Under the pieces are notes generated by a model, which did no database searches, was not told the DNA's origin, and saw only the letters and a list, made by a program, of their open reading frames with translations. 64,000 bases of DNA from Deltaproteobacteria bacterium (GTDB lineage Bacteria > Desulfobacterota > Desulfarculia > Adiutricales > Adiutricaceae). The stretch lies in assembly GCA_031264145.1 (NCBI GenBank), contig JAISEK010000076.1, forward strand, positions 7,843 through 71,842, given 5' to 3'. A program made the position numbers and the translations under genes. Shown here in pieces: positions 1 to 64,000 of the stretch; positions within the stretch are counted from its first letter, which is position 1; the number at the start of each line of letters is the position of its first letter.

Positions 1-1
1 C

Positions 2-220
2 CTGTTCCTGCTGTCCCTGATCGGCCTGGAGATAAGGCACGACCGGCTGGGCCGGGAGGTCTCGGGGCTGACCAGCCGGAAGGTGGCCCTGCTGGAGGAA
101 AACCGCCGCCAAAGGGCCGAGATGGCCCGGCTGACCGTGGTCGATGACCTGGAAAGGGTGGCCAGGGAGTCCCTGGGCCTGGTCAGCCCGGCCGAGGGAC
201 AGATAGTCATCATCCGCTGA
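2..220 (+). CDS. ftsL: cell division protein FtsL, C-terminal part (5' end outside window)
   Basis: Open frame from the window edge to TGA at 218-220. Translates to LFLLSLIGLEIRHDRLGREVSGLTSRKVALLEENRRQRAEMARLT...GQIVIIR, i.e. a TM end plus coiled coil. Lies directly upstream of ftsI as in dcw clusters. Confidence 0.6.
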   Translation: MFLLSLIGLEIRHDRLGREVSGLTSRKVALLEENRRQRAEMARLTVVDDLERVARESLGLVSPAEGQIVIIR

Positions 221-301
221 GGCCCGCCGCGGCGGGGCCGGAAGAGACCCGCCAGGGAGGCGGGGCCTGGGTAAGGGGCCACGGGGCGAGGAGCCAGAGA
301 G

Positions 302-2413
302 ATGCAGCTTCAAGGGTTACAGGAAAGGGCCAGGAACTCCCTCTACTTCATATTGGGCTGCTTCGTCTTCTGCTTCTTCTGCGTCATAGTCCAGGCGGTC
401 AGGCTCCAGATAGTCCACGTGGATGAGCTGGCCCGGCTGGGCAGCCAGTCGACCGTGAGGCGCTACAGCCTGGGCTCCATCAGGGGCGACATCTTCGACC
501 GCAACGGCACCAAGCTGGCCACCTCGGTGGCCGTGGACTCGGTCTTCGTCGACCGCCGGAGCCTGGCCGACGTCGGGGACGCCTTCGTGAGGCTCTGGAC
601 GGCCCTGGACATGGACTACGAGGACGTGGCCAGCTGGATGGAGAACCTCAGGCAGAGCGCCGACCTCAAGCGCCACCTGAGCCCGGCCGAGGCCGAGGCC
701 GTCAGGGCCCTGGGGATCAAGGGCGTGGGCCTGAGGAAGGAGTACCGGCGCGACTACCCCAACGGCAGCCTGGCCGCCCATTTCCTGGGCTTCGTGGCCA
801 AGGACGGCTACGGGCTGGAGGGCCTGGAGCTGGCCCTCAACGACATGCTGACCACCGCCCCCGACTCGGTCAGGGTCAGGCGGGACGGCCACGGCCAGAT
901 CATCATGGACCGGCCGGAGCAGATCCTGGACCAGCCCCAGGGGGCCTCGGTCGTGCTGACGCTGGACTCGCGGATCCAGAACATCGCCGAGAAGGCCATC
1001 TCCAGGGCCGTGGTCGAGCGCGGAGCCAAGAGCGGCATGGCCATGGTCGTGCGGCCCAGGACGGGCGAGATCCTGGCCTCGGCCGTCTACCCGACCTTCG
1101 ACCCCAACCGCTACTCCGAGTCCGAGATGGCCGACCGGAGGAACAAGGTCCTGACCGATCCCCTGGAGCCGGGCAGCACCTTCAAGGTCTTCACCGTGGC
1201 CGCGGCCCTGGAGGACCGCCTGGTCACCCCGGACTCGGTCTTCTTCTGCGAGAACGGCGTCTACCAGATCGACGCCTCCAACGTCATCCGAGACACCGGG
1301 AGCTACGGGGACCTGACGGTGAGCCAGATCGTCCAGAAGTCCTCCAACATCGGCGCCAGCAAGATAGGGGAGCGCCTGGCCGCCCAGCGCCTGCACGGCT
1401 ACCTGGCCAAGTTCGGCTTCGGCCAGAAGACGGGCCTGAGCTTCCCGGCCGGCGAGTCGGCCGGGCGCCTCAGGCCGCCCAACAAGTGGGTGGTCGTCGA
1501 CGCGGCCAACATAGCCTTCGGCCAGGGCCTCTCGGTCACGGCCCTGCAGCTCATAATGGCCGTCAGCTCGCTCTCCAACGACGGGATCCTGATGAGGCCG
1601 CACCTCGTCTCCAGGATCGTGGACGCCCGGGGCGAGGTCATCGATAGCCGGCCGCCCCAGATAGTCCGCCGCGCGGTCTCGCCCCTGGTCGCCAGGCAGG
1701 TCATGGCCATGATGCGCATGGCCGTGGAGAAGGGCGGCACCGGCTACCGGGCCGAGGTGCCCGGCTACCCTGTGTCCGGCAAGACCGGCACGGCCCAGAA
1801 GGTCTCCGACGGCGACAAGGGCTACTCCTCCGGCAAGTACGTGGCCTCGTTCGTCGGGGTCGCGCCCTACGACAACCCCGAGCTGTGCGTCCTGGTCATC
1901 CTGGACGAGCCCTGGCCGGCCTACTACGGCGGCGAGGTGGCCGCCCCGGTCTTCCGGGAGATCATGGGGCAGGCCCTGCCGCTCCTGGACGTCCCGGCCC
2001 ATGACAACGACGCCCCCCCGGCCTGGCCATCCCTGGACGACCAGGACCCGTCGATCCCGGGCCTCCTCACGGCCGCCAGGCCCTACCAGCTGCGGGTGGC
2101 CCTGCCCAAGGGCGACCAGGGCGACGGCCCGATCCCCTCCTACGGCGGCCCAGCTGGCGGCGAGCTGGTCTTCGACCGGCCCGAGCCCCTGGTGGCCCAG
2201 GGGGTGGCCCCGGTGGACCAGGGCGACGGGCCGGGCCTGATGCCCGACCTGGCCGGCCTCTCCAAGCGCGAGGTCTTCGAGCTGCTGGCCCCCTACGGGC
2301 TGCAGGTCGAGTACCATGGCAGCGGCCTGGCCGCCGAGCAGGAGCCCCTGATGGGCTCCAACGTGGCCCGGGGCCAGACGGCCAGGGTGCGCTTCGGGAC
2401 CCGCGGGCGATGA
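302..2413 (+). CDS. ftsI: peptidoglycan D,D-transpeptidase FtsI (class B PBP) with C-terminal PASTA-like domain
   Basis: 703 aa. N-terminal TM helix; SxxK (STFK), SxN (SSN) and KTG (KTGT) motifs. C-terminal PDLAGLSKREVFELL...GQTARVRFG resembles PASTA. Stop overlaps the murE start (ATGA). Confidence 0.9.
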   Translation: MQLQGLQERARNSLYFILGCFVFCFFCVIVQAVRLQIVHVDELARLGSQSTVRRYSLGSIRGDIFDRNGTKLATSVAVDSVFVDRRSLADVGDAFVRLWTALDMDYEDVASWMENLRQSADLKRHLSPAEAEAVRALGIKGVGLRKEYRRDYPNGSLAAHFLGFVAKDGYGLEGLELALNDMLTTAPDSVRVRRDGHGQIIMDRPEQILDQPQGASVVLTLDSRIQNIAEKAISRAVVERGAKSGMAMVVRPRTGEILASAVYPTFDPNRYSESEMADRRNKVLTDPLEPGSTFKVFTVAAALEDRLVTPDSVFFCENGVYQIDASNVIRDTGSYGDLTVSQIVQKSSNIGASKIGERLAAQRLHGYLAKFGFGQKTGLSFPAGESAGRLRPPNKWVVVDAANIAFGQGLSVTALQLIMAVSSLSNDGILMRPHLVSRIVDARGEVIDSRPPQIVRRAVSPLVARQVMAMMRMAVEKGGTGYRAEVPGYPVSGKTGTAQKVSDGDKGYSSGKYVASFVGVAPYDNPELCVLVILDEPWPAYYGGEVAAPVFREIMGQALPLLDVPAHDNDAPPAWPSLDDQDPSIPGLLTAARPYQLRVALPKGDQGDGPIPSYGGPAGGELVFDRPEPLVAQGVAPVDQGDGPGLMPDLAGLSKREVFELLAPYGLQVEYHGSGLAAEQEPLMGSNVARGQTARVRFGTRGR

Positions 2414-3927
2414 GGCTCTCCGGGCTGGCCAGGGGCCTGGGCCTCGAGGTCCTGGGGGACGGCGACCCGGAGATCCTGGACCTCAGCGAGGACAGCCGCG
2501 AGGTCGGGCCTGGCTGGCTGTTCGCGGCCCTGAGCGGCGCCCGGGACGACGGGCGGGCCTTCATCCCCGGGGCCAGGGCGGCCGGCGCGGTGGCCCTGAT
2601 GGCCCAGGGGGCGGCCGGCGATCTCCCGCGGCATGGCCTCCCGGCGATCCTGGTCCCCGGGGGGGACATCAGGCGGGTCCTCAGCCGGGCCGCCCGGCTG
2701 GTCCACGGGAAGCCCGACGAGGGTCTCCTGACGATCGGCCTGACCGGCACGAACGGGAAGACCACCATCTCCTACCTCCTGGAGGACATGCTGGCGGGGG
2801 CCGGGATCCCCTGCGGGGTCATCGGCACGGTGGACTACCGCTGGGGCGGCCGCGCCCTGCCCGCCCCCAACACCACGCCCGAGGGGCCCCTCCTGTGGCG
2901 GACCCTCCGGCGGATGCTCGACGGGGGGATGCGGGCCGTGGTCATGGAGGTCTCCTCCCACGCCCTTGAGCTGGGCCGCCTGGGCGAGCTGGGCTTCGAC
3001 GCGGCCCTCTTCTCCAACCTCTCCCGGGACCACCTGGACTTCCATCCCGGCCTGGAGGAATACTACCTGGCCAAGCGCCGGCTCTTTCTCGAGAGGCTCC
3101 GGCCCGGGGCCAGGGGGGCGGCGGCCTGCTCCGACGACCCCTTCGGCCGCAGGCTCCTCGGGGAGCTGGCCGGGCCGGGGAGCCCCAGGAGCCTGGGCTA
3201 CGGCCTGGGGCCCGGGGCCGACGTGGGGGCCAGGGACCTCAGGCTGGGGCGCGGAGGCCTCGAGATGACCGCGACGCTCGGGAGGGCCCCGGCGCGGGTG
3301 ACGTCGCCCCTCCTGGGGACCTTCAACGCCCAGAACATCCTGGGGGCCCTGGCGGTGGCCGAGCTGATCGGCGTCGATTTCGCCGGGCCGGCGGGGGAGG
3401 CCCTGTGCCGCTCCCGGGGGGCCCCGGGCCGCCTGGAGAGGGTGGGCTCGAACGGGGACTTCCTGGTCCTGGTCGACTACGCCCACACCCCCGGGGCCCT
3501 GGCCGCCGCCCTGGGGTCGCTCCGGGACCTGGCCCCGGGGAGGCTGGTCTGCCTCTTCGGCTGCGGCGGGGACCGGGACAGGGGCAAGCGCCCCCTGATG
3601 GCCAGGGAGGCCGGCCGGCTCGCCGACCTGGTGGTCCTGACCTCCGACAACCCCAGGCAGGAGGACCCGATGGCCATCATCGGGGACGCCGAGGCCGGCC
3701 TCGGGGGCCTGCGGGCCAGGGGGGACGGGCGGGGGCCGGGGACCTACCTGGTCGAGCCGGACCGGGGCCGGGCCATCCGGGCCGCCTGCGCCCTGATGGA
3801 CGAGGGCGACATCCTCCTGATAGCCGGCAAGGGGCACGAGGACTACCAGATAGTGGGGACCGAGAAGAGACATTTCGACGACCGCGAGGAGGCCCTGGCC
3901 GCCCTGCGCGGCCTGGGCCGGGCCTAG
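2410..3927 (+). CDS. murE: UDP-N-acetylmuramoyl-L-alanyl-D-glutamate--2,6-diaminopimelate ligase
   Basis: Mur ligase P-loop GLTGTNGKTT. DNPR motif (LTSDNPRQEDP), typical of meso-DAP-adding MurE. Expected dcw position. Confidence 0.92.
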   Translation: MRLSGLARGLGLEVLGDGDPEILDLSEDSREVGPGWLFAALSGARDDGRAFIPGARAAGAVALMAQGAAGDLPRHGLPAILVPGGDIRRVLSRAARLVHGKPDEGLLTIGLTGTNGKTTISYLLEDMLAGAGIPCGVIGTVDYRWGGRALPAPNTTPEGPLLWRTLRRMLDGGMRAVVMEVSSHALELGRLGELGFDAALFSNLSRDHLDFHPGLEEYYLAKRRLFLERLRPGARGAAACSDDPFGRRLLGELAGPGSPRSLGYGLGPGADVGARDLRLGRGGLEMTATLGRAPARVTSPLLGTFNAQNILGALAVAELIGVDFAGPAGEALCRSRGAPGRLERVGSNGDFLVLVDYAHTPGALAAALGSLRDLAPGRLVCLFGCGGDRDRGKRPLMAREAGRLADLVVLTSDNPRQEDPMAIIGDAEAGLGGLRARGDGRGPGTYLVEPDRGRAIRAACALMDEGDILLIAGKGHEDYQIVGTEKRHFDDREEALAALRGLGRA

Positions 3928-3930
3928 GCC

Positions 3931-5439
3931 ATGGGCGGGGACGACGGCGGCGGCCGGCTGGCCAGCGGGCCGGGCCTGGCCAGCCTGGGGCTCCGGCTGG
4001 CCGAGGTGGCCGCCTTCCTCCGGGGGGCCGCGGCCGGGCCGGAGGGCCCCCCGGTGGGGTCCGTGGCCACCGACAGCCGCCTGGCCGGCCCGGGCGCTGT
4101 CTTCGTGGCCCTCCGGGGAGAGCGGCTCGACGGGCACGACTTCGTGCCCGCGGCCCTGGACGGGGGGGCCCTGGCCGCCGTGGTCCGGGAGGGCTTCCGG
4201 GGGCCGGCGGACGAGGGGCGGCTCATCAGGGTCCCCGACACCCTGGCCGCCCTGGGGCTCCTGGCCCGGGCCGTGAGGGACAGGGTCGGGGCCAGGGTGG
4301 TGGCCGTGACCGGCTCGGTCGGGAAGACCACCGTCAAGGAGCTCCTGGGGGCCATCCTCAGGCAGGAATGCCCGGCCGGCGCGCTTGTGCTGAGCCCCGG
4401 GAACTTCAACAACCAGGTCGGCCTGCCCCTGACCCTCCTCTCCCAGGGGGCGGGCACCACGACGGTGGTGGCCGAGCTGGGGGCCAGCGGCTTCGGGGAG
4501 ATAGCGGCCCTGGCCCGGATGGCCAGGCCCGACGTGGGCCTGGTGACGGTGGCCGGCCAGGCCCACCTGGAGTCCTTCGGCTCGGTCGAGGGCGTGGCCC
4601 GGGCCAAGGGCGAGCTCTACGCGGCCCTGGGGCCGGGGGCCGTGGCCGTGGTCAACGCCGGCGACGGCCCCATGATGGCCCAGGCGGCGGACCTGGCCGC
4701 GGGGAAGACCTATTTTGGCCTGGCCGGGACCCTGGCCGCGGCCGGCCTCCTGGACCAGGGGGTGGCCCTGGCCGGGCGCCGGGACCTGGGCGCCGGGGGC
4801 CAGGAGCTGGCCCTCCGCCTGCCGGGGGGCCAGACCGTGGAGACCCTCCTCAGGCTGCCCGGGGAACACAACGCCCTGAACGCGGCGGCGGCCGCGGCGG
4901 CGGCCCTGGCCGCCGGGGCCCCGGCCCTGGCCATCGGGCCGGGGCTGGCCTCGGCCCGTCCCGTCCCCGGGCGGCTCAGGATGCTCAGGGGCCGGGGGGG
5001 CCGGAGCCTGATCGACGACAGCTACAACGCCAACCCCACCTCCGTGGCCGCGGCGCTGGCCTTCCTGGGCTCCCTCCCGGGCTTCGCCGCCCGCGGGGCC
5101 ATCCTGGGCGACATGCTGGAGCTGGGCGGCGGGAGCGGGGAGAGGCACTTCGAGGCGGGGCTCATGGCCGCCAGGGCCGGGCTGTCCTGGCTGGCCCTGG
5201 TCGGCGACCAGGCCGGGCAGGTGGCCCGGGGGGCCCTCGCCGGGGGGCTGGGGCCGGAGGGCCTGGCCGTCTTCGGGACCCCGGCCGAGGCGGCCGCCTG
5301 GGTGGACCGGGTGGCCCCGGGGGGCTCGGTGACGCTGGTCAAGGGCTCCCGGGCCATCGGCCTGGAGCGGGCCGTCCGGGAGCTGGCCGAGGAGGGCCCT
5401 GAGGGCCAGGGCGCAGGGGCGGGGAAACCGCATTTTTAG
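3931..5439 (+). CDS. murF: UDP-N-acetylmuramoyl-tripeptide--D-alanyl-D-alanine ligase
   Basis: Mur ligase with VTGSVGKTT P-loop. Lies between murE and mraY. Confidence 0.9.
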   Translation: MGGDDGGGRLASGPGLASLGLRLAEVAAFLRGAAAGPEGPPVGSVATDSRLAGPGAVFVALRGERLDGHDFVPAALDGGALAAVVREGFRGPADEGRLIRVPDTLAALGLLARAVRDRVGARVVAVTGSVGKTTVKELLGAILRQECPAGALVLSPGNFNNQVGLPLTLLSQGAGTTTVVAELGASGFGEIAALARMARPDVGLVTVAGQAHLESFGSVEGVARAKGELYAALGPGAVAVVNAGDGPMMAQAADLAAGKTYFGLAGTLAAAGLLDQGVALAGRRDLGAGGQELALRLPGGQTVETLLRLPGEHNALNAAAAAAAALAAGAPALAIGPGLASARPVPGRLRMLRGRGGRSLIDDSYNANPTSVAAALAFLGSLPGFAARGAILGDMLELGGGSGERHFEAGLMAARAGLSWLALVGDQAGQVARGALAGGLGPEGLAVFGTPAEAAAWVDRVAPGGSVTLVKGSRAIGLERAVRELAEEGPEGQGAGAGKPHF

Positions 5440-5467
5440 TCCCACAGGGAGGGCGGATTCGGAAAGG

Positions 5468-6547
5468 ATGCTGTACAAACTTCTGCTCAGCCTGTCGGAC
5501 CAGGCGAGCTTCTTCAACGTCTTCAGGTACATTACCTTCAGGATCATCCTGGCGGCCCTGACCTCCATGGTCCTGTGGCTGGCCCTGGGGCGCGTCTTCA
5601 TCGAGCGGATCAAGGGCTACCACATAAGGCAGTTCATCCGCGCCGACGGGCCGGCCGGCCACCACAAGAAGAGCGGCACCCCGACCATGGGCGGGGTCAT
5701 GCTCATAGCCTCGGCCTTCGTCTCCTGCCTCCTGTGGGCCGACGTGGGCTCCCCCCTGGTCCACCTGGTCTGGGAGGTCATCTTCCTCTTCGCCCTGATA
5801 GGCTTCCACGACGACTTCCTCAAGGTCAAGAGGCGCCGCAACGAGGGCCTGACCGGGCGCCAGAAGCTGGCCCTCCAGACCCTCTTCGGGCTGGTGGCCG
5901 GGTGGGCCCTGTTCCTGTCGCCGGCCTTCGCGCCCGTCCTGACCATCCCGGGCCTCAAGGACATCTCCATAGACCTGGGCCGTCTGTACGTGCCCTTCGC
6001 GGCCCTCGTGCTGGTGGCCAGCTCCAACAGCTGCAACCTGACCGACGGCCTCGACGGGCTGGCCATCGGGCCCATCATCATGGCCTGCGGGACCTACATG
6101 ATCTTCGCCTACTGCGTCGGGAACGTGGTCATCTCCAGGCACCTCCAGCTCTCCAGCGTCCCCGGCTCGGCCGAGCTGGCGGTCATCCTGGCCTCCCTCA
6201 TCGGGGCCGGCCTGGGCTTCCTCTGGTTCAACACCTACCCGGCCCAGATCTTCCTGGGGGACGTGGGCTCCCTCTCCCTGGGGGCGGCCCTGGGCCTCTC
6301 GGCCCTGGTGGTCAAGCAGGAGATCCTCCTCCTGCTGGTGGGCGGGATCTTCGTCATCGAGGCCCTCTCGGTCATCATGCAGGTCGGCTTCTTCAAGGCC
6401 ACCAAGGGGCGAAGGATCTTCAAGATGGCGCCGCTGCACCACCATTTCGAGCTCAAGGGCTGGGAAGAGCCCAAGATAATCGTCCGGTTCTGGATAATCG
6501 CCATCATCCTGAGCCTGGCCGGCCTTTCCACCCTTAAGCTGCGCTAG
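5468..6547 (+). CDS. mraY: phospho-N-acetylmuramoyl-pentapeptide transferase
   Basis: 359 aa polytopic membrane protein. Motifs NLTDGLDGLA and PLHHHFELKGW. RBS GGAAAGG upstream. Confidence 0.95.
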   Translation: MLYKLLLSLSDQASFFNVFRYITFRIILAALTSMVLWLALGRVFIERIKGYHIRQFIRADGPAGHHKKSGTPTMGGVMLIASAFVSCLLWADVGSPLVHLVWEVIFLFALIGFHDDFLKVKRRRNEGLTGRQKLALQTLFGLVAGWALFLSPAFAPVLTIPGLKDISIDLGRLYVPFAALVLVASSNSCNLTDGLDGLAIGPIIMACGTYMIFAYCVGNVVISRHLQLSSVPGSAELAVILASLIGAGLGFLWFNTYPAQIFLGDVGSLSLGAALGLSALVVKQEILLLLVGGIFVIEALSVIMQVGFFKATKGRRIFKMAPLHHHFELKGWEEPKIIVRFWIIAIILSLAGLSTLKLR

Positions 6548-6553
6548 GAGGGG

Positions 6554-8149
6554 ATGGCATTGAAACCACGCCGTCGCACGGACGCGGCCCCGCCCGGGCC
6601 GAGACAGGGGACCCCGGGGCCCGCGGCCGCCCTGGAGAGGGGCCGCCAGGCCCAGCCGGCCGAACAGCTCCTGGGCCGGGTCGGCCACCTGGAGGTGGGC
6701 GCGGTGAGCCAGAACTGGCCCAAGCCCAAGGGCCCGGCCCGCAAGGCCCTGGTCATGGGCCTGGGGCTCTCGGGCCTGGCCGCGGCCAGGCTCCTGGTCA
6801 GGCTGGGCTTCGAGGTCATCGCCTCGGAGCGCCGCCGGGCCTGCGAGCTGGGCCCCGAGGCCCTGGAGATGGACGCCCTGGGGGTCAACCTCATCGACGA
6901 GGAGAGGGCCTTCGGCCTCATCATGCTGGGCTACGGGGGAGGCCCCGACCTGGTGGTCCCCTCGCCGGGCATCCCCGTCGACCACCCCCTTCTGGCCATG
7001 GCCAGGGAGAAGAAGGTGGAGGTGGCCGGGGAGATGGAGCTGGCCTCCCGCCACGTGCCGCTCCCCATCCTGGCCGTGACCGGCTCCAACGGCAAGACCA
7101 CCGTCACCTCCCTGGTCGGGCACATCCTCTCCAGGGCGGCGGTCCCGGCCTTCGTCGGCGGGAACATCGGCCGGCCGCTGTCGCTCCTGGCCCTCGATTA
7201 CCTCAATGACGGCCTGGGCGACCTGAGGTACGCCGTCCTGGAGGTCTCGAGCTTCCAGCTGGAGACGGTCTCCAGGTTCATGGCCCGGGCCGCGGCCTTC
7301 CTGAACCTCTCCCCGGACCACCTGGACCGCCATGGGGACATGGGCGGCTACCTCGCGGCCAAGAGGAGGATCTTCGACCGCCAGGGGCCGGGCGAGACGG
7401 CCGTCCTGAACCTCGACGATCCCCTGGTCAGGGACCTGGCCCCCGATTCCCGGCGCTTCTGCTTCTCCCGGTCCGTGAGGCCCGACTTCGGGGCCTATCT
7501 GGCCGACGGCGAGATCAGGGTGGTCGAGGGCGGGGCGACCCTGGCCGCCAGGCCCTGGTCCGACTTCAGGCTCGCCGGGGCCCACAACGCCGACAACGTC
7601 ATGGCCGCCGCCGGGCTCTGCCTGGCCGCCGGGGTGGACCCGGCCCTGGCCCTGGCCGCGGCCACCTCCTTCAGCCCCTCCGACCACCGCCTCCAGGAGG
7701 TCGGGACCTACGGCGGGGTGACCTTCGTCGACGACTCCAAGGGCACCAACGTCGGGGCCGTGGCCAGCGCCATCGAGAGCCTCGGGCGGCCCGTCATCCT
7801 CATCATGGGCGGCCGGGACAAGGGCCTGGATTTCGGCCTCCTGGCCCCCCTCGTGAGAAGGTCCGTCAAGCGCCTCATCGTCATGGGCGAGTGCCGGGAC
7901 AAGATCCACGCGGCCCTTTCGGGCGAGACCGAGACCGTGCGGGCCGAGGGCCTGCCCGAGGCCGTGGCCGCTGCCATCGGGGCGGCCGCCCCCGGCGACG
8001 CGGTCCTCCTGAGCCCGGGCTGCGCCAGCTTCGACCAGTTCCGGGACTACCGGCACCGGGGCGAGGCCTTCGCCAGCGAGGTCAGGAGGCAGGCCCCGGC
8101 CCTGGAGGGGCCCGGCGGCAACGGCCGGGGCCCCGGGGGAGGGAGCTAG
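6554..8149 (+). CDS. murD: UDP-N-acetylmuramoylalanine--D-glutamate ligase with ~65 aa N-terminal extension
   Basis: Core starts KALVMGLGLSGLAAARLL (Rossmann). VTGSNGKTT P-loop. A strong RBS AGGAGGGG sits before ATG 6554, so the Pro/Ala/Arg-rich extension is probably translated. Confidence 0.88.
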   Translation: MALKPRRRTDAAPPGPRQGTPGPAAALERGRQAQPAEQLLGRVGHLEVGAVSQNWPKPKGPARKALVMGLGLSGLAAARLLVRLGFEVIASERRRACELGPEALEMDALGVNLIDEERAFGLIMLGYGGGPDLVVPSPGIPVDHPLLAMAREKKVEVAGEMELASRHVPLPILAVTGSNGKTTVTSLVGHILSRAAVPAFVGGNIGRPLSLLALDYLNDGLGDLRYAVLEVSSFQLETVSRFMARAAAFLNLSPDHLDRHGDMGGYLAAKRRIFDRQGPGETAVLNLDDPLVRDLAPDSRRFCFSRSVRPDFGAYLADGEIRVVEGGATLAARPWSDFRLAGAHNADNVMAAAGLCLAAGVDPALALAAATSFSPSDHRLQEVGTYGGVTFVDDSKGTNVGAVASAIESLGRPVILIMGGRDKGLDFGLLAPLVRRSVKRLIVMGECRDKIHAALSGETETVRAEGLPEAVAAAIGAAAPGDAVLLSPGCASFDQFRDYRHRGEAFASEVRRQAPALEGPGGNGRGPGGGS

Positions 8150-8151
8150 CC

Positions 8152-9366
8152 ATGGCCGGCGAGGAAAGGGCGGCCCCGGCGGCCGCCGCCGGATCGGGGA
8201 GGGCGGCCGGGCGGCCGGGCCTGCTGAGGTCGGTGGACACGCACATGCTGGCCATCTTCATCCTCCTGCTGGGCCTGGGGACGACCACGCTCCTCTCGGC
8301 CAGCTACGCGCTGGGCAACTTCGAGGTCAACGACCCCTACCACTACTACTACGAGCAGCTCTGGCACCTCCTGGTGGGGCTCGGGGTCGCGGCCGGCCTC
8401 TTCCTGGTCCCCTACTGGGTCTGGATCCGCTACGCCTGGCTCTGGGGGCTGGTGGCCGTCGGGGTGCTCGTCATCATGCTGATCCCCGGGGTGGCCAGGG
8501 AGGTCAAGGGCGCCAGCCGCTGGCTGGCCTTCATCCCCTTCCAGCCGTCGGAGGCGGCCAAGCTGGCCGTGGCCATCGTCCTGGCCCGCTACTTCAGCTT
8601 CTACGGCGAGCTGTCGAGGCGGTTCTGGTACGGGGTGGGCGCGCCGCTCCTGATCATGGTCATCTTCGGCGGCCTCATCGTGGCCGAGCGGGACCTGGGC
8701 GGGGCCGTGGTCATCGGGATCATCGTCGTCCTGATGATGGTGGCCGGCGGGGTCAGGACGGCCCACCTGGCCTGCCTGAGCCCCCTGGTCCTGGTGGTCA
8801 ACGAGCTGGTGGCCACCTTCGGCTACCGGATTAGCCGGATAACCTCCTGGGACGACCCCTGGCAGGACCCGACGAAGACCGGCTACAACATCATCCATTC
8901 CTTCTACGCCTTCGCCTCCGGCGGCTGGCACGGGGTCTGGCCGGGCAACGGCCAGCAGAAGATGTTCTTCCTGCCCGAGTCGCACACCGACTACATCTTC
9001 GCCGTCGTGGGCGAGGAGATGGGGCTCGTCGGGGTGTGCGCGGTGAGCCTCCTTTTCCTGGCCCTGGCCTGGCGGGGGATGATGACGGCCAGGTCGGCCA
9101 AGACCGTGAGCGGCTTCCACCTGGCCCTCGGCATGACCCTGTGCGTCGTCGTCCCGGCCTTCATCAACATGTGCGTGGCCCTCTCCATCATCCCGGCCAA
9201 GGGGCTGCCGCTGCCGTTCTTCAGCTACGGCGGCTCCAGCATGGTCGTCTCCTGCGCGGCCATGGGCATCATCCTGGGCGTCTACAGCCAGAGCCTTAGG
9301 GACACCGGCAACGCCTACGTCAAGGCGGCCCCCGCGAGGCCCAGGGCCGGGGCGGCGGCCAGGTGA
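8152..9366 (+). CDS. ftsW: SEDS-family peptidoglycan glycosyltransferase FtsW
   Basis: ATG 8152 lies just after the murD stop, in frame with the longer ORF 7891..9366. Polytopic; motifs PESHTDYIFAVVGEEMG and GLPLPFFSYGGSS. Confidence 0.9.
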   Translation: MAGEERAAPAAAAGSGRAAGRPGLLRSVDTHMLAIFILLLGLGTTTLLSASYALGNFEVNDPYHYYYEQLWHLLVGLGVAAGLFLVPYWVWIRYAWLWGLVAVGVLVIMLIPGVAREVKGASRWLAFIPFQPSEAAKLAVAIVLARYFSFYGELSRRFWYGVGAPLLIMVIFGGLIVAERDLGGAVVIGIIVVLMMVAGGVRTAHLACLSPLVLVVNELVATFGYRISRITSWDDPWQDPTKTGYNIIHSFYAFASGGWHGVWPGNGQQKMFFLPESHTDYIFAVVGEEMGLVGVCAVSLLFLALAWRGMMTARSAKTVSGFHLALGMTLCVVVPAFINMCVALSIIPAKGLPLPFFSYGGSSMVVSCAAMGIILGVYSQSLRDTGNAYVKAAPARPRAGAAAR

Positions 9367-10484
9367 GCGGCCGGCCCAGGATACTGGTGGCCGCCGGCGG
9401 GACCGGGGGCCACGTCGTCCCGGCGGCCACGGTGGCCCAGGAGATCCTGTCCCTGGCCCCGGGGGCCGAGATCCTCTTCGTCGGGGCGGGCCGTCCGGCC
9501 GAGGCCAACGTCCTGGACCCCCTGGGCTTCAGGCGCCGGGTCCTGCGGGTCCCGGCCCTGGCCGGCCGCGGGCCCCTGGGGGCGGCCAGGGCCGTCCCGG
9601 GCCTCGTCCGGGCCATGGTCGGGGCCGTCTCCCTGGTGAGGGAATTCAGGCCCGACCTGTGCCTGGCCTTCGGGGGCTACGTCTGCGGCCCCGTGGGCCT
9701 GGCGGCCAAGATGTTCGGCCTGCCCCTGGCCATCCACGAGCAGAACTCGGTCCCGGGGCTGGCCAACCGCTGGCTGGGGCGCCTGGCCGACCTGGCCATG
9801 GCCGGCTTCCCCGAGGCCCTGGCCGGCCTCGGGCCCGGCCGGGGCCTGGTGGTCGGGAACCCCGTCCGCGGGCCGATCGCCGCCCTGGCCGGGGAAGCCC
9901 GCCTGGTTGACGGCGAGAATCCCCTCATCCTGGTCGTCGGCGGCTCCCAGGGCTCCAGGCGCCTCAACCTCGCGGCCCTGGACATGGCCGGGCGGCTCCT
10001 CGCGGCCGGGGCCCGCTTCAGGCTCCTCCACCAGACCGGCCCAGAGATGGAGGCCGAGGTCCGGGAGGGCTACGGGCGGCTTGGGGTCCAGGCCGAGGTC
10101 CTGCCCTTCGTCCAGGACATGGCCGGGGCCTACCGGCGGGCCAGCCTGGCCATTTCCCGGGCCGGGGCCCTCACGCTGGCCGAGCTCTCCGCGGCCAGGC
10201 TGCCGGCCATCCTGGTGCCGCTCCCGTCCTCGGCCGGTGGCCACCAGGCCCTCAACGCCGGGTCCCTGGCCAGGGCCGGCCTGGCCCTGGTCGTCCCGGA
10301 GGAGGGGCTCGGGTCCCTGGCCGGGACGGTGGGGGCCCTTCTGGCCGAGCCCGGGAGGCTGCGGGCCATGTCCGACGGCGCGGGCGATCTGGCCGCCGGG
10401 GCCGCCGCGGTCGGGCCCAGGATGGCCGCCCTGGTCCTGGGGCTCATAGGCGGCGAAGGGAGGGGGGCGCGCGATGTTCCATAG
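9363..10484 (+). CDS. murG: undecaprenyldiphospho-muramoylpentapeptide beta-N-acetylglucosaminyltransferase
   Basis: GTG start overlaps the ftsW stop (GTGA). AAGGTGGHV N-terminus and GGSQGS motif. Confidence 0.9.
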   Translation: MSGRPRILVAAGGTGGHVVPAATVAQEILSLAPGAEILFVGAGRPAEANVLDPLGFRRRVLRVPALAGRGPLGAARAVPGLVRAMVGAVSLVREFRPDLCLAFGGYVCGPVGLAAKMFGLPLAIHEQNSVPGLANRWLGRLADLAMAGFPEALAGLGPGRGLVVGNPVRGPIAALAGEARLVDGENPLILVVGGSQGSRRLNLAALDMAGRLLAAGARFRLLHQTGPEMEAEVREGYGRLGVQAEVLPFVQDMAGAYRRASLAISRAGALTLAELSAARLPAILVPLPSSAGGHQALNAGSLARAGLALVVPEEGLGSLAGTVGALLAEPGRLRAMSDGAGDLAAGAAAVGPRMAALVLGLIGGEGRGARDVP

Positions 10485-11862
10485 GAAGAGGCACATCCAC
10501 TTCGTGGGCGTGGGCGGCATCGGCATGAGCGGCATCGCCGAGGTCCTCTTGAACCTGGGGCACGAGGTCAGCGGCTCCGACCAGCAGGAGAGCGCCCAGA
10601 CGGCCCGCCTGTCCTCCATGGGGGCCGAGATCTCCATCGGCCACCGGGCCGACCAGGCCGACGGGGCCGACGTGGTGGTCGTCTCGAGCGCCGTCCCCGG
10701 GTCCAACCCGGAGGTGGGGAGGGCCCGGGCCCTCTCGGTCCCGGTCATCCCCCGGGCCGAGATGCTGGCCGAGCTGATGAGGCTCAAGACCTCGGTGGCC
10801 GTGGCCGGGTCGCACGGCAAGACCTCGACCTGCTCCCTGCTGGGGATCCTCCTGACCCAGGCCGGACTGGATCCCACCCTGGTCATCGGCGGCAAGATAA
10901 ACAACCTGGGGGTCAACGCCCGCCTGGGCCAGGGCGAGTTCCTGGTGGCCGAGGCCGACGAGAGCGACGGGAGCTTCCTGATGCTCTCGCCCACCTTCGC
11001 CGTGGTCACCAACATCGACCAGGAGCACATGAACTACTACCGGGACATGGCCCACCTCGAGGAGACCTTCCTGACCTTCATCAACCGCGTGCCCTTCTAC
11101 GGGGCCTCCGTCCTGTGCCTCGACGATCCCCGGGTCCAGGGCCTGGTCCCCGGGGTCAGGAAGCGCTTCGTCACCTACGGGCTCTCGGCCCAGGCCGACG
11201 TGACCGCCCGGGACGTCAGATCCCTCGAGTGGGGGCACTCCTTCGACCTCCTCCGGAGGGGCCGGTTCCTGGGGCGGATGACCGTCAACATCCCCGGCCG
11301 CCACAACGTCCTCAACGCCCTGGCCGCCTCGGCCGTCGGCCTGGAGCTGGGCCTGGCCCCGGAGGTCATCGCCTCGGGCATCGCCGGCCTCAAGGGGGTC
11401 GGCCGGCGCTTCGAGCTCAAGGGGCAGGCCGGCGGGGTGACCTTCATCGACGACTACGGGCACCACCCCACGGAGATACGGGCCACCCTCTCCACCCTGG
11501 CCGAGTGCTTCCCCGACCGGCGCAAGACGGTCCTCTTCCAGCCCCACCGCCACACTAGGACCAGGGACCTGTTCGACGAGTTCGCCAGGTCCTTCAACGA
11601 GGCCGACCTCCTCTTCCTGGCCGACATCTACGCGGCCGGGGAGAGCCCCGTCGAGGGCCTGGACGCCGCCGCCCTGGCCCGGGCCATCGCCAGCCACGGC
11701 CACCGGGGCGTGGAGTACCTGGGGCCGGCGGCGGGCCTGGCCTCCAGGCTGAGGGGCCGCCTCCGGCCCGGGGACGTGGTCATGACCCTGGGGGCCGGGA
11801 ACATCTGGCAGGCCGGGGAGGAGCTCCTGGGTGGGCTTTCCGGGGAGGGGGACGGGAAATGA
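10474..11862 (+). CDS. murC: UDP-N-acetylmuramate--L-alanine ligase
   Basis: HFVGVGGIGMSGIAEVL N-terminus and GSHGKTST P-loop. RBS GGGAGGGG upstream. Confidence 0.93.
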   Translation: MFHRKRHIHFVGVGGIGMSGIAEVLLNLGHEVSGSDQQESAQTARLSSMGAEISIGHRADQADGADVVVVSSAVPGSNPEVGRARALSVPVIPRAEMLAELMRLKTSVAVAGSHGKTSTCSLLGILLTQAGLDPTLVIGGKINNLGVNARLGQGEFLVAEADESDGSFLMLSPTFAVVTNIDQEHMNYYRDMAHLEETFLTFINRVPFYGASVLCLDDPRVQGLVPGVRKRFVTYGLSAQADVTARDVRSLEWGHSFDLLRRGRFLGRMTVNIPGRHNVLNALAASAVGLELGLAPEVIASGIAGLKGVGRRFELKGQAGGVTFIDDYGHHPTEIRATLSTLAECFPDRRKTVLFQPHRHTRTRDLFDEFARSFNEADLLFLADIYAAGESPVEGLDAAALARAIASHGHRGVEYLGPAAGLASRLRGRLRPGDVVMTLGAGNIWQAGEELLGGLSGEGDGK

Positions 11863-12911
11863 CCCCTCCCGGCGCCGCGAGGCTCCCAGTGACGGCCGCC
11901 GCCATCGGGCGGGCCCTGGGCCTTGCCGCCAGGACGGTCGTCCTCGCGGATCTCTCGACCATGGGCCTGGGCGGCCCGGCCCTCCTGGTCGAGCCCCGCC
12001 GCGCCCAGGATCTGGCCAGGCTCCTGATGTTCCTCCGGGACGAGGGGCTGCCCTTCTTGCCCGTGGGCGGGGCCAGCAACATCCTCTTCCCCGACGCGGG
12101 CCTTGAGGCGGCCGTCGTCAGGCCGGCCGGCGATCTGGCCCTGGCCTCAGTCTCCGGGACCACGCTCCTGGCCGGGGCCGGGGCCCCGGTCGCCGTCCTG
12201 ATGGACATGGCCCGCAGGGCCGGCCTCTCCGGCCTGGAGATGGCCGCCGGGCTCCCGGGCACGGCCGGCGGGGCGGCCATGGGGAACGCCGGCCGGGCCG
12301 ACCGGGGCCTGGCCGATCTCCTGGACTTCCTGGAGCTGGTGGCCCCCGACGGGGAGACCGTCCGGCTTTCCCGGGACCAGCTGGCCCCCTCCTACCGCTC
12401 CCTGGGCCTCCCCGGGGCCCTGGGGGGCTCGGTCGTCGCCTCGATGGGCCTCGCGTTGGCCCGCTCTGACCCCGGGAGGGTCAGGGAGGCCGAGAGGCGG
12501 TTCCTGGCCGACCGGGCCGGCCAGCCCCGTGGCCGGAGCCTGGGCTGCTTCTTCAGGAACCCGCCCGGGGAGTCGGCCGGGAGGCTCATCGACCGCTGCG
12601 GCCTCAAGGGGGCGGCCGATGGCGGGGCCGAGGTCAGCCCGGGGCACGCCAACTTCATCCTGAACCGGGGGGCGGCCACGGCCGACCAGGTGCTGCGGCT
12701 GGCCGGCCTGTGCCGGGAGAGGGTCTTTCTCGCCTCGGGCCTCTGGCTGGAGCCCGAGGTGCGGATAGTGGGCCCCAGGGGCCAGGCCCTGGATATCCCG
12801 GGCCTCGGGAGCGGGCCCCCGGCCCGCCGGGACCGGCCGGCCAGGACGGCCCGGCGCTGGGACTTCGATCTGGCCCTCGCCGGGCCGGCGAGGGACCTGG
12901 ACCTCATCTAG
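11859..12911 (+). CDS. murB: UDP-N-acetylenolpyruvoylglucosamine reductase
   Basis: ATGA overlap with murC. Motifs GCFFRNP...AGRLIDRCGLKG and SPGHANFILN are typical of MurB. C-terminal ~40 aa tail is Arg/Pro-rich. Confidence 0.85.
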   Translation: MTPPGAARLPVTAAAIGRALGLAARTVVLADLSTMGLGGPALLVEPRRAQDLARLLMFLRDEGLPFLPVGGASNILFPDAGLEAAVVRPAGDLALASVSGTTLLAGAGAPVAVLMDMARRAGLSGLEMAAGLPGTAGGAAMGNAGRADRGLADLLDFLELVAPDGETVRLSRDQLAPSYRSLGLPGALGGSVVASMGLALARSDPGRVREAERRFLADRAGQPRGRSLGCFFRNPPGESAGRLIDRCGLKGAADGGAEVSPGHANFILNRGAATADQVLRLAGLCRERVFLASGLWLEPEVRIVGPRGQALDIPGLGSGPPARRDRPARTARRWDFDLALAGPARDLDLI

Positions 12912-12972
12912 GCGGGCCCCGGGAGGCCGCCGCAAGCCCAGGCCAGGGGGGATCCTGGCCAGCCCGGAGAAC

Positions 12973-13983
12973 ATGGGACGAGTCCAGACGGCATATGGGA
13001 GAAGGTTCCCGCCCAGGGCCAAGGCCCCGACGGCCGCGGCCGCCGGGGCCCGCTGGACCCGGCCTGGCCAGGGGGGCGGGGCCATGGGCAGACCCAGGGC
13101 CAAGGCCCGGTCCCAGGCCCGGTCACCCGTGGCCGTAGGCCGGCCCTGGCGATCAGTGGGAAGTGTGATCAAAAGGGGCACCAAATTGGTCTTTTTAGGC
13201 GTAGGCATATTTTTTGTCCTGGCCTTTATCTCTGTCTTGTTGCTCATAGGTTCAATGTATGTAAGCAAGTCAAATTATTTTACCGTCCAGCCGCAATCTA
13301 TTTTGGTCACTGGCCTGTCTAAGCTTTCTAGGGCCGAGGTTTTGGAGGCCGCCGGCCTGCATGAAGCCGTAAACAATTTGACATTGGATACGACTGCTGT
13401 TAAAAATAGACTGAAATCGATTCCTTGGGTGGAAAAGGCCGAGCTGGCCAAGTCCCTGCCCGACGGCCTGAGCCTCCAGATATCGGAGTACCGGCCCAGG
13501 GCCATAGTCAGCTACGAGCACCTGTACTTCATCGACGCGGCCGGCGTCCCCTTCAAGCGGCTCGACCCGGGGGAGACGTCGGATCTGCCGATCATCGGCG
13601 GGCTGTCCATAGACGAGCTCCTCAACCCTGGGCCGCTGGTCCAGGACGCCCTCGGCGAGCTCTTCGCCCTCATCGAGGTCCTCGACGGGCGGACGGACGA
13701 GTTCCGAACGGCCAACATCTCTGAGTTCCATTTCGACCACGACCGGGGCCTGACGCTGTTCACCAGGCACTCGGGCCTGGAGATCAAGGTCGGCCTGGGG
13801 GGCTACGAGAAGAAGTTCTGGCGCCTGGGGAAGGTCATGGCCTTCCTCAGGCAGGAGGAGCTGGACGTGGGACTGGCCTACGTGAACCTGGAGACCCCCC
13901 CCAGGGTCACGGTCAGCTATCGCGGACGGCCCTCGCCAAACGCCCAAGCCTTGGGGCGGCCCGGGCGGGAACCAGCCGTCTAG
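12973..13983 (+). CDS. ftsQ: cell division protein FtsQ (TM + POTRA)
   Basis: Basic N-terminus, single TM (LVFLGVGIFFVLAFISVLLLIG), then a POTRA-like segment (ILVTGLSKLSRAEVLEAAGL...). Lies between murB and ftsA. Start uncertain (alternative ATG 13084). Confidence 0.75.
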   Translation: MGRVQTAYGRRFPPRAKAPTAAAAGARWTRPGQGGGAMGRPRAKARSQARSPVAVGRPWRSVGSVIKRGTKLVFLGVGIFFVLAFISVLLLIGSMYVSKSNYFTVQPQSILVTGLSKLSRAEVLEAAGLHEAVNNLTLDTTAVKNRLKSIPWVEKAELAKSLPDGLSLQISEYRPRAIVSYEHLYFIDAAGVPFKRLDPGETSDLPIIGGLSIDELLNPGPLVQDALGELFALIEVLDGRTDEFRTANISEFHFDHDRGLTLFTRHSGLEIKVGLGGYEKKFWRLGKVMAFLRQEELDVGLAYVNLETPPRVTVSYRGRPSPNAQALGRPGREPAV

Positions 13984-14015
13984 GAAAAAGCAAGACAAGG
14001 GAGGAGACCATACAC

Positions 14016-15248
14016 ATGGCCCAAAAAAACGATCTGTTAGTGGCCTTGGACGTCGGGACCACCAAGATATGCTGCCTGGTGGCCACGGTAAACGAGGGCG
14101 GCGGCATTGACATCAAGGGCCTGGGCGTGGCCCCGTCCAGCGGCCTTTCCCGGGGCCGGGTCATCAACATAAACGACACGGTGAAGGCCATCAGGAAGGC
14201 CGTCGACGACGCCGCCGACATGTCTGGCTTCGACATCGACTCGGCCTACGTGGGCATCGCCGGCGAGCACATAAACGGCCGGAAGGTCCAGGGATCGGTC
14301 GCCATCCGCAACGGGACGGTGGGCCGGGACGACATGGAGAGGGCCATCAAGGGGGCCATGGTCATGCAGGTGCCCTCCGACTGCGAGATCCTCACCAGGG
14401 TGCCCCTGGAGTTCCACATCGACGACCGGGTCGGCATCGTCGACCCCATCGGCATGGGCGGGACCAGGCTGGAGGTCTTCGTCCACGCCTTCACCGTCTC
14501 CTCCAACGCCCTAAGAGACCTGGCCCGGTGCGTCATGGACGCCGGCTTGAACGTGGACGACATATTCCTGGAGTCCGTGGCCTCGGCCGAGTCGGTCCTG
14601 ACCCCGGCCGAGAAGCAGCAGGGAGTGGTCCTGATAGACATAGGCGGGGGCACCAGCGACCTGGCCGTCTTCGCCAACGGGGCCATCCACCACATCTTCG
14701 AGGTGGGCATGGGCGGTGACGCCCTCTCGCACGACCTGGCCACGGGCCTGAACATCTCCCTGGAGACGGCCGAGATCCTGAAGCTCTCCCACGGCTGCTG
14801 CCACGAGGGCCTCGTGGACGAGGACTACGAGATAGAGGTCCCCAGCCTCGACGGCCTGAACTCCGTCAACATAGGCGTCAGCAGCGTCTGCCAGATCCTC
14901 CGCAAGAGGGTCGAGGAGCTCTTCGGCTATCTCTCCAACAATCTGACCCAGAGCGGCTTCGACGACGTGGTCCGCAACGTGGTCCTGACCGGCGGCACGG
15001 CTCTCCTCAAGGGCCTCCCGGAGATGGGGCTGGAGTACTTCAACCGCCAGATCCGGGTCGGCTACCCCAGCTACGTGGGCGGGCTGGCCGAGACGGTGGC
15101 CAACCCCATGTACTCGACCGTGGTCGGGCTCCTGCTCTACGGGCCCCAGGAGCGAGGCGACCCCTCCCTGCCGCTCACGGGATCCACCGAGCACGGCGCG
15201 GGGTCCCTGGGACGCCTGTTCGGCAGGATAAAGCAGATGTTCGGCTGA
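14016..15248 (+). CDS. ftsA: cell division protein FtsA (actin-like ATPase)
   Basis: Motifs LVALDVGTTKICCLV and VLIDIGGGTSDLAVF. RBS GGGAGGAG upstream. Confidence 0.93.
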   Translation: MAQKNDLLVALDVGTTKICCLVATVNEGGGIDIKGLGVAPSSGLSRGRVININDTVKAIRKAVDDAADMSGFDIDSAYVGIAGEHINGRKVQGSVAIRNGTVGRDDMERAIKGAMVMQVPSDCEILTRVPLEFHIDDRVGIVDPIGMGGTRLEVFVHAFTVSSNALRDLARCVMDAGLNVDDIFLESVASAESVLTPAEKQQGVVLIDIGGGTSDLAVFANGAIHHIFEVGMGGDALSHDLATGLNISLETAEILKLSHGCCHEGLVDEDYEIEVPSLDGLNSVNIGVSSVCQILRKRVEELFGYLSNNLTQSGFDDVVRNVVLTGGTALLKGLPEMGLEYFNRQIRVGYPSYVGGLAETVANPMYSTVVGLLLYGPQERGDPSLPLTGSTEHGAGSLGRLFGRIKQMFG

Positions 15249-15365
15249 GGCCGGGCGGCGAAGCCTCCTGGGGTCCAGCCCTGGCGTTGCTTGGCCCAAT
15301 GGGCCTAGATTCGCCGAACTGGCCCAGAAGACATGGGCCATTCAGTTTTGTTTTATATTTTTTGC

Positions 15366-15394
15366 TTGTGTTTTTGTGATTACTTTGATATAAT
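15366..15394 (+). promoter_or_regulatory. candidate sigma-70 promoter upstream of ftsZ (TTGTGT-17 nt-TATAAT with TGa extended -10)
   Basis: Read directly in the AT-rich block 15341-15415. -10 at 15389-15394 is a perfect TATAAT preceded by TGA. Would give a ~200 nt leader. Confidence 0.3.
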
Positions 15395-15599
15395 AGGATA
15401 CTGATAATTTTATCATGACTGCCTACGTGAAAGCATCGAAAGAGTTGTGCGAAATTGGGATTGGCAGTTCATATTGCGCGGTAAATACACTTTCTCGGTA
15501 TTGCCAAAGTCAGGCCAATAGCGGCCAAATACAGTCCCAAGCCTTACCCGGCCTGGGCCGGGGCCCTGGCGGCCACGATAACCCCACGGGAGAAAATCC

Positions 15600-16997
15600 A
15601 TGACTGACTCGATAAGGACGGCGACGGATCCGCGCAAGGCTCTCTGCCAGATCAGGGTCTTCGGCATCGGCGGCTGCGGCAACAACGCCATCAACCACAT
15701 GGTCTCGGCCGGCATGTCCGGCCCGACCCTGATCGCGGCCAACACCGACGTGGCCGACCTTGAGCGCTGCCTTGCCCCCGTCAAGATCCAGGTAGGGGCC
15801 GAGTGCACCGAGGGCCTGGGGGCCGGGGGGGATCCGGCCGTGGGCCGCGTCGCGGCCGAGGAGAGCATGGAGGAGATAGCCAAGCTCCTCTCCGACAGCC
15901 ACATAGTCTTCGTGACCGCCGGCCTGGGCGGCGGCACGGGCACCGGCGGGGCGCCGGCGGTGGTCGAGCACCTCTCAAAGCTCAAGAAGCCCCCCCTGAT
16001 CGTCTCGGTGGTCATCCTCCCGTTCGACTTCGAGCGGGATCGGCTGGGCAAGGCCCGTCCGGCCCAGGAGCTCCTCCTGAGGCACAGCAACTCCCTGATC
16101 TCCATCTCCAACGCCAAGCTCAAGGAGGCCCTGCCCGACGGCTCCCTCAAGCAGTGCCGGCAGCTGGCCGACGACGTGCTCTACCGGGCGGTCAGCTGCA
16201 TAACCGAGCTGATCCTCAAGCCGGGCGACATCCACCTGGACTTCGCCGACATCCGCAGCGCCCTGTCGGCCAAGGGCCGGGCCATCATGGGCTTCGGCCA
16301 GGCCAGCGGCGAGGGCCGGGGCCTCAGGGCCGTGGAGATGGCCATCACCTGCCCGCTGATGGAGAACCAGTCCATCCGGGGGGCCAAGTTCCTCCTGATA
16401 AACATCATCGCCGACGACATCAAGCTGTCCGAGTTCGAGGGCATAAACGACTACCTGGTCAAGCAGGCCTCGCCGGAGGTGAGGGTCTTCAGCGGCTACA
16501 GCCAGGACGAGAGCCTCCGGGAGGCCGGCACCCTCAAGGTGACGGTCATCGCCACCGGCCTTGACCAGGACGCCGGGCAGGCCAGGCCGGGGGAGGACGA
16601 GGAGGAGCCCATAACCCTCCTGGTCGAGCCCGAGCCCCAGATAGCCCTGGCCCCCGAGGCGATGGCCGTGAACCAGACGCCCCAGGCGATCGGGGTGGAC
16701 AGGCTGGGGCCCGGCCCGGAGATCCACGGGCCCCAGCAGGTGGGGCAAGGGGCCGCCCCGCAGAAGCGCGTGGTCCGCCTCTCCCCCGCCCCCATGGGCC
16801 GGCTGCCCCAGGCGGGCGGCCACAGCAAGTACGAGTCCAACAGCATCGCCGACCCCAGCGGCCGCGGCCTTTCCCGCAGCATGAGCCCCAGGACCCTGGT
16901 CCAGCCGGCCAGGCCGGCCATCGGGGCCGGGGCCCGGGGCGTGGAGGAGGCCAGATCGCCCCAGACCCCCTCCTTCATGATCAACAAGGCCGACTGA
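15600..16997 (+). CDS. ftsZ: cell division GTPase FtsZ
   Basis: GIGGCGNNA, GLGAGGDP, tubulin signature GGGTGTG and T7 loop HLDFADIRS. Long Pro/Gly-rich linker and C-terminal tail. Confidence 0.95.
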   Translation: MTDSIRTATDPRKALCQIRVFGIGGCGNNAINHMVSAGMSGPTLIAANTDVADLERCLAPVKIQVGAECTEGLGAGGDPAVGRVAAEESMEEIAKLLSDSHIVFVTAGLGGGTGTGGAPAVVEHLSKLKKPPLIVSVVILPFDFERDRLGKARPAQELLLRHSNSLISISNAKLKEALPDGSLKQCRQLADDVLYRAVSCITELILKPGDIHLDFADIRSALSAKGRAIMGFGQASGEGRGLRAVEMAITCPLMENQSIRGAKFLLINIIADDIKLSEFEGINDYLVKQASPEVRVFSGYSQDESLREAGTLKVTVIATGLDQDAGQARPGEDEEEPITLLVEPEPQIALAPEAMAVNQTPQAIGVDRLGPGPEIHGPQQVGQGAAPQKRVVRLSPAPMGRLPQAGGHSKYESNSIADPSGRGLSRSMSPRTLVQPARPAIGAGARGVEEARSPQTPSFMINKAD

Positions 16998-18695
16998 TTG
17001 GCGGGCCGCAAGGGGCCCTCCCGGGCCAGTGACCCCCTGGCCGCCTCCGAGACCGGGGCGGTCCGGCGCGAGAGGGGGGGGCGCCTCTCCGTGGCCCTGG
17101 TCTGGCCTGGCTCCTACCGCACCGGCATGTCGTCCCTGGGCTTTCTGTGGGTCTACCGCTTCCTGGCGGGGAGCCCGGCGGCCCTGGGCGAGCGCTTCTT
17201 CGCCCTTGACCCGCCCCAGGGCCGGCCCCTGTCCCTGGAGAGCCGCCGGCCCCTGGACGGCTTTGACCTCATAGCAGCCTCCCTGGTGCTGGAAAACGAC
17301 TACTGGCTCCTCCTGGACCTCCTGGACCGGGCCGGGATGCCCGTCGAGCGCCTGGGGCGGCGGGGCCGCGGGCCCATGGTCCTGGCCGGCGGCGTGGGCG
17401 TCTGGTCCAACCCCTGGCCGGTCATGCCCTTCGTGGATCTGGTCCTGGCCGGGGAGGGCGAGGCCCAATGGCCTAGGCTCCTGGAATGCTTCCGGGAACC
17501 AGGGTTTCCGGGCCTGGACCACGGGGAGAGGCTGGCCCTTATACAGGCGAGGGTGCCCGGGGCCCTGGCCCCCGGCCTCCTGCCCGAGGGCCCGGAAGGC
17601 TGGCGGCTGGCGGCCCCGGTGAGGCCGGCCTTCCTGGAATGGCCCTTCGGCCCAGGGGAGACGCCCCCCTCGTCGCCCATCCTGACCCCGCTGGCCGAGT
17701 TTCCCGAGACCACCCTGGTCGAGATCAGCCGCGGCTGCCCCTGGGGCTGCCGCTTCTGTCTGGCCGGCCACCTGTACCGTCCCCACCGGCCCTGGTCCCC
17801 TGGGGCCGTCCTCGGGGCGGCCGCCTCGATGAGGCCCAGGGGCGGCCGGGTGGGGCTGGTCAGCCCGGCCGTGGCCGACCACCCGGAGCTGGGGGCCATC
17901 TTCGAGGGCCTCCGGGAGCGGGAGGCCTCCGTCGGGGTCTCCTCGATGCGGCTGTCGGCCCTGACCGAGCCCCTGGCCAGGCGCCTCTCCCTGGCCGGCC
18001 TCAGGGCCCTGGCCGTGGCCCCCGAGGCCGGGAGCCAGGGCCTGAGGGACTCCATCAACAAGAACCTGTCCGAGCCGGAGATCCTGGAGTCGGTCAGGAT
18101 CCTTTCCGCCTTCGGCCTCCGGCGTCTGAAGCTCTACTTCATGATCGGCCTCCCCGGCGAGAGGCGCGAGGACCTCGAGGCCCTGGCGGAGCTGGTGGGC
18201 AGGATCTCCAGGGCGGTCAGGATAGGCCGCGGGGGGCCCCGCCTGGCCGTCTCGCTCTCTAACTTCACCCCCAAGCCCCACACGCCCCTCGAGGGCCGGC
18301 CGGTCCTGGACGAGGCCACCCTGGCGCGGAGCGGCCGGCTGGCCGAGGGCCTTCTCAGGAGGCTGGGCGGCCTCGAGGTCCGGCTGGACCCGCCCAAGTG
18401 GACCATCGTCCAGGCCCTCCTGGCCAGGGGCGGGCCGGAGAGCCACCTCCTGGTGAGGGCCCTGATGGCCGTCCGGGGCCGGCCCGGGCCGGCCCTCAGG
18501 CTCATAGGCTACGGGCCGGGCCATCCGGCCCACCGGCCCTGGGAGGGCCCCAGGCCCTGGCGGATCGTGGCCCCCAGGGCGGGCCTGCCCTATCTGGCCG
18601 AGGAGGAACGTCTGGCCGGCCAGGGCCGGCCCTCGCCGCCCTGCCCAGGCGGGGGTGGCTGCGGCCGCTGCCTGGCCTGCGCCGAAGCGGGGTAG
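16998..18695 (+). CDS. radical SAM protein (TIGR03960-like, B12-binding-like N-domain)
   Basis: CxxxCxxC cluster RGCPWGCRFC. The N-terminal VALVWPGSYRTGMSSLGFLWVY resembles the family as I recall it. Start codon uncertain (TTG 16998 or GTG 17029). Confidence 0.78.
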   Translation: MAGRKGPSRASDPLAASETGAVRRERGGRLSVALVWPGSYRTGMSSLGFLWVYRFLAGSPAALGERFFALDPPQGRPLSLESRRPLDGFDLIAASLVLENDYWLLLDLLDRAGMPVERLGRRGRGPMVLAGGVGVWSNPWPVMPFVDLVLAGEGEAQWPRLLECFREPGFPGLDHGERLALIQARVPGALAPGLLPEGPEGWRLAAPVRPAFLEWPFGPGETPPSSPILTPLAEFPETTLVEISRGCPWGCRFCLAGHLYRPHRPWSPGAVLGAAASMRPRGGRVGLVSPAVADHPELGAIFEGLREREASVGVSSMRLSALTEPLARRLSLAGLRALAVAPEAGSQGLRDSINKNLSEPEILESVRILSAFGLRRLKLYFMIGLPGERREDLEALAELVGRISRAVRIGRGGPRLAVSLSNFTPKPHTPLEGRPVLDEATLARSGRLAEGLLRRLGGLEVRLDPPKWTIVQALLARGGPESHLLVRALMAVRGRPGPALRLIGYGPGHPAHRPWEGPRPWRIVAPRAGLPYLAEEERLAGQGRPSPPCPGGGGCGRCLACAEAG

Positions 18696-18985
18696 GCGGG
18701 GGAATTTCCCATGGGGGCGGGGATTCCAGGCGGAAGTCCCCTTCGGGGACTGGCTGACGGGTCTAATATGCAGAAGTTTTCCAGAAAAGGGACTCCATGC
18801 GGAATGGGCGGGATTATGGCCGGGTGACGCCGGCCGCCATTGGGGCGCAGGTCTGACGATCGATCCTGCTTGGGCCAAGGGAATAAAAGCGTTTTGCTGG
18901 GCTGCTCGGAATCTTTGATGATGGGCAGGTCTTTGGCGGCTATGGAGCGGAGCCGCGACGTAGATGGCGTGAACGGGTGGCCGGA

Positions 18986-19355
18986 ATGAGGTATCTGCTC
19001 GATGCCAAAGTCATCATCCATTGCCTCGACGGTTTGGGCGAGGCGGACGAATTGGTTGGGCACTTGGGCGAGAACCATCTTTACGCCAGAGTCGCCACCA
19101 GGATTGGGTCGTTGCGCAATAGACGCCTTGCGGCGGAGCATGGGCAAAACGTCAGTTAATTTTGGCCGATCTGTCCGTCCTGCCTGTAGGCCAGGAAGAT
19201 GGTCGAGTGACCGTCGCCATCATGGACGGGGTGAAATTGAAAATGCCAGATCCGATCATCGCCGCGACAGCGTGAGTCGCCGGCTCGACTCCGGTCAGCT
19301 CGGCCGGCACATTGCCGGATTAGTCATGCGACCATTTATCCGGATCTACCGCTGA
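18986..19355 (+). pseudogene. vapC: PIN-domain toxin VapC, disrupted by frameshifts/stops (short vapB-like 3' remnant at ~18828-18989)
   Basis: MRYLLDAKVIIHCLDG... (PIN N-terminus) in one frame, MPDPIIAATA then a stop in a second frame, and GRHIAGLVMRPFI (compare RHFxxIPGLxV) in a third. An upstream ORF ends in an ATGA overlap with the ATG, as in vapBC pairs. Confidence 0.45.
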
Positions 19356-20246
19356 CGTTTTTTGCAAATCATTTCGACAGTCAGTATATCACCAAATGAT
19401 TTCAGAACGTCTCATCTTTGCGAGTCCCAGGCGGTACCAGATCGATGTTTTTCTGACAGGCCAAACTCTTTTTAATGGCCTGGTGCCCGTGACGCATAAG
19501 GAGTGCTTACTTATAGCTTGAGCTTTCAGGGGCTACAGCAAGGAGTATCATCCTGATCATCTCAGATCGTCATCGGCATTCTTGTCCAGATTTTTCTTCT
19601 TAGGCCAAATTTTACTTGCCGTCCGGTCGTTTTCCGTTCATCATGCGGTACGTCTACTCCTGCATGCATGTGAATGGAGACAGGACATATGGGTGGGGAC
19701 ACGGTTTGTCGGGGAATGCCGTCACCATATCCTTGCTCATATTTGCTCGGCGTCAAGTCTGACCCGCGCCTTGCGATTGAGCCCTTGGCGACTTTGTCGT
19801 CTGTCAGTATCGTAAGCAAAGATATGTTGCCATCCTCCAAAATTCTGATGTTCATCTGGAAGCAGTATCCAGGAGCCCATGTCTCACGTCGGCCTCTTGC
19901 CCTTAATCTCGCTTGTCGCCGTCTGAAGCGTGGAAACGCCAACGACGTTTCCGGCCACGGCGAAGACTTGGCGTTATTGGCTCTTTCCCCTGTTCGCTAG
20001 ACTATGGGCTCTTGACCGTATCCTGGACAATACCTATAATATCTTGGATAGGAAGGGACATCATGGCGATAAACACCGCTATGTCTCGGGTCCGCTTGGT
20101 CGATTGAGCGAAAATCGCCTCCTGGCCAGACGGGCAGGTGGCTACAGTTGTGCTTTGGGATCTTTTGGCCCTTCCAATGGGATGGGAGGAATGCGTCTGT
20201 TCCCTTGACCTTGACTGAAATCAAGGTGTTTCCCTGTCAAGATACC

Positions 20247-21410
20247 ATGAAACTACGGCAGCTTCACATCAAAGGCTTCAAATCCATCGATGGCGATTTG
20301 GGACAGCTCGTTCCCTTTGAGGATGTCACCGTTTTATTGGGAGCCAATGGGTCCGGTAAGAGCAACTTGCTTTCCTTCATTGAGATGTCACGATCTCTGG
20401 CCAGGCAAGAGTTGGGGGAGTTCGTGGCGAAGCAGGGTGTCAGCCGGCTTCTTTATTATGGACCTCAAAATACAGATGACATATCTTTCATCGCCTCATT
20501 TGATGACGGAGGCATCAGCAGATATGAAGTAACTCTCAAGCGCGGCCTGCCTGACGGGCTTTCTGTGGGCTCTGAGAGAATTGGCTTTGGCCAGTACCAC
20601 CGTGTTGGGGAAAACGTGCCGGCGACATTGCCTCAAGATGAATATGGGGCGTCTGTCCTGGCTGAGAGCTATTATCTGCCTAAAGGTCAAAGAGGTGAAT
20701 CAACTCTTGCTGATGACGAAAACGAAACTGGCCGGCTTATTTATGACTTTTTGTCACGCATTCGTATATATCAATTTAATGACACATCGGAAACCGCCAA
20801 AATAAGGTACCGCAACTATGTGGACGATGCTAAGTATTTACGCCATGACGCTTCCAATTTGGCGGCTTTTTTAAAGATGCTGAAGGATAACTCCGCCTAT
20901 AAAAAATATTACAACCGTATCGTCAGACATATTCAGCGTGTCATGCCCCAATTTAAGGATTTTGATTTTGAACCCATTCCTGGAAACCAAGAACATGTCC
21001 GCCTAAATTGGAAGGATTCCTTCGGTAGTGGTTATTTGTTCGATCCGCACCAGATATCCGATGGATCTTTGCGTTTCATGGCCTTGGCGACATTGTCGTT
21101 GCAGCCCCCAGATTTATTGCCCAGACTCATTGTCCTTGACGAGCCGGAATTGGGACTCCATCCGGCAGCCATCACGGAACTGGGTGGACTTGTCAGAGCC
21201 GCCGCCAGGAATACTCAAGTGATCCTGTGCACTCAATCCACCCGTCTGATTGACGAGTTTGACCTCCAAAACTTGGTAATAGTCGAGCGCGACCGCATGA
21301 GACACTGTTCCATATTCAAAACGCTCAATGCGGAACAGTTTGGAGACTGGCTGGCCCGCTACAGTCTCTCCGAACTTTGGGAAAAAAACGTGATTGGCGG
21401 CCAGCCATGA
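20247..21410 (+). CDS. SMC/RecF/OLD-like ABC-type ATPase (AAA_15/AAA_21-like)
   Basis: MKLRQLHIKGFKSI start. Walker A LLGANGSGKSN; signature-like ISDGSLRFMALA; Walker B LIVLDEPELGLHP; H-loop-like ILCTQS. About 200 aa are inserted between Walker A and the signature. Lower GC than flanking genes. Confidence 0.85.
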   Translation: MKLRQLHIKGFKSIDGDLGQLVPFEDVTVLLGANGSGKSNLLSFIEMSRSLARQELGEFVAKQGVSRLLYYGPQNTDDISFIASFDDGGISRYEVTLKRGLPDGLSVGSERIGFGQYHRVGENVPATLPQDEYGASVLAESYYLPKGQRGESTLADDENETGRLIYDFLSRIRIYQFNDTSETAKIRYRNYVDDAKYLRHDASNLAAFLKMLKDNSAYKKYYNRIVRHIQRVMPQFKDFDFEPIPGNQEHVRLNWKDSFGSGYLFDPHQISDGSLRFMALATLSLQPPDLLPRLIVLDEPELGLHPAAITELGGLVRAAARNTQVILCTQSTRLIDEFDLQNLVIVERDRMRHCSIFKTLNAEQFGDWLARYSLSELWEKNVIGGQP

Positions 21411-22099
21411 TCCGCTTGCATATTACCGCTGAAGGGAAGACAGAGCTAAATTTCGCCAAAAAAGTACTTGCCCCGTATCTAGCCGGCCACAACGTTTTTG
21501 CTGATGAGCGTTGTGTCCTGACAGGCAAGAACAGACGCGCGGCCCAGGAGCATAGAGGGGGGCTGCTGAGCTATGGGAAGGCCAAAAAGGATATTTTGGC
21601 CTGGTTGAAGGAAGATCACGGAAATGAGTGTCGCTTTACCACCATGTTCGATTTGTATGCGCTGCCAGATGACTTTCCAGGCTACGATGAAGCCAGATTT
21701 CAAGTTGATCCATACAAAAAAGTCGAAATCATCGAAAATTTTATGGCGAGCGACATAAATGACAGTCGCTTTATTCCTTATGTCCAGTTGCATGAATTCG
21801 AGGCGCTAATTCTTGCTGACCCGCGACAACTTGAGTGGGAATATCTGGAACATGACAAGCCTATCCTAAACCTGATATCCATGGTCGGCGGCCAGAATCC
21901 TGAGTTCATCAATGACGGCAAGGATACAGCCCCATCCAAGCGTATTCTCAAAGAAATACCTGAATATAACAAAGCTACCGCTGGCCCGGCGGTAGCGGAG
22001 AAAATTGGTTTGCCAGTGCTTCGCGCCAAATGCGGCCATTTTCACGATTGGCTGACCGTCTTGGAAAATCTTGGAAATACGCAATCTCGGTGCCGATAA
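21407..22099 (+). CDS. DUF4276-like / Toprim-like putative nuclease partner of the upstream ATPase
   Basis: ATGA overlap with the ATPase stop (21407-21410). MIRLHITAEGKTELNF (EGxxE), TTMFDLYALP and QLHEFEALILADP. Assigned to DUF4276 from memory of the family pattern, not from a search. Confidence 0.7.
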   Translation: MIRLHITAEGKTELNFAKKVLAPYLAGHNVFADERCVLTGKNRRAAQEHRGGLLSYGKAKKDILAWLKEDHGNECRFTTMFDLYALPDDFPGYDEARFQVDPYKKVEIIENFMASDINDSRFIPYVQLHEFEALILADPRQLEWEYLEHDKPILNLISMVGGQNPEFINDGKDTAPSKRILKEIPEYNKATAGPAVAEKIGLPVLRAKCGHFHDWLTVLENLGNTQSRCR

Positions 22100-22346
22100 G
22101 CGCGCCAACATTTTCGACAGGATAGTTTCGACTGAGGCTGCAGGCACCTTCCCACAGGACGACAGATTCCCCTAGGCAGGAATTGCGTTTCCGTTTTCTG
22201 GGTGCCATGTGGCCTTCAAGGCAGGGGCCTTTCCAAGGCGTGAATCTGTCCGCGGAACAATTTCGCGACGCAGGGAAAGATCCCGGCCTGGAAATCTATG
22301 CCCCATGGGGGAGATCGGCTTCAGTTTGGGCGGGGAAAGTGATAAT

Positions 22347-23246
22347 ATGGCCCCGTCGGTGGGCCTCCTGGGGATTGGGCGCCTGGGCCGGAGGGCCCTG
22401 GCGAGGGCCGCCGCAGTGCCCGGCCTGGCCCTGATCGCCCTGGGTGCCGAGCCGGCCCGCCAGGGCCAGTCAGGCGAGGGTATCGGCCCCGGGGAGCGGT
22501 CCCGGCTGCTTGAGGCCCTCTCGGGCCTGGATTTCGCCGTCCTGGTCTGCTCCCTGGACTCGGCCGCCGACCGAAGGCTCGTCGATTCCGTCCTGGGGTG
22601 CCTGCCAGCCCCCGACAGGGCGCCCATGATGGTCTCCGTCGTCTCCCGGGGCAGCCTCTCCCAGTCCGGCTGGCGGCCCGTCTTCCGAAGGCTCCTGGCG
22701 GCCAGCCGGGCGGCTGTGGATCTCTGGAGCCGACAGGGCCTCCTGGTCCAGGGCGGCCGGGTGTTCGAGGCCAGGGAGCGCCTGGCCGATCTGGTGTCCG
22801 GCCTGGCCGAGGGCCTGGCCGAGGTGCTGGCCCGGCCCATGGAGATGGTCCTGGACCCGTCCGACCTCAGGGCCGCGCTGGCCTTTCCCGGCCGCCTGGC
22901 CTGGGGGCTGGGCCAGGCCAGCGGCCCCGACAGGGCCCGCAGGGCCCTGGACCGGGCCCTGGCCTCGGGGGCCTATCCGCCAGAGAACCTCCTGGGGGCC
23001 CAGTGCCTCCTGGTCCTGACCATAGGCGACCCCGGCCTCAGGCTGGGCGACTTCGAGTACCTCAACCGGCGTCTGGCCGCCCTGGCCGGCGAGAGGGCCA
23101 GGCTCTTCGCCGGCCTGGCCCACGACGCGGCCCTGGCACAGGCCGGCGGGCTCAAGGTGTTTTTCCTGGCCACCGGCCTCCCCGGCCAGGGTACGGGCGA
23201 CCGGGCCGCCCTGTTCAGGGCCGGGCTCAGGGAATGGAGAATCTGA
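22347..23246 (+). CDS. divergent FtsZ/tubulin-like paralogue lacking the GGGTGTG nucleotide-binding loop
   Basis: By-eye alignment to the window's own FtsZ. GIGRLGRRA matches GIGGCGNNA; MMVSVVSRG matches LIVSVVILP; LDPSDLRAAL matches LDFADIRSAL. GLGQASGPDRARRAL...LLVLTIGDPGLRLGDFEYL...LKVFFLATGL matches GFGQASGEGRGLRAV...LLINIIADDIKLSEFEGI...LKVTVIATGL. Alternative start 22209. Confidence 0.7.
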   Translation: MAPSVGLLGIGRLGRRALARAAAVPGLALIALGAEPARQGQSGEGIGPGERSRLLEALSGLDFAVLVCSLDSAADRRLVDSVLGCLPAPDRAPMMVSVVSRGSLSQSGWRPVFRRLLAASRAAVDLWSRQGLLVQGGRVFEARERLADLVSGLAEGLAEVLARPMEMVLDPSDLRAALAFPGRLAWGLGQASGPDRARRALDRALASGAYPPENLLGAQCLLVLTIGDPGLRLGDFEYLNRRLAALAGERARLFAGLAHDAALAQAGGLKVFFLATGLPGQGTGDRAALFRAGLREWRI

Positions 23247-24259
23247 TGGCTTTTCACGCCCCCGGGTCATGGGAAGGACGGGCCGGGAGCCTGATGCTCG
23301 TAGGCTGGGAGGGGAACGGCCTCCAGGAGCCCCTGGGGCTCTTGGAGGATTTCGGCCCCGCCGGGCTGGTCTTCTTCAGGCGCAACTACCCGCCCGGCGG
23401 CGGTCCCGAGCTGAGGGAACAGCTGGCGAGGATTGGGGCCAGGGCCCTGGAGGTCCTGGGGCGGCCCGTCCTCTTGGCCCTCGATGGCGAGGGGGGGCTG
23501 GTCAAGAGGCTCCCTCCGCCCCACGTCCAGTTGCCGGCGGCCCCCATGGCGGCCCTGATGGGCCCAGGTAGGATTTTCGAGATGGCCCTGGAGGCCGGCC
23601 GGGAGATGGCCCTTCTGGGCTTCAACCTAAACCTGGCCCCGGTCCTGGACCTCCAGGTCGAGGGCGGCATAATGGCCGGCCGTTCCTACGGTCCCGACCC
23701 GGGCCTGGTGGCCGGGTGCGCCAGGGCCTTCATGGAGGGCTTCCGGGCGGCGGGCGTCCTGACCTGCGCCAAGCATTTTCCAGGCCTGGGGGCGGCCATG
23801 GAGGATCCCCACTCGGTCCTGCCGTCCATAGGCCTGGGCCCGGAGGCCATGGCGCCGCATCTCAGGCCCTTCGGGGAGCTGGCCGCGTCCGGGCTGCCCA
23901 TGGTCATGACCAGCCACTGCCTCTACCCCGGCCTGGGGCTGGACCGCCCGGCCACCTTCCACGGGGCCGCGGCGGCCATGCTGCGGGGCCGCCTTTCATT
24001 CGACGGCCCCATCCTCTCGGACGATCTGGAGATGGGCGCCGTGGCCGGGAACCTCCCGGTCGGCGAGGCGGCCGTCCAGGCCGTCCAGGCCGGGCACGAC
24101 CTGGTCCTGGTCTGCCGTCGCCGCCGGGCGATAGAGGAGGCCCACGGGGCGCTGGCGCTGGCCCTGGCCTCCGGGCGCCTCGACGCCTCGCGCCAGCTGG
24201 CCTCCCTTGGCCGGCTTGGCCGTCTTCTGGGCCCCGGCGCGACGGGCGACGACCTCTGA
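23234..24259 (+). CDS. nagZ: beta-N-acetylhexosaminidase NagZ (GH3)
   Basis: Motifs GFNLNLAPVLDL, AKHFPGLGAAMEDPHSVLP and ILSDDLEMGAV. A second in-frame ATG at 23246 overlaps the upstream stop (TGATG). Confidence 0.85.
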   Translation: MENLMAFHAPGSWEGRAGSLMLVGWEGNGLQEPLGLLEDFGPAGLVFFRRNYPPGGGPELREQLARIGARALEVLGRPVLLALDGEGGLVKRLPPPHVQLPAAPMAALMGPGRIFEMALEAGREMALLGFNLNLAPVLDLQVEGGIMAGRSYGPDPGLVAGCARAFMEGFRAAGVLTCAKHFPGLGAAMEDPHSVLPSIGLGPEAMAPHLRPFGELAASGLPMVMTSHCLYPGLGLDRPATFHGAAAAMLRGRLSFDGPILSDDLEMGAVAGNLPVGEAAVQAVQAGHDLVLVCRRRRAIEEAHGALALALASGRLDASRQLASLGRLGRLLGPGATGDDL

Positions 24260-24297
24260 CCGGCCACGGGCCGGAAACCAAACTTGGGGAGGCGAGA

Positions 24298-24762
24298 GTG
24301 GCCAACCAGCACACCTACCTGCTAGAGCCAGGGCTCTGGACCATGGAGGGCATCTACCGCGACCGGGAGGATTCCCCCCACCGGCAGACGGGCCAGATCC
24401 TGGTGGTCCACGCCCCCGGGCTCTGGACCATCGAGAGCCAGCTGTCCATCTCCGGCCAGGACGCCAGGGACTTCGAGACCCGCTACGACGTGTCCCCCAT
24501 GCCCCAGGGCCGCTCCTTCACCGAGTGGAAGTCCATCTCCAACGGGCCGGAGCCGATATTCGGCCTCTTCGTGCTGGTGGAGGACGCCATCATGATGCCC
24601 TGGGAGTCCGAGTCGGGCATCTACTGGGGCCAGGAGGTCCTGTCCAGGGTCGCCCCGGACGAGTACCGGTGCCGCGGCTTTGCCTTCATAAAGCGAGAAA
24701 AGGTCTCCTCCTGGGCCGTCCGGATGGCCAGGGCCGACCAGGGCCAGGCGATGGGGGAATGA
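24298..24762 (+). CDS. hypothetical protein (~154 aa)
   Basis: GTG start inside ORF 23716..24762. Ordinary amino-acid composition from VANQHTYLLEPGLWTMEGIY onward. No family recognised. Confidence 0.45.
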   Translation: MANQHTYLLEPGLWTMEGIYRDREDSPHRQTGQILVVHAPGLWTIESQLSISGQDARDFETRYDVSPMPQGRSFTEWKSISNGPEPIFGLFVLVEDAIMMPWESESGIYWGQEVLSRVAPDEYRCRGFAFIKREKVSSWAVRMARADQGQAMGE

Positions 24763-24832
24763 CGGCCGGCGACCGGGAGGAAGGGGGCCCCCCTTCCCGC
24801 GGGCCGGCGGCGCGAATCCATGGGAGGAAAGA

Positions 24833-25666
24833 GTGAGCGTAGCCGATCGACTTAGGAAGGGCGAATCGAGCCGCTGGATAGTGGCCCTGATCCTGGTCGT
24901 GCCGACCGTACTGTGCGTCTTCGCGGACAACAAGGTGTTCCTGATGATCCTCGCGGCCATGGTCGGCAGCATGGCCTGGGGCGAGTTCTTCATCAACCTT
25001 CTGGGCCGGGAGAGGCTGGGCCTCCTGGTCCTGGCCCTCCTGGGCTTCTACGCCACCCTGGCCGGGGCCACCTTCTACGGCTCGGACGGCCAGACCCTGG
25101 GCCTGGCGGTGGCCCTTTCCCTGGGGGCGGCCTACTTCCTCCACATCCTTAGCCCCGAGAAGGACCGCGTCTCGGTGAACCTGGTCAGCCGCTACGCCCT
25201 GGGCCACGTCTATCTTTCCTTCTATCTTTCCTTCATCATGCTCGTGAAGCAGTTCGAGCATGGCGGCAAGTGGCTCCTCTTCGTCCTTCTGGTCACGGCC
25301 ATGTCCGACACCGGGGCCTTCTACGTCGGCTCACGGCTAAAGGGCCCCAAGCTCTGCCCCAAGATAAGCCCCAACAAGACCATCTCGGGCCTTCTGGGCG
25401 GCTGCCTGGCGGCGGCCCTGGCCGCGGGGCTGTCCCACAAGTTCCTGGTCGGCACCGGTTGGAGGGAACTGGCGGCCCTGGGCCTCTTTCTGGGGCTGTG
25501 GGGGACCTTCGGGGATCTCTTCGAGTCGGCCTTCAAGAGGGCCATGGGCGTCAAGGACACCTCCAACATCCTGGGCGGACACGGCGGCTTCTGGGACCGC
25601 CTGGACTCGATCCTCTTCAACCTCCCCCCGGTCTACTATTACGTGTTCTGGCTGAGCCAGCCCTAG
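24833..25666 (+). CDS. cdsA: phosphatidate cytidylyltransferase
   Basis: Signature SAFKRAMGVKDTSNILGGHGGFWDRLDS. Polytopic. GTG start with RBS GGGAGGA. Confidence 0.9.
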   Translation: MSVADRLRKGESSRWIVALILVVPTVLCVFADNKVFLMILAAMVGSMAWGEFFINLLGRERLGLLVLALLGFYATLAGATFYGSDGQTLGLAVALSLGAAYFLHILSPEKDRVSVNLVSRYALGHVYLSFYLSFIMLVKQFEHGGKWLLFVLLVTAMSDTGAFYVGSRLKGPKLCPKISPNKTISGLLGGCLAAALAAGLSHKFLVGTGWRELAALGLFLGLWGTFGDLFESAFKRAMGVKDTSNILGGHGGFWDRLDSILFNLPPVYYYVFWLSQP

Positions 25667-25676
25667 CGGCCGCCCC

Positions 25677-26873
25677 ATGTCCCGGACCCTGGAGATAGCC
25701 GTCCTGGGCTCGACCGGCTCCATCGGCCGAGCCGTCCTCTCCCTGGCGGCCGCCTTCCCCGACCGGCTGAGGGTGGTGGCCCTCTCCGCCCACCGGAACG
25801 TGGCCCTCCTGGCCGGACAGATCCGCCGGTTCGGTCCGGCCGTCGTCTCCGTGGGCAGCCAGGCCCTGAGAGGCGAGCTGCTGGGCCTCATGGGCAGCCC
25901 GGCCGGCCGCCCCGAGGTCCTGGTCGGCCCGGAGGGCCTCGCTGACCTGGCCGCCCAGAGCGGGGCCGGGACGGTCGTCTCGGCCGTGGTGGGGGCGGCC
26001 GGCCTCGTCCCGACCTGGGCCGCCCTGTCCAGGGGCCTGCGGGTGGCCCTGGCCAACAAGGAGAGCCTGGTCCTGGCAGGCGATCTGCTGATGGCCCTGG
26101 CCGGGGACCGGCTGAGCCCGGTAGACAGCGAGCACTCGGCCATCTTCCAGGCCCTGGGGGGGCGGCTCAGGGACCCCGGCCTCCGCCGCCTGGTCCTGAC
26201 GGCCTCCGGCGGCCCCTTCCGCGGCCGGTCCCTGGAGGAGCTTTCCAGGGTCACGGCCGCCCAGGCCCTGGCCCACCCCACCTGGCGCATGGGCCCCAAG
26301 ATTTCCTGCGACAGCGCCACCATGATGAACAAGGGCCTGGAGGTCATCGAGGCCCACCATCTCTTTGGGCTGGGCTATGACCAGATAGAGGTCCTGGTCC
26401 ACCCCGGCAGCCACGTCCACTCCCTGGCCGGCTTCAGTGATGGCTCCGTCCTGGCCCAGATGGGGCCTGCTGACATGCGGCTGGCCATCGCCTACGCCCT
26501 TTCCCATCCTGGCCGCTGGCCCCTGGCGGACCTGGCCGGGAAGGACCCCGACTTCGAGGTCTTCGCCGACGGCTCCATCCCCCCCTCGCTCATCTTCGAG
26601 GCTCCCGACCGTAAGGCCTTCAGGGCCTTGGCCTTGGCCGAGGCGGCCGGCCGGGCTGGCGGGACGGCCCCGGCCATCCTCAACGGGGCCAACGAGGTCG
26701 CCGTGGCCGCCTTCCTGGGGGGCCGTCTTTCCTTCACGGGCATCGCCGGCCTGGTGGAGGCGACCCTGGCCGCCATCCCGGCCGGGAGCCTGGGCAGCCT
26801 GGCCGACGCCCTGGCCGCCGACGCCGAGGCCAGGCGGGTGGCCGAGGCCCTGGCCGCGAGGTGCGGGTTCTGA
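25677..26873 (+). CDS. dxr: 1-deoxy-D-xylulose 5-phosphate reductoisomerase
   Basis: Motifs LGSTGSIG, LANKESLV, DSEHSAIFQ, MNKGLEVIEA. Canonical cdsA-dxr linkage. Confidence 0.95.
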   Translation: MSRTLEIAVLGSTGSIGRAVLSLAAAFPDRLRVVALSAHRNVALLAGQIRRFGPAVVSVGSQALRGELLGLMGSPAGRPEVLVGPEGLADLAAQSGAGTVVSAVVGAAGLVPTWAALSRGLRVALANKESLVLAGDLLMALAGDRLSPVDSEHSAIFQALGGRLRDPGLRRLVLTASGGPFRGRSLEELSRVTAAQALAHPTWRMGPKISCDSATMMNKGLEVIEAHHLFGLGYDQIEVLVHPGSHVHSLAGFSDGSVLAQMGPADMRLAIAYALSHPGRWPLADLAGKDPDFEVFADGSIPPSLIFEAPDRKAFRALALAEAAGRAGGTAPAILNGANEVAVAAFLGGRLSFTGIAGLVEATLAAIPAGSLGSLADALAADAEARRVAEALAARCGF

Positions 26874-26972
26874 GGGACCGGCCCTGCCCGGCAAATGGGG
26901 CCGGCGACGCCAGGCCCGCGGCGACCGCCTGGTGGCCGCTGGTAGTTGACCACTGGCTGGCCGGAACCTCCA

Positions 26973-27092
26973 TAGTGCCTTGTTTTTCTTGTTTGACTGG
27001 TGCCGGCATCTCGGCTTAATCTCCGTAGCCAACGTTGGCTCAGAGTAAAGATAGCCATTTTTGCTAGATATTCTATGAAAAGAAAGTCTTTA
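26973..27092 (+). mobile_element. MITE-like repeat, copy E (diverged)
   Basis: TAGTGCCTTGTTTTTCTTGTTTGACTGGTG... matches the left end of copy C (42902..). Right end GAAAAGAAAGTCTT is degenerate. Confidence 0.45.
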
Positions 27093-27696
27093 GAGTAGAC
27101 TGGTTTTATGAAATTATCTTTCCAGCAATAATAAGACTGCAAATAAATTCTTTAGGATATCTATATTCATGTACATTTTTATTAACTTTTGATTAAATAT
27201 CTTAAAATAATATGCAAAATAATTAAAAATTGTTATGCTAGAATATAATTATATTTAAATATAAAACATAGTAAAATATTATTGTTACGCTCACTATAGC
27301 ATGTAATTTAACGGATCATTCGTGGACTATATCTAACTTTTATCTCGCACCTTGGTCGAGTTGTCCAGCAGGCAAGATTTTGTTAACGAAACATAGATGC
27401 GACCAAAAATTGGAAAATGAGAAAAGGCGACATGGAAATCCTGCTTGCCTTCGCATCCAAGTATGGGTATTATGAGTATTATATGGGCGACAGCCCTCCA
27501 GTAGACAAGGTCGTGGCCTTAGTGTGGCCTCGATGCCGACGGGCAAGGCCACGGTCCGGCGTTAGTCGACCTTTGGTGGCTTGGGGCAGGGTGCGGGATC
27601 GCCGCGGACTCGGAACTTGCCTGACTCTCGCGTTGCCCTAAACTGGGCTGGGTCATGCTGGAAGCCATCGCTGGCCCACCGGGTGATGGCCCGCTG

Positions 27697-27752
27697 AAGG
27701 TGCGTCACCTGGCCTGGGCCCAAAAAGGTGCGTCACCTGGCCTGGGCCCAAA
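27697..27752. repeat. perfect 28 bp tandem duplication (AAGGTGCGTCACCTGGCCTGGGCCCAAA x2)
   Basis: Read directly: 27697-27724 equals 27725-27752. Confidence 0.95.
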
Positions 27753-28043
27753 GGAGTGACCGCGGCATATGGAACTGCTGTCCATCTAAAAACCTAAAAA
27801 TGACCAATCCTTATACCTAATTATCAAGGCTAAATGCAGCAGAACCCAAGGAGCTCGGTTTTTACTTGCCCGTCAACATTAGAAAAGATATCTCCTCATA
27901 AAAATTATCAAGCCAATGGAGGTGTTGGACGATGACGACTTGACATATCTTAAATTAATAATATTATGGATTATGATATATATTTTTTTTATAAAATATC
28001 ATAAAACTATTGCCCTTGCAAGGAAAATTATAGGGAGAATGTG

Positions 28044-28463
28044 ATGTATAAAATCTTTATCGCTATTTTAGCTGTTACTTTTTTATTAAATATTAGTAAT
28101 AATATATATGCAGAAGATAATCAATTTACTACTGGAATAGATCATTGTTTAAATAATGCAACTGAATATGTAGAATTTACTGCTTGTTACTCAGAAGCAG
28201 CCAGTTATTGGGATAATTTTTTGAATGAAAATTATCAGAAAGTAGTAGATCTATGTAATAATGATAATGGCAATGGAGAGCAATGTTTAAAAATTCTTCG
28301 TAATGCTCAACGGAGCTGGTTAGCTTATAGAGATGGTATGATAAAGACAATTTATGAAATTATGGGTAATGGCCAAGTAACAGAAATGCAGGCTGCTGAA
28401 TTTCTATATTCATCAACGCAAGATCAAGCACTAATTTTAGGAACATTAGCAAGTTTGCCATAA
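28044..28463 (+). CDS. DUF1311 / LprI-like (lysozyme-inhibitor family) exported protein
   Basis: Signal peptide MYKIFIAILAVTFLLNISNNIYA. C-terminal L..AQRSWLAYRDGM pattern of DUF1311 (recalled). RBS GGGAGA upstream. Extremely AT-rich codons in a GC-rich genome. Confidence 0.65.
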   Translation: MYKIFIAILAVTFLLNISNNIYAEDNQFTTGIDHCLNNATEYVEFTACYSEAASYWDNFLNENYQKVVDLCNNDNGNGEQCLKILRNAQRSWLAYRDGMIKTIYEIMGNGQVTEMQAAEFLYSSTQDQALILGTLASLP

Positions 28464-28593
28464 ATAAAACTAAATTTTTAGTTATTTATGAAATTAATAT
28501 TTATATAGTTATTAATGTAGTGCTAATAGTTTACTAGCGCTACATTTTATTAGATTAATGCCAATAAATTGCTCAAAATTATTCTAGAGGAAA

Positions 28594-28706
28594 CTAGCAT
28601 CTTGTCTTTCTAGATTTGGCAGGTGAAGATACCTGTTCTTCGTCCTCATGGCGCAGTACCCAGGACCAATCGGCACTGCGCTGTTTTCGAAGAAAGGATG
28701 GTGGTT
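28594..28706 (+). mobile_element. MITE-like repeat, copy D (diverged, full length)
   Basis: CTAGCATCTTGTCTTTCTAGATTTGGCAGGTGAAGATACCT aligns with copy C CTAGTACCTTGTTTTTCTTGATTTGTCTGGTGAAGATACCT. Similar length, with a degenerate right end. Confidence 0.5.
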
Positions 28707-28896
28707 TAGTGGCCTTTTTTAAAATATAAATGATATCAATAAGTTATATAATTGAGAAATAGCGGACGGAGAAATAGGCGGGCGGAGCAGGCCCCGTGCT
28801 CTCTGGACCGGGTGACGGAGTACCCCGGCGGCGGCGGAGCTACGGTAACGTGACCCAAACGCACATGGGGCCTTCTTTGAATTTTCTCCTGGACCT

Positions 28897-28941
28897 CAAA
28901 AACAAAAAGCCCCCTCGGTATGCGCAATCTCAGCGGGGGCT
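28897..28941 (-). terminator. possible Rho-independent terminator for the minus-strand ABC-F/small-ORF unit
   Basis: Minus strand reads AGCCCCC-20 nt-GGGGGCT followed by TTTTTGTTTTT. The long loop weakens the call. Confidence 0.35.
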
Positions 28942-28960
28942 GTTGACGGTTGCTAAGGCT

Positions 28961-29176
28961 TCAGTATTTTTTCCTCTTGTCCAGCAACCGCTGCAGGTCC
29001 TCGATGGTCTCGCAGGGACCATCGTCTTGGCTTGGCTTTCTGGACTCGGCCTTGTCGCCTTCCCCCTCAAAGAGCCGCATGAAGGCGGCCAGGCCCACGG
29101 GACCAAGCTCCTTGCGCAAGGCCTCGATACCCCTTTTGCGTAGGGTCTCGGTGTCGCTCCAGTCAACGATGTCCAT
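28961..29176 (-). CDS. small hypothetical protein (71 aa), antitoxin-like family LGPVG..F..FE.G.GD
   Basis: RBS AGGAGA lies 5 nt before ATG 29176. MDIVDWSDTETLRKRGIEALRKELGPVGLAAFMRLFEGEGD... resembles a widespread small-protein family (recollection only). Confidence 0.45.
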   Translation of the reverse strand: MDIVDWSDTETLRKRGIEALRKELGPVGLAAFMRLFEGEGDKAESRKPSQDDGPCETIEDLQRLLDKRKKY

Positions 29177-29343
29177 GGTTCTCCTCATCACACACCTCCA
29201 TTGCTTCCCGGACACCCTTATTATACGATGCAGCGGCCCCCGACGCCAGACTTCCCAGGCCCCCTCTTGACCGACCCCAAAACATCCAGTTGTCCAGCTT
29301 CCGGCCTGAGATTATGCCGGCCCTCGGCGGGGGGCGGGCCCCC

Positions 29344-31365
29344 CTAGCCCTGGCCGTTGGCAACCGTCTCCAGTTCCAGGGCCGTCTCCTCCCAGACCGC
29401 CTCGAGGCCCCGTTTCTCCTCGTACAGCCCTGCCAGCTCCACCCTCAGATCCTTGGCCTTCCGGCCGTCCTGGTAGACCGCCCTGTCGCAGAGGCTGGCC
29501 TCCAGCTCGCCGGTCCGCCCGGCTATCGCGGAAATCCTTCTTTCCGTCTCCTCCAGCCTTTTCTCCAGGGGCCTCCTGAGGGCGGCCTGCCTTTTCCTGT
29601 CCTGGGCGGCCTGGTGCCTGCCGCCGGGGCGCTCGGCCTTGTCCTGCCCTTCCTTGGCCGGCCCGGCCTTGTCCGGTCCAGCCTGTGGCCCGGGCCCGTC
29701 CTGCCAGAGGGGGCTGGGGGAGTCCTGGCCGGAGATGGACGAGGGGTCGGACAGCCAGAGGCGCTGGTAGTCGTCGAAGTCGCCGGGGTGGACGATCAGC
29801 CGTCCGTCCTCGATGACGCCGATCTTGTCGCAGAGCCTGTTTATGAAGTGGCGGTCGTGGCTGATGAGGACCATGGTCCCTGGGTAGTCGTCCAGGGCGT
29901 CCTCGAGCATCTGGCGGCCGGGGATGTCAAGGTGGTTGGTCGGTTCGTCCATTATGAGGAGGTTGGGGGCGGACATCATTATCTTGCAGAGGACCAGCCT
30001 GGTCTTCTCGCCGCCGGAGAGGACCGAGACCTTCTTGAAGACGTCCTCACCGTGGAAGAGGAAGCCCCCCAGGATGGTCCGAAGGGGCCCCTGGGTCAGG
30101 TGCCCGGCCACCTTGGCCAGTTCCTCCAGGATGGTGAGGCAAGGGTTGAGGCTCTCCATCTGGAACTGGGAGAAGTAGCCCAGGTCGACGTTCTGGCCCA
30201 GTCTCAGGAGGCCGGAGGAGGGTGCCGTCAGTCCGGCCAGGAGCTTGACCAGGGTCGATTTGCCCCGGCCGTTGGGGCCCACGAGGGCCAGGCGGTCGCC
30301 CCTGAGGAGGGTCAGGGAGAGGTCCGCGTAGACCCTGGTCCGGCCGTAGCTCTTGGAGACGCCTTTTAGCTCGGCCACGACGTCCGGGCCCCGGCGGCCC
30401 CTTGGTAGCGAGAGGTTGAAGGAGCCGCCAGTGCCGTCGTCGGGCTGGGACAGGCGGTCCATCTTCCCCAGTGCCTTGACACGGCTCTGGGCCCGGCGGG
30501 CTGTGGAGGCCCTGACCCGGTTGCGCTCTATGAATTTCTCCATCTGCCTTATGCGGTCCTGCTGGTTTGCGTAGGCGGCGGACTCGGTGGCCAGGCGTCT
30601 GGCCTTTTCCTCCAGGAACTGGTCATAGTCGCCGGGATAGGAGTCGGCCCGCCCCTGCCTCAGCTCGACTATCCGTTGGGCCACGTTGTTCAGGAAGACC
30701 CGGTCGTGGGAGACCAGGAGGAGGGCCGAGGGCGAGCCCTTGAGATAGCCCTCCAGCCACATGAGGCTGTCGATGTCCAGGTGGTTGGTCGGCTCGTCCA
30801 GGACCAGCAGGCCTGGCTTGGACACCAGGAGCCTGGCCAGGACGGCCCGCATGACCCAGCCCCCGGAAAATTCCGAGAGGCTTCTCTGGAAGTCGCTTTC
30901 CTGGAAGCCGAGGCCCGAGAGGACCTTCTTGGCCTCGGACTCCCGGCCCCAGCCGTCCATGGCCTCGAAGCGTTCCAGGAGGTGGCCGTGGCGGTCGGCC
31001 AGGGCCGTCTGCTCTTCCTGGGACAGTCCCGCCGTGGCGGCCAGCCTCTCCTCGATCTCCCTGAGCTCGCCCTCGACCCTCCTGAACTCGGGGTCGGTGT
31101 CCAGGACCATGCCCAGGAGGGCCTGGTCGGCCTGGGCCATGATGTCCTGGGGCAGGTAGCCGAGCCGGAGGCCCTTGGCCCTGGATACCTGGCCGCCGTC
31201 TGGGGCCTCCTGGCCCATGATCAGGCGGATGATGGTGGTCTTGCCGGCCCCGTTGCGGCCGACCAGGCCGATGCGCTCTCCCGGCTCTATCGAGAGGGTC
31301 ACGCCCCTGAGGACGTCCTGGCGGTTGTGGAACCTGGTCACGTCTGAAAAGCTTACCAAGGACAT
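29344..31365 (-). CDS. ABC-F family ATPase (two ABC domains, no TM)
   Basis: Walker A GRNGAGKTT and GPNGRGKST. Signatures FSGGWVMR and LSGGEKTR. Walker B LLVLDEPTNHLD and LLIMDEPTNHLD. Coiled-coil C-terminus. Start taken at MSLVSFSDV (longer ORF runs to 31494). Confidence 0.88.
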   Translation of the reverse strand: MSLVSFSDVTRFHNRQDVLRGVTLSIEPGERIGLVGRNGAGKTTIIRLIMGQEAPDGGQVSRAKGLRLGYLPQDIMAQADQALLGMVLDTDPEFRRVEGELREIEERLAATAGLSQEEQTALADRHGHLLERFEAMDGWGRESEAKKVLSGLGFQESDFQRSLSEFSGGWVMRAVLARLLVSKPGLLVLDEPTNHLDIDSLMWLEGYLKGSPSALLLVSHDRVFLNNVAQRIVELRQGRADSYPGDYDQFLEEKARRLATESAAYANQQDRIRQMEKFIERNRVRASTARRAQSRVKALGKMDRLSQPDDGTGGSFNLSLPRGRRGPDVVAELKGVSKSYGRTRVYADLSLTLLRGDRLALVGPNGRGKSTLVKLLAGLTAPSSGLLRLGQNVDLGYFSQFQMESLNPCLTILEELAKVAGHLTQGPLRTILGGFLFHGEDVFKKVSVLSGGEKTRLVLCKIMMSAPNLLIMDEPTNHLDIPGRQMLEDALDDYPGTMVLISHDRHFINRLCDKIGVIEDGRLIVHPGDFDDYQRLWLSDPSSISGQDSPSPLWQDGPGPQAGPDKAGPAKEGQDKAERPGGRHQAAQDRKRQAALRRPLEKRLEETERRISAIAGRTGELEASLCDRAVYQDGRKAKDLRVELAGLYEEKRGLEAVWEETALELETVANGQG

Positions 31366-31585
31366 GGATAAGTTAACCTTTTGGCGTCCTGCCAGACTCG
31401 GCCCTGGAGTCGATTGGGCAGAGGACATGGTCAAAACACTGGCGTTATTAAATTTAATGGCATTAAAGTAATTAAGTATACTAATTATCGCCATTCAAGG
31501 CCATAAGCATATTACGATTTTCCGGTATGGGTGTCAAGGATTTTTTGGGAGGAAGTCGGCCGCCTTGGGGCTCCCGGCGGGGCCG

Positions 31586-32272
31586 CTATCGGACATGGCA
31601 GGGCAGGAAATCCTGGGCGATCTTTTGGAAGCCGGCGATCTCGGCCTCCCCCGGCTGCCGGGGATGGAGGGCCATGAAAGCCGGGTTCAGGACCTTTTCC
31701 GGGCGAAAACGCTGGAGATACAGGGGGACTCGGCCGCTGGCTGCCCTGGCCAGGGCCAGGATGGAGTCTGGGCCGATGAATGGGTGGACGCAGGTAGTCC
31801 TGAACTCGGCGGGGATGCCCCCGTCCCTCAGGAAGGCCATGGTTTCCCTGACTCCGGCCGAGAGCCAGGCCGGGGCCAGTTCACCTGGGTATTCGTCGGG
31901 AGCGGCCTTGAGATCCAGGGCCACGTAGTCCAGAAGGCCAGCCCTGGCCAGCTTCTCGACCACGGCGGGCCTGGAGCCGTTGGTGTCCAGCTTGACCAGG
32001 TACCCCAGGCCCTTGGCCCCGGCCAGGAAACCTTCCAGGCCGTCCTGGAGGGTCGGCTCGCCGCCGCTGAGGACAACGGCGTCCAGAACTCCCTTCCTCC
32101 TTTCCAGAAACGAAAGGACGGAGGCTACGGGGACGGTCCCGTCGCCGGCCGGGGCCAGGTCCGGGTTGTGGCAATAGGGGCAGTGGAAGTCGCAGCCCTG
32201 GGTGAAGACCACCGAGCTTAGCCTAGAGGGAAAGTCCAGCGTTGAAGTTTTCAGCATTCCCCCGATTCGCAA
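31586..32272 (-). CDS. nrdG: anaerobic ribonucleoside-triphosphate reductase activating protein (radical SAM)
   Basis: GCDFHCPYCHNP cluster. Immediately downstream of nrdD and overlapping it. Confidence 0.88.
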   Translation of the reverse strand: MRIGGMLKTSTLDFPSRLSSVVFTQGCDFHCPYCHNPDLAPAGDGTVPVASVLSFLERRKGVLDAVVLSGGEPTLQDGLEGFLAGAKGLGYLVKLDTNGSRPAVVEKLARAGLLDYVALDLKAAPDEYPGELAPAWLSAGVRETMAFLRDGGIPAEFRTTCVHPFIGPDSILALARAASGRVPLYLQRFRPEKVLNPAFMALHPRQPGEAEIAGFQKIAQDFLPCHVR

Positions 32273-34511
32273 TTGGGTTCTCCCTGGGGTGGCGAGGCTG
32301 CTGGACGAGGGTGACGGACGGGGCCTTCCAGGCCACGGCCGTGTCCTGGGCCGGCTTGGTCGGCTGGGGCGAGTGGTCGTGGACGTTGTTCAGGCCCGTG
32401 TAGGTGGTCCGCATCTTGAACTCGGCCTGCTTGCCGTCGTTCCAGCGGCTGACCGGCCTGTAGTAGCCGACCACCCGGGAGTAGATGTCCGTGGGCCTGT
32501 GGCACTTGGGGCAGACGGCCTGCTCGCCCACCAGGTAGCCGTCCTGGGCGCAGATGCTGAAGGTCGGGGTGATGGTGAAGTACGGCAGCCTGTAGTTGGA
32601 GGTTATCTTCCTTACCAGCGACTTGACGATCTCGGGGTCGGAGATTTGCTCGCCGATGAAACCGTGGATGACCGTGCCCCCGGTGTAGCAGGTCTGGAGC
32701 GGATCCTGGTGGTCGAGGACGTCAAAGATGTCGGTGGTGTGGTTGACCGGAAGATGGGTGGAGTTGGTGTAGAAGGGCCTGAAGTCCTTCCGGTCCTGCT
32801 CGGAGGAGCCGGCGAACTGGCCGTTGGCGAAGACCATGTCCTTGTGGCGGGAAAAGTCCATGTTGGCCAGGCGGAATGAGGTCCCCTCGGCCGGGGTGGC
32901 CTCCAGGTTGAAGAGCGAGCCGGTCTTTTCCTGGTAGCCGGCCAGGCGTTCCCTGATGCGGTTCAAAATCGCCAGGGCGAACTCGTGGCCCTCGGGGGTG
33001 GAGATGTCCTTCTTCAGGAAATTGAGGCAGGCCTCGTTTGCGCCCGTCAGCCCCACGGTCGAGAAGTGGTTGCTCCAGTACTTCCCGGTCTTCCTCTTGA
33101 CGTCCCTGAGGTAGAACCTGGAGTACGGATACAGGCCATCGTCGGTGAAGTTCTCCAGGGCCTTGCGCTTCAATATCAGGCTGTCGCAGGATATATCCAC
33201 GAGCTTGTCGAGGCGGGCGAAGAAGCCCTCCCTGGAGGTCGACTCGTAGCCAAGGCGTGGGAGGTTCAGGGTGACCACGCCCACCGAGCCGGTCAGGGGG
33301 TTGGCCCCAAAGAGGCCGCCGCCCCTGAATTTCAGCTCCCTGGTGTCCAGGCGCAGGCGGCAGCACATGGAGCGGGCGTCCTCGGGGTTGAGGTCGCTGT
33401 TGACGTAGTTGGAGAAATAGGGGATGCCGTAGCGGCCGGTCATTCGCCAGACGCTGTCCAGGACGGGGTTGTCCCAGTCAAAGTCCTTGACGATGCTGTA
33501 GGTGGGGATGGGGAAGGTGAAGATGCGGCCCTTGCTGTCCCCGTCCATCATCACCTCGGCGAAGGCCCGGTTCAGCAGATCCATCTCGGCCTGGAAATCG
33601 CCGTAGACCTCCTTCATGTGCCTGCCCCCTATGACCACCGGGGTATCCCTGTAGTAGGAGGGCGGGGACAGATCGAGGCTCAGGTTGGTGAAGGGGGTCT
33701 GGAAGCCCACCCTAGTCGGGATGTTGAGGTTAAAGACGAATTCCTGGACGGCCTGGTAGATCTGGTGGTAGTCGAGATTGTCGTAGCGGATGAAGGGGGC
33801 CAGAAGGGTATCGAAGTTGGAGATGGCCTGGGCCCCGGCCGACTCGCCCTGGAGGGTGTAGAAGAAGTTGTAGAGCTGCCCCAGGGCCGTGCGCAGGTGC
33901 TTGGGCGGTCCGCTCTCGACGTTCCCGGCCACGCCCTTGAAGCCAACCATCAGGAGGTCCGACAGATCCCAGCCCACGCAGTAGACGGCCAGCTGGTTCA
34001 GATCGTGGATGTGGATGTCGCCCTTGCTGTGGGCCTCCCTGACGTGGGCCGGATAGACCTGGTGGAGCCAGTAGCGCTTGGTCACGGCCGAGGAAACGTA
34101 GCAGTTCATGCCCTGGAGCGAAAAAGGCATGTTGCTGTTCTCCCTAATCTTCCAGTCCCGGCCGTCAAGGTAGGTGGACATGAGCCCGTCATCGACGTTC
34201 TTCATGGCCCGCAGCTGGGCCCTTTGTTCCCGGTAGAGGATGTAGGCCTTGGCCGTGGCCTTGAAGTTGCCCTCAATCAGGACGTCCTCCACGATGTCCT
34301 GGACCGCCTCCACCTCCAGGACCTGGCCGTCGTGCCTGGCCAGGGCCTCGCGTATGGTCTTGATTGTCAGATCCTCGGCCACGTCGGGTCCAAATTCCGA
34401 GGTGGCATGGCCAGCCTTGGCGATGGCCAAGGTAATCTTTTGTGGGATAAAGGAAACCATTCGCCCATCGCGTTTTCTGATGTCTTTGATGGCCGGTATT
34501 TGATCTGACAT
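32223..34511 (-). CDS. nrdD: anaerobic ribonucleoside-triphosphate reductase (class III)
   Basis: N-terminal ATP-cone (KRDGRMVSFIPQKITLAIAKA). C-terminal CPKC...RVVGYYRPVSRWNDGKQAEF glycyl-radical motif. About 65 aa unusual C-terminal tail overlaps the nrdG start. Confidence 0.93.
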   Translation of the reverse strand: MSDQIPAIKDIRKRDGRMVSFIPQKITLAIAKAGHATSEFGPDVAEDLTIKTIREALARHDGQVLEVEAVQDIVEDVLIEGNFKATAKAYILYREQRAQLRAMKNVDDGLMSTYLDGRDWKIRENSNMPFSLQGMNCYVSSAVTKRYWLHQVYPAHVREAHSKGDIHIHDLNQLAVYCVGWDLSDLLMVGFKGVAGNVESGPPKHLRTALGQLYNFFYTLQGESAGAQAISNFDTLLAPFIRYDNLDYHQIYQAVQEFVFNLNIPTRVGFQTPFTNLSLDLSPPSYYRDTPVVIGGRHMKEVYGDFQAEMDLLNRAFAEVMMDGDSKGRIFTFPIPTYSIVKDFDWDNPVLDSVWRMTGRYGIPYFSNYVNSDLNPEDARSMCCRLRLDTRELKFRGGGLFGANPLTGSVGVVTLNLPRLGYESTSREGFFARLDKLVDISCDSLILKRKALENFTDDGLYPYSRFYLRDVKRKTGKYWSNHFSTVGLTGANEACLNFLKKDISTPEGHEFALAILNRIRERLAGYQEKTGSLFNLEATPAEGTSFRLANMDFSRHKDMVFANGQFAGSSEQDRKDFRPFYTNSTHLPVNHTTDIFDVLDHQDPLQTCYTGGTVIHGFIGEQISDPEIVKSLVRKITSNYRLPYFTITPTFSICAQDGYLVGEQAVCPKCHRPTDIYSRVVGYYRPVSRWNDGKQAEFKMRTTYTGLNNVHDHSPQPTKPAQDTAVAWKAPSVTLVQQPRHPRENPIANRGNAENFNAGLSL

Positions 34512-34552
34512 TCGACTATATTCTCCTTTTTGTCATAGAAGTTAGAGATTAT

Positions 34553-34580
34553 TGAATCAAGAAAAAGATACTCATCTGAA
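34553..34580 (-). mobile_element. MITE-like repeat, end fragment F
   Basis: AATCAAGAAAAAGATACT matches the right end AATCAAGAAAAACAAGATACT of copy B. Lies 40 bp from the nrdD start. Confidence 0.4.
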
Positions 34581-34722
34581 TCTGGCGGAAACGGGGCCGC
34601 CTGGCCTTGAAAAGGCCAATGGCTGGCCCGTGATCGACGCGAAAGAGCCAGGGGTCGGAGAGCTACAGGGCCGGAGCCTGGCCAGGCACCAGGGACGGGC
34701 CACAAGGCCAGGGTCAGATGCT

Positions 34723-34842
34723 GGACCCGCTGTTTTTTTGGAATGTCTGGTAAAGTCGGCTAAATCGCCGTTTAGCCAACAGTGGATTAACTAGATTGGT
34801 CTGAGGTCCCTACATCTGCCAAATCAAGAAAAACATGGTACC
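34723..34842 (-). mobile_element. MITE-like repeat, copy A
   Basis: ...TTTTTTTGGAATGTCTGGTAAAGTCGGCT...AAATCAAGAAAAACATGGTACC is colinear with copy B. Confidence 0.6.
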
Positions 34843-35138
34843 GGGCCAGTTGGGCACCAATGTCCGTGGACGCCGGAAGGGGCATCGGTAAAGACCACGG
34901 CGAATGGGGCGACAGGCTGGCTTATCATCCTCACTTGGTATTTCTTCGCTGCTTTTTCAATTTTGATACATTTCGTGACTTGTTATGGCCTTGCTAGACA
35001 TGGCTTACACCATAAGACGACTCATAAAAATTGGCCAAGCCGCGAAATACAATTTTGGATTGCTAATAAGGCAAAGGCGGGCTTAGGGTAAATTCCAAAT
35101 TTAACCGAGATTCCCCAAAATCGACTTTCAAGGGTTCT

Positions 35139-35248
35139 AGTACCTCGTTTTTTCTTGGAATGTCGGGCAAAGTCGGCTCAATTTACTTATGAACAGACAG
35201 TTTAGTCCGAGGTATCGTCACCAGACAAATCAAGAAAAACAAGATACT
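35139..35248 (-). mobile_element. MITE-like repeat, copy B
   Basis: AGTACCTCGTTTTTTCTTGGAATGTCGGGCAAAGTCGGCTCAATTTACTTATGA...CAAGAAAAACAAGATACT is nearly identical to the reverse complement of copy C. Confidence 0.7.
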
Positions 35249-36443
35249 GGCGCAATTATATGATTGAACCTGTCATGCCGTAATCAAGTCCATCGCGGTT
35301 GGAAAACACCGCGCCAAAACATTAAATATAAAAGCATAGCCTCAAACATTAATTTGTTTAAGTGGTATTGTTTTAAAAATAGGCTTTTTGCTAAAAGAGA
35401 TTAAAATCATTGATGCTTAAAACAAAACAAGTTTCAAGAAAGCAAAAAAATCTTCAGAGTCAGCTCCAAGGGGGTCAGGTGAAAAGCCTCAGTCTTATAG
35501 CCGTTTCTTAATTTTTCTTCCTAGCCTTGAGCCATTGAGAGCGGAAAAGTAGCCAGAAACTATAGCCCAAAGACATAGATAATGCCATTTTATATTCTTA
35601 AGACATCAAAACCCTTGAAATAAAACATATTTCAAGGGTGTGTATGGTATTATCTGTAGCATCTGGTTTATGAAATTCATGCGGATCTTCACAGGATCTT
35701 GTGGAAGACCTTGCCAGGCCCTCCACAAGATCTTGTGAACCACCGCAAAAAGTTTAACCCGATTTTCGATTGGAGTCAAGAAAAATTTCAGCACAGGTTA
35801 GCAATATTGGAAAAGGAATTGTCAATAAAGTACGGCATGTTTCAGTTAATAGCAACAATTTTTGCCGGCGGGGTCGGCCTAGGGGCCATACAACATATTG
35901 GCTTAGACGCCGCCCTGGACTGTAAAGCCTAAACCTACAACGAAGATGACAAACATGAAAATGTAGGTTCTTAAATTCCCTTTTAAATAGCCGCATTTCG
36001 TAGCATGTCAGCCTCATTTCCGCTGTCAGGCGACGTCCTGTTCGTTAAACCGTTAAAACACCCGAGGCTTCCTGGATAAAGCCTAAATTTTGGCCAAAAA
36101 TATGTAAATATACTCAGCTCGAACGATCAGGTCCAAAATTATTGACTATCAGTGCCCCCAAAAAAGGCTTTTCCTGGATCCGTCAGCTGACGGCGGGGGC
36201 TAGGGCCGGACAAAATATCTTGATGGGGAAAACGAGGGGCAAAATATGTCGAAAGCCGATGCGGGCCCGTAAATAAAGCAATGGCCGCCCAAGACGGAGT
36301 GATAGGGGAGTCCTTCCCTCCACGGCGGCACAGGCCCGTCTGGATTAGGCTATCAGGCACATTTTTCGTGTCAATTTGGACCGAACGTATCCAAAATTAT
36401 GGCCGCTTGAGCAGAAATAAACCTCATTTGCCCCTGGAGCAAG

Positions 36444-36473
36444 TTGACCCGTGACATCGTGGTGGCGTATAGT
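36444..36473 (+). promoter_or_regulatory. candidate sigma-70 promoter (TTGACC-18 nt-TATAGT) for the 36563 gene
   Basis: Read directly; about 90 nt upstream of the ATG. Confidence 0.3.
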
Positions 36474-36562
36474 TTGTTCAATGAAGAACAGTTTTGGAAC
36501 TAGTTTTCCCTTGGAGATCAACTTAAGGCGAAATGCCATCATGCTAGGAGTCAGGTGCCACT

Positions 36563-37147
36563 ATGAAAATTCGGAACGCCAAGTTTTTGGCCTTCTCGGC
36601 CTTGGCCGGCTTCCTGGGGGCGGCCCTCTTCTGGGCCATGGCCAGCGCGTCCCAGGCCAGGGCCCAGGATGACAGGATTCTCGCGACCGGGGAACTTCGG
36701 TTGACCGATGACGCGGGCAAGACCCGGCTGCTCCTGACCCTGGTCAGATCCAAGCCAAGGCTCTTCATGCTTGACTCGCAAGGCGAGTACCGGCTTGAGA
36801 TGGGCCTGGGCGAAAACGGCGAGCCACACGTTTGGCTGCGCGACGCCGACGGGGCGGCCAAGGTCCAGGTGGCCCTGACGGCCAAGGGCCTGCCGTCCTT
36901 TACCCTGGCCGACCAGAAGGGCCGGGAAAGGGCCGTCGTGGCCCTTAGCCAGGCCGGTGAGCCGACCTTCATCATGAGGGATCCGGATGGCCGCGACAGG
37001 GTGGCCCTGTGGAGGGACAAAAACGGCGAGGGCCTGGCCCTGGCCGACGGTAAGGGTCAGGCCAGGGCCGCCCTGTCCGTCCCAGACGGCGGTGCGCCCT
37101 CTCTTACCTTCTTCAAGGATGGCGCGGCCTACCAGGCCTTCAAGTGA
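36563..37147 (+). CDS. exported repeat protein, hypothetical
   Basis: Signal peptide MKIRNAKFLAFSALAGFLGAALFWAMASASQARA. Several ~30 aa internal repeats of the form L.D..G..R..L......P.F.L.D..G. Confidence 0.6.
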   Translation: MKIRNAKFLAFSALAGFLGAALFWAMASASQARAQDDRILATGELRLTDDAGKTRLLLTLVRSKPRLFMLDSQGEYRLEMGLGENGEPHVWLRDADGAAKVQVALTAKGLPSFTLADQKGRERAVVALSQAGEPTFIMRDPDGRDRVALWRDKNGEGLALADGKGQARAALSVPDGGAPSLTFFKDGAAYQAFK

Positions 37148-37239
37148 CCACCCTGGCCAAAAACAAGGCCGGGGGCCATCCCCCGGCCTTGCCCGACCCG
37201 GCTCGCAACGGGTTGGAGGAAGAGTGTTCCTGCCTGGTG

Positions 37240-38775
37240 CTAGGCCGGCTTCGCGGACTCCCCGTGTTCCTTGACGATCGAGCGCATCATGTTGTAGAGC
37301 ATCAGCAGCAGGATGATCATGAATGGCAAGGCCCCGACCATGGAGGAATTTCTTAGGGCCTGCATGCCGCCGACCCAAAGGAAAAGAAGGGCGTTTATGG
37401 CCATGAAGGCTCCCCAGAAGCCCCTGAGGCCAAGGGAAGGCTCGCCGCTGGACGACGCCCCACTGGACATGACGCCCATGACGTAGGTGGCCGAGTTGAC
37501 GGAAGTGACGATGAGGGTGATTATCAGGGCCATGGCCACGATTATGCTCAGTGTAGGTATTGGTAGGGCCTTCAGGAAAATGAATAGTGAGGCCGTGGAA
37601 TTGCTGGCCATCTGCTCGGGTTCCGGAATCGTCCCGCCCATGGTCATGAAGATGGCCGAGCCGCCGTAGCAGGTGAACCAGATGAAGCAGAGAATCGAGG
37701 GAATGAAGACGCAGGCCAGGATGAACTCCCTGATGGTCCGGCCCCTGGAGATATCGGACAGGAAGCCGCCCACGAAGGGGGCAAAGGCCACCCACCAGGC
37801 GAAGTACATGACCGACCAGCCGCCGACCCAGTTATAGCCGGCCTTCTCGGCCACGGTGCCAGTGGCGTCCAGGAAGAAGCTCATGGCCGGGAGCTGGGTT
37901 ATGTAGTTGCCCAGGGTCTCAAAGAAGGTGTTGAACTCGAACATGGTCGGGCCGGCGACTAGGACGAAGACGATGAGCGCCACGACGATGATCATGTTCC
38001 CGTCGCTGACTATCTTTATCCCCTTGGCCACGCCCTTTAGGGCTGAGGCCGTGGAAAGGACGCTGATTATTATGATGGCCGCGGCCACCAGGATGGTGGA
38101 CTGGCTGAACCCGTACTGGTAGGCCAGGCCGGCGGCGAACTGGTTGCCGGCGAAGCCCACGGAGGTGGCCACGCCGCAAAGAATAGCCACCATGGCGAAA
38201 ATGTCGATGACCTTGGCCAGGTTGCCGTTGAGGCCCTTTTGGCCCAGCATGGGCTCGAATGATGAGCTTATCCGGCCAGGAAGCCCCTTCCGGTGCTGGA
38301 AATAGGCCATGGCCAGGCCCGTGGCCGTGTACATGGCCCACGGGTGGATGCCCCAGTGGAAGAAGGAAATCCTCATGGCGTCCGTCGCCGCCCGAGCGGT
38401 TTCGGGATCGGCCAGTGGCGGGTAAAAAAAGTGCGACATGGGCTCATTGACGCCGAAGAAGACCAGGCCCACCCCGAGGCCGGCCCCGTAGAGCATGCCC
38501 ACCCAGCTGGCCAGGCCGTACTCGGGCTTGGAATCCGGGGGGCCCAGCCTGAGCCGCCCGTACTTGCTGAAGGCCAGAAACAGGAGAAATATGAGGATGA
38601 TGCTGAAAGATAGGAGATAGATCCAGCCCAGGCGGTTTAGGGTGAAATCCAAGGTGCTCTTTATTACCGCCTCGGCGGTCTTCGGCACGCCGATGATGAA
38701 GACGAACAAGGCCAGGTATATGAGGGCTGTTCCCCCGAAGATGACCCGATCCACGGAACCCAGGAAATTTCTCAT
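37240..38775 (-). CDS. BCCT-family betaine/carnitine/choline transporter
   Basis: 511 aa, about 12 TM. BCCT signature region GGWSVMYFAWWVAFAPFVGGFL. Confidence 0.9.
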   Translation of the reverse strand: MRNFLGSVDRVIFGGTALIYLALFVFIIGVPKTAEAVIKSTLDFTLNRLGWIYLLSFSIILIFLLFLAFSKYGRLRLGPPDSKPEYGLASWVGMLYGAGLGVGLVFFGVNEPMSHFFYPPLADPETARAATDAMRISFFHWGIHPWAMYTATGLAMAYFQHRKGLPGRISSSFEPMLGQKGLNGNLAKVIDIFAMVAILCGVATSVGFAGNQFAAGLAYQYGFSQSTILVAAAIIIISVLSTASALKGVAKGIKIVSDGNMIIVVALIVFVLVAGPTMFEFNTFFETLGNYITQLPAMSFFLDATGTVAEKAGYNWVGGWSVMYFAWWVAFAPFVGGFLSDISRGRTIREFILACVFIPSILCFIWFTCYGGSAIFMTMGGTIPEPEQMASNSTASLFIFLKALPIPTLSIIVAMALIITLIVTSVNSATYVMGVMSSGASSSGEPSLGLRGFWGAFMAINALLFLWVGGMQALRNSSMVGALPFMIILLLMLYNMMRSIVKEHGESAKPA

Positions 38776-38909
38776 CAGAGTCCTCCAGAAAAAGACATTT
38801 GCCCGGCCGGCTGTCTGGTGCCCTGGCCAGTCATGAAACGTCTCTTTAACGCCGCTTTGAGCGGCAAGGGGCCTGGTGCGGTGACTTAACCTTCCAGGCC
38901 CCCGTCATT

Positions 38910-40364
38910 TCAATGCCATTTTGCCCAGGAGGCCTGCCTTTGATCGAGTTCGGCCACCAGTTTCGGGTCAAGGGGATGTTCGTCAGTTTCGCCGATCAAG
39001 GCCATGGTCCTTTCCCTCAGTCGCTCCTCGATTAGCTTGCCCCCTTTGTTTTTCCAGCTCTCGTGATGGGCCCTCTCGAAAATCTTGGAATAGAATGATT
39101 GCTTGAAGTGCTTGAGGGTGTGTGGCTCCCTCAGGAAATTTCCGCCCGAGCCGACGTTTTTCAGTACCTCCAGGGCCAGCGTCTCCTCGCTTAGGGGGAT
39201 TCCTTCCATGAACCTGTCGAGCATGCCCAATATCTCATGGCCCAGGACGAAATATGCGGGCGAGACTGTGCTGCCGTGATCCAGCCAGCTGTGGGTGTCG
39301 TGGACCAGGCCCTGGCCGACGGTTGCGGCCACCAAATCCTGGATGGCCCCCTCGACGCCGGCCTGGATGTCCACGACCTGTGAGTCGGTGCAGCCTGCCG
39401 TCCCGAAGAAGGGCAGCCTGTAGAACTGGCTCAGCTGGGCCATCGCGCCGACCATCATCGACAACTCGATGGCCCCGTAGGAGAAGACGGTGGTCCTCAG
39501 ATCCATGATGGTCGCGAAGGCCCCGTAGATGAAGGGGGCCCCGGGGTTGGCCGCCTGATGGAGGACCAGCCCCGACAGCGACTCGGCGCTGGCCTGGACT
39601 ATGGTCCCGGCCAAGGTGGCCGGGGAGGTCCCCCCGGCCTGGATGCCGGGAAAGTTTATCAGTGGGATCTTCTTCTCGGCGCAGAAGATGATCTTCTCCA
39701 CCACCGGATCGTAATAGAGGAGCGGGCTCGTGGGATCGGCCAGGTGAAGCAGGAAGGGGTTTCGCTCGAATTCCTTGACCCCTCCCTGGCAAAGCACGGC
39801 CATCTCGTAAATCTCGTTGAGGCTACGCCTATCGGCACAGCAGCAGACCGTGGGCTTCCGGCAGAATTCCATGGCCAGCCTGGAGGCCACCTTGTCGGCC
39901 ATGGTGGGCGGCAGATCGTCGCACAGTCCCAAGGTCATGTTCCAGGTGTAGGTGCCCAGCTTGTCGCACAGACGGCTCATGGTCTTGACGTGCCTGCTTT
40001 CGCAAGGCGAGCGGTCACCGGTCTCAGGGTCAAGATAGTTGATGCAGTCGATGGTCGGCCCGTACCACGTCCTGCGATCTTCCAGATGGACCGTGCGGCC
40101 GTTGTCCCGATCGCCTAAGACGATCCTCTTGGGGGCCTGGCCCAGGGCCTTCTCGACCACGGCAGCCGGAAAACGGACCTGGGTGCCGTCGACCTGGCAA
40201 CCGACGGAGGCCAGCATCTCCAGTCCCTTGGGGTGGTTCAGCCTCACGCCCAGGCGCTCAAGTATTTCAAGGGTGGCCAGATGGAACCGCTCCATCTGTT
40301 CTTGGCTCAGTATTTGCAATTTGGGAGTGAAATTAAGCTCCTCGACCAATAACCCTCGCTTCAT
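38910..40364 (-). CDS. MttB-superfamily (trimethylamine methyltransferase family) protein, non-pyrrolysine type; likely quaternary-amine:corrinoid methyltransferase
   Basis: Full-length uninterrupted ORF. Conserved core ...PLINFPGIQAGGTSPATLAGTIVQASAESLSGLVLHQAANPGAPFIYG. Start chosen at ATG 40364 with RBS GGAGGA (ORF extends to 40382). Confidence 0.82.
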   Translation of the reverse strand: MKRGLLVEELNFTPKLQILSQEQMERFHLATLEILERLGVRLNHPKGLEMLASVGCQVDGTQVRFPAAVVEKALGQAPKRIVLGDRDNGRTVHLEDRRTWYGPTIDCINYLDPETGDRSPCESRHVKTMSRLCDKLGTYTWNMTLGLCDDLPPTMADKVASRLAMEFCRKPTVCCCADRRSLNEIYEMAVLCQGGVKEFERNPFLLHLADPTSPLLYYDPVVEKIIFCAEKKIPLINFPGIQAGGTSPATLAGTIVQASAESLSGLVLHQAANPGAPFIYGAFATIMDLRTTVFSYGAIELSMMVGAMAQLSQFYRLPFFGTAGCTDSQVVDIQAGVEGAIQDLVAATVGQGLVHDTHSWLDHGSTVSPAYFVLGHEILGMLDRFMEGIPLSEETLALEVLKNVGSGGNFLREPHTLKHFKQSFYSKIFERAHHESWKNKGGKLIEERLRERTMALIGETDEHPLDPKLVAELDQRQASWAKWH

Positions 40365-41001
40365 GGTTTCCTCCAGGCCCATTTTGGGCGTTGGCCCCTT
40401 CGTCCGTGGACTTTTCGGGCCAGTTGGTGGTTTGGCAAGGCTGGATTTAATCCAATTGGCTTGCCTGTTTTGACCAAATATAGAGTATGTTTAAAATATT
40501 TGTATCTATAACTATATTAATATAATAAAAAATATAGTAAAAAATTATATATAGTTTAAATTATAGCTGTCTATAAATAAGTTTAATAAGATATAGATAT
40601 CATATAGTTAATTTATAATTATAATAAATTTCTACAGATTTAGGTATCCATCCATTTACAGCTTTGTTAATTTTAAAAAGCAATATTTATACCAACCGCC
40701 AAATGACGATCGGCCAAGATGCGTCGATGGGCTAACTCCCGCATTGGCTTTGGTTTTAAACCCTGCCTTGTCGGTATTGGGAGTCTCTGACGGTGATTTG
40801 GGTCGCGATGGCGGGGAAGATACAAAAATATTTGTAAAATAAATTTGTAAATCACAAAAAGATTTGTCATGTGTCCTGGCCAGGGAAAATGCCAATGATT
40901 AGGAGCACCCAGTCTCTTTTAGAAGGTCCTAAAATGACGGGCCAACTGGTATAATGGATGGATACTAATGCCTGTTCTGGAGGATTTGGCCAAAATGCTA
41001 G

Positions 41002-41035
<34 letters not shown>

Positions 41036-41328
41036 CATGACTTAGGGGGTCGGTTTTTCCGGTCCTCATAAACAACCAGGCCCGACATCAATTGGACGAT
41101 TTGATGCCGGGCCTTTGGTATTTCCATCTCTGAATAGGATTAAGGCAGGAGGTCGAAGGTGCTGGTTTCAGGTTGGGCAAGATTGGGAAGGCCGCTGGCG
41201 TCTATGCAATAGTCAAAGAATATAGAAATATAATTATTGTTTTATTTATAAATCAATATATTTAATTAAATAATGTATATCATAATAAATATGGTAAAAA
41301 TATAAAAATAAACATATGAGGTGTTGAT

Positions 41329-42756
41329 ATGTATCAAAGTATTTTAGGAAATATAAGGCCAGTTTTGGATGAATTATTTATGGGAGTATTGATAATAGAC
41401 ACTGAGGAAAAAATTTGTTACTACAATAAGTTTATGTCTAGAATGGATGAAAACGATCTCGATGAGGTCATGGGCTACAGGATATGCGAGGTTTACTCGG
41501 TCAAGGACTCCGATAGCCCCACGGTCGAATCGATCAGGACAGGACAGCCAATCCTGGGGCGCTACATGCATTACAAGACGGCCAGGGGTAGGCAACTGGC
41601 CACATTGAATTATTCCTACCCCCTGTTCGTCTCCGACCAGCTGGTCGGCGCCATCTGCATGTGCCTTGACTGCACGAGCCTGTACTCGTATGTCGCCCAG
41701 GACAGGGAGCCGGAATCACCTGTCGTCCCCCTGGCGCTCCATGACCAGAAGGTCGAGTTCAAGGATTTGATAGGCAAGAACCCGATCTTCAGGGAGGCGG
41801 TTGAGGTGTCCAAAATAGCGGCCAGCGGCCCTAGCCCGGTCATGCTGGTGGGGGAGACCGGCACCGGCAAGGATCTTTTTGCCCAGGCCATCCACAATTA
41901 CAGCCCCAGGGCCAAGGAGAGGTTCGTGCCCATAAACTGCTCGGCCATTCCCGAGCCTCTTTTGGAGGGACTCCTGTTTGGGACGACCAGGGGCGCCTTC
42001 ACTGGGGCGGTGGACAAGTCAGGGCTTTTCGAGCACGCTTCCGGGGGCACCATATTCCTTGATGAGGTCCAGTCAATGCCCATAACCCTCCAGGCCAAAC
42101 TCTTGAGGGTCATCCAGGACAAGCGGGTCAGGAGGGTGGGGGGACTGGTCGAGAACAAGGTGGACGTGAAGTTCATAAGCGCCGTTGGGGGACACCCCAG
42201 GACGCTCGTGGACGAATTGAAACTGAGGGCCGATCTGTACTACCGCCTGGGGGTCATACAGGTCGTCATCCCGCCCTTGCGGGAGCGTCCAGAGGACATT
42301 CCGGAATTGACGACGCATTTTGCAGGAAAAATAGCCGGAAAGTTGGGCCGCGAGATATCCGGCATCCACTCGGGTGTTCTACAGCACCTTAAGGGACGGA
42401 CCTGGCCCGGAAACGTCCGTGAGCTGGAGCACGTCCTTGAGAGCTCCCTGAACTTCGTCCCAAAGGGCGAGAGCCTTGATCTCAGGCATCTGAAGAGGTC
42501 GGGCCGGCATCTGCAGTCCTTGCCCTCATTCCAGAATCCCCAGTCCGGGCTGGGCGGGCCTCAGGCCGGTGCCTATAGTTTTCCCCAAGGCTACTCCCTG
42601 AAGGATGATTTGGTAAATTATGAAAAACAGAAAATAATAACCGCTATAAAATTAAACAACGGCAACATTAGTAAAAGTGCTAATACATTAGGTATCAGTC
42701 AGCAATTATTGGTTTATAAAATAAGTAAATATAAAATAAATAAAATTATTATTTAA
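41329..42756 (+). CDS. sigma-54-dependent transcriptional activator (PAS-like sensor + AAA+ + Fis-type HTH)
   Basis: Walker A GETGTGKDLFAQAIH, GAFTGA loop, VRELEHVLE. C-terminal HTH NISKSANTLGISQQLLVYKI. Confidence 0.9.
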   Translation: MYQSILGNIRPVLDELFMGVLIIDTEEKICYYNKFMSRMDENDLDEVMGYRICEVYSVKDSDSPTVESIRTGQPILGRYMHYKTARGRQLATLNYSYPLFVSDQLVGAICMCLDCTSLYSYVAQDREPESPVVPLALHDQKVEFKDLIGKNPIFREAVEVSKIAASGPSPVMLVGETGTGKDLFAQAIHNYSPRAKERFVPINCSAIPEPLLEGLLFGTTRGAFTGAVDKSGLFEHASGGTIFLDEVQSMPITLQAKLLRVIQDKRVRRVGGLVENKVDVKFISAVGGHPRTLVDELKLRADLYYRLGVIQVVIPPLRERPEDIPELTTHFAGKIAGKLGREISGIHSGVLQHLKGRTWPGNVRELEHVLESSLNFVPKGESLDLRHLKRSGRHLQSLPSFQNPQSGLGGPQAGAYSFPQGYSLKDDLVNYEKQKIITAIKLNNGNISKSANTLGISQQLLVYKISKYKINKIII

Positions 42757-42901
42757 AGTAACATTATTTATCTGATTGAGTCTCGATAATTTATTCAACG
42801 ACAGCCTCCAGGAAACTCATCGAGGGCCAGGCACGACAGTCCGGGTCAGATGCCATCATGTTAATCCTCCCAGAGCCTACTGGCAGATAGAAAACATCCC
42901 T

Positions 42902-43009
42902 AGTACCTTGTTTTTCTTGATTTGTCTGGTGAAGATACCTCGAGTAAACTGTCTCATCATAAGTAAATTGAGCCGACTTTGCCCGAAATTCCAAGAAAAA
43001 CAAGGTACT
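42902..43009 (+). mobile_element. MITE-like repeat, copy C (reference copy; perfect 18 bp terminal inverted repeats)
   Basis: Left AGTACCTTGTTTTTCTTG (42902-42919) is the exact reverse complement of right CAAGAAAAACAAGGTACT (42992-43009). Confidence 0.75.
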
Positions 43010-43123
43010 GGCGTGATTAATCGACGCAGCCTGGGCTGTTTGTTGACCAAGCAGCCCAGGCAATCAAGCCGACCTTACTGACCTCAAACATGGCATCATA
43101 CTTGTAGTCCGGAAACGGATCGC

Positions 43124-43188
43124 ACCATGGGTACACCAAACAAAAAAGGAGCCATTTAGACTCCTTTATTGTTTGGTGTACCCATGGT
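43124..43188. repeat. long near-perfect palindrome (27 bp stem, one bulge, 10 nt loop)
   Basis: ACCATGGGTACACCAAACAAAAAAGGAG / CTCCTTT(A)TTGTTTGGTGTACCCATGGT read directly. Lies between convergent genes. Confidence 0.85.
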
Positions 43189-43314
43189 CGTTGAAGGAAT
43201 ACTTGTCGCCAATACCATAGAAGCAAATCCATGGGGCCAATGAAAACCGGTTGCTAAACTGGATTGGGAATTGACGTCTGGACTGTTTCATCAGGACCAT
43301 TATTGCGTTCTTCC

Positions 43315-43355
43315 CCAAGAACAACGCCGCCCCATCTGGGCGGCGTTGTTCTTGG
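43315..43355 (-). terminator. 18 bp perfect hairpin just downstream of the UbiA-family gene
   Basis: CCAAGAACAACGCCGCCC-CATCT-GGGCGGCGTTGTTCTTGG starts 10 nt after the stop. No U-tract, so it may act as a stabiliser or a Rho-dependent site rather than an intrinsic terminator. Confidence 0.35.
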
Positions 43356-43364
43356 CATTAGCGG

Positions 43365-45080
43365 CTAACATGGGGTTTCCTTACTGGCGAAAAGAACCGT
43401 GGTCAGGTATAAGGCCTGTGGCACCTTGGTTGTCCTGGGGGCCAGAGGCGGAGCCGCCGGCGGTGGAGGCGGGTCGGCCAGTTCGGGTAGGGTTTGCGGC
43501 ACGACAGTCGTGGCCGTTGGCGGCGCATCCGGGACCCCTGGTCCAGCGGATGGCTGGTCCTCTGGTCCGGCCTGATCGGGAGAGGGCTGGGCTTGGTCAT
43601 CAGGCGCGGGTGGGACTCCAGGCAGTTCGGCCTGGTCTGAGGAGGGCTGGGGAGGCGACGGCTCTTCGGCCTGAACGGGGGATGGCTGAGCCTCCTGGTG
43701 AGCCGCCGGCTGTTCGGCCTGGTCAGGGGTGGCCTGTGGCTCCTGTGGAGCCGCCGGCTGTTCGGCCTGGGAGCCCTGGGGGGCAGCCGTAGGTCCGGCC
43801 AGTGTCTCGGGATCTGGCGTCGCAGGCTCTTCTTCAGCTTCTTCCACGGCCGGGGCTGGCACCGGCTTGGAGGAGGTAGCGGCGGCTGCCGGGCGGTCGG
43901 GGATAGTCGGCTGGGCCTTGGGCCCTATCGAAAGGGAGCAAAGGCCGCCAATAAGCAAAATGCCGTTTATCAGGTACATCAGCCTCACGATGATGCCGTA
44001 TTTGTCGAGTTTCAGCCAATCGTCGGCCTTGCGGAGCCGGCGCATGACCAGCCAGTGGAGGGGAAAGGTAACCAGGCAGAGCAGGGCCGGCCATTCCACC
44101 AGCTCGGAGAAGTAAAGGTTGACCATCAGGACCCATATCAGGGGCCACCAGAGCGACTGGGCCAGGATGGCCCTTTCCTTGCCCAGCTTGACGGCCAGGG
44201 TCTTTTTTCCGGCCTTGGCGTCGGTCTCTATCTCCGGGAGGCTCTGGAAATACAGAATGCCGGCCACGCCCAGGGACACCGGCAGGGCCAGGCTGATGAG
44301 CTTCAGGTCAAAATGGCCGGTTATGGCCATGTAGGTGCCGACGGTCATGATAAGGCCCATGTTTATGAAAACAAAGACCTCGCCTAGTCCCCTGTGCCCA
44401 TATTTTATTGGCGGGCAGACATAGAAGAAGCTGGAAAAGGCGGCGAACAGGACCAGGCACCACAGGATCCAGTCTGTTTTGACTATTATGATGGCCAGGA
44501 CAAAGGCGACCAGGTAACACAGGCCTATGGCCATTTTGATTTGGCCAGGGCTTATGCGGCCTTCCTGGATGACCCTGGAGCCGCCGATTGTCTCATCCGT
44601 GTCCACGCCCTGCGAGTGGTCGAAGAGGTCGTTGGCCAGATTCGTGGCCAGGTGGACCAGAAAGGAGGCGATCAGGATCAGAGCGAACTTTACCGTCCCG
44701 CCCTGGACGCCGCGGTAGCCAAGGGCAGCATAGTAGCCCAAGAACAAAGGGACCAGGGTGGCCACGAAAAAGGTGGGCCTGGAGGCCTGGAGCCAGGCCC
44801 TGGGGTTGAAGCGGCATTTTGGGGCCGCTGCCTCGGGCAAAGGCCCATCCTGGCCTCCCTCCCCAGGGCTGTCCACCTCGTCACCATCCTCGGGCTTGGA
44901 GGCGGCCAGGTCCGTGGGTGACTGGGCAGGCTTTTCAGTACTGGCGGGCCTCTCCTCATTCCCACTCCCGTTGGAGCCAGGCTCGGTTTTCCCAAGGGAT
45001 TCGGGTGACTGGTTTTCATCCTTCAAGACCGGCTCGTCAAGGGCCAGATCGTCTTTCCTGGGTTCTTGGGTATCGCTCAT
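43365..45080 (-). CDS. UbiA-family prenyltransferase (MenA-like) with acidic N-terminal and Pro/Gln/Ala-rich C-terminal extensions
   Basis: Core has NLANDLFDHSQGVDTD (NxxxDxxxD), multiple TM helices and a second Asp-rich region. Roughly 190 aa of repetitive tail (AEQPAAPQEPQATPDQAEQPAAHQEAQ...). Confidence 0.78.
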   Translation of the reverse strand: MSDTQEPRKDDLALDEPVLKDENQSPESLGKTEPGSNGSGNEERPASTEKPAQSPTDLAASKPEDGDEVDSPGEGGQDGPLPEAAAPKCRFNPRAWLQASRPTFFVATLVPLFLGYYAALGYRGVQGGTVKFALILIASFLVHLATNLANDLFDHSQGVDTDETIGGSRVIQEGRISPGQIKMAIGLCYLVAFVLAIIIVKTDWILWCLVLFAAFSSFFYVCPPIKYGHRGLGEVFVFINMGLIMTVGTYMAITGHFDLKLISLALPVSLGVAGILYFQSLPEIETDAKAGKKTLAVKLGKERAILAQSLWWPLIWVLMVNLYFSELVEWPALLCLVTFPLHWLVMRRLRKADDWLKLDKYGIIVRLMYLINGILLIGGLCSLSIGPKAQPTIPDRPAAAATSSKPVPAPAVEEAEEEPATPDPETLAGPTAAPQGSQAEQPAAPQEPQATPDQAEQPAAHQEAQPSPVQAEEPSPPQPSSDQAELPGVPPAPDDQAQPSPDQAGPEDQPSAGPGVPDAPPTATTVVPQTLPELADPPPPPAAPPLAPRTTKVPQALYLTTVLFASKETPC

Positions 45081-45137
45081 CGTCTTCCTGCCTGGATACC
45101 CCGGGCTTCAGCCCGGGGAGGAAAGGCGCTCTTCTCT

Positions 45138-45520
45138 TCAGCGGGAAGCAGGCCTGATGGAACATTCATGGACGTCACCGTTTTGCAGCCGATGACGTTT
45201 TTTGTATGATGTCATGGTTATGCCTTGACTGGTTTTGATGCCGTAGAGGCCAGTAGCTCTGATGGCCACCCGGCCGATTCGTCCTTCGTTAGTCTTCCCA
45301 TCGGTCACGACGGCCTTGAACAGACCGCCAGTTTGGAAGCCAGGGGTGGCTTCTTGCCGCATAGGACCACCCTGAGAATCCACTGGCGTTCACCCTGGGG
45401 CCGCCGGTGACACTACCGGCCCATGTTCTTATGCCCGTTAGCGACGTGTTTCTCTGGTCAACCTGGGTGTTTACGGGCCCAGGCCTTTAGGCGGGGGTGG
45501 TGAATGGTGATTTCCCCAGA
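45138..45520 (-). pseudogene. 3' relic of an IscB/RRXRR-HNH-type endonuclease gene
   Basis: ORF 45138..45383 encodes PGFQTGGLFKAVVTDGKTNEGRIGRVAIRATGLYGIKTSQG...YKKRHRLQ. This matches the recalled C-terminal pattern GFxTGDxV..V..G...G..GRVxVRxxGxFxI. Upstream out-of-frame pieces (VNTQ...GSVTGGPRVN) resemble the preceding VNxTR...GGxTKxNR region. Confidence 0.4.
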
Positions 45521-45618
45521 TAACCGAATGGTTAAGGCATGATTTTGTTTTAATATATGTGCTATTATTGATATGAGTATATTATTTAACAATAAGACAG
45601 CATTTAAATATAGCGTTT

Positions 45619-47508
45619 TTAGTTAGAAATTTTCCCAAGCAGTTCCAAGGCCGCCTTTTCCAGGCCAGGGGCGTCCAGTCCCAACAGGGCCCTCTGCCGT
45701 CCAGGGTTGGCGTGCGGGACGTGGGTCTCACCCATGCCCATAGCCTTGACCTTGACGGGTCCAGGGAGATCCAGCCTGGCCAGGGCCTCGCAGACCGCCC
45801 CGTTGAGGCCGCCGGCGACGGCGTTTTCCTCGGCCGTGATTATACGGCGGGTTTGGGCCGCCTTTTCGACGGCCTTTTGGTCCAGGGGCTTGACGAAGCG
45901 CATGTTCACGACCATGGCCGCGAGGCCCCTCTCCAAAAGTCTGTCGGCGGCTTCCATGGCCGGCCATACGGTCTGGCCTATGGCCAGGATGGCCAGATCC
46001 TGGCCCTCGCGCATGACCTCGGCCTGGCCGGCTTCCAGGGGCTGGCCATCCGTCTCCGGCTTTCCGCTGACCGCTCCCCTGGGGTAGCGGATGGCCGAGG
46101 GGCCTTTCAGGGTCAAGGCCAGGGAGAGCATCCGCCGGAGCTCGTGCTCGTCCCGAGGGGCCATGACCGTGAAGTTGGGCAGAAGCCTGAGATAGGACAA
46201 GTCAAGACCACCGTGGTGGGTCGGCCCGTCCTCGCCCACCAGGCCGGCCCGGTCGACGGCGAAAACCACCGGGAGGTTCTGGAGGGCCACGTCATGGAAA
46301 AGCTGGTCAAAGGCTCTCTGCAGGAAGGTCGAGTAAATGGCCACTACCGGCCTCAAGCCGGCGGCGGCCAGGCCGGCGGCGAAGGTCACGGCGTGCTGCT
46401 CGGCGATGCCCACGTCAAAGGCCCGGTCTGGGTAGAGGACGAAAAACCTGTCCAGGCCAGTCCCCTGGCTCATGGCCGCGGTGATGGCGTTTATCCTGCC
46501 ATCCTTTTCGGCCGCTTCCGTCAGGAAGTCGCCAAAGATCTCTGTGTAGGTCTTGGTGGACTTGGCGGCCTCCTGGACGCCAGGCTCCTCGGCTGGGGCA
46601 ATCTTGGAGCGTCCCAGCCCATGGAAGGCCAGGGGGTTTTTCTCGGCCGGGGCAAAGCCTTTGCCCTTGGTGGTGATGACGTGCAGAAGGACCGGGCGCA
46701 TCAGGTTCGGCATTTGCCTCAGTGTCCCGACCAGCCGGCCCAGGTCGTGGCCGTCTATGGGGCCGATGTATTTGAAGCCCCAGGCGGCCAGAAAGGCGGT
46801 CGGGGAAACCAGGAACGCCTTCAGGGATTCCTCGGCCCTCTGGAAGCGCTTGATGAGGCGGTTGCCCTTCTGGGGCATGATCCTTTCCAGGATGTTCTTG
46901 ACCCGCTGGCGCAAGAGGACGTGTTCCTGGGTTGTCAGCTTTAGGGACAGGTATTGGCTCAGGGCCCCCACGTTGGGGCTGATGGACATGCGGTTGTCGT
47001 TGTAGACGACCAGCAGGTTTTTTTGGAGTCCCCCGGCGTGGTTCAGGGCCTCCATGGCCATCCCGCCGGTCAGGGCCCCGTCGCCGATGACGGCGACGAC
47101 GGAGTAGTCCCCTCCCAGCTGGTCCCTGGCCGAGGCCAGGCCCAGGGCGGCCGAGATGGAGGTCGAGGAGTGGCCTGAGATGAAGGCGTCGAAGGCGCTT
47201 TCCTCAGGCCTAAGAAAGCCGGACAGGCCACCTTCCTGCCTCAGGGAGGGGAAATCATCGGCCCGGCCGGTCAGGAGCTTGTGGGCGTAGGCCTGGTGCC
47301 CCACGTCGAAGACAATCTTGTCCTCCGGGGCCTCGAAGACGTAATGGAGGGCGATGACAAGCTCGACCGCCCCAAGGGACGAGGCCAGGTGGCCGCCGTT
47401 TTGGCCAACCACCTTGATCATGAGCGAGCGGATTTCCTCGGCCAGGTCCTTCAGGTCGGCCAGACTCAGCTTCTTTATGTCAGCGGGTGTTTTTATCAAG
47501 GAGAGCAA
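45619..47508 (-). CDS. dxs: 1-deoxy-D-xylulose-5-phosphate synthase
   Basis: Motifs GGHLASSLGAVEL and VIGDGALTGGMAMEALN (ThDP motif), 629 aa. Canonical xseB-ispA-dxs operon. Confidence 0.95.
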   Translation of the reverse strand: MLSLIKTPADIKKLSLADLKDLAEEIRSLMIKVVGQNGGHLASSLGAVELVIALHYVFEAPEDKIVFDVGHQAYAHKLLTGRADDFPSLRQEGGLSGFLRPEESAFDAFISGHSSTSISAALGLASARDQLGGDYSVVAVIGDGALTGGMAMEALNHAGGLQKNLLVVYNDNRMSISPNVGALSQYLSLKLTTQEHVLLRQRVKNILERIMPQKGNRLIKRFQRAEESLKAFLVSPTAFLAAWGFKYIGPIDGHDLGRLVGTLRQMPNLMRPVLLHVITTKGKGFAPAEKNPLAFHGLGRSKIAPAEEPGVQEAAKSTKTYTEIFGDFLTEAAEKDGRINAITAAMSQGTGLDRFFVLYPDRAFDVGIAEQHAVTFAAGLAAAGLRPVVAIYSTFLQRAFDQLFHDVALQNLPVVFAVDRAGLVGEDGPTHHGGLDLSYLRLLPNFTVMAPRDEHELRRMLSLALTLKGPSAIRYPRGAVSGKPETDGQPLEAGQAEVMREGQDLAILAIGQTVWPAMEAADRLLERGLAAMVVNMRFVKPLDQKAVEKAAQTRRIITAEENAVAGGLNGAVCEALARLDLPGPVKVKAMGMGETHVPHANPGRQRALLGLDAPGLEKAALELLGKISN

Positions 47509-47550
47509 AGTCCATCCCCGTACATCGCCAAGGACCGTGGGTCCAGTGGC

Positions 47551-48474
47551 CTAGCTGGAGCGCCCGACGATGGAGCGCATGAGCCACACGAGCTTTTCCG
47601 ATCCGAGAAGGCCGATGTCGCCGATGGTCTTGTCGACCAAGGATTCCGCTTTTTTTTTGGCTGCCGCCAGGCCCATGACGGATGTGGCCGAGGCTTTGCC
47701 GCTTTGGGCGTCGGTGCCGACGTTTTTGCCCATTTTTGATGGGTCGCCGCTAACGTTGAGCAGATCGTCCGTAATCTGGAAGGCCAGGCCGGCCTGGCGC
47801 CCCACCTCGGAGAGCCTGGAGACGTTCCTTGGGTCGGCCCCGCCAAGTGTGGCCCCGATGGCCAGGCAGGCCCCCAGGAGACAGCCGGTCTTTTTTTCCT
47901 CCATGGACAGGACCTCGGGGATATCTGGGTTTTGCCCCTCCAAGGCCAGGTCCATGGCCTGGCCGCCGGCCATGCCCAAGGGGCCCACGGCCTTGGCCAG
48001 AATCAGGATGGCCTGGGCCACCTCCTGGCATTTTCCGGCGTCCCCTTTCGCCGAGGCGCCGGCCAGGGTCTCGAAGGCCAGCGACTGGAGGGCGTCCCCG
48101 GCCAGGATGGCCGTGGCCTCGCCAAAGACCAGATGGCAGGTTGGGCGGCCCCTTCTCAAATCATCGTTATCCAGGGCCGGCAAATCGTCATGGATGAGAG
48201 AATAGGCGTGGACCATCTCGACGGCCAGGGCCCCCGGGAAGGCCCAGGCTTCCTTGCCGCCCACGGCCTCGGCCGCGGCCAGGGTCAAAAGGGCCCTCAG
48301 GCGTTTGCCCCCGCCCAGGATTGTATGGCCCATGGCCGACAGCAGGTTGGCGATCGCCTGGTGCTGCCTGTCGGCCAGGCCAGAGATGGCCTTTTCCAGC
48401 CCCAGGTTGAGGCGCCTGACCCAAAGGTCGCGCCAGCGCAGGATTTTGGCCTCAGTCATCATCGTCCCCGCCAC
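47551..48474 (-). CDS. ispA: (2E,6E)-farnesyl diphosphate synthase
   Basis: FARM IHDDLPALDNDDLRRG and SARM FQITDDLL. Confidence 0.9.
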   Translation of the reverse strand: MAGTMMTEAKILRWRDLWVRRLNLGLEKAISGLADRQHQAIANLLSAMGHTILGGGKRLRALLTLAAAEAVGGKEAWAFPGALAVEMVHAYSLIHDDLPALDNDDLRRGRPTCHLVFGEATAILAGDALQSLAFETLAGASAKGDAGKCQEVAQAILILAKAVGPLGMAGGQAMDLALEGQNPDIPEVLSMEEKKTGCLLGACLAIGATLGGADPRNVSRLSEVGRQAGLAFQITDDLLNVSGDPSKMGKNVGTDAQSGKASATSVMGLAAAKKKAESLVDKTIGDIGLLGSEKLVWLMRSIVGRSS

Positions 48475-48570
48475 GGCGGCCGTGGCCTTCGCCGTCTTCC
48501 ATCCAGAAAACCCAGGGTCCTGGCCCGAGGTGATAGTCCCTCCTCCAGTCAGCGGGAAGGAGGTCCCAGG

Positions 48571-48858
48571 CTACTCGTCCTCATCCTCCCCTTCCTCGGG
48601 GGGAAGCAGATCCTCTTCGGATAGGGGCGTCGACACGGGCTGCCCCTCTGCGCTCCTGGTCAGGCGCTCCAGGCGGGCTTCTGCCTGGCTAAGCTTGTCT
48701 GACAGCTTGCGGCTGAGCCGTATGCCTTCCTCAAAGCCGTCCAGGGCCTCATCCAGGCCAATGTCTGATTTTTCCAGGGAATCGACGATGGCCTTGAGCT
48801 TCTCAAGGCCGGTCTCGAAGGTTTCCTCGGTCTTGCCTTTGCCGTTCTGAGGAGCCAT
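48571..48858 (-). CDS. xseB: exodeoxyribonuclease VII small subunit
   Basis: FETGLEKLKAIVDSLEKSDIGLDEALDGFEEGIRLSRKL. Position upstream of ispA-dxs. Confidence 0.85.
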   Translation of the reverse strand: MAPQNGKGKTEETFETGLEKLKAIVDSLEKSDIGLDEALDGFEEGIRLSRKLSDKLSQAEARLERLTRSAEGQPVSTPLSEEDLLPPEEGEDEDE

Positions 48859-49442
48859 GGGTCAATCTCACCTAAATCCTTTGGTCGGGGGCAGGTTAAT
48901 AGCCTGTCAGGCCCAAGTCTGGTCCCTGGGTGCGCAAAAAAAAGCCGAAGCTTGAAGGATAACAATATATATTGTTGATACTACTGGTAAAAAATGCGCA
49001 AAGCTGTAAACTTGTAGTCTGGGATAAGTCTTCATGCCTGACGGCCAGCCTGGGCCGGGGCGGCAGTCCGGGACATATCCAATGTTGCCTCCTGGATGGT
49101 TCAGGCCCATAAAATTGGCCCGTCCCTTTGGCTGCCTAGGGTCCAACTACCAGAGCGTCGGCCTAGCCATGATATCGCCAACTTTGGCCATTGGCAACTA
49201 CTTTGACGGCCGCCCACAGGGGAACAGGCCATTCGGGGCAAACACATGGCCTTGGTAGCATAAGTCTGACAGATAGTCCACAATTAGACAGCTTGGATAG
49301 TCAATGGATAGTGTTTCAATGATTGTGGTATGTTAGGGACTGAGGGAACTTTCAGTCCAAGCCGTCCTGGCCCATGGTTGGCCCCGACAGTTGGCCATGG
49401 TAGGGGGCCGGGAAAACCAACGCCGGCAAGGCAAAAAAAATC

Positions 49443-49471
49443 TTGACTACGAAACCGAAAAAAGTTATAAA
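49443..49471 (+). promoter_or_regulatory. sigma-70 promoter for tRNA-Tyr (TTGACT-17 nt-TATAAA)
   Basis: Read directly; about 45 nt upstream of the tRNA 5' end. Confidence 0.45.
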
Positions 49472-49515
49472 ACACTCTTTGCTGGCCGGGTTTCCGGCCA
49501 AGCCGAGGGCATCCT

Positions 49516-49601
<86 letters not shown>

Positions 49602-49743
49602 GAAATTCATCCACCATGGGTTTTTGGACTATAAAATCACTTATAGTATAGTTATTTTGGTATAAATAATATTTTGATTTAATATGTAAATATATTATAG
49701 GGTAATTTTAAATACATAATTTATAGTTAAATATAAAAAATAT

Positions 49744-49810
49744 GGTAATGGCTCATCACTTGCCAGAGCTGAAGCTTTCCAGGCCTTAGTTTGTGTGTTC
49801 GAGCCTGATA
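49744..49810 (+). pseudogene. decayed duplicate of tRNA-Gly(TCC)
   Basis: AATGGCTCATCACTTGCCAGAGCTGAAGCTTTCCAGGCCTTAGTTTGTGTGTTCGAGCC aligns with AATAGCTCAATTGGCTAGAGCGAAAGCCTTCCAAGCTTTAGGTTGCGGGTTCGAGCC. Acceptor-stem complementarity is lost. The upstream AT-rich leader is also duplicated. Confidence 0.5.
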
Positions 49811-49872
49811 AAAAATATATACATAAGATGGTATAAATTACTATAGATTAATAGGTAAATATAATAAAAAAT

Positions 49873-49949
49873 GCGGGAATAGCTCAATTGGCTAGAGCGA
49901 AAGCCTTCCAAGCTTTAGGTTGCGGGTTCGAGCCCCGTTTCCCGCTCCA
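49873..49949 (+). tRNA. tRNA-Gly (TCC), CCA encoded
   Basis: Acceptor GCGGGAA/TTCCCGC, D-arm TAGCTCAATTGGCTAGAGC, anticodon loop CTTCCAA, T-arm GCGGGTTCGAGCCCCGT. Confidence 0.93.
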
Positions 49950-50507
49950 TTTATAAGAAGTTTATATTATTTTCCTGTGTTAGATCTTTGTTAAATATTT
50001 TTTCTGTGTTTATGTAGAAAGATAAATTTCTGCATATTTAAGTTTTAATCTACAAGAATTGTTAACGTTTTGGCTAAACCAAGAGTTGCTTTTCTTGTGG
50101 ATTTTTTTGTGGAGAAGCCCGGCCCCTTGGTGGAAAATTGGCTGTCGTGACCGTTCTGTTTGGTGCGAACCGCATTGGCAACGTAGCCATCATCCCTTAT
50201 GAAATTGAGAAAAGCCCTCATGGCCGCAAAATCGATGCCTTGGCGAGGTCATGCATTTGGCTTTCCGCCCAAGATGATGCCCCGTCATAATGTTGGCAAA
50301 TGGCCGACACGGGCAGGTTGGACGGGCGGTGCATGGTGATATGGCCGACGAAGGACCTCAGCCGCTTGCGATCCGGGGCCAGTCGCTGACCATTTCAAAC
50401 AGTTCCGATTTGTAATGGTTTCATTGGCTTCCCCTTTTTTGGGGCCGGTCAACGCCTAGACGATTCCCTTAGCCATCCCGTCAGGCGAATATTTATCAAT
50501 AAAACAA

Positions 50508-51112
50508 TTAATTTGATTGAATAATCATAGAATTTATTTTATCTATTGTTTTCTTTGCGTGTTTATGGTCCTGGACGGCCGCCAGACGGAACCACATTTC
50601 GGCCTCGGCCTTGTCCATCGTGACGGCCTCTCCCCCAAGATACATGTAGCCAAGAATATACTGGGCGTCGGACAAGCCCTGCCCGGCGGCCAGGCGGAAC
50701 CATCTCATCGCCTCGGCCTTGTCGACCGGGACGCCATCACCCAACAGATAAAGGCAGGCAAGGTTATGCTGCGCCACCGTGTTGGCATTCTCGGCGGCCC
50801 CCCTGAACAGTCTTGAGGCCCTGGCCTTGTCCTGGGGCACCCCCTGGCCAGCCAGGTACATGGCCGCGGCCTGGCATTGCGAGTCCGCATGGCCAAGCAG
50901 GGTGGCCCGCCGGAACCTTTTGAATGCCTTGCCCATGTCCTGAGGCAGGCCTTCCCCTGAGTTGTACATGGCGGCCAGGCGAAACCGGGCCTCTCGGGCA
51001 GGTCCTGCCTGGCGGCCCTTAGCATCCATCTTCTAGCTGCTTTCGCCATGTCCTTGGGAATGAGGCCGCCATCCCCAGTCTGTAAGTCTACGCCAAGCGA
51101 GAATTGGGCCAT
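50508..51112 (-). pseudogene. Sel1-repeat (TPR-like) protein gene with a single frameshift near 51010-51025
   Basis: N-terminal repeat (AQFSLGVDLQTGDGGLIPKDMAKAARRWMLRAA) is in the frame of ORF 50705..51112. The remaining Sel1 repeats (ARFRLAAMYNSGEGLPQDMGKAFKRF... to the end) are in the frame of ORF 50508..51029. Confidence 0.6.
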
Positions 51113-52169
51113 GGCATCACCTTCCGTGGCATTTTGGCGAATTTTGACTATTATTTCCCTCTTGCCAGGGCCGATATCCCGCCATTGAGGTATTTTGGTG
51201 TTTTTTTGGCGATATCATCTCTAGACTTGGTTTTTTTCTGCTCATGGGTTGTCCTTGTTCGTTACCGTCGTACCTTCTTTGGCTCAATGTCCATCGCGCC
51301 AAGGACATCGTGTCGCATACGGCCTGGACATGTGGAACGGAGCGCCTAGCCATGGATAGCCGAGACAATCACGGCCCATGACAAAAGGGGAAGCGTCCGC
51401 GGACAACGGGCGATGATGCCTGACTTGGCCTGATCCATCGGCGGGCGCAAGATGCCGCGATCGAACGCCCGCTGCTGCCCAGCGTTCGGCGTGATCGTAA
51501 CGCCAAACTTCCCCTCAATGCACGTCAACGGTTTGCTGGCTGCTGTGGAGACCACGGGCATTGATCTCGCCAATGATCGCTTGCCCGATGCCCACGGGTC
51601 TGCTCTTTATTCCGTCGCCTTTACGGCAAAGTGATTCCACCCGCGCAAATGGAAACCAAGCCAAACCAGACTCACACAGACCTGGCTCGCCTGGAGCTGG
51701 TGACTGGAATTGGACGCTCAGAAAATGGGCAGGCCAGAACAAAATACCATGAAGAATTGGCTGTGTCTCGTGAAAAAATAGATTACGTCGGTGGATGTCC
51801 TGGCTGCCCAGGATAAGAAAGCCATGGACGGACTTGCCAGCGGCAAGAGCCCAGCCGCTGTCGGCTATTTGGCGCCAAGATGAGCGCGTCGGCATTTGTC
51901 TGCGATAGGGCTGAAGGAAAGGCGGCATGATCGGGCAGATGTCTAGGCTGGCATGCGTGAATGAATGTCCGCCATGCGGCTTGGGCCGCGTGGCGGGTTC
52001 CGGCATTGGGGCCACCGTGGCCTCGTCAGGTGTGGGCCGATTGTGCCGGCGGACAGGGGTCGTGCCGGGGGGCTGGGTTTGGCCTGGGGCGGCGTGGATT
52101 CCCGTCTTGTGGGGGGCATATTGGGGACGGGCCGGCGGCGGATCGACTCGGTGGACAGCGGGGTCTGGC

Positions 52170-52742
52170 TCAGCCGGCGGCCAGAAGGCCCTTGAGGTGG
52201 CCGAGGAAGCGCTCCGTGGCCCCCCGGAGGTTCCGCGAGTTGTCGATGACCAGGAGGCCGTCGGTGTCCAGGTCAAAGCTCCCATCGGTCCGGAGAAGCC
52301 GCCCCAGGATCGAGTCCCCGTCCTCGCGGGCCCTTTTCTCCAGGCGGGCCTTGAGTACGCTGGGCTCGGCGGTGACCAGGACCGGACTGAGGCCGGGGTA
52401 GAGGCCCAGCGCCCGCCGGAGGTAATCCCTTGAGCCGTTGACCAGCACCACCCGGCCCTCTCGGAGATCCTCGTCGATGGTCCTCTCTATGCCGTAGCCG
52501 AGGCCGTGGCATCGCCAGTGGAGGGCCAGGCGGCCATCGCGGATTAGGCCTCTGAGGCGCTCCTCGGACACGAAGCGGTCCGGGGAGAGGCCGTCGGCCG
52601 GCCTGGTGACCAGCCGCGTGGCCAGGACCAGCCCATCTGGGAGTAGCCGTTTGGCCTCGGCCATGAGGGTATCCTTGCCCGCCCCGGAGGGGCCCATGAC
52701 GTAGACCAGGGTCCCCTCGCCCCTCGTCCCTGGGGCCGGCAC
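52170..52742 (-). CDS. phnN: ribose 1,5-bisphosphate phosphokinase PhnN
   Basis: P-loop VMGPSGAGKDTL. About 190 aa. Last gene of the phn cluster. GTG start abuts the phnM stop. Confidence 0.85.
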   Translation of the reverse strand: MPAPGTRGEGTLVYVMGPSGAGKDTLMAEAKRLLPDGLVLATRLVTRPADGLSPDRFVSEERLRGLIRDGRLALHWRCHGLGYGIERTIDEDLREGRVVLVNGSRDYLRRALGLYPGLSPVLVTAEPSVLKARLEKRAREDGDSILGRLLRTDGSFDLDTDGLLVIDNSRNLRGATERFLGHLKGLLAAG

Positions 52743-53873
52743 CTAGAAGACCTGCCTTCCGGCCACCCAGACCGACTTGACCACCGGGCGCCCGTTGTGG
52801 ACGCGGACGCGGACCAGATCGGCCCTCAGGCCCGGCTCCAGGCGTCCCCGATCCCCGAGGCGTCCCAGGCGGGCCGGGTTGTCGGTGACGGTCCTCATGG
52901 ACTCCTCGAAGGAGAGGCCGCAGTCCCGGTTGAGGATGAAGGCCCCCAGGAGGAGGCTGGAGGGCACGTAGTCGGAGGATAGGGTGCTCAGTAGTCCCTC
53001 TCCGGCCACCTGGCTGGCGGGGACGTTGCCGGAGTGCGAGCCCCCGCGGACCAGGTTGGGCGCGCCCATGGTCACCGCCAGCCCCAGGAGGGAGGCCTGT
53101 CTGGCCGCCTCCAGGGTGGTCGGGAACTCGGAGATGGAGGCCCCCAGGCCCAGGGCCTGGTCGACGTGCTCCGGGAGGGTGTCGTCGTGGGAGGCCAGGG
53201 GCACGTCGTTCCTGGCCGTGAACTCGGAGACCTTCTGGCGGTGCGGGGCGGCGAACTGGTCGCGGAGCCGGGCCATTTCCTCCACCCTGGCCCGGATCTC
53301 GCCCAGGGAATGCCGCGACTCGTAATAGGTCCTGTAGGAATCCAGATCCCGCCACTGGCGCTGGCCGGGGGTGTGGTCCATGAGCGAGACCATGGCCAGG
53401 AGCGGGTGGCCGCAGACCCGGTCGAAGAGCTCCCCCATGGATGGGTCGCCAATCTCGCACCTGAGATGGAGCCTGTGGTCGGCCCGCAGGTGATCCGAGC
53501 TTTCCTCCAGGGCCCTGAGGGACAGATCCAGGAGGACCTGGCGGCCCTGGTCGACCGATTCGCCGACGCAGACCGAGTCCAGGACCGTGGTGATCCCGGC
53601 GCCGACCAGCTGGGCGTCGTGGGCCTCCATGGCCGCCCCTGGCTCGGGCCAGTAGAGGCCTGGCCTGGGCTTGAGGTGTTTCTCAAGGTTGTCGGTGTGG
53701 AGCTCGACCAGGCCAGGGAACAGGAAGTCCCCGTCCAGGTCCTCCGAGCCCATCGGCACGGTGCCGTTGCCGAGCCCCGTTATGGTCCGGCCCTCGATGG
53801 CCACGTGTCCCTTCCTGAGTCCCTCCGGGGTCAGGAGCCTGGCCCCGGCCAGGACGGTCGTTTTGTTCGGCAT
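52743..53873 (-). CDS. phnM: alpha-D-ribose 1-methylphosphonate 5-triphosphate diphosphatase PhnM (amidohydrolase)
   Basis: GLVELHTDNLE metal-binding motif, 376 aa. Start overlaps the phnL stop (TGATG). Confidence 0.9.
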   Translation of the reverse strand: MPNKTTVLAGARLLTPEGLRKGHVAIEGRTITGLGNGTVPMGSEDLDGDFLFPGLVELHTDNLEKHLKPRPGLYWPEPGAAMEAHDAQLVGAGITTVLDSVCVGESVDQGRQVLLDLSLRALEESSDHLRADHRLHLRCEIGDPSMGELFDRVCGHPLLAMVSLMDHTPGQRQWRDLDSYRTYYESRHSLGEIRARVEEMARLRDQFAAPHRQKVSEFTARNDVPLASHDDTLPEHVDQALGLGASISEFPTTLEAARQASLLGLAVTMGAPNLVRGGSHSGNVPASQVAGEGLLSTLSSDYVPSSLLLGAFILNRDCGLSFEESMRTVTDNPARLGRLGDRGRLEPGLRADLVRVRVHNGRPVVKSVWVAGRQVF

Positions 53874-54904
53874 CAGTCCTCCTGGCCCCCGGAGGGGGGC
53901 CGCGGCGGCCCGCCGGGGAGCGGCGGGCGCAGATCGTGGATGGCGTCCGAGACGAGGGACAGGACCTCGCGGTCGTGGAAGACCCCGATGACGGCGGCCC
54001 CCCGCTTCTTGGCCTCCCTGATGAGCTCGCAGACGACCATCTTGTTGGCCTGGTCAAGGGAGGCCGTGGGCTCGTCCAGGAGCAGGATGGGGGCCGGCCA
54101 GACGAGGCCGCGGGCCAGGTTGACCCTTTGCCTCTCGCCCCCGGAGAAGGTCGCCGGCGGCAGGGCCTGGAGCCGCCTGGGGACATGGAGCCGGCCAAGG
54201 AGCTCGGAGGCCTCGGCCCTGGCGATGTCCGGCGGGCAGCCCCTGGCCACCAGGGGCTCGGCCACGACCTCAAGGGCGCTGACCCTGGGGATGACCCTGA
54301 GGAACTGGCTCACGTAGCCAAGGGAGCGGAGCCTCAGGCCCAGGATGTCCCTGGGGCCGGCCTCGCGAAGGGAGACCGCGCCCAGGCCGTCCCGGATGAG
54401 TATTTCCCCTGAGCTGGGGAGATAGTTGCCGTAGACGCAGCGCAGAAGGCTAGACTTGCCCGAGCCAGAGGGGCCGGTGACGGCCAGGCATTCGCCCGAG
54501 TGGACGGTGAAGGAGACGTCCTCCAGGGCCCTGAGGATGGCCGGCCCGGAGAGGTGGAGGACGAAGGTCTTCGACAGGGATCCAACCCGGACCATCTCGC
54601 CGGGCCCCAGCCGGGGCGAGGGAGAGGCGGCCAGCGTGGGGACGGCCTCGGTGGCTTCCCCCATCGGTGAAGGGACGTTCCCTGCAGCCGGCCGCACAAT
54701 CGGGGGGCGGCGGCAGGGCAGGCCGGCATCGGGCCGATCATTGTTGGAATATTTGAGCCTCATCGACTCCCTTCTCATGATTTCCAGGTTCATGGCCTCG
54801 ACCTGCCTTTTCTCCAGGTTCTGGCTCTCGTGTCTCGGGACGATGGGCTTTCGGTCCCCCGTCCTGATTGGACCCATAAGCCTCCCGGACGGTCCCCGAT
54901 CCAT
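53873..54904 (-). CDS. phnL: C-P lyase system ATP-binding protein PhnL (conserved core begins at ATG 54595; upstream 103 codons may be extension or spacer)
   Basis: From MVRVGSLSKTFVLHL...GPSGSGKSSLL...FSGGERQRVNLARG...LLLDEPTASLD it is colinear with E. coli PhnL as recalled. The ORF stays open up to 54904. Confidence 0.8.
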   Translation of the reverse strand: MDRGPSGRLMGPIRTGDRKPIVPRHESQNLEKRQVEAMNLEIMRRESMRLKYSNNDRPDAGLPCRRPPIVRPAAGNVPSPMGEATEAVPTLAASPSPRLGPGEMVRVGSLSKTFVLHLSGPAILRALEDVSFTVHSGECLAVTGPSGSGKSSLLRCVYGNYLPSSGEILIRDGLGAVSLREAGPRDILGLRLRSLGYVSQFLRVIPRVSALEVVAEPLVARGCPPDIARAEASELLGRLHVPRRLQALPPATFSGGERQRVNLARGLVWPAPILLLDEPTASLDQANKMVVCELIREAKKRGAAVIGVFHDREVLSLVSDAIHDLRPPLPGGPPRPPSGGQED

Positions 54905-54920
54905 GCCCCGACGGGTCCTG

Positions 54921-55697
54921 TCAGGCGTCCAGGGTCGAGGAGACCAGGAGCTGGGTGTAGGGCTCGTGGGGGTCGTCCAGGACCTGGTCGGTGAGGCCGC
55001 TCTCGATGACCCGGCCCCCCTTCATGACCATGAGGCGCTGGCTCAGGAGCCTGGCCACGGCCAGATCGTGGGTGACCAGGATGGCCGCGAGGTTCAGGCT
55101 GACGGCCAGGCCGCGTATGAGGTCCAGGAGCCTGGCCTGGACCGACACGTCCAGGCCGCCCGTGGGCTCGTCCAGGAGCACCAGCCTGGGGGCCGTGACC
55201 AGGTTCCTGGCTATCTGGAGCCTTTGGAGCATGCCCCCGGAATAGTGCCCTGGCCGGTCGTCCAGCCTGTCCTGGGCTATCTCCACCCTGGCCAGCCAGC
55301 CCAGGGCCTTTGACCGGACCCGCCCGTAGCAGCGGTCGCCACCGGAGAGGAGCCGGTCGGCGATGTTGGCCCCGGCGCTGACCGCCATGTTCAGGCCGTC
55401 GGACGGGTTCTGGTGGACGAAGCCGAGCTCGGTCCGGAGAAGGAGCCTCCTGTGGCCCTCGGGGAGCCCGTGGATGTCCAGGTCCCGGCCCTGGCCGTCC
55501 CGGTAGATCACCTGGCCGGCCGAGGGCCTCAGCTGGCCCGAGATGGCCTTGAGGACCGTCGTCTTGCCGCTCCCCGACTCGCCGACCAGGGCCAGGATCT
55601 CGCCCGGGAAGACCTCAAGGCTCACGTCGAGGCAGCCCGCCGTCGGCCCGTAGAGGTGGGTTATCCGGCTGGCTGCGAGCAATGGCCGCCCGTTCAT
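54921..55697 (-). CDS. phnK: C-P lyase system ATP-binding protein PhnK
   Basis: ABC ATPase without TM: GESGSGKTT, YSGGMLQRLQIARN, LVLLDEPTGGLD. ATGA overlap with phnJ. Confidence 0.9.
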   Translation of the reverse strand: MNGRPLLAASRITHLYGPTAGCLDVSLEVFPGEILALVGESGSGKTTVLKAISGQLRPSAGQVIYRDGQGRDLDIHGLPEGHRRLLLRTELGFVHQNPSDGLNMAVSAGANIADRLLSGGDRCYGRVRSKALGWLARVEIAQDRLDDRPGHYSGGMLQRLQIARNLVTAPRLVLLDEPTGGLDVSVQARLLDLIRGLAVSLNLAAILVTHDLAVARLLSQRLMVMKGGRVIESGLTDQVLDDPHEPYTQLLVSSTLDA

Positions 55698-56644
55698 GTC
55701 TTTCCCTGGCCCGCTTCCACGGGGCCCCGTCCCGGCCTTTGCCGGCAGTGGTCAGAGTCCGAGCAGACGAACATCCTCCCGCCCTGGTCGTCGACCACTA
55801 TCTCGTCGAGGTAGGAGTCGGTCGCCCCGCAGATGGCGCAGGCCTGGTCCCAGCTCTGGACCGCGAAGGGGTGGTCGCTGAAGTCGAGGCTCCTGACGCT
55901 GGTGTGGGGAGGGACGGCGTAGACCCGCCTTTCCCGGCCGGCCCCGAAGAGGTGGAGGGCCGGGGAACGGTCCAGCTTGGGGTTGTCGAAGCGCGGGATG
56001 GGGGAGGGGCTCATGGCGTACCGGCCGGCCACCATGGCCGGGTAGTCGTAGCTGATGGCGATTTCCCCGTGCTTGGCCACGTCCTCGTAGAGCCTCAGGT
56101 ACATGGTCCCGTACTCCATGAGGGCGTGGAGGGTCCTGGTCTCGAGCTCGCTGGGCTCCAGCGGCCTCATGGGCTCGGGCAGGGGCACCTGGTAGACCAT
56201 GATCTGGCCCTCCTTGAGAGGGGTCTCGGGGATCCTGTGCCTGGTCTGGATGATGGACGCCCGCCCGGTGACGGTGGTCGTGGCCACCCCGGTCAGGGCC
56301 TGGTGGAAGGCCCGGATGGAGACGGCGTTGGTGGTGTCGTCGGATCCCTGGTCGATGACCTTGAGGACGTCGCCGGGGCCGATTATGGAGGACGTGACCT
56401 GGATGCCGCCCGTGCCCCAGCCGTAGGGCATGGGCATCTCCCTCCCGGCGAAGGGCACCTGGTAGCCCGGGATGGCCACGGCCTTCAGGAGGGCCCGGCG
56501 GATCTCCCTCTTGGTGTCCTCGTCTAGGTAGGCGAAATTGTAGGCCTTGGCCCCCTCTCCGTCCTCCCGGCCCCTGCGGCCAAGGATCTCCGAGATGCTT
56601 CCGCCGGGCTCCAGTCCGGCCGCCCGGCCCTTGTCCTCGTTCAT
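55694..56644 (-). CDS. phnJ: alpha-D-ribose 1-methylphosphonate 5-phosphate C-P lyase PhnJ
   Basis: YNFAYLDE...IPGYQVPFAGREMPMPYGWGTGGIQ, and a C-terminal Cys cluster CAICG...CSDSDHC. Confidence 0.93.
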   Translation of the reverse strand: MNEDKGRAAGLEPGGSISEILGRRGREDGEGAKAYNFAYLDEDTKREIRRALLKAVAIPGYQVPFAGREMPMPYGWGTGGIQVTSSIIGPGDVLKVIDQGSDDTTNAVSIRAFHQALTGVATTTVTGRASIIQTRHRIPETPLKEGQIMVYQVPLPEPMRPLEPSELETRTLHALMEYGTMYLRLYEDVAKHGEIAISYDYPAMVAGRYAMSPSPIPRFDNPKLDRSPALHLFGAGRERRVYAVPPHTSVRSLDFSDHPFAVQSWDQACAICGATDSYLDEIVVDDQGGRMFVCSDSDHCRQRPGRGPVEAGQGKT

Positions 56645-57804
56645 TTCGCCTCTCCCGTGTCGGCGGCGCCCGGGTCAGGGCCAGGGGCGGACCGCATGTG
56701 CCGGAGCATGGCCAGCTCGGCCTGGAAATCAACGTAGTGGGGCAGCTTTATGTGGGAGACGAAGCCGGAGGCCTCGACGTTGTCCCCGTGGTACAGGACG
56801 AATTCCTCGTCCTGGGCCGGGCCCTTGATGGCCTCGCCAAGTTCCCTGGACCTCAGGGCCCGGTCGACTATGGCCATGGACAGGGCCTTGCGCTCGTTGT
56901 GCCCCATGGTGAGGCCATAGCCGCGGGTGAACATGGGGGGCCTGCCCCCGCCCCCCTTGAACTGGCAGGCCGTCTGGCACTCGGTCACCTCGATCTGGCC
57001 GACCGTGACCGGGAAGCCCAGCTCCGGGGCGCTGAACTCCACCTCGACCGGCCCCAGCCTGAGGTCGGCCACGAAGGGGTGGACCGAGCCGTAGCCGCGC
57101 TGGGAGGAGTAGGCCAGGGCCAGGAGGAAGCCCTCGTCGGCCCGGGCCAGGGCCTGGAGGCGCCCTGGGCGGTCCAGGGGGATTTCCAGGGGCGTCCTCG
57201 TGAGGTCGAAGGGCGTCTCCGGCCCCAGGTCCTCCTCGGCCTCGATGAGACCCTGCCGTTCCAGGAATGTGGCCGCCCCGGGGACGGTGGCGGGGCCGTC
57301 CTGGCCCTGGGGCCGGGCGGCCTCGCCGGGGTGGCCGTTTTCCCCCGCCGTCCCGTCCAGGGGCGGAACCCCCGTCCCCCCGTCGCCGGGCTGGGCCGAG
57401 GTCGCGGGCGCGGCCCCCAGGAGCCGGTGGGTGTAGTCGAAGGTCGGGCCCAGGATCTGCCCGCCTGGCAGGTCCTTGAAGGTCCCCGAGATCCGTCTCC
57501 TCGGCCTCATCCCCAGGGTCCTGATGGGCTCGGAGTAGCCGAAGCGCTCAAGGCTGGCCCTGGCGGCCCGGAGGAGGAAGATGGCCTCCACCAGGTCCCC
57601 CCTGGCCTGCCTCACGGCCAGGGCGGCCAACTCCGGGTCGTAGAGGGAGCCCTCGGCCTGGACGCGGTCAACGGCCAGGCCCAGCTGGCTCCGAATCTGG
57701 GCCAGGCCCAACTCCGGGAGGGCCGTGTCCCCCCGCCTGGTCTCGGCCAGCAGACGGTGGGCCGCCTCTATGGCCTTCTGGCCTCCCTTAACGGCTACGT
57801 ACAA
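56641..57804 (-). CDS. phnI: C-P lyase core complex subunit PhnI
   Basis: MYVAVKGGQKAIEAAHRLL start and GYGSVHPFVADLRLG...VTECQ motifs typical of PhnI. Position between phnH and phnJ. Confidence 0.9.
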   Translation of the reverse strand: MYVAVKGGQKAIEAAHRLLAETRRGDTALPELGLAQIRSQLGLAVDRVQAEGSLYDPELAALAVRQARGDLVEAIFLLRAARASLERFGYSEPIRTLGMRPRRRISGTFKDLPGGQILGPTFDYTHRLLGAAPATSAQPGDGGTGVPPLDGTAGENGHPGEAARPQGQDGPATVPGAATFLERQGLIEAEEDLGPETPFDLTRTPLEIPLDRPGRLQALARADEGFLLALAYSSQRGYGSVHPFVADLRLGPVEVEFSAPELGFPVTVGQIEVTECQTACQFKGGGGRPPMFTRGYGLTMGHNERKALSMAIVDRALRSRELGEAIKGPAQDEEFVLYHGDNVEASGFVSHIKLPHYVDFQAELAMLRHMRSAPGPDPGAADTGEAK

Positions 57805-57878
57805 CTCGATGGCTCCTTCCGTCGTGTGTCATGGCGTTGTCAGGATGTCGGCGCTTGCCGCCCTTGCCCTGGACCGCC

Positions 57879-58490
57879 TCAGCCCGGCCTGGGGCTGAGG
57901 CTCACCGAGCGCGGCAGGCCCGCCAGCTGGGCCGGCCCGGCCAGGAAGACGTCCACCCCCAGGGGGAAGGCGGCCCGGTTGATGGCCCAGTCGTCCATGA
58001 AGCCCTGGCCCAGGCCGTGGCCCTCGAAGACCTCGTCTTCCCGAAGGCCAGGGCCGGAGGCTATCGCCGGGATCCCCCGGCTGGCCTCCTCCAGGACGCC
58101 GCCCAGGATGACCGTGGCCGAGCGGTCGGGGAAACGGCTGGTGCCTTGGCGGAGTTCCCCTAGTGGCGGCATCTCGCCGGGCGAGGCGACCAGGACCAGG
58201 CTGGCCTGGGCCGGGGTCCCGGCCATCGGCGCCGAGCGGTGGAAGGCCAGCCAGCCCGAGGCCTCCCTGAGCGAGGGAGAGAGCCAGACCGGGGTAAGGC
58301 CGTCGGCCAGGGTCAGGGCCAGGGCGGCCAACAGGGCGGGCATGGGCGGCCGGGCCCCGAAGAGCGGGCCGAAGTCGGCCGGGAAGCGGTGAATGGGCCT
58401 CGAGAGGGCCGCCAGGGCCAGCCTGAAGACGGTCTGGCTGGCCAGGGTGTAGCTGTTGAAGCCCGGGGAAAGTCGCCCGCTAGTCCTCAT
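57879..58490 (-). CDS. phnH: C-P lyase core complex subunit PhnH
   Basis: About 200 aa. SQTVFRLALAALSRP near the N-terminus and FPLGVDVFL near the C-terminus. Gene order. Confidence 0.83.
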   Translation of the reverse strand: MRTSGRLSPGFNSYTLASQTVFRLALAALSRPIHRFPADFGPLFGARPPMPALLAALALTLADGLTPVWLSPSLREASGWLAFHRSAPMAGTPAQASLVLVASPGEMPPLGELRQGTSRFPDRSATVILGGVLEEASRGIPAIASGPGLREDEVFEGHGLGQGFMDDWAINRAAFPLGVDVFLAGPAQLAGLPRSVSLSPRPG

Positions 58491-58923
58491 CCTCGCCCCT
58501 CGCCAGGGTGAAGAAATCCACCTTCGTCTCCATGGTTTTCCTTCTCTCGCGGTCCCTCTCCTGGTCCAGTTCGCCCTCCAGGGCCAGGACCATCTCGGCG
58601 ATCCCCCCGGCGTAGGCTGGATCCTGGGCCAGGGCCGAGGCTATCGCGGCTGCCAGGGCCTTGGCCGGGTCATCGCCCAGGACATAGGCGTGCCCGCGGT
58701 GGCCGTTTACGCTGACCGAGCAGCGGCTGGCCAGGGCCTCGCCCAGGTTGAAGGGGCTGCCGACGCCCCCGGCCCTCCCCCTGACCATGATCAGACCCTT
58801 CTGGGGTTCCCTCAGGTACTCGAAGTCAGGGATCCGGCCCACTGCCTCCAGGCGCGAGAAGAGGCTCTCCCGGTCGGCCAGGGCCAGGGCTCGCATCACC
58901 CTGGCCTGGTCCAGGGGCCTCAC
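58480..58923 (-). CDS. phnG: C-P lyase core complex subunit PhnG
   Basis: C-terminal KVDFFTLARGED matches E. coli RVDFFTMVRGD. GTG 58923 overlaps the upstream stop (GTGA); alternative ATG 58896. Confidence 0.8.
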   Translation of the reverse strand: MRPLDQARVMRALALADRESLFSRLEAVGRIPDFEYLREPQKGLIMVRGRAGGVGSPFNLGEALASRCSVSVNGHRGHAYVLGDDPAKALAAAIASALAQDPAYAGGIAEMVLALEGELDQERDRERRKTMETKVDFFTLARGEDED

Positions 58924-59726
58924 TTGGGGGCCTCGGGGCGGCATTCGGGGAACGGGAGGAGCCCTTGGCATTGGGGGCCGCCGTGTCCGGCGGCCTCCCC
59001 GGCGGGCCGTCCGGCCCCTGGCTTTCCCGTGGCCCGCAGGCAGGACACGGCCAGGACCTTGAAGGGGGCCCCCTCCGACCCCTGGCGCGCCAGGCACAGG
59101 CTGTCCACCGCGCAACCGTCGGCCGCCTCACCGGCCAGGAGGGAGGCCAGAAGGTCGAGCAGGTTGAGGCTCCGGGGGGCCAGGGCCTCGTCGTGTCCCT
59201 GGATTCGGTCGCCCAGGGTCAGGTGGTACCTGAACTCGTCGAGGACGAACGGGTAGCCCCATTTCCTGGCCAGGGACCTCTGCCTGGCCGTGAGGGGCTC
59301 CCGGCGGGCCAGCTCGTCCGGCCGGGGCGGGTGCCTGTAGCCGGCGAAGGCCTTGACCAGAGCGACCTCGAGATCGGAGAGGGCGGCCGTCTGCGTCCTG
59401 GGGGTGAGGGCTGGGAAGCCCGGGGGCAGGAGCGACAGTTCCAGGGGGCCCAGGGGGACGGCCTCGGCCCCAAGGGCCGCGCGGTCCAGGGCCCCAATGA
59501 GCGTCTCCGCCGGCACCAGGCTCCTGAAGGGGGCCACCAGGGTGGCATGGAAGCCGTAGACGGCTGCCTTGGCCGGGTGCGGCGGGAAATCCTGGGCCAG
59601 GGCCCTGGGCCAGGGCGGGTCCAGGGCCCTGCCGGAATGGATGCAGCGGCCCAGGATGGCCGAGCCCAGGGAGTAGAGCGGCGACAGGGGATCGGGGACG
59701 TGGTAGACGCAGTATCGCTCTGTCAT
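58920..59726 (-). CDS. DUF1045 phosphonate-metabolism protein (2H phosphoesterase superfamily)
   Basis: Two HxT motifs (FHATLVAPF and YHLTLGD). Embedded in the phn cluster where this family typically occurs. Confidence 0.8.
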   Translation of the reverse strand: MTERYCVYHVPDPLSPLYSLGSAILGRCIHSGRALDPPWPRALAQDFPPHPAKAAVYGFHATLVAPFRSLVPAETLIGALDRAALGAEAVPLGPLELSLLPPGFPALTPRTQTAALSDLEVALVKAFAGYRHPPRPDELARREPLTARQRSLARKWGYPFVLDEFRYHLTLGDRIQGHDEALAPRSLNLLDLLASLLAGEAADGCAVDSLCLARQGSEGAPFKVLAVSCLRATGKPGAGRPAGEAAGHGGPQCQGLLPFPECRPEAPK

Positions 59727-59731
59727 GGAGA

Positions 59732-60535
59732 CTAGATCACCATCTTTCTTAGTCGCTGGGAGATGAGGTCAAATAGGGTCACGGCCGCGATGATGACCAG
59801 CATGGCGGCGAAGGTTTCCTTGAACAGGAAGCCCCGCACCAGCTCCCAGAGGATGACGCCTATGCCCCCGGCGCCGACCATGCCCACGACCGTGGCCGAG
59901 CGGACGTTGCTCTCGAAGCGGTACAGGGTGAACGAAATCCACAGAGGGAAGACTTGTGGCAGGATCCCGAACCAAATCTCGGCGACCAGCCCGGCCCCGG
60001 TGGCCCTGATGCCCTCGATGGGTTGGGGATCCACGGCCTCGACGGCCTCCGAGAAGAGCTTGGCCAGGACCCCGGTGGTGTGGATCCAGAGGGCCAGGAC
60101 CCCGGCGAAGGCACCCAGGCCCACGGTGACCACGAAAAGCATGGCGAAGACCATCTCGTTGATGGCCCTCGAGGCGTCCATGAGCCTTCTGACCGGCTGG
60201 CGCAGCCACAGGGGGGCCACGTTCTCCGAGCACATCAGGCCCAGGGGGACCGAGCAGAAGACGGCCATGATGGTCCCCCACAGGGCTATGTGGAGGGTGA
60301 CTACCATTTCCTTCAGATAGAGCCTCAGGTCGGAAAAGTCGGGGGGTAAGAAGTCCCTGGCCAGGGTGGCCATGTTTCCAGCGTCCCTGAGCAGATCCAG
60401 CGGCCTTATCTCGGCTCCCCGCCAGGACCAGGCCAGGACGGTGGCCAGGGCCAGGCCCCACAGCAGTCTCCCGGGGCCACAGGCCCCGGCGCGTCCCGCG
60501 GCCCCGGGAACCCCTTTCTTGTCGTCGGGGGCCAT
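59732..60535 (-). CDS. phnE: phosphonate ABC transporter permease PhnE
   Basis: 267 aa, about 6 TM. Position after phnD. Conserved loop ...[15 protein letters not shown].... Confidence 0.87.
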
Positions 60536-60542
60536 CTGCCGC

Positions 60543-61595
60543 CTACTTCTTGGCCAGCTCGGCCATCTTGGCCTCCAGCTCGCTGAGCTCGGCCTCTATC
60601 TTGCCAAGCCTCGCCTTCTGCTGGGCGTTCAGCCCTCCCCGGTCCTCCAGGGCCTTTTTCTCCTTGAAGAGCTCCAGCTGGCGGATGGGGACCAGCTGGT
60701 CGTCGTTGGAGGCCTTGAAGCCCCTCCACTGTAGGTTCTTTAGGATCTCGGCCTCCCTGGCGTCGCCGCCCTGGCCGTAGGCCAGCAGGAAGTCCTCGAT
60801 CTTCCTCTTGGTCTCCTGGGGCATGTCCTTTCGGCGGACCAGCGGGTCGCTGGGGATCAGGGGGCTGGTCCAGATGACCTTTATGAGCCCGCGCTTCTCG
60901 GGGAAGGTTATGGCCAGGCGGTCCAGGGCCTCGCTGTTGCAGGTGGCCACGTCGACCTGGCCGTTGGCGACGGAGAGGGCGTTGCTCTCGTGGTTGGAGG
61001 TGACCGTCCTCTTGAAGGCCGTCTTGGGATCGACCCCGTTCAGGGCGAACACGTAGTAGCCAGGCACCAGGAAGCCGGAGGTCGAGTTGGGGTCGCCGTT
61101 CCCGAAATTCAGCGTGCCCGCCGCCTTGAACATGTCCTCGATGGAGGCGAGCGGGGAGGACACGTTGGCTATGATGTGGGAGTAGTATCCCTCGGAGCCG
61201 TCCGCCGCCAGGGTCTGCATGAACACCTCGGCGTCCGCGCGGTCCACCGCCTCCATGGCGGCCTTGTTGCCGTACCAGGCCAGCTGGACCTTGTCGAAGC
61301 GCATGCCCTCGATGATGCCCGCGTAGTCGGTGGCGAAGAAGGCCTTGATGTCCAGCCCCGTCACCTTCCTCATGTCCTCAAGGAAGGGGTCCCACATGGT
61401 GCGCAGGTTCTGGGAAGACTCGGTGGAAATGATGCCGAAGTTGATCTCCTGGGCCCGGGCCGTAGCGGCGGATCCCGCGTTCAGGATGAGGGACGAGGCG
61501 AAAAGGAAGATGATGAGGTGCAGGACGTCCAGGAAGGGCACTGCGGCCCGCGGTCCGGAAAGGCCCGTGACGCGACCGCTTCTGCATTTTGACAT
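60543..61595 (-). CDS. phnD: phosphonate ABC transporter substrate-binding protein PhnD with C-terminal coiled-coil extension
   Basis: Signal peptide, then [10 protein letters not shown] and GYYSHIIA motifs. Extra ~40 aa tail ...[35 protein letters not shown] upstream. Confidence 0.87.
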
Positions 61596-61660
61596 GTCTG
61601 TAGTTCTCCTGATGCTTCAGATGCTTATGATTCCGGCGATGTTGCCGGTTCCCGCATAAT

Positions 61661-61721
61661 TTGCGATTCACGTGCGCCGTCGATTCCAGCGGAGCTTGCG
61701 ATTCACGTGCGCCGTCGATTC
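61661..61721. repeat. two perfect 26 bp direct repeats (TTGCGATTCACGTGCGCCGTCGATTC), 35 bp apart
   Basis: 61661-61686 and 61696-61721 are identical. Each contains a CACGTG palindrome. Confidence 0.95.
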
Positions 61722-61728
61722 GCGCGAA

Positions 61729-61797
61729 GCTGAAAAATCCAGCGATGCTGAAATTCCCGAAACTGAAGATTCCAGAGAAGCTGAAAATTCCAGCGAT
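61729..61797. repeat. ~18 bp periodic degenerate repeat (GCTGAAAWTCC-N6), 4 units
   Basis: Units read directly: GCTGAAAAATCCAGCGAT, GCTGAAATTCCCGAAACT, GAAGATTCCAGAGAA, GCTGAAAATTCCAGCGAT. Confidence 0.85.
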
Positions 61798-61999
61798 GGC
61801 GGCAACCGCTATCCGGTACTCTCTCTAACGATTGCCGTAGTTAAATCCGTTTTCCCCAGACTTCCGGACTCCTCGCTTCCGAGCACCGTTTCTCGCGGAG
61901 GAGGCGGTCCGGGGTGGGATCCTCCTCCAGAAGGGATCCGGACGGGGCCCTTTCTCCTGGAGGGGCAGTCAGCAAATCCTGACTCCTGCGGAAGGAGTT

Positions 62000-62851
62000 T
62001 CATGCGGCGGAAAGGCTCTCGCCCTGCCCGCCGACCGGGTAACCTCGCCCGGGCGCGGGCTCCCGGGTCTCCTGGCCGGGCTTCAGGGACTCGAACATCC
62101 CCGCCGCGCACATGCCGTAGATGTCCTTCATCCGCTCCGCAGTCAGGTTCTCGGAGGGCCCGTCGTAGAGGATGCGCCCGCAGCACATGGCCACGGCCCG
62201 GCGGCAGTACCTAAGGGCGTAGTCGACCTGGTGGAGGCTTACCAGGACCGTTATGTTCTCCTCTCGGTTCAGCTTCCTCAGAAGCTCCATGACCATGATG
62301 GAGCTCTCCGGATCCAGCGAGGCTATGGGCTCGTCGGCCAGGATGACCGAGGCCTTCTGGACCAGTGCCCTGGCGATGGCGGCCCTCTGCTGCTGCCCGC
62401 CGGAGAGGGTCGAGGCCCTCTGCCCGGCCTTCTCGGCGATTCCCACCTTCGTCAGCGCCTCGCAGGCGAGCTTCCGCTCCTCCTCCCTGAAGGACAGGAA
62501 AAGGGATCGCCACAGCGGCGTGCGGCCGAGCGCCCCCAGGAGGACGTTGGTCGTCACCGAAAGGCGGCCTATCAGATTGAACTGCTGGAAGACCACCCCG
62601 ATTCCGGTCCTGGTCTTCCTTATGTCCCGGGAGATGATCCCCCCGGACTGTATGCTCCGCCCGCCGACGGCCACGTGTCCCGAGTCCCTGTCAGCGGCCA
62701 TCAGCCCCGACACGTGCTTCATGAGGGTGGACTTCCCGGAACCGGATGCGCCGATCAGGGCCACCATCTCGCCGCGGGCCACCTTGAGGTTTATGTCGGA
62801 CAGGGCCCTGTTGGCCCCGAAAGTCTTGTTGAGGTTCACGATGTCGAGCAT
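62000..62851 (-). CDS. phnC: phosphonate ABC transporter ATP-binding protein PhnC
   Basis: [35 protein letters not shown]. First gene of the cluster. Confidence 0.9.
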
Positions 62852-62920
62852 GCGGCGCCCTTTCCCCTGCCGGGACGCCGGGCCTCGCCGGCCGGTCCCG
62901 ATGTCTTGTGCTTGTGCCGG

Positions 62921-62976
62921 ATTATAAGGGATACTTGTAAAAGGAATGCTATCCGCAGGTAAAATAAACGTAACTG
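62921..62976 (-). promoter_or_regulatory. candidate phn promoter: TATAAT preceded by 11 bp-phased TTAC direct repeats (Pho-box-like architecture)
   Basis: Minus strand reads cAGTTACgtttatTTTACctgcggatagcattcctTTTACAagtatccctTATAAT. TTAC occurs at offsets 0, 11 and 33; the last repeat ends 9 nt before the -10. About 70 nt upstream of the phnC ATG. Confidence 0.3.
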
Positions 62977-63489
62977 TTCAAAACTATCTTGCGCGAGGAA
63001 TCCCCCGGAGCTTGCTCCGGGCGGGACGCCGAGGCATGCGGAGGCCCGTGAAGGGAAAGCGGGACGGGTGTGCCCTGAGGTCACGGGTGCGCCCGCGCTT
63101 GGCCTGATCGGGAACAGCGGGGAGTCATGCCCGGACCGGGCCTCCCGGGTCCAGGACGGACGTGTCCGGCACGGGGCGCACATGTCAGGAATGCGCCGTG
63201 TTCCCGACAAGAGTCGGGACTCCCGCGATTCCGGAGCCGGCTCGGGAAGTTTCACCCCGGACCGGGGACGGCACCGGTTTTCCGTTCCGCGCTTCCGTCG
63301 CCCGAGGGTTCCGGAGAACCGCCGGAACGTCCCGCCATGTTCCGGAGCCAGACCGGCACTGCGTCAGGTAAAACCTGGAAGCGCCAGGTTCAGGCAGGTG
63401 TCTGGACCGATGTCTCGGGAAGAACCGGACGCATCCGGATGCGGTTAAGTGCCGCACGTATTGAAGCTGGCCGATGTCGACCCGAGGGG

Positions 63490-63615
63490 ATTCCTGCGCC
63501 AGACGGCGTTCCTTCGTCTGATTGGATTACGCCGGCTGACGGGGGTCCTGCGGCTGACAGCATTCCTGTGCTCGATTTGGTTCATGCGGCTGACGGGGCA
63601 CCTGCGCCTGACGCC
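63490..63615. repeat. seven tandem 18 bp degenerate repeats (plus strand consensus approx. RTTCCTGCGSCTGACGGS)
   Basis: Units read directly: ATTCCTGCGCCAGACGGC, GTTCCTTCGTCTGATTGG, ATTACGCCGGCTGACGGG, GGTCCTGCGGCTGACAGC, ATTCCTGTGCTCGATTTG, GTTCATGCGGCTGACGGG, GCACCTGCGCCTGACGCC. Confidence 0.85.
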
Positions 63616-64000
63616 TTTAGCAGTTCGACGGGCAATCACAGAAATGAGCTGAAGACTTCCGAAGGGGAGGGGATCAGGATGCTTCCGTCCTTCCGTTGGC
63701 CTCTGACAGGGTCGGTTTGGAAAGGCATCGTCACCAAGGGCATATCACGGAAAGGTTTTTCTCTTTTATTGCCATACCATGCCACAGCTGGGATGGTCTT
63801 GGCCGCGCAAATTAATGTTTGGTAACGGTGCTACGTACAGACCGTCAAAAAGCTGGGACTGACGTATCTGACGGATACTGACCGTTGCGTTTCACGGGTG
63901 GGTAACTGTGCAACATGGTAGCCTTTAGAATGCCGGGGATCGCGCCAGATGACTAATTTACATCTTATAAAAATATCTTGTAAAAATGTAGCAATATTTA

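Follow-up and report, generated by a model that had tools for sequence, protein, structure and literature searches.

An intact copy of the catalogued candidate defence pair HEC-01, an ABC ATPase and a DUF4276 Toprim-type protein, in a low-GC island of a deltaproteobacterial genome

HEC-01 (Hma-embedded candidate 01) was discovered inside Hma systems; in the only test dedicated to it, E. coli that expressed HEC-01 remained sensitive to classic coliphages and to a subset of the BASEL phages (Payne et al., bioRxiv 10.1101/2024.01.29.577857). A cold-seep study, in which few details are given, reported that E. coli B with one HEC-01 representative was protected from at least one of the phages T4, T5 and T7; in environmental surveys, HEC-01 ranks with the more abundant candidate systems (10.1101/2024.09.26.614923). 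HEC-01 deserves attention as a widespread system that has no published mechanism and for which the phenotypes in the two reports conflict. A structural link between HEC-01B and the metal site of BpOLD has already been published (Payne et al., 10.1101/2024.01.29.577857); in BpOLD this two-metal site is formed by E400/E404, D455, T506/E508 and K562 (PMC6755086). In print, DUF4276 has also been assigned to the Toprim superfamily and connected with Mad4 and Menshen (PMC12065111; PMC11464382). According to the literature, the related fused HEC-04 requires both the Walker A motif and the Toprim acidic residues.

The DNA analysed here (the window) is a stretch of 64,000 nucleotides of contig JAISEK010000076.1 from a Deltaproteobacteria bacterium. 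It contains an intact copy of the PADLOC candidate HEC-01, an ordinary member of the family and not a new kind of system. Gene 1 matched the HEC-01A model PDLC04175 (E=1.7e-111; residues 2-387 aligned to positions 5-362 of a 363-position profile) and gene 2 matched the HEC-01B model PDLC04188 as its sole PADLOC match (E=3.6e-74; residues 1-223 aligned to positions 12-227 of a 230-position profile), the two genes being adjacent and co-oriented. A preliminary description made from the DNA letters had delimited both open reading frames, their motifs and the ATGA overlap at 21407-21410, all of which could be read from the sequence as claimed, and had cautioned that the pair might already be listed as a screen hit, as proved to be the case (10.1101/2024.01.29.577857). 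Its view of the pair as under-described holds for the mechanism but not for the existence of the system, which is listed, has been tested against phages twice with opposite outcomes and has a published DUF4276-Toprim link. The result for the window mainly corrects expectations, in that the pair is typical of a catalogued family.

Gene 1 (20247..21410, + strand) runs from an ATG at 20247 to a TGA at 21410 and encodes HEC-01A, a 387 aa ABC ATPase of the AAA_21 / SMC-Rad50-OLD head type. The start calls differ between NCBI (TTG 20205, 401 aa, MDR1110252.1) and JGI (ATG 20247), and the family alignment supports 20247 as the probable start. The protein matched Pfam AAA_21 (PF13304, E=2.2e-27) as well as SMC_N and AAA_15, and it displays Walker A (GANGSGKS, aa 32-39; G32xxGxGKS39), a Q-loop (Q176), the signature SDGSLRF at aa 271-277 (S271-D-G273), a Walker B region LIVLDEPELGLHP at aa 294-306 with Walker B itself at D298-E299, and the D-loop LGLHP (LGLH305P). 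These motifs are invariant or nearly so across 74 non-redundant homologues. At the H-loop position Gln330 (T-Q330-S) replaces His, and it is invariant in the same 74 sequences. The AF2 model (pLDDT 80.6) shows an ABC head fold, with the SMC head 4i99 (E=4e-14), Rad50, PtuA, OLD 6p74 and GajA 8x5i as top Foldseek matches; together with the Pfam match, this bears out the earlier assignment to SMC/RecF/OLD-type ABC ATPases. About 230 aa separate Walker A from the signature, and a coiled-coil insertion is absent from the protein.

Two regions of HEC-01A stand out in the family alignment and the AF2 model. The protein carries a single hypervariable, indel-rich insert at aa 111-150 (20577..20696, + strand), in which the top-residue frequency is 0.07-0.39 and the gap fraction reaches up to 0.83, compared with 0.5-0.9 and about 0 elsewhere. 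The window ATPase has the rarer long form of this insert, with a pLDDT <50 for aa 118-136, and we propose that the insert may serve as a trigger-sensing surface. The C-terminal tail (W368...Y372-S-L-S-E-L-W-E-K-N-V-x-G-G-Q-P387; 21348..21407, + strand) is invariant in the family (block conservation 0.85). Its last 10 residues have a pLDDT <50 in the AF2 model and are therefore likely flexible, and the tail could be a partner-docking peptide.

Gene 2 (21407..22099, + strand; ATG at 21407, TGA at 22099) encodes HEC-01B, a predicted DUF4276 Toprim-type nuclease of 230 aa. DUF4276, named in the preliminary description, was the sole Pfam family matched (PF14103, E=7.4e-49), over 192/192 profile positions. 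The motifs ITAEGKTE (aa 6-13), FDLY (aa 81-84) and HEFEALILAD (aa 129-138) contain several of the invariant residues of the family, which are E9, E13, G51/G52, D82, Y84, E130, E132, S177, R179 and K189; D82 is present in 74/74 and Y84 in 73/74 sequences. In the AF2 model (pLDDT 86, pTM 0.84) the order of elements is that of a Toprim fold, with beta-1 at residues 2-8 followed by the invariant E9, and beta-2 (30-36) and a low-confidence loop followed by G51/G52, the Toprim glycine position, which is kept without exception in 52 divergent and in 74 non-redundant sequences. The DxD expected after beta-3 retains the first Asp only (D82-L-Y84) and is a variant motif, with E130/E132 as extra invariant acids. 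The top PDB matches in Foldseek were the Toprim-plus-helical C-terminal region of Xanthomonas OLD (6njv/6njw/6njx, probability 1.00, TM 0.44-0.50, E about 1e-3), a predicted structural likeness of moderate degree. A search of a DUF4276 alignment profile against all PDB sequences returned chance-level matches only (RqcH, E about 0.1) and no solved relative; therefore, the DUF4276-Toprim link rests on fold comparison and motif order. The order of catalytic residues, ExxxE ... D ... (T/E)xE ... K, mirrors the BpOLD two-metal site, also in spacing. The OLD Toprim-helical match and this OLD-like acidic constellation support the earlier proposal of a split OLD/PARIS-like ATPase and Toprim pair.

The ATGA start/stop overlap of the two genes (21407..21410, + strand) was read directly from the sequence and indicates probable translational coupling of HEC-01A and HEC-01B. 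The ATPase lies directly upstream of the DUF4276 gene on the same strand in 91/91 related loci; 54 of these 91 have a 4-nt NTGA overlap, and in most of the remaining loci the genes are within a few nt of each other. The two proteins co-evolve (r=0.72, Mantel 0/999). Many HEC-01 loci have GGAGG 8-12 nt before the downstream start, where the window copy has GGCGG, and the GG codons of the ATPase tail sit where the ribosome-binding site of gene 2 would be. Upstream of the pair, a candidate sigma-70-type promoter (TTGACC, 17-nt spacer, TATAAT; 20012..20040, + strand; 11/12 consensus positions) is the only strong promoter-like site on the + strand of the island, as judged by consensus match alone. 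Its hexamers are identical in a sister MAG, and the adjoining non-coding DNA is 89.6% identical.

As the preliminary description had noticed, the pair sits in a low-GC island (45-54% GC from about 18.75 to 22.25 kb, 70-77% on either side). Based on the composition profile and the identities of the flanks, this foreign island spans 18696..22208 (~3.5 kb, ~50% GC in a genome of ~73% GC), between a radical-SAM gene that ends at 18695 and an FtsZ_C-like gene. Its contents are the HEC-01 operon, the remnant of a PIN gene and a stretch of about 0.9 kb in which no gene could be recognised. The PIN (VapC-like) toxin remnant (18986..19320, + strand) is neighbouring cargo outside the HEC-01 system and is frameshifted, with fragments in three frames (MRYLLDAKVIIHCL... 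then ...PDPIIAATA); stitched together (about 18986-19320), these gave 23.1 bits on Pfam PIN (cutoff 23.6, E=1.2e-4), just under the cutoff. The decayed toxin-antitoxin pair reported earlier is borne out only in part, and no antitoxin was recognised. At the island borders there was neither a tRNA nor an integrase, nor were there convincing direct repeats flanking the island. The dcw cell-division cluster is located a short distance upstream of the pair. The FtsZ_C-like flank had no homologue besides itself and its sister copy, and relatives of the radical-SAM gene in metagenomes were at most 40% identical, none with the downstream synteny kept.

A defence island in the window was rejected, as the other 39 ORFs scanned are housekeeping and their only PADLOC matches are generic ones to ABC transporters and sigma-54 activators. 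Matches to mad3 and mad8 elsewhere in the window probably stem from the two ABC_tran ATPases, both generic, and from further generic domains, a per-ORF assignment derived from family counts.

In the sister MAG, assembly GCA_031266425.1, contig JAISAY010000389.1 carries part of the island at the same site with 92.4% identity; the contig covers only the right-hand part, from 19983 onwards. Compared with this lineage, the differences at first, second and third codon positions are 19/15/53 and 12/12/28 in the two HEC-01 genes and 20/11/29 in the flanking host gene. Because the differences are biased to third codon positions, as in the host gene, the window copy shows a pattern suggestive of purifying selection since the split. 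Each HEC-01 gene of the sister MAG has a 1-nt frameshift, in T6 and G6 homopolymers; the reading of this copy as a pseudogene was downgraded, as both frameshifts may be assembly errors.

Relatives of HEC-01 were found in at least 594 species-level genomes of the scanned collection, and the family comprises about 3,458 clusters at 50% identity. The distribution is sporadic, with proteins 65-75% identical across unrelated phyla, which, together with the ~50% GC island in the ~73% GC genome, argues for horizontal transfer. Phages do not appear to be the carriers, a possibility that was rejected since HEC-01 was found in 0/50,697 phage records and in only 4 of 2.9 million IMG/VR contigs; it is also very rare on plasmids (13/72,556). 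No structural relative was found in BFVD. In Oligosphaera and Bilophila the pair sits between pglX and pglZ of type 1 BREX, and by raw counts about one in five immediate neighbours (70+ species) is PglZ, PglX, GmrSD/HEC-06, type I RM, type IIG or PIN. In other genomes, the majority of neighbours have nothing to do with defence (154 families among 121 ORFs), and most of the 80 species-level loci lack an immediately adjacent BREX or RM gene. Stand-alone copies, as in Electrothrix, Solidesulfovibrio and the window, keep all catalytic residues; in Electrothrix, PemK adjoins HEC-01.

Based on the available evidence, the best explanation, to which we assign a probability of roughly 0.6, is a self-contained, horizontally mobile HEC-01-type module in which an ATPase gates a Toprim nuclease directed against phage. 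As judged from the sequence comparisons presented here, an intact HEC-01A and HEC-01B appear to be co-transcribed, translationally coupled, inherited together and co-evolving; the contact between the two proteins and the roles of tail and insert are proposals. By analogy with OLD, Gabija and PARIS, HEC-01A would dimerise or oligomerise through its ABC head and keep HEC-01B inactive, plausibly via its invariant flexible C-terminal tail. The insert at aa 111-150 may recognise a signal of infection; given that HEC-01 recurs inside BREX and restriction-modification operons, this could be a phage protein that counters restriction or BREX. HEC-01B would then be released or activated when HEC-01A binds or hydrolyses ATP (K38, D298/E299), and would cut nucleic acid as a metal-dependent Toprim enzyme. 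In this scheme E9 and D82 would bind metal A, E13 and E130/E132 would bind metal B, and K189 or R179 would lie at the scissile phosphate. The substrate could be DNA, the target of OLD/GajA, or tRNA, that of AriB; the sequence fits either. Phage replication would be stopped directly or by abortive infection. Several points speak against this explanation: the negative phage test (10.1101/2024.01.29.577857) and the scant detail of the positive report, the moderate structural match to OLD with no solved relative in the profile search, the D-L-Y form of the DxD motif, the distance of the window module from any other defence gene and the many neighbours in other genomes that are unrelated to defence.

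In another reading, the module is not autonomous but serves as accessory or back-up to a system based on methylation (BREX, Hma, type I RM or MADS-like), and the orphan copy in the window would be inactive alone. The discovery of HEC-01 inside Hma systems and its failure to defend when expressed alone (10.1101/2024.01.29.577857), its position inside BREX operons in Oligosphaera and Bilophila, and the membership of the homologous Mad3/Mad4 in the multi-gene MADS system are consistent with such a role. However, most of the 80 loci lack a BREX/RM immediate neighbour, the stand-alone copies retain every catalytic residue, the window copy shows the purifying-selection pattern and a cloned cluster reportedly protected E. 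coli B (10.1101/2024.09.26.614923), which makes dependence on a partner system unlikely. A similarly low likelihood is given to the idea that HEC-01B is a distinct Toprim variant, with another chemistry or substrate than OLD, under the control of HEC-01A as a guard that senses anti-BREX or anti-restriction proteins via its insert. As the canonical DxD is D-L-Y in HEC-01B, its chemistry may differ; Tyr84, in place of the second Asp, and HEFE could underlie a chemistry unlike that of OLD, for instance AriB-like cleavage of RNA/tRNA or a nicking step in which the Tyr takes part. If true, the guard reading would explain both the repeated BREX/RM/Hma embedding and the negative result against phages without such triggers.

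The tight two-gene operon on mobile islands near toxin-antitoxin genes (the PIN remnant here, PemK in Electrothrix) and the sporadic, horizontally transferred distribution would also suit a selfish addiction module, in which the ATPase restrains a nuclease toxin and the pair is kept by post-segregational killing or island stabilisation; the Pfam label of AAA_21 is 'putative AbiEii toxin, Type IV TA system' domain. Such modules thrive on plasmids, where HEC-01 is very rare, and the repeated embedding in BREX and RM operons fits immunity better, so that addiction seems decidedly unlikely. It would be compatible with abortive-infection defence. Little weight can be given to the idea that the window copy is what is left of an old insertion in decay and no longer has a function. 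In its favour are the frameshifted PIN gene next to it, the roughly 0.9 kb of the island in which no gene was recognised and the frameshifts in both sister genes; but the last may be assembly errors, both window ORFs are full length with every family-invariant residue, the overlap is intact, the promoter-like site is conserved and substitutions are skewed to third codon positions. A housekeeping function in DNA repair or chromosome maintenance, like RecF/RecN or SbcCD, is scarcely credible. SMC and Rad50 heads are the best ATPase fold matches and the dcw cluster is close by, yet the GC content is foreign, the distribution is patchy across phyla with 65-75% identity between unrelated lineages, a coiled-coil insertion is lacking, the specific HMM matches are to defence-candidate models and the pair is embedded in BREX elsewhere.

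The new elements provided here are the constant upstream position of the ATPase in 91/91 loci, the overlap, the co-evolution, the insert, the tail, the D-x-Y motif, the near-absence from phages and the sister island. Among these, the coupling, the insert, the flexible tail, the D-x-Y Toprim motif and the near-absence from phages offer handles on this ABC-ATPase/Toprim immune branch.

Among known systems, MADS Mad3/Mad4 and Menshen NsnB / NsnC-DUF4276 likewise combine an AAA_21-type ATPase with a DUF4276 Toprim domain (PMC12065111; PMC11464382), and gene 1 matches mad3 models (PADLOC E=5.5e-26; NCBIfam MAD3 E=1.6e-22, although with 80.3 bits against a cutoff of 420). Unlike these multi-gene systems, the present locus has two genes, with no methyltransferase or other mad/nsn genes in the window and no mad4 or Nsn model match for gene 2. 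MADS, Menshen, PD-T4-4, AbiL and Septu, suggested by weak ATPase matches, were rejected as identities, gene 2 matching none of their partner models.

PARIS resembles HEC-01 as a split two-gene pair of an ABC ATPase (AriA) and a Toprim effector (AriB, DUF4435), with co-evolving partners in both; the ATPases belong to the same AAA_15/21 radiation, with variable sensing parts and a conserved catalytic core. Here, in contrast, the effector is a DUF4276 protein with no DUF4435/AriB match at E<=0.1 (Pfam, PADLOC), and the AriA-model matches of gene 1 are weak and generic (E=3.6e-26 to an AAA_21-like model). AriB targets tRNA. PARIS is typically found on phages and satellites, whereas HEC-01 is absent from the phage records searched.

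The OLD family (Class 1, P2 Old / Ts OLD; Class 2, Bp/Xcc OLD and Gabija GajA) shares the ABC ATPase and the Toprim-plus-helical nuclease; the C-terminal region of Xcc OLD is the best PDB match of gene 2, and Ts OLD and GajA are among the ATPase matches. OLD is a single fused polypeptide, whereas here two ORFs have their own start and stop codons. Gene 2 has no Toprim_OLD sequence match, gene 1 matches PADLOC Old weakly (E=3.8e-16, local), HEC-01B has Tyr for the second Asp of DxD and HEC-01A has Gln330 at the H-loop position. Gabija differs further in that the island has no gene for a GajB/UvrD-like helicase and its ATPase and Toprim parts are not fused. Compared with PADLOC HEC-01 itself, the window copy differs in not being embedded in Hma or another system and agrees in its architecture, an ABC ATPase followed by a TOPRIM-like protein, with both models matched nearly end to end.

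The two open reading frames lie on the plus strand exactly where the preliminary description had placed them. Gene 1 (HEC-01A, 387 aa) extends from the ATG at 20247 to the TGA at 21410 and gene 2 (HEC-01B, 230 aa) from the ATG at 21407 to the TGA at 22099, with four common bases in an ATGA start/stop overlap (21407-21410, plus strand). All the motifs reported for them were recovered, namely GANGSGKS (aa 32-39), SDGSLRF (271-277) and LIVLDEPELGLHP (294-306) in gene 1, and ITAEGKTE (aa 6-13), FDLY (81-84) and HEFEALILAD (129-138) in gene 2, and the Pfam searches returned the families that had been proposed: AAA_21 for gene 1 (E=2.2e-27; SMC_N and AAA_15 also matched) and DUF4276 for gene 2 (E=7.4e-49, whole profile covered). 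The suspicion that the pair might be an existing screen hit was well founded, since both proteins match, nearly end to end, the PADLOC models of HEC-01, a candidate two-gene anti-phage system (HEC-01A, E=1.7e-111; HEC-01B, E=3.6e-74). Other PADLOC models matched gene 1 far more weakly (AriA-type, 3.6e-26; mad3, 5.5e-26; Old, 3.8e-16; PtuA, 5.8e-15) and none besides HEC-01B matched gene 2. Among NCBIfam models, MAD3 was sub-threshold for gene 1 (80 bits vs a cutoff of 420) and gene 2 had no match. The proteins are deposited from a 75.7-kb contig of the Deltaproteobacteria MAG as MDR1110252.1 ("AAA family ATPase") and MDR1110253.1 ("DUF4276 family protein"). The pair is very probably an HEC-01 member, an ATPase with a predicted Toprim nuclease, and this copy is typical of a named, catalogued and partly tested system type.

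Payne et al. [quoted passage not shown] In a cold-seep metagenome study, protection by one cloned HEC-01 cluster against at least one of T7, T5 and T4 was reported (10.1101/2024.09.26.614923), and the phenotype reports are thus in conflict. No mechanism for HEC-01 was found in the published literature. The Toprim assignment of DUF4276 is already in print and not new: the Menshen paper (PMC12065111) explicitly placed the family in the Toprim superfamily and tied it to Mad4, and the PARIS paper in Nature, which counts MADS3-4 and AbiL among ABC-ATPase/TOPRIM systems, uses DUF4276 in its domain annotation (PMC11464382).

The AF2 model of gene 1 (pLDDT 80.6) matches SMC and Rad50 heads, PtuA, retron-associated ATPases, Ts OLD and GajA. 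Across the family alignment the Walker A K38, Q176, S271-D-G273, D298-E299 and LGLH305P are invariant, and the H-loop position is occupied by an invariant Gln330. A single hypervariable, indel-rich insert spans aa 111-150; the window copy carries the uncommon long form of it, modelled at low confidence. The C-terminal tail is almost invariant (W368...YSLSELWEKNVxGGQP387), its last ten residues having pLDDT <50. At the junctions of the 91 related loci compared, the GG codons of this tail often read GGAGG, 8-12 nt before the start codon of the downstream gene, a distance expected from the sequence for a putative downstream ribosome-binding site; conservation of the tail protein and constraint on the ribosome-binding site are therefore confounded.

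For gene 2, AF2 gave a confident model (pLDDT 86, pTM 0.84). The three best PDB matches of this model all come from Xanthomonas OLD, in its C-terminal Toprim-plus-helical region (6njv/6njw/6njx; E about 1e-3, probability 1.00, TM 0.44-0.50), and the effector of the OLD-type retron Eco8 ranks sixth. The DUF4276 profile found no relative among PDB sequences, and no viral structure resembled the model.

More than 4,000 DUF4276 homologues of gene 2 were retrieved as 90% clusters (3,458 clusters at 50% identity, E<=1e-3). Proteins with 65-75% identity are found in Desulfobacterota, Lentisphaerota, Verrucomicrobiota, Chlorobiota and Gammaproteobacteria, among others, and the module therefore moves horizontally. 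Each of the loci examined (11 reached through protein look-ups, 80 in species-level genomes) has an HEC-01A homologue immediately upstream in the same orientation (91/91); the identical 4-nt NTGA overlap is present in 54 of them and most of the others fall within a few nt. The pairwise identity matrices of the two proteins are correlated (r=0.72, reached by 0/999 Mantel permutations), hence the pair evolves as a unit.

The low-GC island noted earlier is sharp (45-54% GC, about 18.75-22.25 kb, inside DNA of 70-77% GC). Its neighbours are a radical-SAM gene ending at 18695 and an FtsZ_C-like gene; the dcw cluster precedes it and nagZ-like, cdsA and dxr genes follow it. A search for a tRNA, an integrase or repeats at its flanks was negative. 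The decayed toxin-antitoxin pair proposed beside the operon is supported in part: the left end of the island carries a frameshifted PIN/VapC-like remnant (about 18986-19320, plus strand, fragments in three frames; stitched Pfam PIN score 23.1 bits, cutoff 23.6), and the DNA upstream of it yielded no recognisable antitoxin. From the remnant to gene 1, about 0.9 kb of ~50% GC DNA (19355-20246) holds no recognisable gene; GC1/2/3 is flat (0.51/0.51/0.52) in the longest ORF there (19565-19942, minus strand, 126-144 aa), which matched nothing in Pfam, and the stretch is probably non-coding DNA or the decayed remains of cargo. Gene 1 is preceded, 207 nt upstream on the plus strand, by a promoter-like site close to consensus (TTGACC, 17-nt spacer, TATAAT).

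A contig of the sister MAG GCA_031266425.1 (JAISAY010000389.1) aligns to 19983-23605 with 92.4% identity, with both promoter hexamers identical and the FtsZ_C-like gene joined at the same point; the insertion is therefore older than the split of the two lineages. Differences by codon position are 19/15/53 and 12/12/28 in the HEC-01 genes and 20/11/29 in the flanking host gene, the third-position bias in both HEC-01 genes indicating purifying selection. The intergenic DNA 3' of gene 2 is 83% identical overall and includes a perfectly conserved block of ~35 nt, CCTTCCCACAGGACGACAGATTCCCCTAGGCAGG (22146-22180), which may be a regulatory element of the FtsZ_C-like gene. That gene (22209-23246, plus strand) has a match to the FtsZ C-terminal domain alone (E=7e-6), without a tubulin GTPase domain, and a collection of 5.8 billion proteins held no homologue besides itself and the sister copy.

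The composition of the contig is strongly mosaic. Just after dxr, a second patch of much lower GC (27000-29000, 29-46%) is another foreign insertion, with a 140-aa ORF of extremely low GC3 (0.16) and hydrophobic N-terminus (28041-28463, plus strand); a further low-GC patch at 35000-36000 (39% GC) is devoid of ORFs of >=90 aa, and another at 40000-43000 contains a sigma-54-dependent activator (41329-42756) adjoining an MttB-family methyltransferase (38910-40382). The PADLOC scan revealed no other defence genes among 39 ORFs spread over the 64 kb. Hits to mad3, AriA and mad8 elsewhere probably arise from the two standard ABC-transporter ATPases (Pfam ABC_tran) and one further generic domain, and those to the RtcR models most likely from the sigma-54 activator, the per-ORF origin being inferred from bulk family counts; lone ATPase-model matches should not be taken for defence systems.

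Among relatives, Oligosphaera and Bilophila carry the pair within type 1 BREX, flanked by pglX and pglZ (in Bilophila on an element with relaxase and integrase); it adjoins integrases and a replicase in Solidesulfovibrio and NERD, UvrD, MZB and helicase genes in a Desulfospira MAG, and is stand-alone in Electrothrix, near a PemK toxin-antitoxin pair. The 121 immediate-neighbour ORFs surveyed from species-level loci matched 154 different families, the recurrent ones being GmrSD_N (4), N6_Mtase, PglZ, ResIII, DEAD and HEC-06 (3 each), and HSDR_N, Methylase_S, Eco57I, MmeI_Mtase and PIN (2 each). We read these raw counts as a genuine, though incomplete, link to immunity of the restriction and BREX types. 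That the pair is a non-autonomous accessory of methylation-based systems we regard as unlikely. Slightly less likely still is a toxin-antitoxin-like addiction module.

The sister copy carries a 1-nt frameshift in each gene (equivalent to 20867 and 21556), and because both fall in homopolymers (T6 to T5, G6 to G7) they may be assembly errors, slippage-type inactivation being the alternative. Weighed together with the codon-position bias, it is improbable that the window pair is a decaying remnant. A housekeeping DNA repair function is very improbable. The pair is intact, co-transcribed, translationally coupled and co-evolving, joins an ABC ATPase to a Toprim-fold protein, has complete catalytic motifs and sits on a horizontally acquired island. 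By analogy with OLD, Gabija and PARIS, a defence mechanism is favoured (probability about 0.6) in which HEC-01A would act as sensor and scaffold, its hypervariable insert as the recognition surface and its invariant tail as a candidate docking element, and in which HEC-01B, a predicted metal-dependent nuclease effector, would be released or activated in an ATP-dependent manner.

What is new here comprises a D-x-Y motif, a conserved tail overlapping the ribosome-binding site, a single variable insert, 100% pairing, exclusion from phages and an island persisting across a lineage split; these small additions on HEC-01 are useful leads and would not surprise a specialist. Unlike PARIS, the family is nearly absent from phages (0 of 50,697 phage records; just 4 of 2.9 million IMG/VR contigs), and plasmids seldom carry it (13 of 72,556, all 32-38% identical).

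Two alignments of HEC-01B, one of 52 divergent representatives (38-58% identity) and the other of 74 non-redundant genomic homologues, showed E9, E13, G51, G52, D82, E130, E132, S177, R179 and K189 to be invariant, and Y84 present in 73/74. The BpOLD site consists of E400/E404 after beta-1, D455xD457 after beta-3, T506/E508 where the helical domain begins and K562 inside it (PMC6755086). Similarly, HEC-01B presents E9xxxE13 after beta-1 (2-8), D82 ending beta-3 (75-82), E130xE132 directly after beta-4, and its C-terminal helices bear basic residues. We infer that its acidic/basic constellation is that of BpOLD in the same order, the residue mapping being built on the order of the motifs and on secondary structure rather than on superposition. 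There is one systematic departure from BpOLD: the second Asp of DxD is replaced in HEC-01B by an invariant Tyr (D-x-Y).

What the first reader, a model, noticed from the sequence alone, without database searches (positions are those of the whole stretch)
22347..23246. Degenerate FtsZ paralogue: tubulin signature loop lost, T7-like loop and C-terminal domain retained
This ~300 aa protein aligns by eye with the bona fide FtsZ 5 kb upstream. Over the C-terminal ~108 residues (LDPSDLRAAL...GLGQASGPDRARRAL...LKVFFLATGL versus LDFADIRSAL...GFGQASGEGRGLRAV...LKVTVIATGL) the alignment needs a single 1-aa indel. Where FtsZ has TAGLGGGTGTGGAP, the paralogue has VCSLDSAADRRLVD. GLGAGGDP is replaced by GEGIGPGE. 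It also lacks the long linker and C-terminal tail. A protein that can present a T7-like surface to a neighbouring FtsZ subunit, yet probably cannot bind GTP itself, could act as a filament capper or modulator. I am not aware of such a pseudo-GTPase FtsZ paralogue being characterised.
Basis: partly seen in the sequence, partly recalled or inferred. Interest (0 to 1): 0.7.

Follow-up and report, generated by a model that had tools for sequence, protein, structure and literature searches.

The report
Nucleotide-pocket-dead FtsZ paralogue in termite-gut bacteria
This gene encodes a selectively maintained copy of the cell-division protein FtsZ that has lost every GTP-binding loop but keeps the face FtsZ uses to activate its neighbour, so it probably regulates FtsZ filaments; it occurs only in a small group of termite-gut bacteria.

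Summary
Window 22347..23246 (+) encodes a 299-aa protein homologous to FtsZ over the whole globular core (BLASTP against the window's FtsZ E=4e-23; family profile against PDB FtsZ E=1.6e-23; AlphaFold2 model pLDDT 86.8, TM 0.73-0.76 to FtsZ structures).

- **Degeneration:** nucleotide loops T1-T6 and the H7 Asn are lost in all three known lineages, and G105 is Asp in all three. T7 residues D209 and D212 and most C-terminal-domain positions are kept. Of FtsZ's strongly conserved columns, 1 of 32 survive in the N-terminal half and 13 of 21 in T7 plus the C-terminal domain.
- **Not a pseudogene:** dN/dS is 0.25 (p=6e-6) against a 94% orthologue, and the stop codon overlaps the nagZ start (TGATG).
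- **Distribution:** only three 50%-identity clusters among 1.84 billion representatives. All come from Adiutricaceae MAGs or unclassified contigs with the same gene order. The gene always lies between the ftsZ-adjacent radical-SAM gene and nagZ. It was lost in a sister clade.
- **Rate:** it evolves fast (31-34% identity between lineages, against 45-71% for neighbouring genes).

The mechanism is inferred, not shown. The protein probably docks by its T7 face onto the nucleotide face of FtsZ and cannot be extended. The closest analogue is plant ARC3. I rate it a new variant of a known kind, of moderate interest.

The parts
22347..23246 (+). FtsZ-like pseudo-GTPase gene (299 aa plus stop); the finding itself
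   Evidence: dN/dS is 0.25 against L001.
22371..22394 (+). Remnant of the T1 loop (GIGRLGRR, where FtsZ has GIGGCGNN)
   Evidence: G20 and N24 equivalents are lost. The other two lineages also differ from FtsZ at these positions.
22473..22496 (+). Remnant of the T3 region (GEGIGPGE, where FtsZ has GLGAGGDP), followed by a deletion of most of the helix after T3
22545..22586 (+). Remnant of the T4 tubulin signature (VCSLDSAADRRLVD, where FtsZ has TAGLGGGTGTGGAP). D71 replaces G105 in all three lineages.
22833..22874 (+). T7-like loop (RPMEMVLDPSDLRA). D170 and D173 correspond to FtsZ D209 and D212 and are invariant; the N207 position is Val.
22875..23183 (+). FtsZ C-terminal domain, the best-conserved part
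   Evidence: Pfam PF12327 covers residues 186-278. Identity to the organism's own FtsZ is 28-39%, and 13 of 21 strongly conserved FtsZ columns are kept in all three lineages.
23184..23243 (+). Short family-specific tail ending in (E/N)WR(I/R). It replaces the FtsZ linker and C-terminal peptide.
   Evidence: W297 and R298 are invariant in alignment A3. A helix is predicted at 286-296 with low confidence. Amphipathicity is inconsistent across the lineages.
23244..23248 (+). TGATG: the stop codon of the FtsZ-like gene overlaps the nagZ start by 1 nt, suggesting translational coupling
   Evidence: The same 1-nt overlap occurs in L001 and a 4-nt overlap in L003.
23246..24259 (+). nagZ-like GH3 beta-N-acetylglucosaminidase, the conserved downstream partner
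   Evidence: Pfam PF00933, E=7e-43. Synteny is shown.
22291..22346 (+). About 56 nt upstream of the start codon that are 100% identical to the orthologous locus; possibly a 5' UTR or regulatory element
15600..16997 (+). Bona fide ftsZ (465 aa) with an intact GTPase domain, linker and C-terminal peptide. It is the only one in the part of the window examined (ORFs of at least 80 aa in 14-28 kb, at least 250 aa in 1-14 kb; 28-64 kb not screened).
   Evidence: Pfam Tubulin 125.6 bits plus FtsZ_C 69.2 bits. TIGR00065 scores 292.7.
14016..15248 (+). ftsA; no second copy was seen in the part of the window examined
   Evidence: It sits in the position of the FtsA-domain genes in the syntenic loci L002 and L004 and is 50-55% identical to them. 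It was not scanned against Pfam itself.
16998..18695 (+). YgiQ-type radical-SAM gene, the conserved upstream neighbour
   Evidence: Pfam PF19864 plus PF04055. Synteny is shown.
20148..22099 (+). Low-GC (49%) two-gene island inserted between the radical-SAM gene and the FtsZ-like gene. It is not part of the ancestral arrangement.
   Evidence: GC profile. PADLOC HEC-01A E=1e-111 and HEC-01B E=2e-75. The island is absent from L002 and L004.

Best explanation
**What it is (shown).** The gene encodes a lineage-specific FtsZ paralogue. It arose in an ancestor of part of the Adiutricaceae (Desulfobacterota of lower-termite guts), next to the division gene cluster.
- It keeps the two-domain FtsZ fold.
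- It has lost every element that binds GTP, so it should be a pseudo-GTPase.
- Its nucleotide ('top') face is no longer FtsZ-like.
- It keeps the 'bottom' face: the two catalytic T7 aspartates and the C-terminal domain, including the S9 LRL loop.
- It has no linker or C-terminal peptide, so it should not bind FtsA-type anchors. This last point is inferred.

**How it probably works (inferred).** It docks with its T7 face onto the GTP-bearing top face of genuine FtsZ. FtsZ filaments grow at the bottom end. Docking would therefore happen at the shrinking, nucleotide-exposed filament end or on free GTP-FtsZ monomers. The paralogue cannot itself accept a further subunit. It would act as an end cap and/or a sequestering GTPase-activating partner that tunes Z-ring turnover. 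It is made together with NagZ from one translationally coupled message.

The identity part is near certain. The mechanism is a hypothesis.
For: **Homology and fold.**
- BLASTP against the window's FtsZ gives E=4e-23.
- The family profile aligns to the whole FtsZ core of PDB chains at E=1.6e-23.
- The AlphaFold2 model has pLDDT 86.8 and pTM 0.86.
- Foldseek top hits are all FtsZ, with TM 0.73-0.76.
- With a family-only alignment the N-terminal domain still folds as a beta-alpha-beta domain, with pLDDT about 80.

**Asymmetric degeneration.**
- T1, T2, T3, T4, T5, T6 and the H7 Asn are lost in all three lineages. G105 is Asp in all three.
- Of 32 strongly conserved FtsZ columns in the N-terminal domain plus H7, 1 is kept in all three lineages and 15 in none.
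- Of 21 such columns in T7 plus the C-terminal domain, 13 are kept in all three, including D209 and D212.

**A functional gene.**
- dN/dS is 0.25 with 28 synonymous and 18 non-synonymous changes, binomial p=6e-6. This is similar to the neighbouring nagZ at 0.31.
- The ORF is intact in three lineages whose neighbouring proteins are only 45-71% identical.

**Context.**
- The gene always lies at radical-SAM / X / nagZ, downstream of ftsA-ftsZ.
- Its stop codon overlaps the nagZ start codon.

**Filament polarity.** FtsZ elongates from the end where the C-terminal domain is exposed (PMC11157280, citing Du et al. 2018).

**Precedent.** The FtsZ-like domain of ARC3 is probably not a GTPase, yet it binds FtsZ and inhibits its assembly (PMC3494859).
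Against: - There is no direct evidence of any interaction with FtsZ, of expression, or of absent GTP binding.
- N207 of the T7 loop is replaced by Val or Ser, so GTPase-activating competence is uncertain.
- The family evolves very fast: 31-34% identity between lineages and 8-15% identity to FtsZ in H7.
- It was lost in the L013/L015/L016 clade. It is therefore dispensable, and its interface with the far more slowly evolving FtsZ may not be preserved.
- The tight coupling to nagZ could point to a role unrelated to FtsZ filaments.
- The confident model used an FtsZ-dominated alignment. With only family members, the C-terminal domain is poorly predicted.
Confidence: 0.4

Rival explanations
1. The protein is a neofunctionalised scaffold that no longer touches FtsZ. 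The FtsZ fold would have been recruited as a partner or regulator of NagZ and cell-wall recycling, or of another envelope process. The conserved C-terminal domain and the WR tail would then serve a new partner.
For: - The adjacency to nagZ is invariant, and the stop and start codons overlap.
- There are family-specific invariant residues that FtsZ lacks: Trp in GxxxWG, the FFLA(T/S)G strand, and the C-terminal (E/N)WR motif.
- The protein has diverged strongly from FtsZ in H7 and the N-terminal domain.
Against: - nagZ sits at the same place, directly after the radical-SAM gene, in relatives that lack the paralogue (L013, L016). The adjacency may therefore only reflect where the duplicate landed.
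- The residues kept from FtsZ are exactly the catalytic T7 aspartates. A NagZ partner would have no evident need for them.
Confidence: 0.25
2. The gene is a decaying duplicate. It would be one of several FtsZ copies produced in genomes under reductive or relaxed evolution, still open by chance and without a maintained function.
For: - Adiutricaceae MAGs have low coding density, 69-78% (supplement of PMC11481507).
- Their ftsZ region carries tandem FtsZ and FtsA duplicates and fragments.
- The paralogue evolves about twice as fast as its neighbours.
- It was lost in one clade.
Against: - dN/dS is 0.25, significantly below 1 (p=6e-6) and like that of neighbouring functional genes.
- All five sequences found have intact ORFs of similar length, across three deeply separated lineages.
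- The degeneration is patterned rather than uniform, with 13 of 21 C-terminal key columns kept.
- Where the gene is absent, no remnant remains.
Confidence: 0.1
3. The protein is a self-assembling, nucleotide-independent or non-canonically nucleotide-dependent filament former. It would be a new cytoskeletal element in its own right.
For: - The complete FtsZ fold is predicted.
- The N-terminal domain is also under purifying selection (dN/dS 0.30).
- The window protein has a GxGxxG-like string and a weak match to an NAD-binding domain (E=0.098).
Against: - The GxGxxG string is not conserved in the other two lineages.
- All top-face and nucleotide loops are different in each lineage and carry deletions in T3-H2 and T5.
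- The N-terminal domain is only 22-23% identical within the family. That is hard to reconcile with a conserved homotypic interface.
Confidence: 0.1

Closest known systems
Canonical bacterial FtsZ (TIGR00065; PF00091 plus PF12327)
   Same: - It has the same two-domain fold and collinear secondary structure.
- The T7 residues D209 and D212 and the glycine/alanine framework of the C-terminal domain are conserved.
- It is encoded at the end of the dcw cluster.
- It derives from FtsZ. The closest FtsZ sequences include those of the same clade.
   Different: - There is no GGGTG(S/T)G signature, and T1-T6 are lost.
- N207 is lost.
- The T3-H2 and T5 regions carry deletions.
- It has no linker and no C-terminal peptide.
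- PF00091 is not detected, and TIGR00065 scores 24 bits against a cut-off of 295.
ARC3 (plant chloroplast division inhibitor with an FtsZ-like domain)
   Same: It carries an FtsZ-derived domain that is probably not a functional GTPase. ARC3 binds FtsZ and inhibits or remodels its assembly (PMC3494859; PMC12232670). This is the best functional analogy.
   Different: - ARC3 is eukaryotic and has a middle domain and a MORN domain.
- It works with MinD, MinE and ARC6.
- The protein here is a bare FtsZ core of 299 aa of independent bacterial origin.
- Sequence relatedness to ARC3 was not tested.
Truncated FtsZ paralogues of Hyphomicrobiales (FtsZ1 and FtsZ3 of Agrobacterium)
   Same: - They are extra FtsZ copies that lack the linker and C-terminal peptide.
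- They are proposed to tune division, and FtsZ1 overexpression inhibits division (bioRxiv 10.1101/2025.09.29.679267).
   Different: Those paralogues are described as FtsZ GTPase duplications. Here the GTPase motifs are gone and the C-terminal half is what is conserved.
Engineered top-face or bottom-face FtsZ mutants, and the peptide capper MciZ
   Same: The concept is the same: an FtsZ with only one competent longitudinal face adds to one filament end and blocks it. The kinetic polarity is described in PMC11157280, citing Du et al. 2018. The MciZ comparison comes from my own knowledge.
   Different: Those are laboratory mutants or an unrelated small peptide. This would be a naturally evolved, genomically encoded one-faced FtsZ.
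FtsZ-like 1 and 2 families (Makarova and Koonin 2010)
   Same: They are divergent members of the FtsZ-tubulin superfamily found by sequence analysis.
   Different: Those families were found through, and retain, the GGGTG(S/T)G loop. Family 1 is associated with vWA, OmpA and GTPase genes (PMC2875224). None of this applies here.

Membership tests
FtsZ/tubulin superfamily (fold level) | Two-domain fold: an N-terminal Rossmann-like domain, the H7 core helix, and a C-terminal domain | tested here: met
   - The profile aligns over the full core of PDB FtsZ chains at E=1.6e-23.
- The AlphaFold2 model has pLDDT 86.8.
- Foldseek gives TM 0.73-0.76 to FtsZ structures.
Canonical FtsZ (TIGR00065 equivalog) | Tubulin signature GGGTG(S/T)G (T4 loop) | tested here: not met
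   The loop reads SLDSAADRR in the window protein, KLDSPETRL in P0008 and EADAGE in P0009. G105 is Asp in all three.
Canonical FtsZ (TIGR00065 equivalog) | The other nucleotide-contact loops: T1 GGGxxN, T2 NTD, T3 GAG, T5 PFxFEG, T6 Asn165 and the H7 Asn/Asp | tested here: not met
   Only 1 of 32 strongly conserved columns in the N-terminal domain plus H7 is kept in all three lineages (motif blocks).
Canonical FtsZ (TIGR00065 equivalog) | T7 synergy loop NxDxxD | tested here: inconclusive
   D209 and D212 are invariant. N207 is replaced by Val or Ser. Whether the loop can still activate GTP hydrolysis cannot be told from sequence.
Canonical FtsZ (TIGR00065 equivalog) | Disordered linker plus a conserved C-terminal peptide that binds FtsA or ZipA | tested here: not met
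   The protein ends 20 residues after the last strand, in ...GLREWRI. The window's FtsZ has a roughly 140-aa linker and ends in PSFMINKAD.
Canonical FtsZ (TIGR00065 equivalog) | Curated model scores (TIGR00065; PF00091; PF12327) | tested here: not met
   - TIGR00065 scores 24.1 against a cut-off of 295.2.
- PF00091 gives no hit.
- PF12327 scores 27.1 against a cut-off of 27.
Canonical FtsZ (TIGR00065 equivalog) | GTP binding, GTP hydrolysis and GTP-dependent polymerisation | not testable with these tools
   This needs purified protein.
ARC3-like FtsZ-derived inhibitors | An FtsZ-like domain without GTPase motifs, combined with a middle domain and a MORN domain; binds FtsZ | tested here: not met
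   No domain other than FtsZ_C is detected, and the protein consists of little beyond the FtsZ core. FtsZ binding was not testable. The resemblance is functional and analogical only.
Truncated GTPase-active FtsZ paralogues (FtsZ1 of Agrobacterium and similar) | Retained GTPase domain with loss of the linker and C-terminal peptide | tested here: not met
   The linker and C-terminal peptide are lost, which meets that part. The GTPase motifs are also lost.

The most novel reading that the evidence does not exclude
This would be a naturally evolved 'one-faced' FtsZ: a bacterial pseudo-GTPase paralogue with only its T7 (bottom) face still competent. It would bind the nucleotide face of genuine FtsZ at the shrinking filament end or on free monomers, trigger or block GTP turnover there, and so set Z-ring treadmilling. 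That would make it the first FtsZ-derived regulator of FtsZ in bacteria, and convergent with plant ARC3. It would have arisen in a symbiont lineage that is also experimenting with tandem ftsZ and ftsA duplicates.
Probability: 0.3. Interest if true: 0.75.

Novelty: new variant of a known kind. Interest (0 to 1): 0.55.

Why it matters
FtsZ regulators known in bacteria (MinC, SulA, MciZ, the Zap proteins and others) are unrelated to FtsZ itself. A paralogue that keeps only the activating face of FtsZ would be a ready-made natural tool for probing filament polarity, end capping and GTPase activation in trans. It would also be an independent bacterial parallel to chloroplast ARC3. It shows how an essential cytoskeletal GTPase can turn into a pseudo-enzyme after duplication, much as pseudokinases and pseudo-GTPases have in eukaryotes. 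Against this, the family is tiny, fast-evolving, dispensable in a sister clade, and confined to uncultured termite-gut Adiutricaceae. Its general importance is therefore limited unless biochemistry shows a clean mechanism.

Tried and rejected
1. **Word-indexed protein searches.** Searches with the protein and with the family profile found only the protein itself and P0009. The exhaustive HMMER search was needed to find P0008 and P0009.
2. **Short low-ranking hits.** P0014, P0018, P0019, P0023, P0026 and P0028 were checked as possible further degenerate paralogues. Four (P0014, P0018, P0019, P0023) contain the T4 signature region, intact in three and GKGG in the internally deleted P0019. The other two, P0026 and P0028, begin after it. 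None carries the degenerate motifs of this family.
3. **Remnants where the gene is absent.** I searched the radical-SAM/nagZ intergenic gaps of relatives without the gene (L013, L014, L015, L016). Nothing scored better than E=0.13. The gaps of L014 (44% GC) and L015 (40% GC) are low-GC non-coding DNA, repetitive in L015. The hits were judged to be chance.
4. **NAD or Rossmann-type ligand binding.** The window protein has a GxGxxG string and a weak 2-Hacid_dh_C hit (E=0.098). I rejected this because the string is not conserved in the other lineages.
5. **C-terminal tail as a membrane-targeting helix.** The hydrophobic moment is 0.73 in the window protein but only 0.47 and 0.56 in the other lineages. 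This is inconclusive.
6. **Longer N-terminal extension from GTG 22209.** Rejected, because that codon is GCG in the orthologue.
7. **AlphaFold2 with family members only.** The N-terminal domain reaches pLDDT about 80, but the C-terminal domain is poorly predicted. This control is only partly informative.
8. **Literature.** Searching 'FtsZ' with 'pseudo-GTPase' found 0 papers, and searching 'Adiutrix' with 'FtsZ' found 1, with one passing mention of each term.
9. **Papers and taxa not available.** PMC3694706 is not held. 'Deltaproteobacteria bacterium Smac51' is not in the taxonomy copy.
Full report
**1. What is in the sequence**

Window 22347..23246 (+) is an open reading frame of 299 codons. 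The ATG at 22347 has a purine-rich GGGGAAAG stretch 7-14 nt upstream. A possible longer start at GTG 22209 is GCG in the orthologous locus. The 56 nt before the ATG are 100% identical between the two loci. The stop codon TGA (23244-23246) shares its last base with the ATG of the next gene, a GH3 NagZ-type hydrolase (Pfam PF00933, E=7e-43). The protein is identical to NCBI MDR1110254.1, 'hypothetical protein' of a MAG labelled Deltaproteobacteria bacterium.

**2.

- BLASTP against the window's FtsZ (15600..16997) gives E=4e-23, with 31% identity over residues 91-278 and a single 1-aa gap in the C-terminal part.
- Without composition correction the alignment extends over residues 5-278 against FtsZ 18-321.
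- A profile of the small family aligns over the entire globular core of FtsZ chains in the PDB (profile positions 23-309 against E. coli FtsZ residues 27-327, E=1.6e-23).
- Pfam detects only FtsZ_C, exactly at threshold (27.1 against 27 bits), and no Tubulin/FtsZ GTPase domain. The same is true of the two other family members.
- TIGR00065 scores 24 bits against a cut-off of 295.
- An AlphaFold2 model built on a 69-row alignment has pLDDT 86.8 and pTM 0.86, with the full FtsZ secondary-structure order. Its best PDB matches are all FtsZ, with TM 0.73-0.76.
- With only the four family sequences as the alignment, the N-terminal domain is still predicted as the same beta-alpha-beta domain (pLDDT about 80). 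The C-terminal half is then poorly predicted.

**3. Anatomy of the degeneration**

I used a 70-sequence alignment numbered on E. coli FtsZ. Its core numbering was checked against known mutant positions.

The following elements are lost:

| Element | FtsZ | Paralogue lineages |
|---|---|---|
| T1 | GGGxxN | GRLGRR / GGWGLR / DSMGLA |
| T2 | NTD | gone |
| T3 | GAG | gone; in the window protein most of the following helix is deleted |
| T4 | GGGTGTG | LDSAADR / LDSPETR / ADAGE |
| T5 | PFxFEG | gone, with a deletion |
| T6 | Asn165 | Ser or Gly |
| H7 | Asn186 | Ala or Val |

G105 is Asp in all three lineages.

In contrast, T7 keeps D209 and D212 in every member, although N207 becomes Val or Ser. 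The glycine/alanine framework of the C-terminal domain and the S9 'LRL' loop are also kept.

Counting the columns that are at least 85% conserved among 66 FtsZ sequences gives the following:

| Region | Strongly conserved FtsZ columns | Kept in all three lineages | Kept in none |
|---|---|---|---|
| N-terminal domain plus H7 | 32 | 1 | 15 |
| T7 plus C-terminal domain | 21 | 13 | 3 |

Identity to the organism's own FtsZ is 17-23% in the N-terminal domain, 8-12% in H7, 39-44% in T7-H8 and 28-39% in the C-terminal domain.

The linker and C-terminal peptide of FtsZ are absent. The family instead has a short tail ending in (E/N)WR(I/R), plus invariant residues of its own: Trp in GxxxWG and the FFLA(T/S)G strand.

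**4. It is a maintained gene, not a wreck**

A 94%-identical orthologue lies on a contig of another MAG (L001, GCA_031266425.1). Nei-Gojobori counting gives 28 synonymous and 18 non-synonymous differences. dN/dS is 0.25, and the binomial p against neutrality is 6e-6. The values are similar in all three thirds of the gene. They are also similar to the adjacent nagZ 5' part (0.31) and to the DUF4276 gene (0.22).

**5. Distribution and history**

An exhaustive HMMER scan of 1.84 billion representatives found 578 hits. Only two clusters besides the query score above ordinary FtsZ: P0008 (E=9e-24) and P0009 (E=1.5e-20). The other listed hits I inspected were ordinary FtsZ or fragments of it.

All members lie in the same place: ftsQ-ftsA-ftsZ(s), radical-SAM (YgiQ type), FtsZ-like, nagZ, a gene of about 155 aa, cdsA, dxr.

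The supplement of PMC11481507 classifies three of the source MAGs:
- Ct408_bin86, the source of L004;
- Gx485_bin207, the source of L007;
- Gx481_bin175, the source of L001.

All three are Desulfobacterota; Desulfarculia; Adiutricales; Adiutricaceae. They come from hindguts of the lower termites Calcaritermes temnocephalus and Glyptotermes spp. Their coding densities are only 69-78%. The window's own MAG was not looked up. I assign it to the same family by its 92% DNA identity to L001.

Related contigs lack the gene:
- L013 and L016 have nagZ directly after the radical-SAM gene.
- L014 and L015 have low-GC non-coding gaps there, with no remnant.
- The complete genome Smac51 has a different downstream region.

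A neighbour-joining tree of FtsA plus radical-SAM gives these groupings:
- {window, L013-L017 clade, L002, L004} at 100% bootstrap, excluding L014;
- the paralogue-free L013/L015/L016(/L017) clade at 100%;
- that clade as sister to the window lineage at 84%.

The simplest history is one origin in the ancestor of this group and one later loss. In an FtsZ tree the three paralogue lineages form one long-branched group near the Adiutricaceae FtsZ sequences. That tree has no bootstrap support values.

The paralogues are only 31-34% identical to each other. Their neighbours FtsA, FtsZ, radical-SAM, NagZ, CdsA and Dxr are 45-71% identical. The gene is therefore fast-evolving yet constrained.

**6. 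Mechanism**

These points are shown:
- It has an FtsZ fold whose nucleotide pocket and top face are no longer FtsZ-like.
- Its bottom face retains the two aspartates that, in FtsZ, reach into the neighbour's GTP site.
- It has no C-terminal peptide.
- It is translationally coupled to nagZ.

The rest is inferred. The protein can plausibly sit with its T7 face on the GTP face of real FtsZ, but it cannot accept another subunit on top of itself. FtsZ filaments elongate from the end where the C-terminal domain is exposed (PMC11157280, citing Du et al. 2018). Such a protein would therefore act at the nucleotide-exposed, shrinking end, or on free GTP-FtsZ. In the latter case it would mask the face a monomer needs in order to add to a filament. 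The outcome could be end capping, which would stabilise or block disassembly. It could equally be sequestration with trans-activation of GTP hydrolysis. Sequence cannot tell these apart.

Loss of N207, the rapid divergence and the loss in one clade all weaken the case. I put about 0.4 on direct action on FtsZ through the T7 face. I put more than 0.9 on 'a maintained FtsZ-derived pseudo-GTPase'.

The rivals are:
- a new role with NagZ or the cell envelope (0.25);
- a decaying duplicate (0.1);
- an autonomous, non-canonical filament former (0.1).

**7. Comparison with known systems**

It belongs to the FtsZ/tubulin superfamily by fold and descent. It fails the defining tests of canonical FtsZ: the signature motif, the other nucleotide loops, the C-terminal peptide and the curated model scores.
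- **Truncated GTPase-active paralogues.** It differs from those of Hyphomicrobiales, which are described as GTPase duplications (bioRxiv 10.1101/2025.09.29.679267).
- **FtsZ-like 1 and 2 families.** It differs from these, which are defined by an intact GGGTG(S/T)G loop (PMC2875224).
- **Earlier notes.** That same paper already remarks that some FtsZ paralogues lack key motifs and have unknown roles.
- **ARC3.** This is the closest functional analogue. It is a chloroplast protein whose FtsZ-like domain is probably not a GTPase, and it inhibits FtsZ assembly (PMC3494859). Later work is cited as reporting enhanced FtsZ2 GTPase activity (reference list of PMC12232670).
- **Bacterial counterpart.** My literature searches found none.

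**8. Verdict**

The finding is real. The function remains a hypothesis. I rate the novelty as a new variant of a known kind. Interest is moderate at 0.55. It is an attractive natural 'one-faced FtsZ', but it is confined to a handful of uncultured termite-gut genomes and is dispensable in close relatives.

Noticed in passing
window 20148-22099: A low-GC (49%, against about 70% in the flanks) two-gene island lies between the radical-SAM gene and the FtsZ-like gene. It encodes an AAA_21/AAA_15 ATPase and a DUF4276 protein, matching the PADLOC candidate defence system HEC-01 (HEC-01A E=1e-111, HEC-01B E=2e-75). In the orthologous locus L001 the ATPase gene is split into two ORFs. The island is absent from L002 and L004.
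   Followed up: partly
L002 3771-7598; L004 867-7548; L015 2032-5799; L017 2817-5700: Related Adiutricaceae contigs carry tandem extra copies of division genes. These include two full FtsZ genes, one of which lacks the canonical C-terminal peptide. There are also N-terminal FtsZ fragments of 182 and 206 aa, and in L004 two FtsA genes that are 52% identical. The part of the window examined shows one ftsZ and one ftsA.
   Followed up: partly
window 15600-16997 (FtsZ residues about 388-405); C-termini of L002 FtsZ468, L004 FtsZ559, P0013 and P0017: A second conserved motif, K(R/K)V(V/I)R(L/V/M)...RLP, sits inside the FtsZ linker of this clade. It forms the very C-terminus of the FtsZ copies that lack the canonical peptide. 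It may be an additional partner-binding motif.
   Followed up: no
window 15600-16997: The genuine FtsZ is annotated 'hypothetical protein' in the NCBI record. It scores 292.7 bits on TIGR00065, just under the 295.2 cut-off.
   Followed up: yes
window 22291-22346: The 56 nt immediately upstream of the FtsZ-like start codon are 100% identical between the window and L001, although the coding region has 46 substitutions. This may be a conserved leader or regulatory element. I did not fold it or search it against Rfam at relaxed thresholds.
   Followed up: partly
window about 24300-24762 (+); L002 12245-12727; L004 12528-13001; L013 10620-11096: A gene of about 150-160 aa with no Pfam match lies between nagZ and cdsA in the window and in seven related Adiutricaceae loci (L002, L003, L004, L013, L014, L015, L016). 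I did not compare the sequences.
   Followed up: no
P0037 (670 aa, from the representative search): This protein consists of two tandem FtsZ-like cores in one chain. Both have altered signature loops (GGLGGGLCSGG and GGLGGGFGTGA). In the distance tree it was the nearest neighbour of the paralogue family.
   Followed up: no
L015 7618-8047: The radical-SAM/nagZ intergenic gap in this relative is 40% GC. It is made of repeated units of roughly 60-70 nt, visible as repeated translated strings. It shows no similarity to the FtsZ-like gene.
   Followed up: partly
window 26000-30000, 34000-36000, 40000-42000, 48000-52000: There are further low-GC stretches (47-57%, against a background of 63-76%). 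They may be additional horizontally acquired islands.
   Followed up: no
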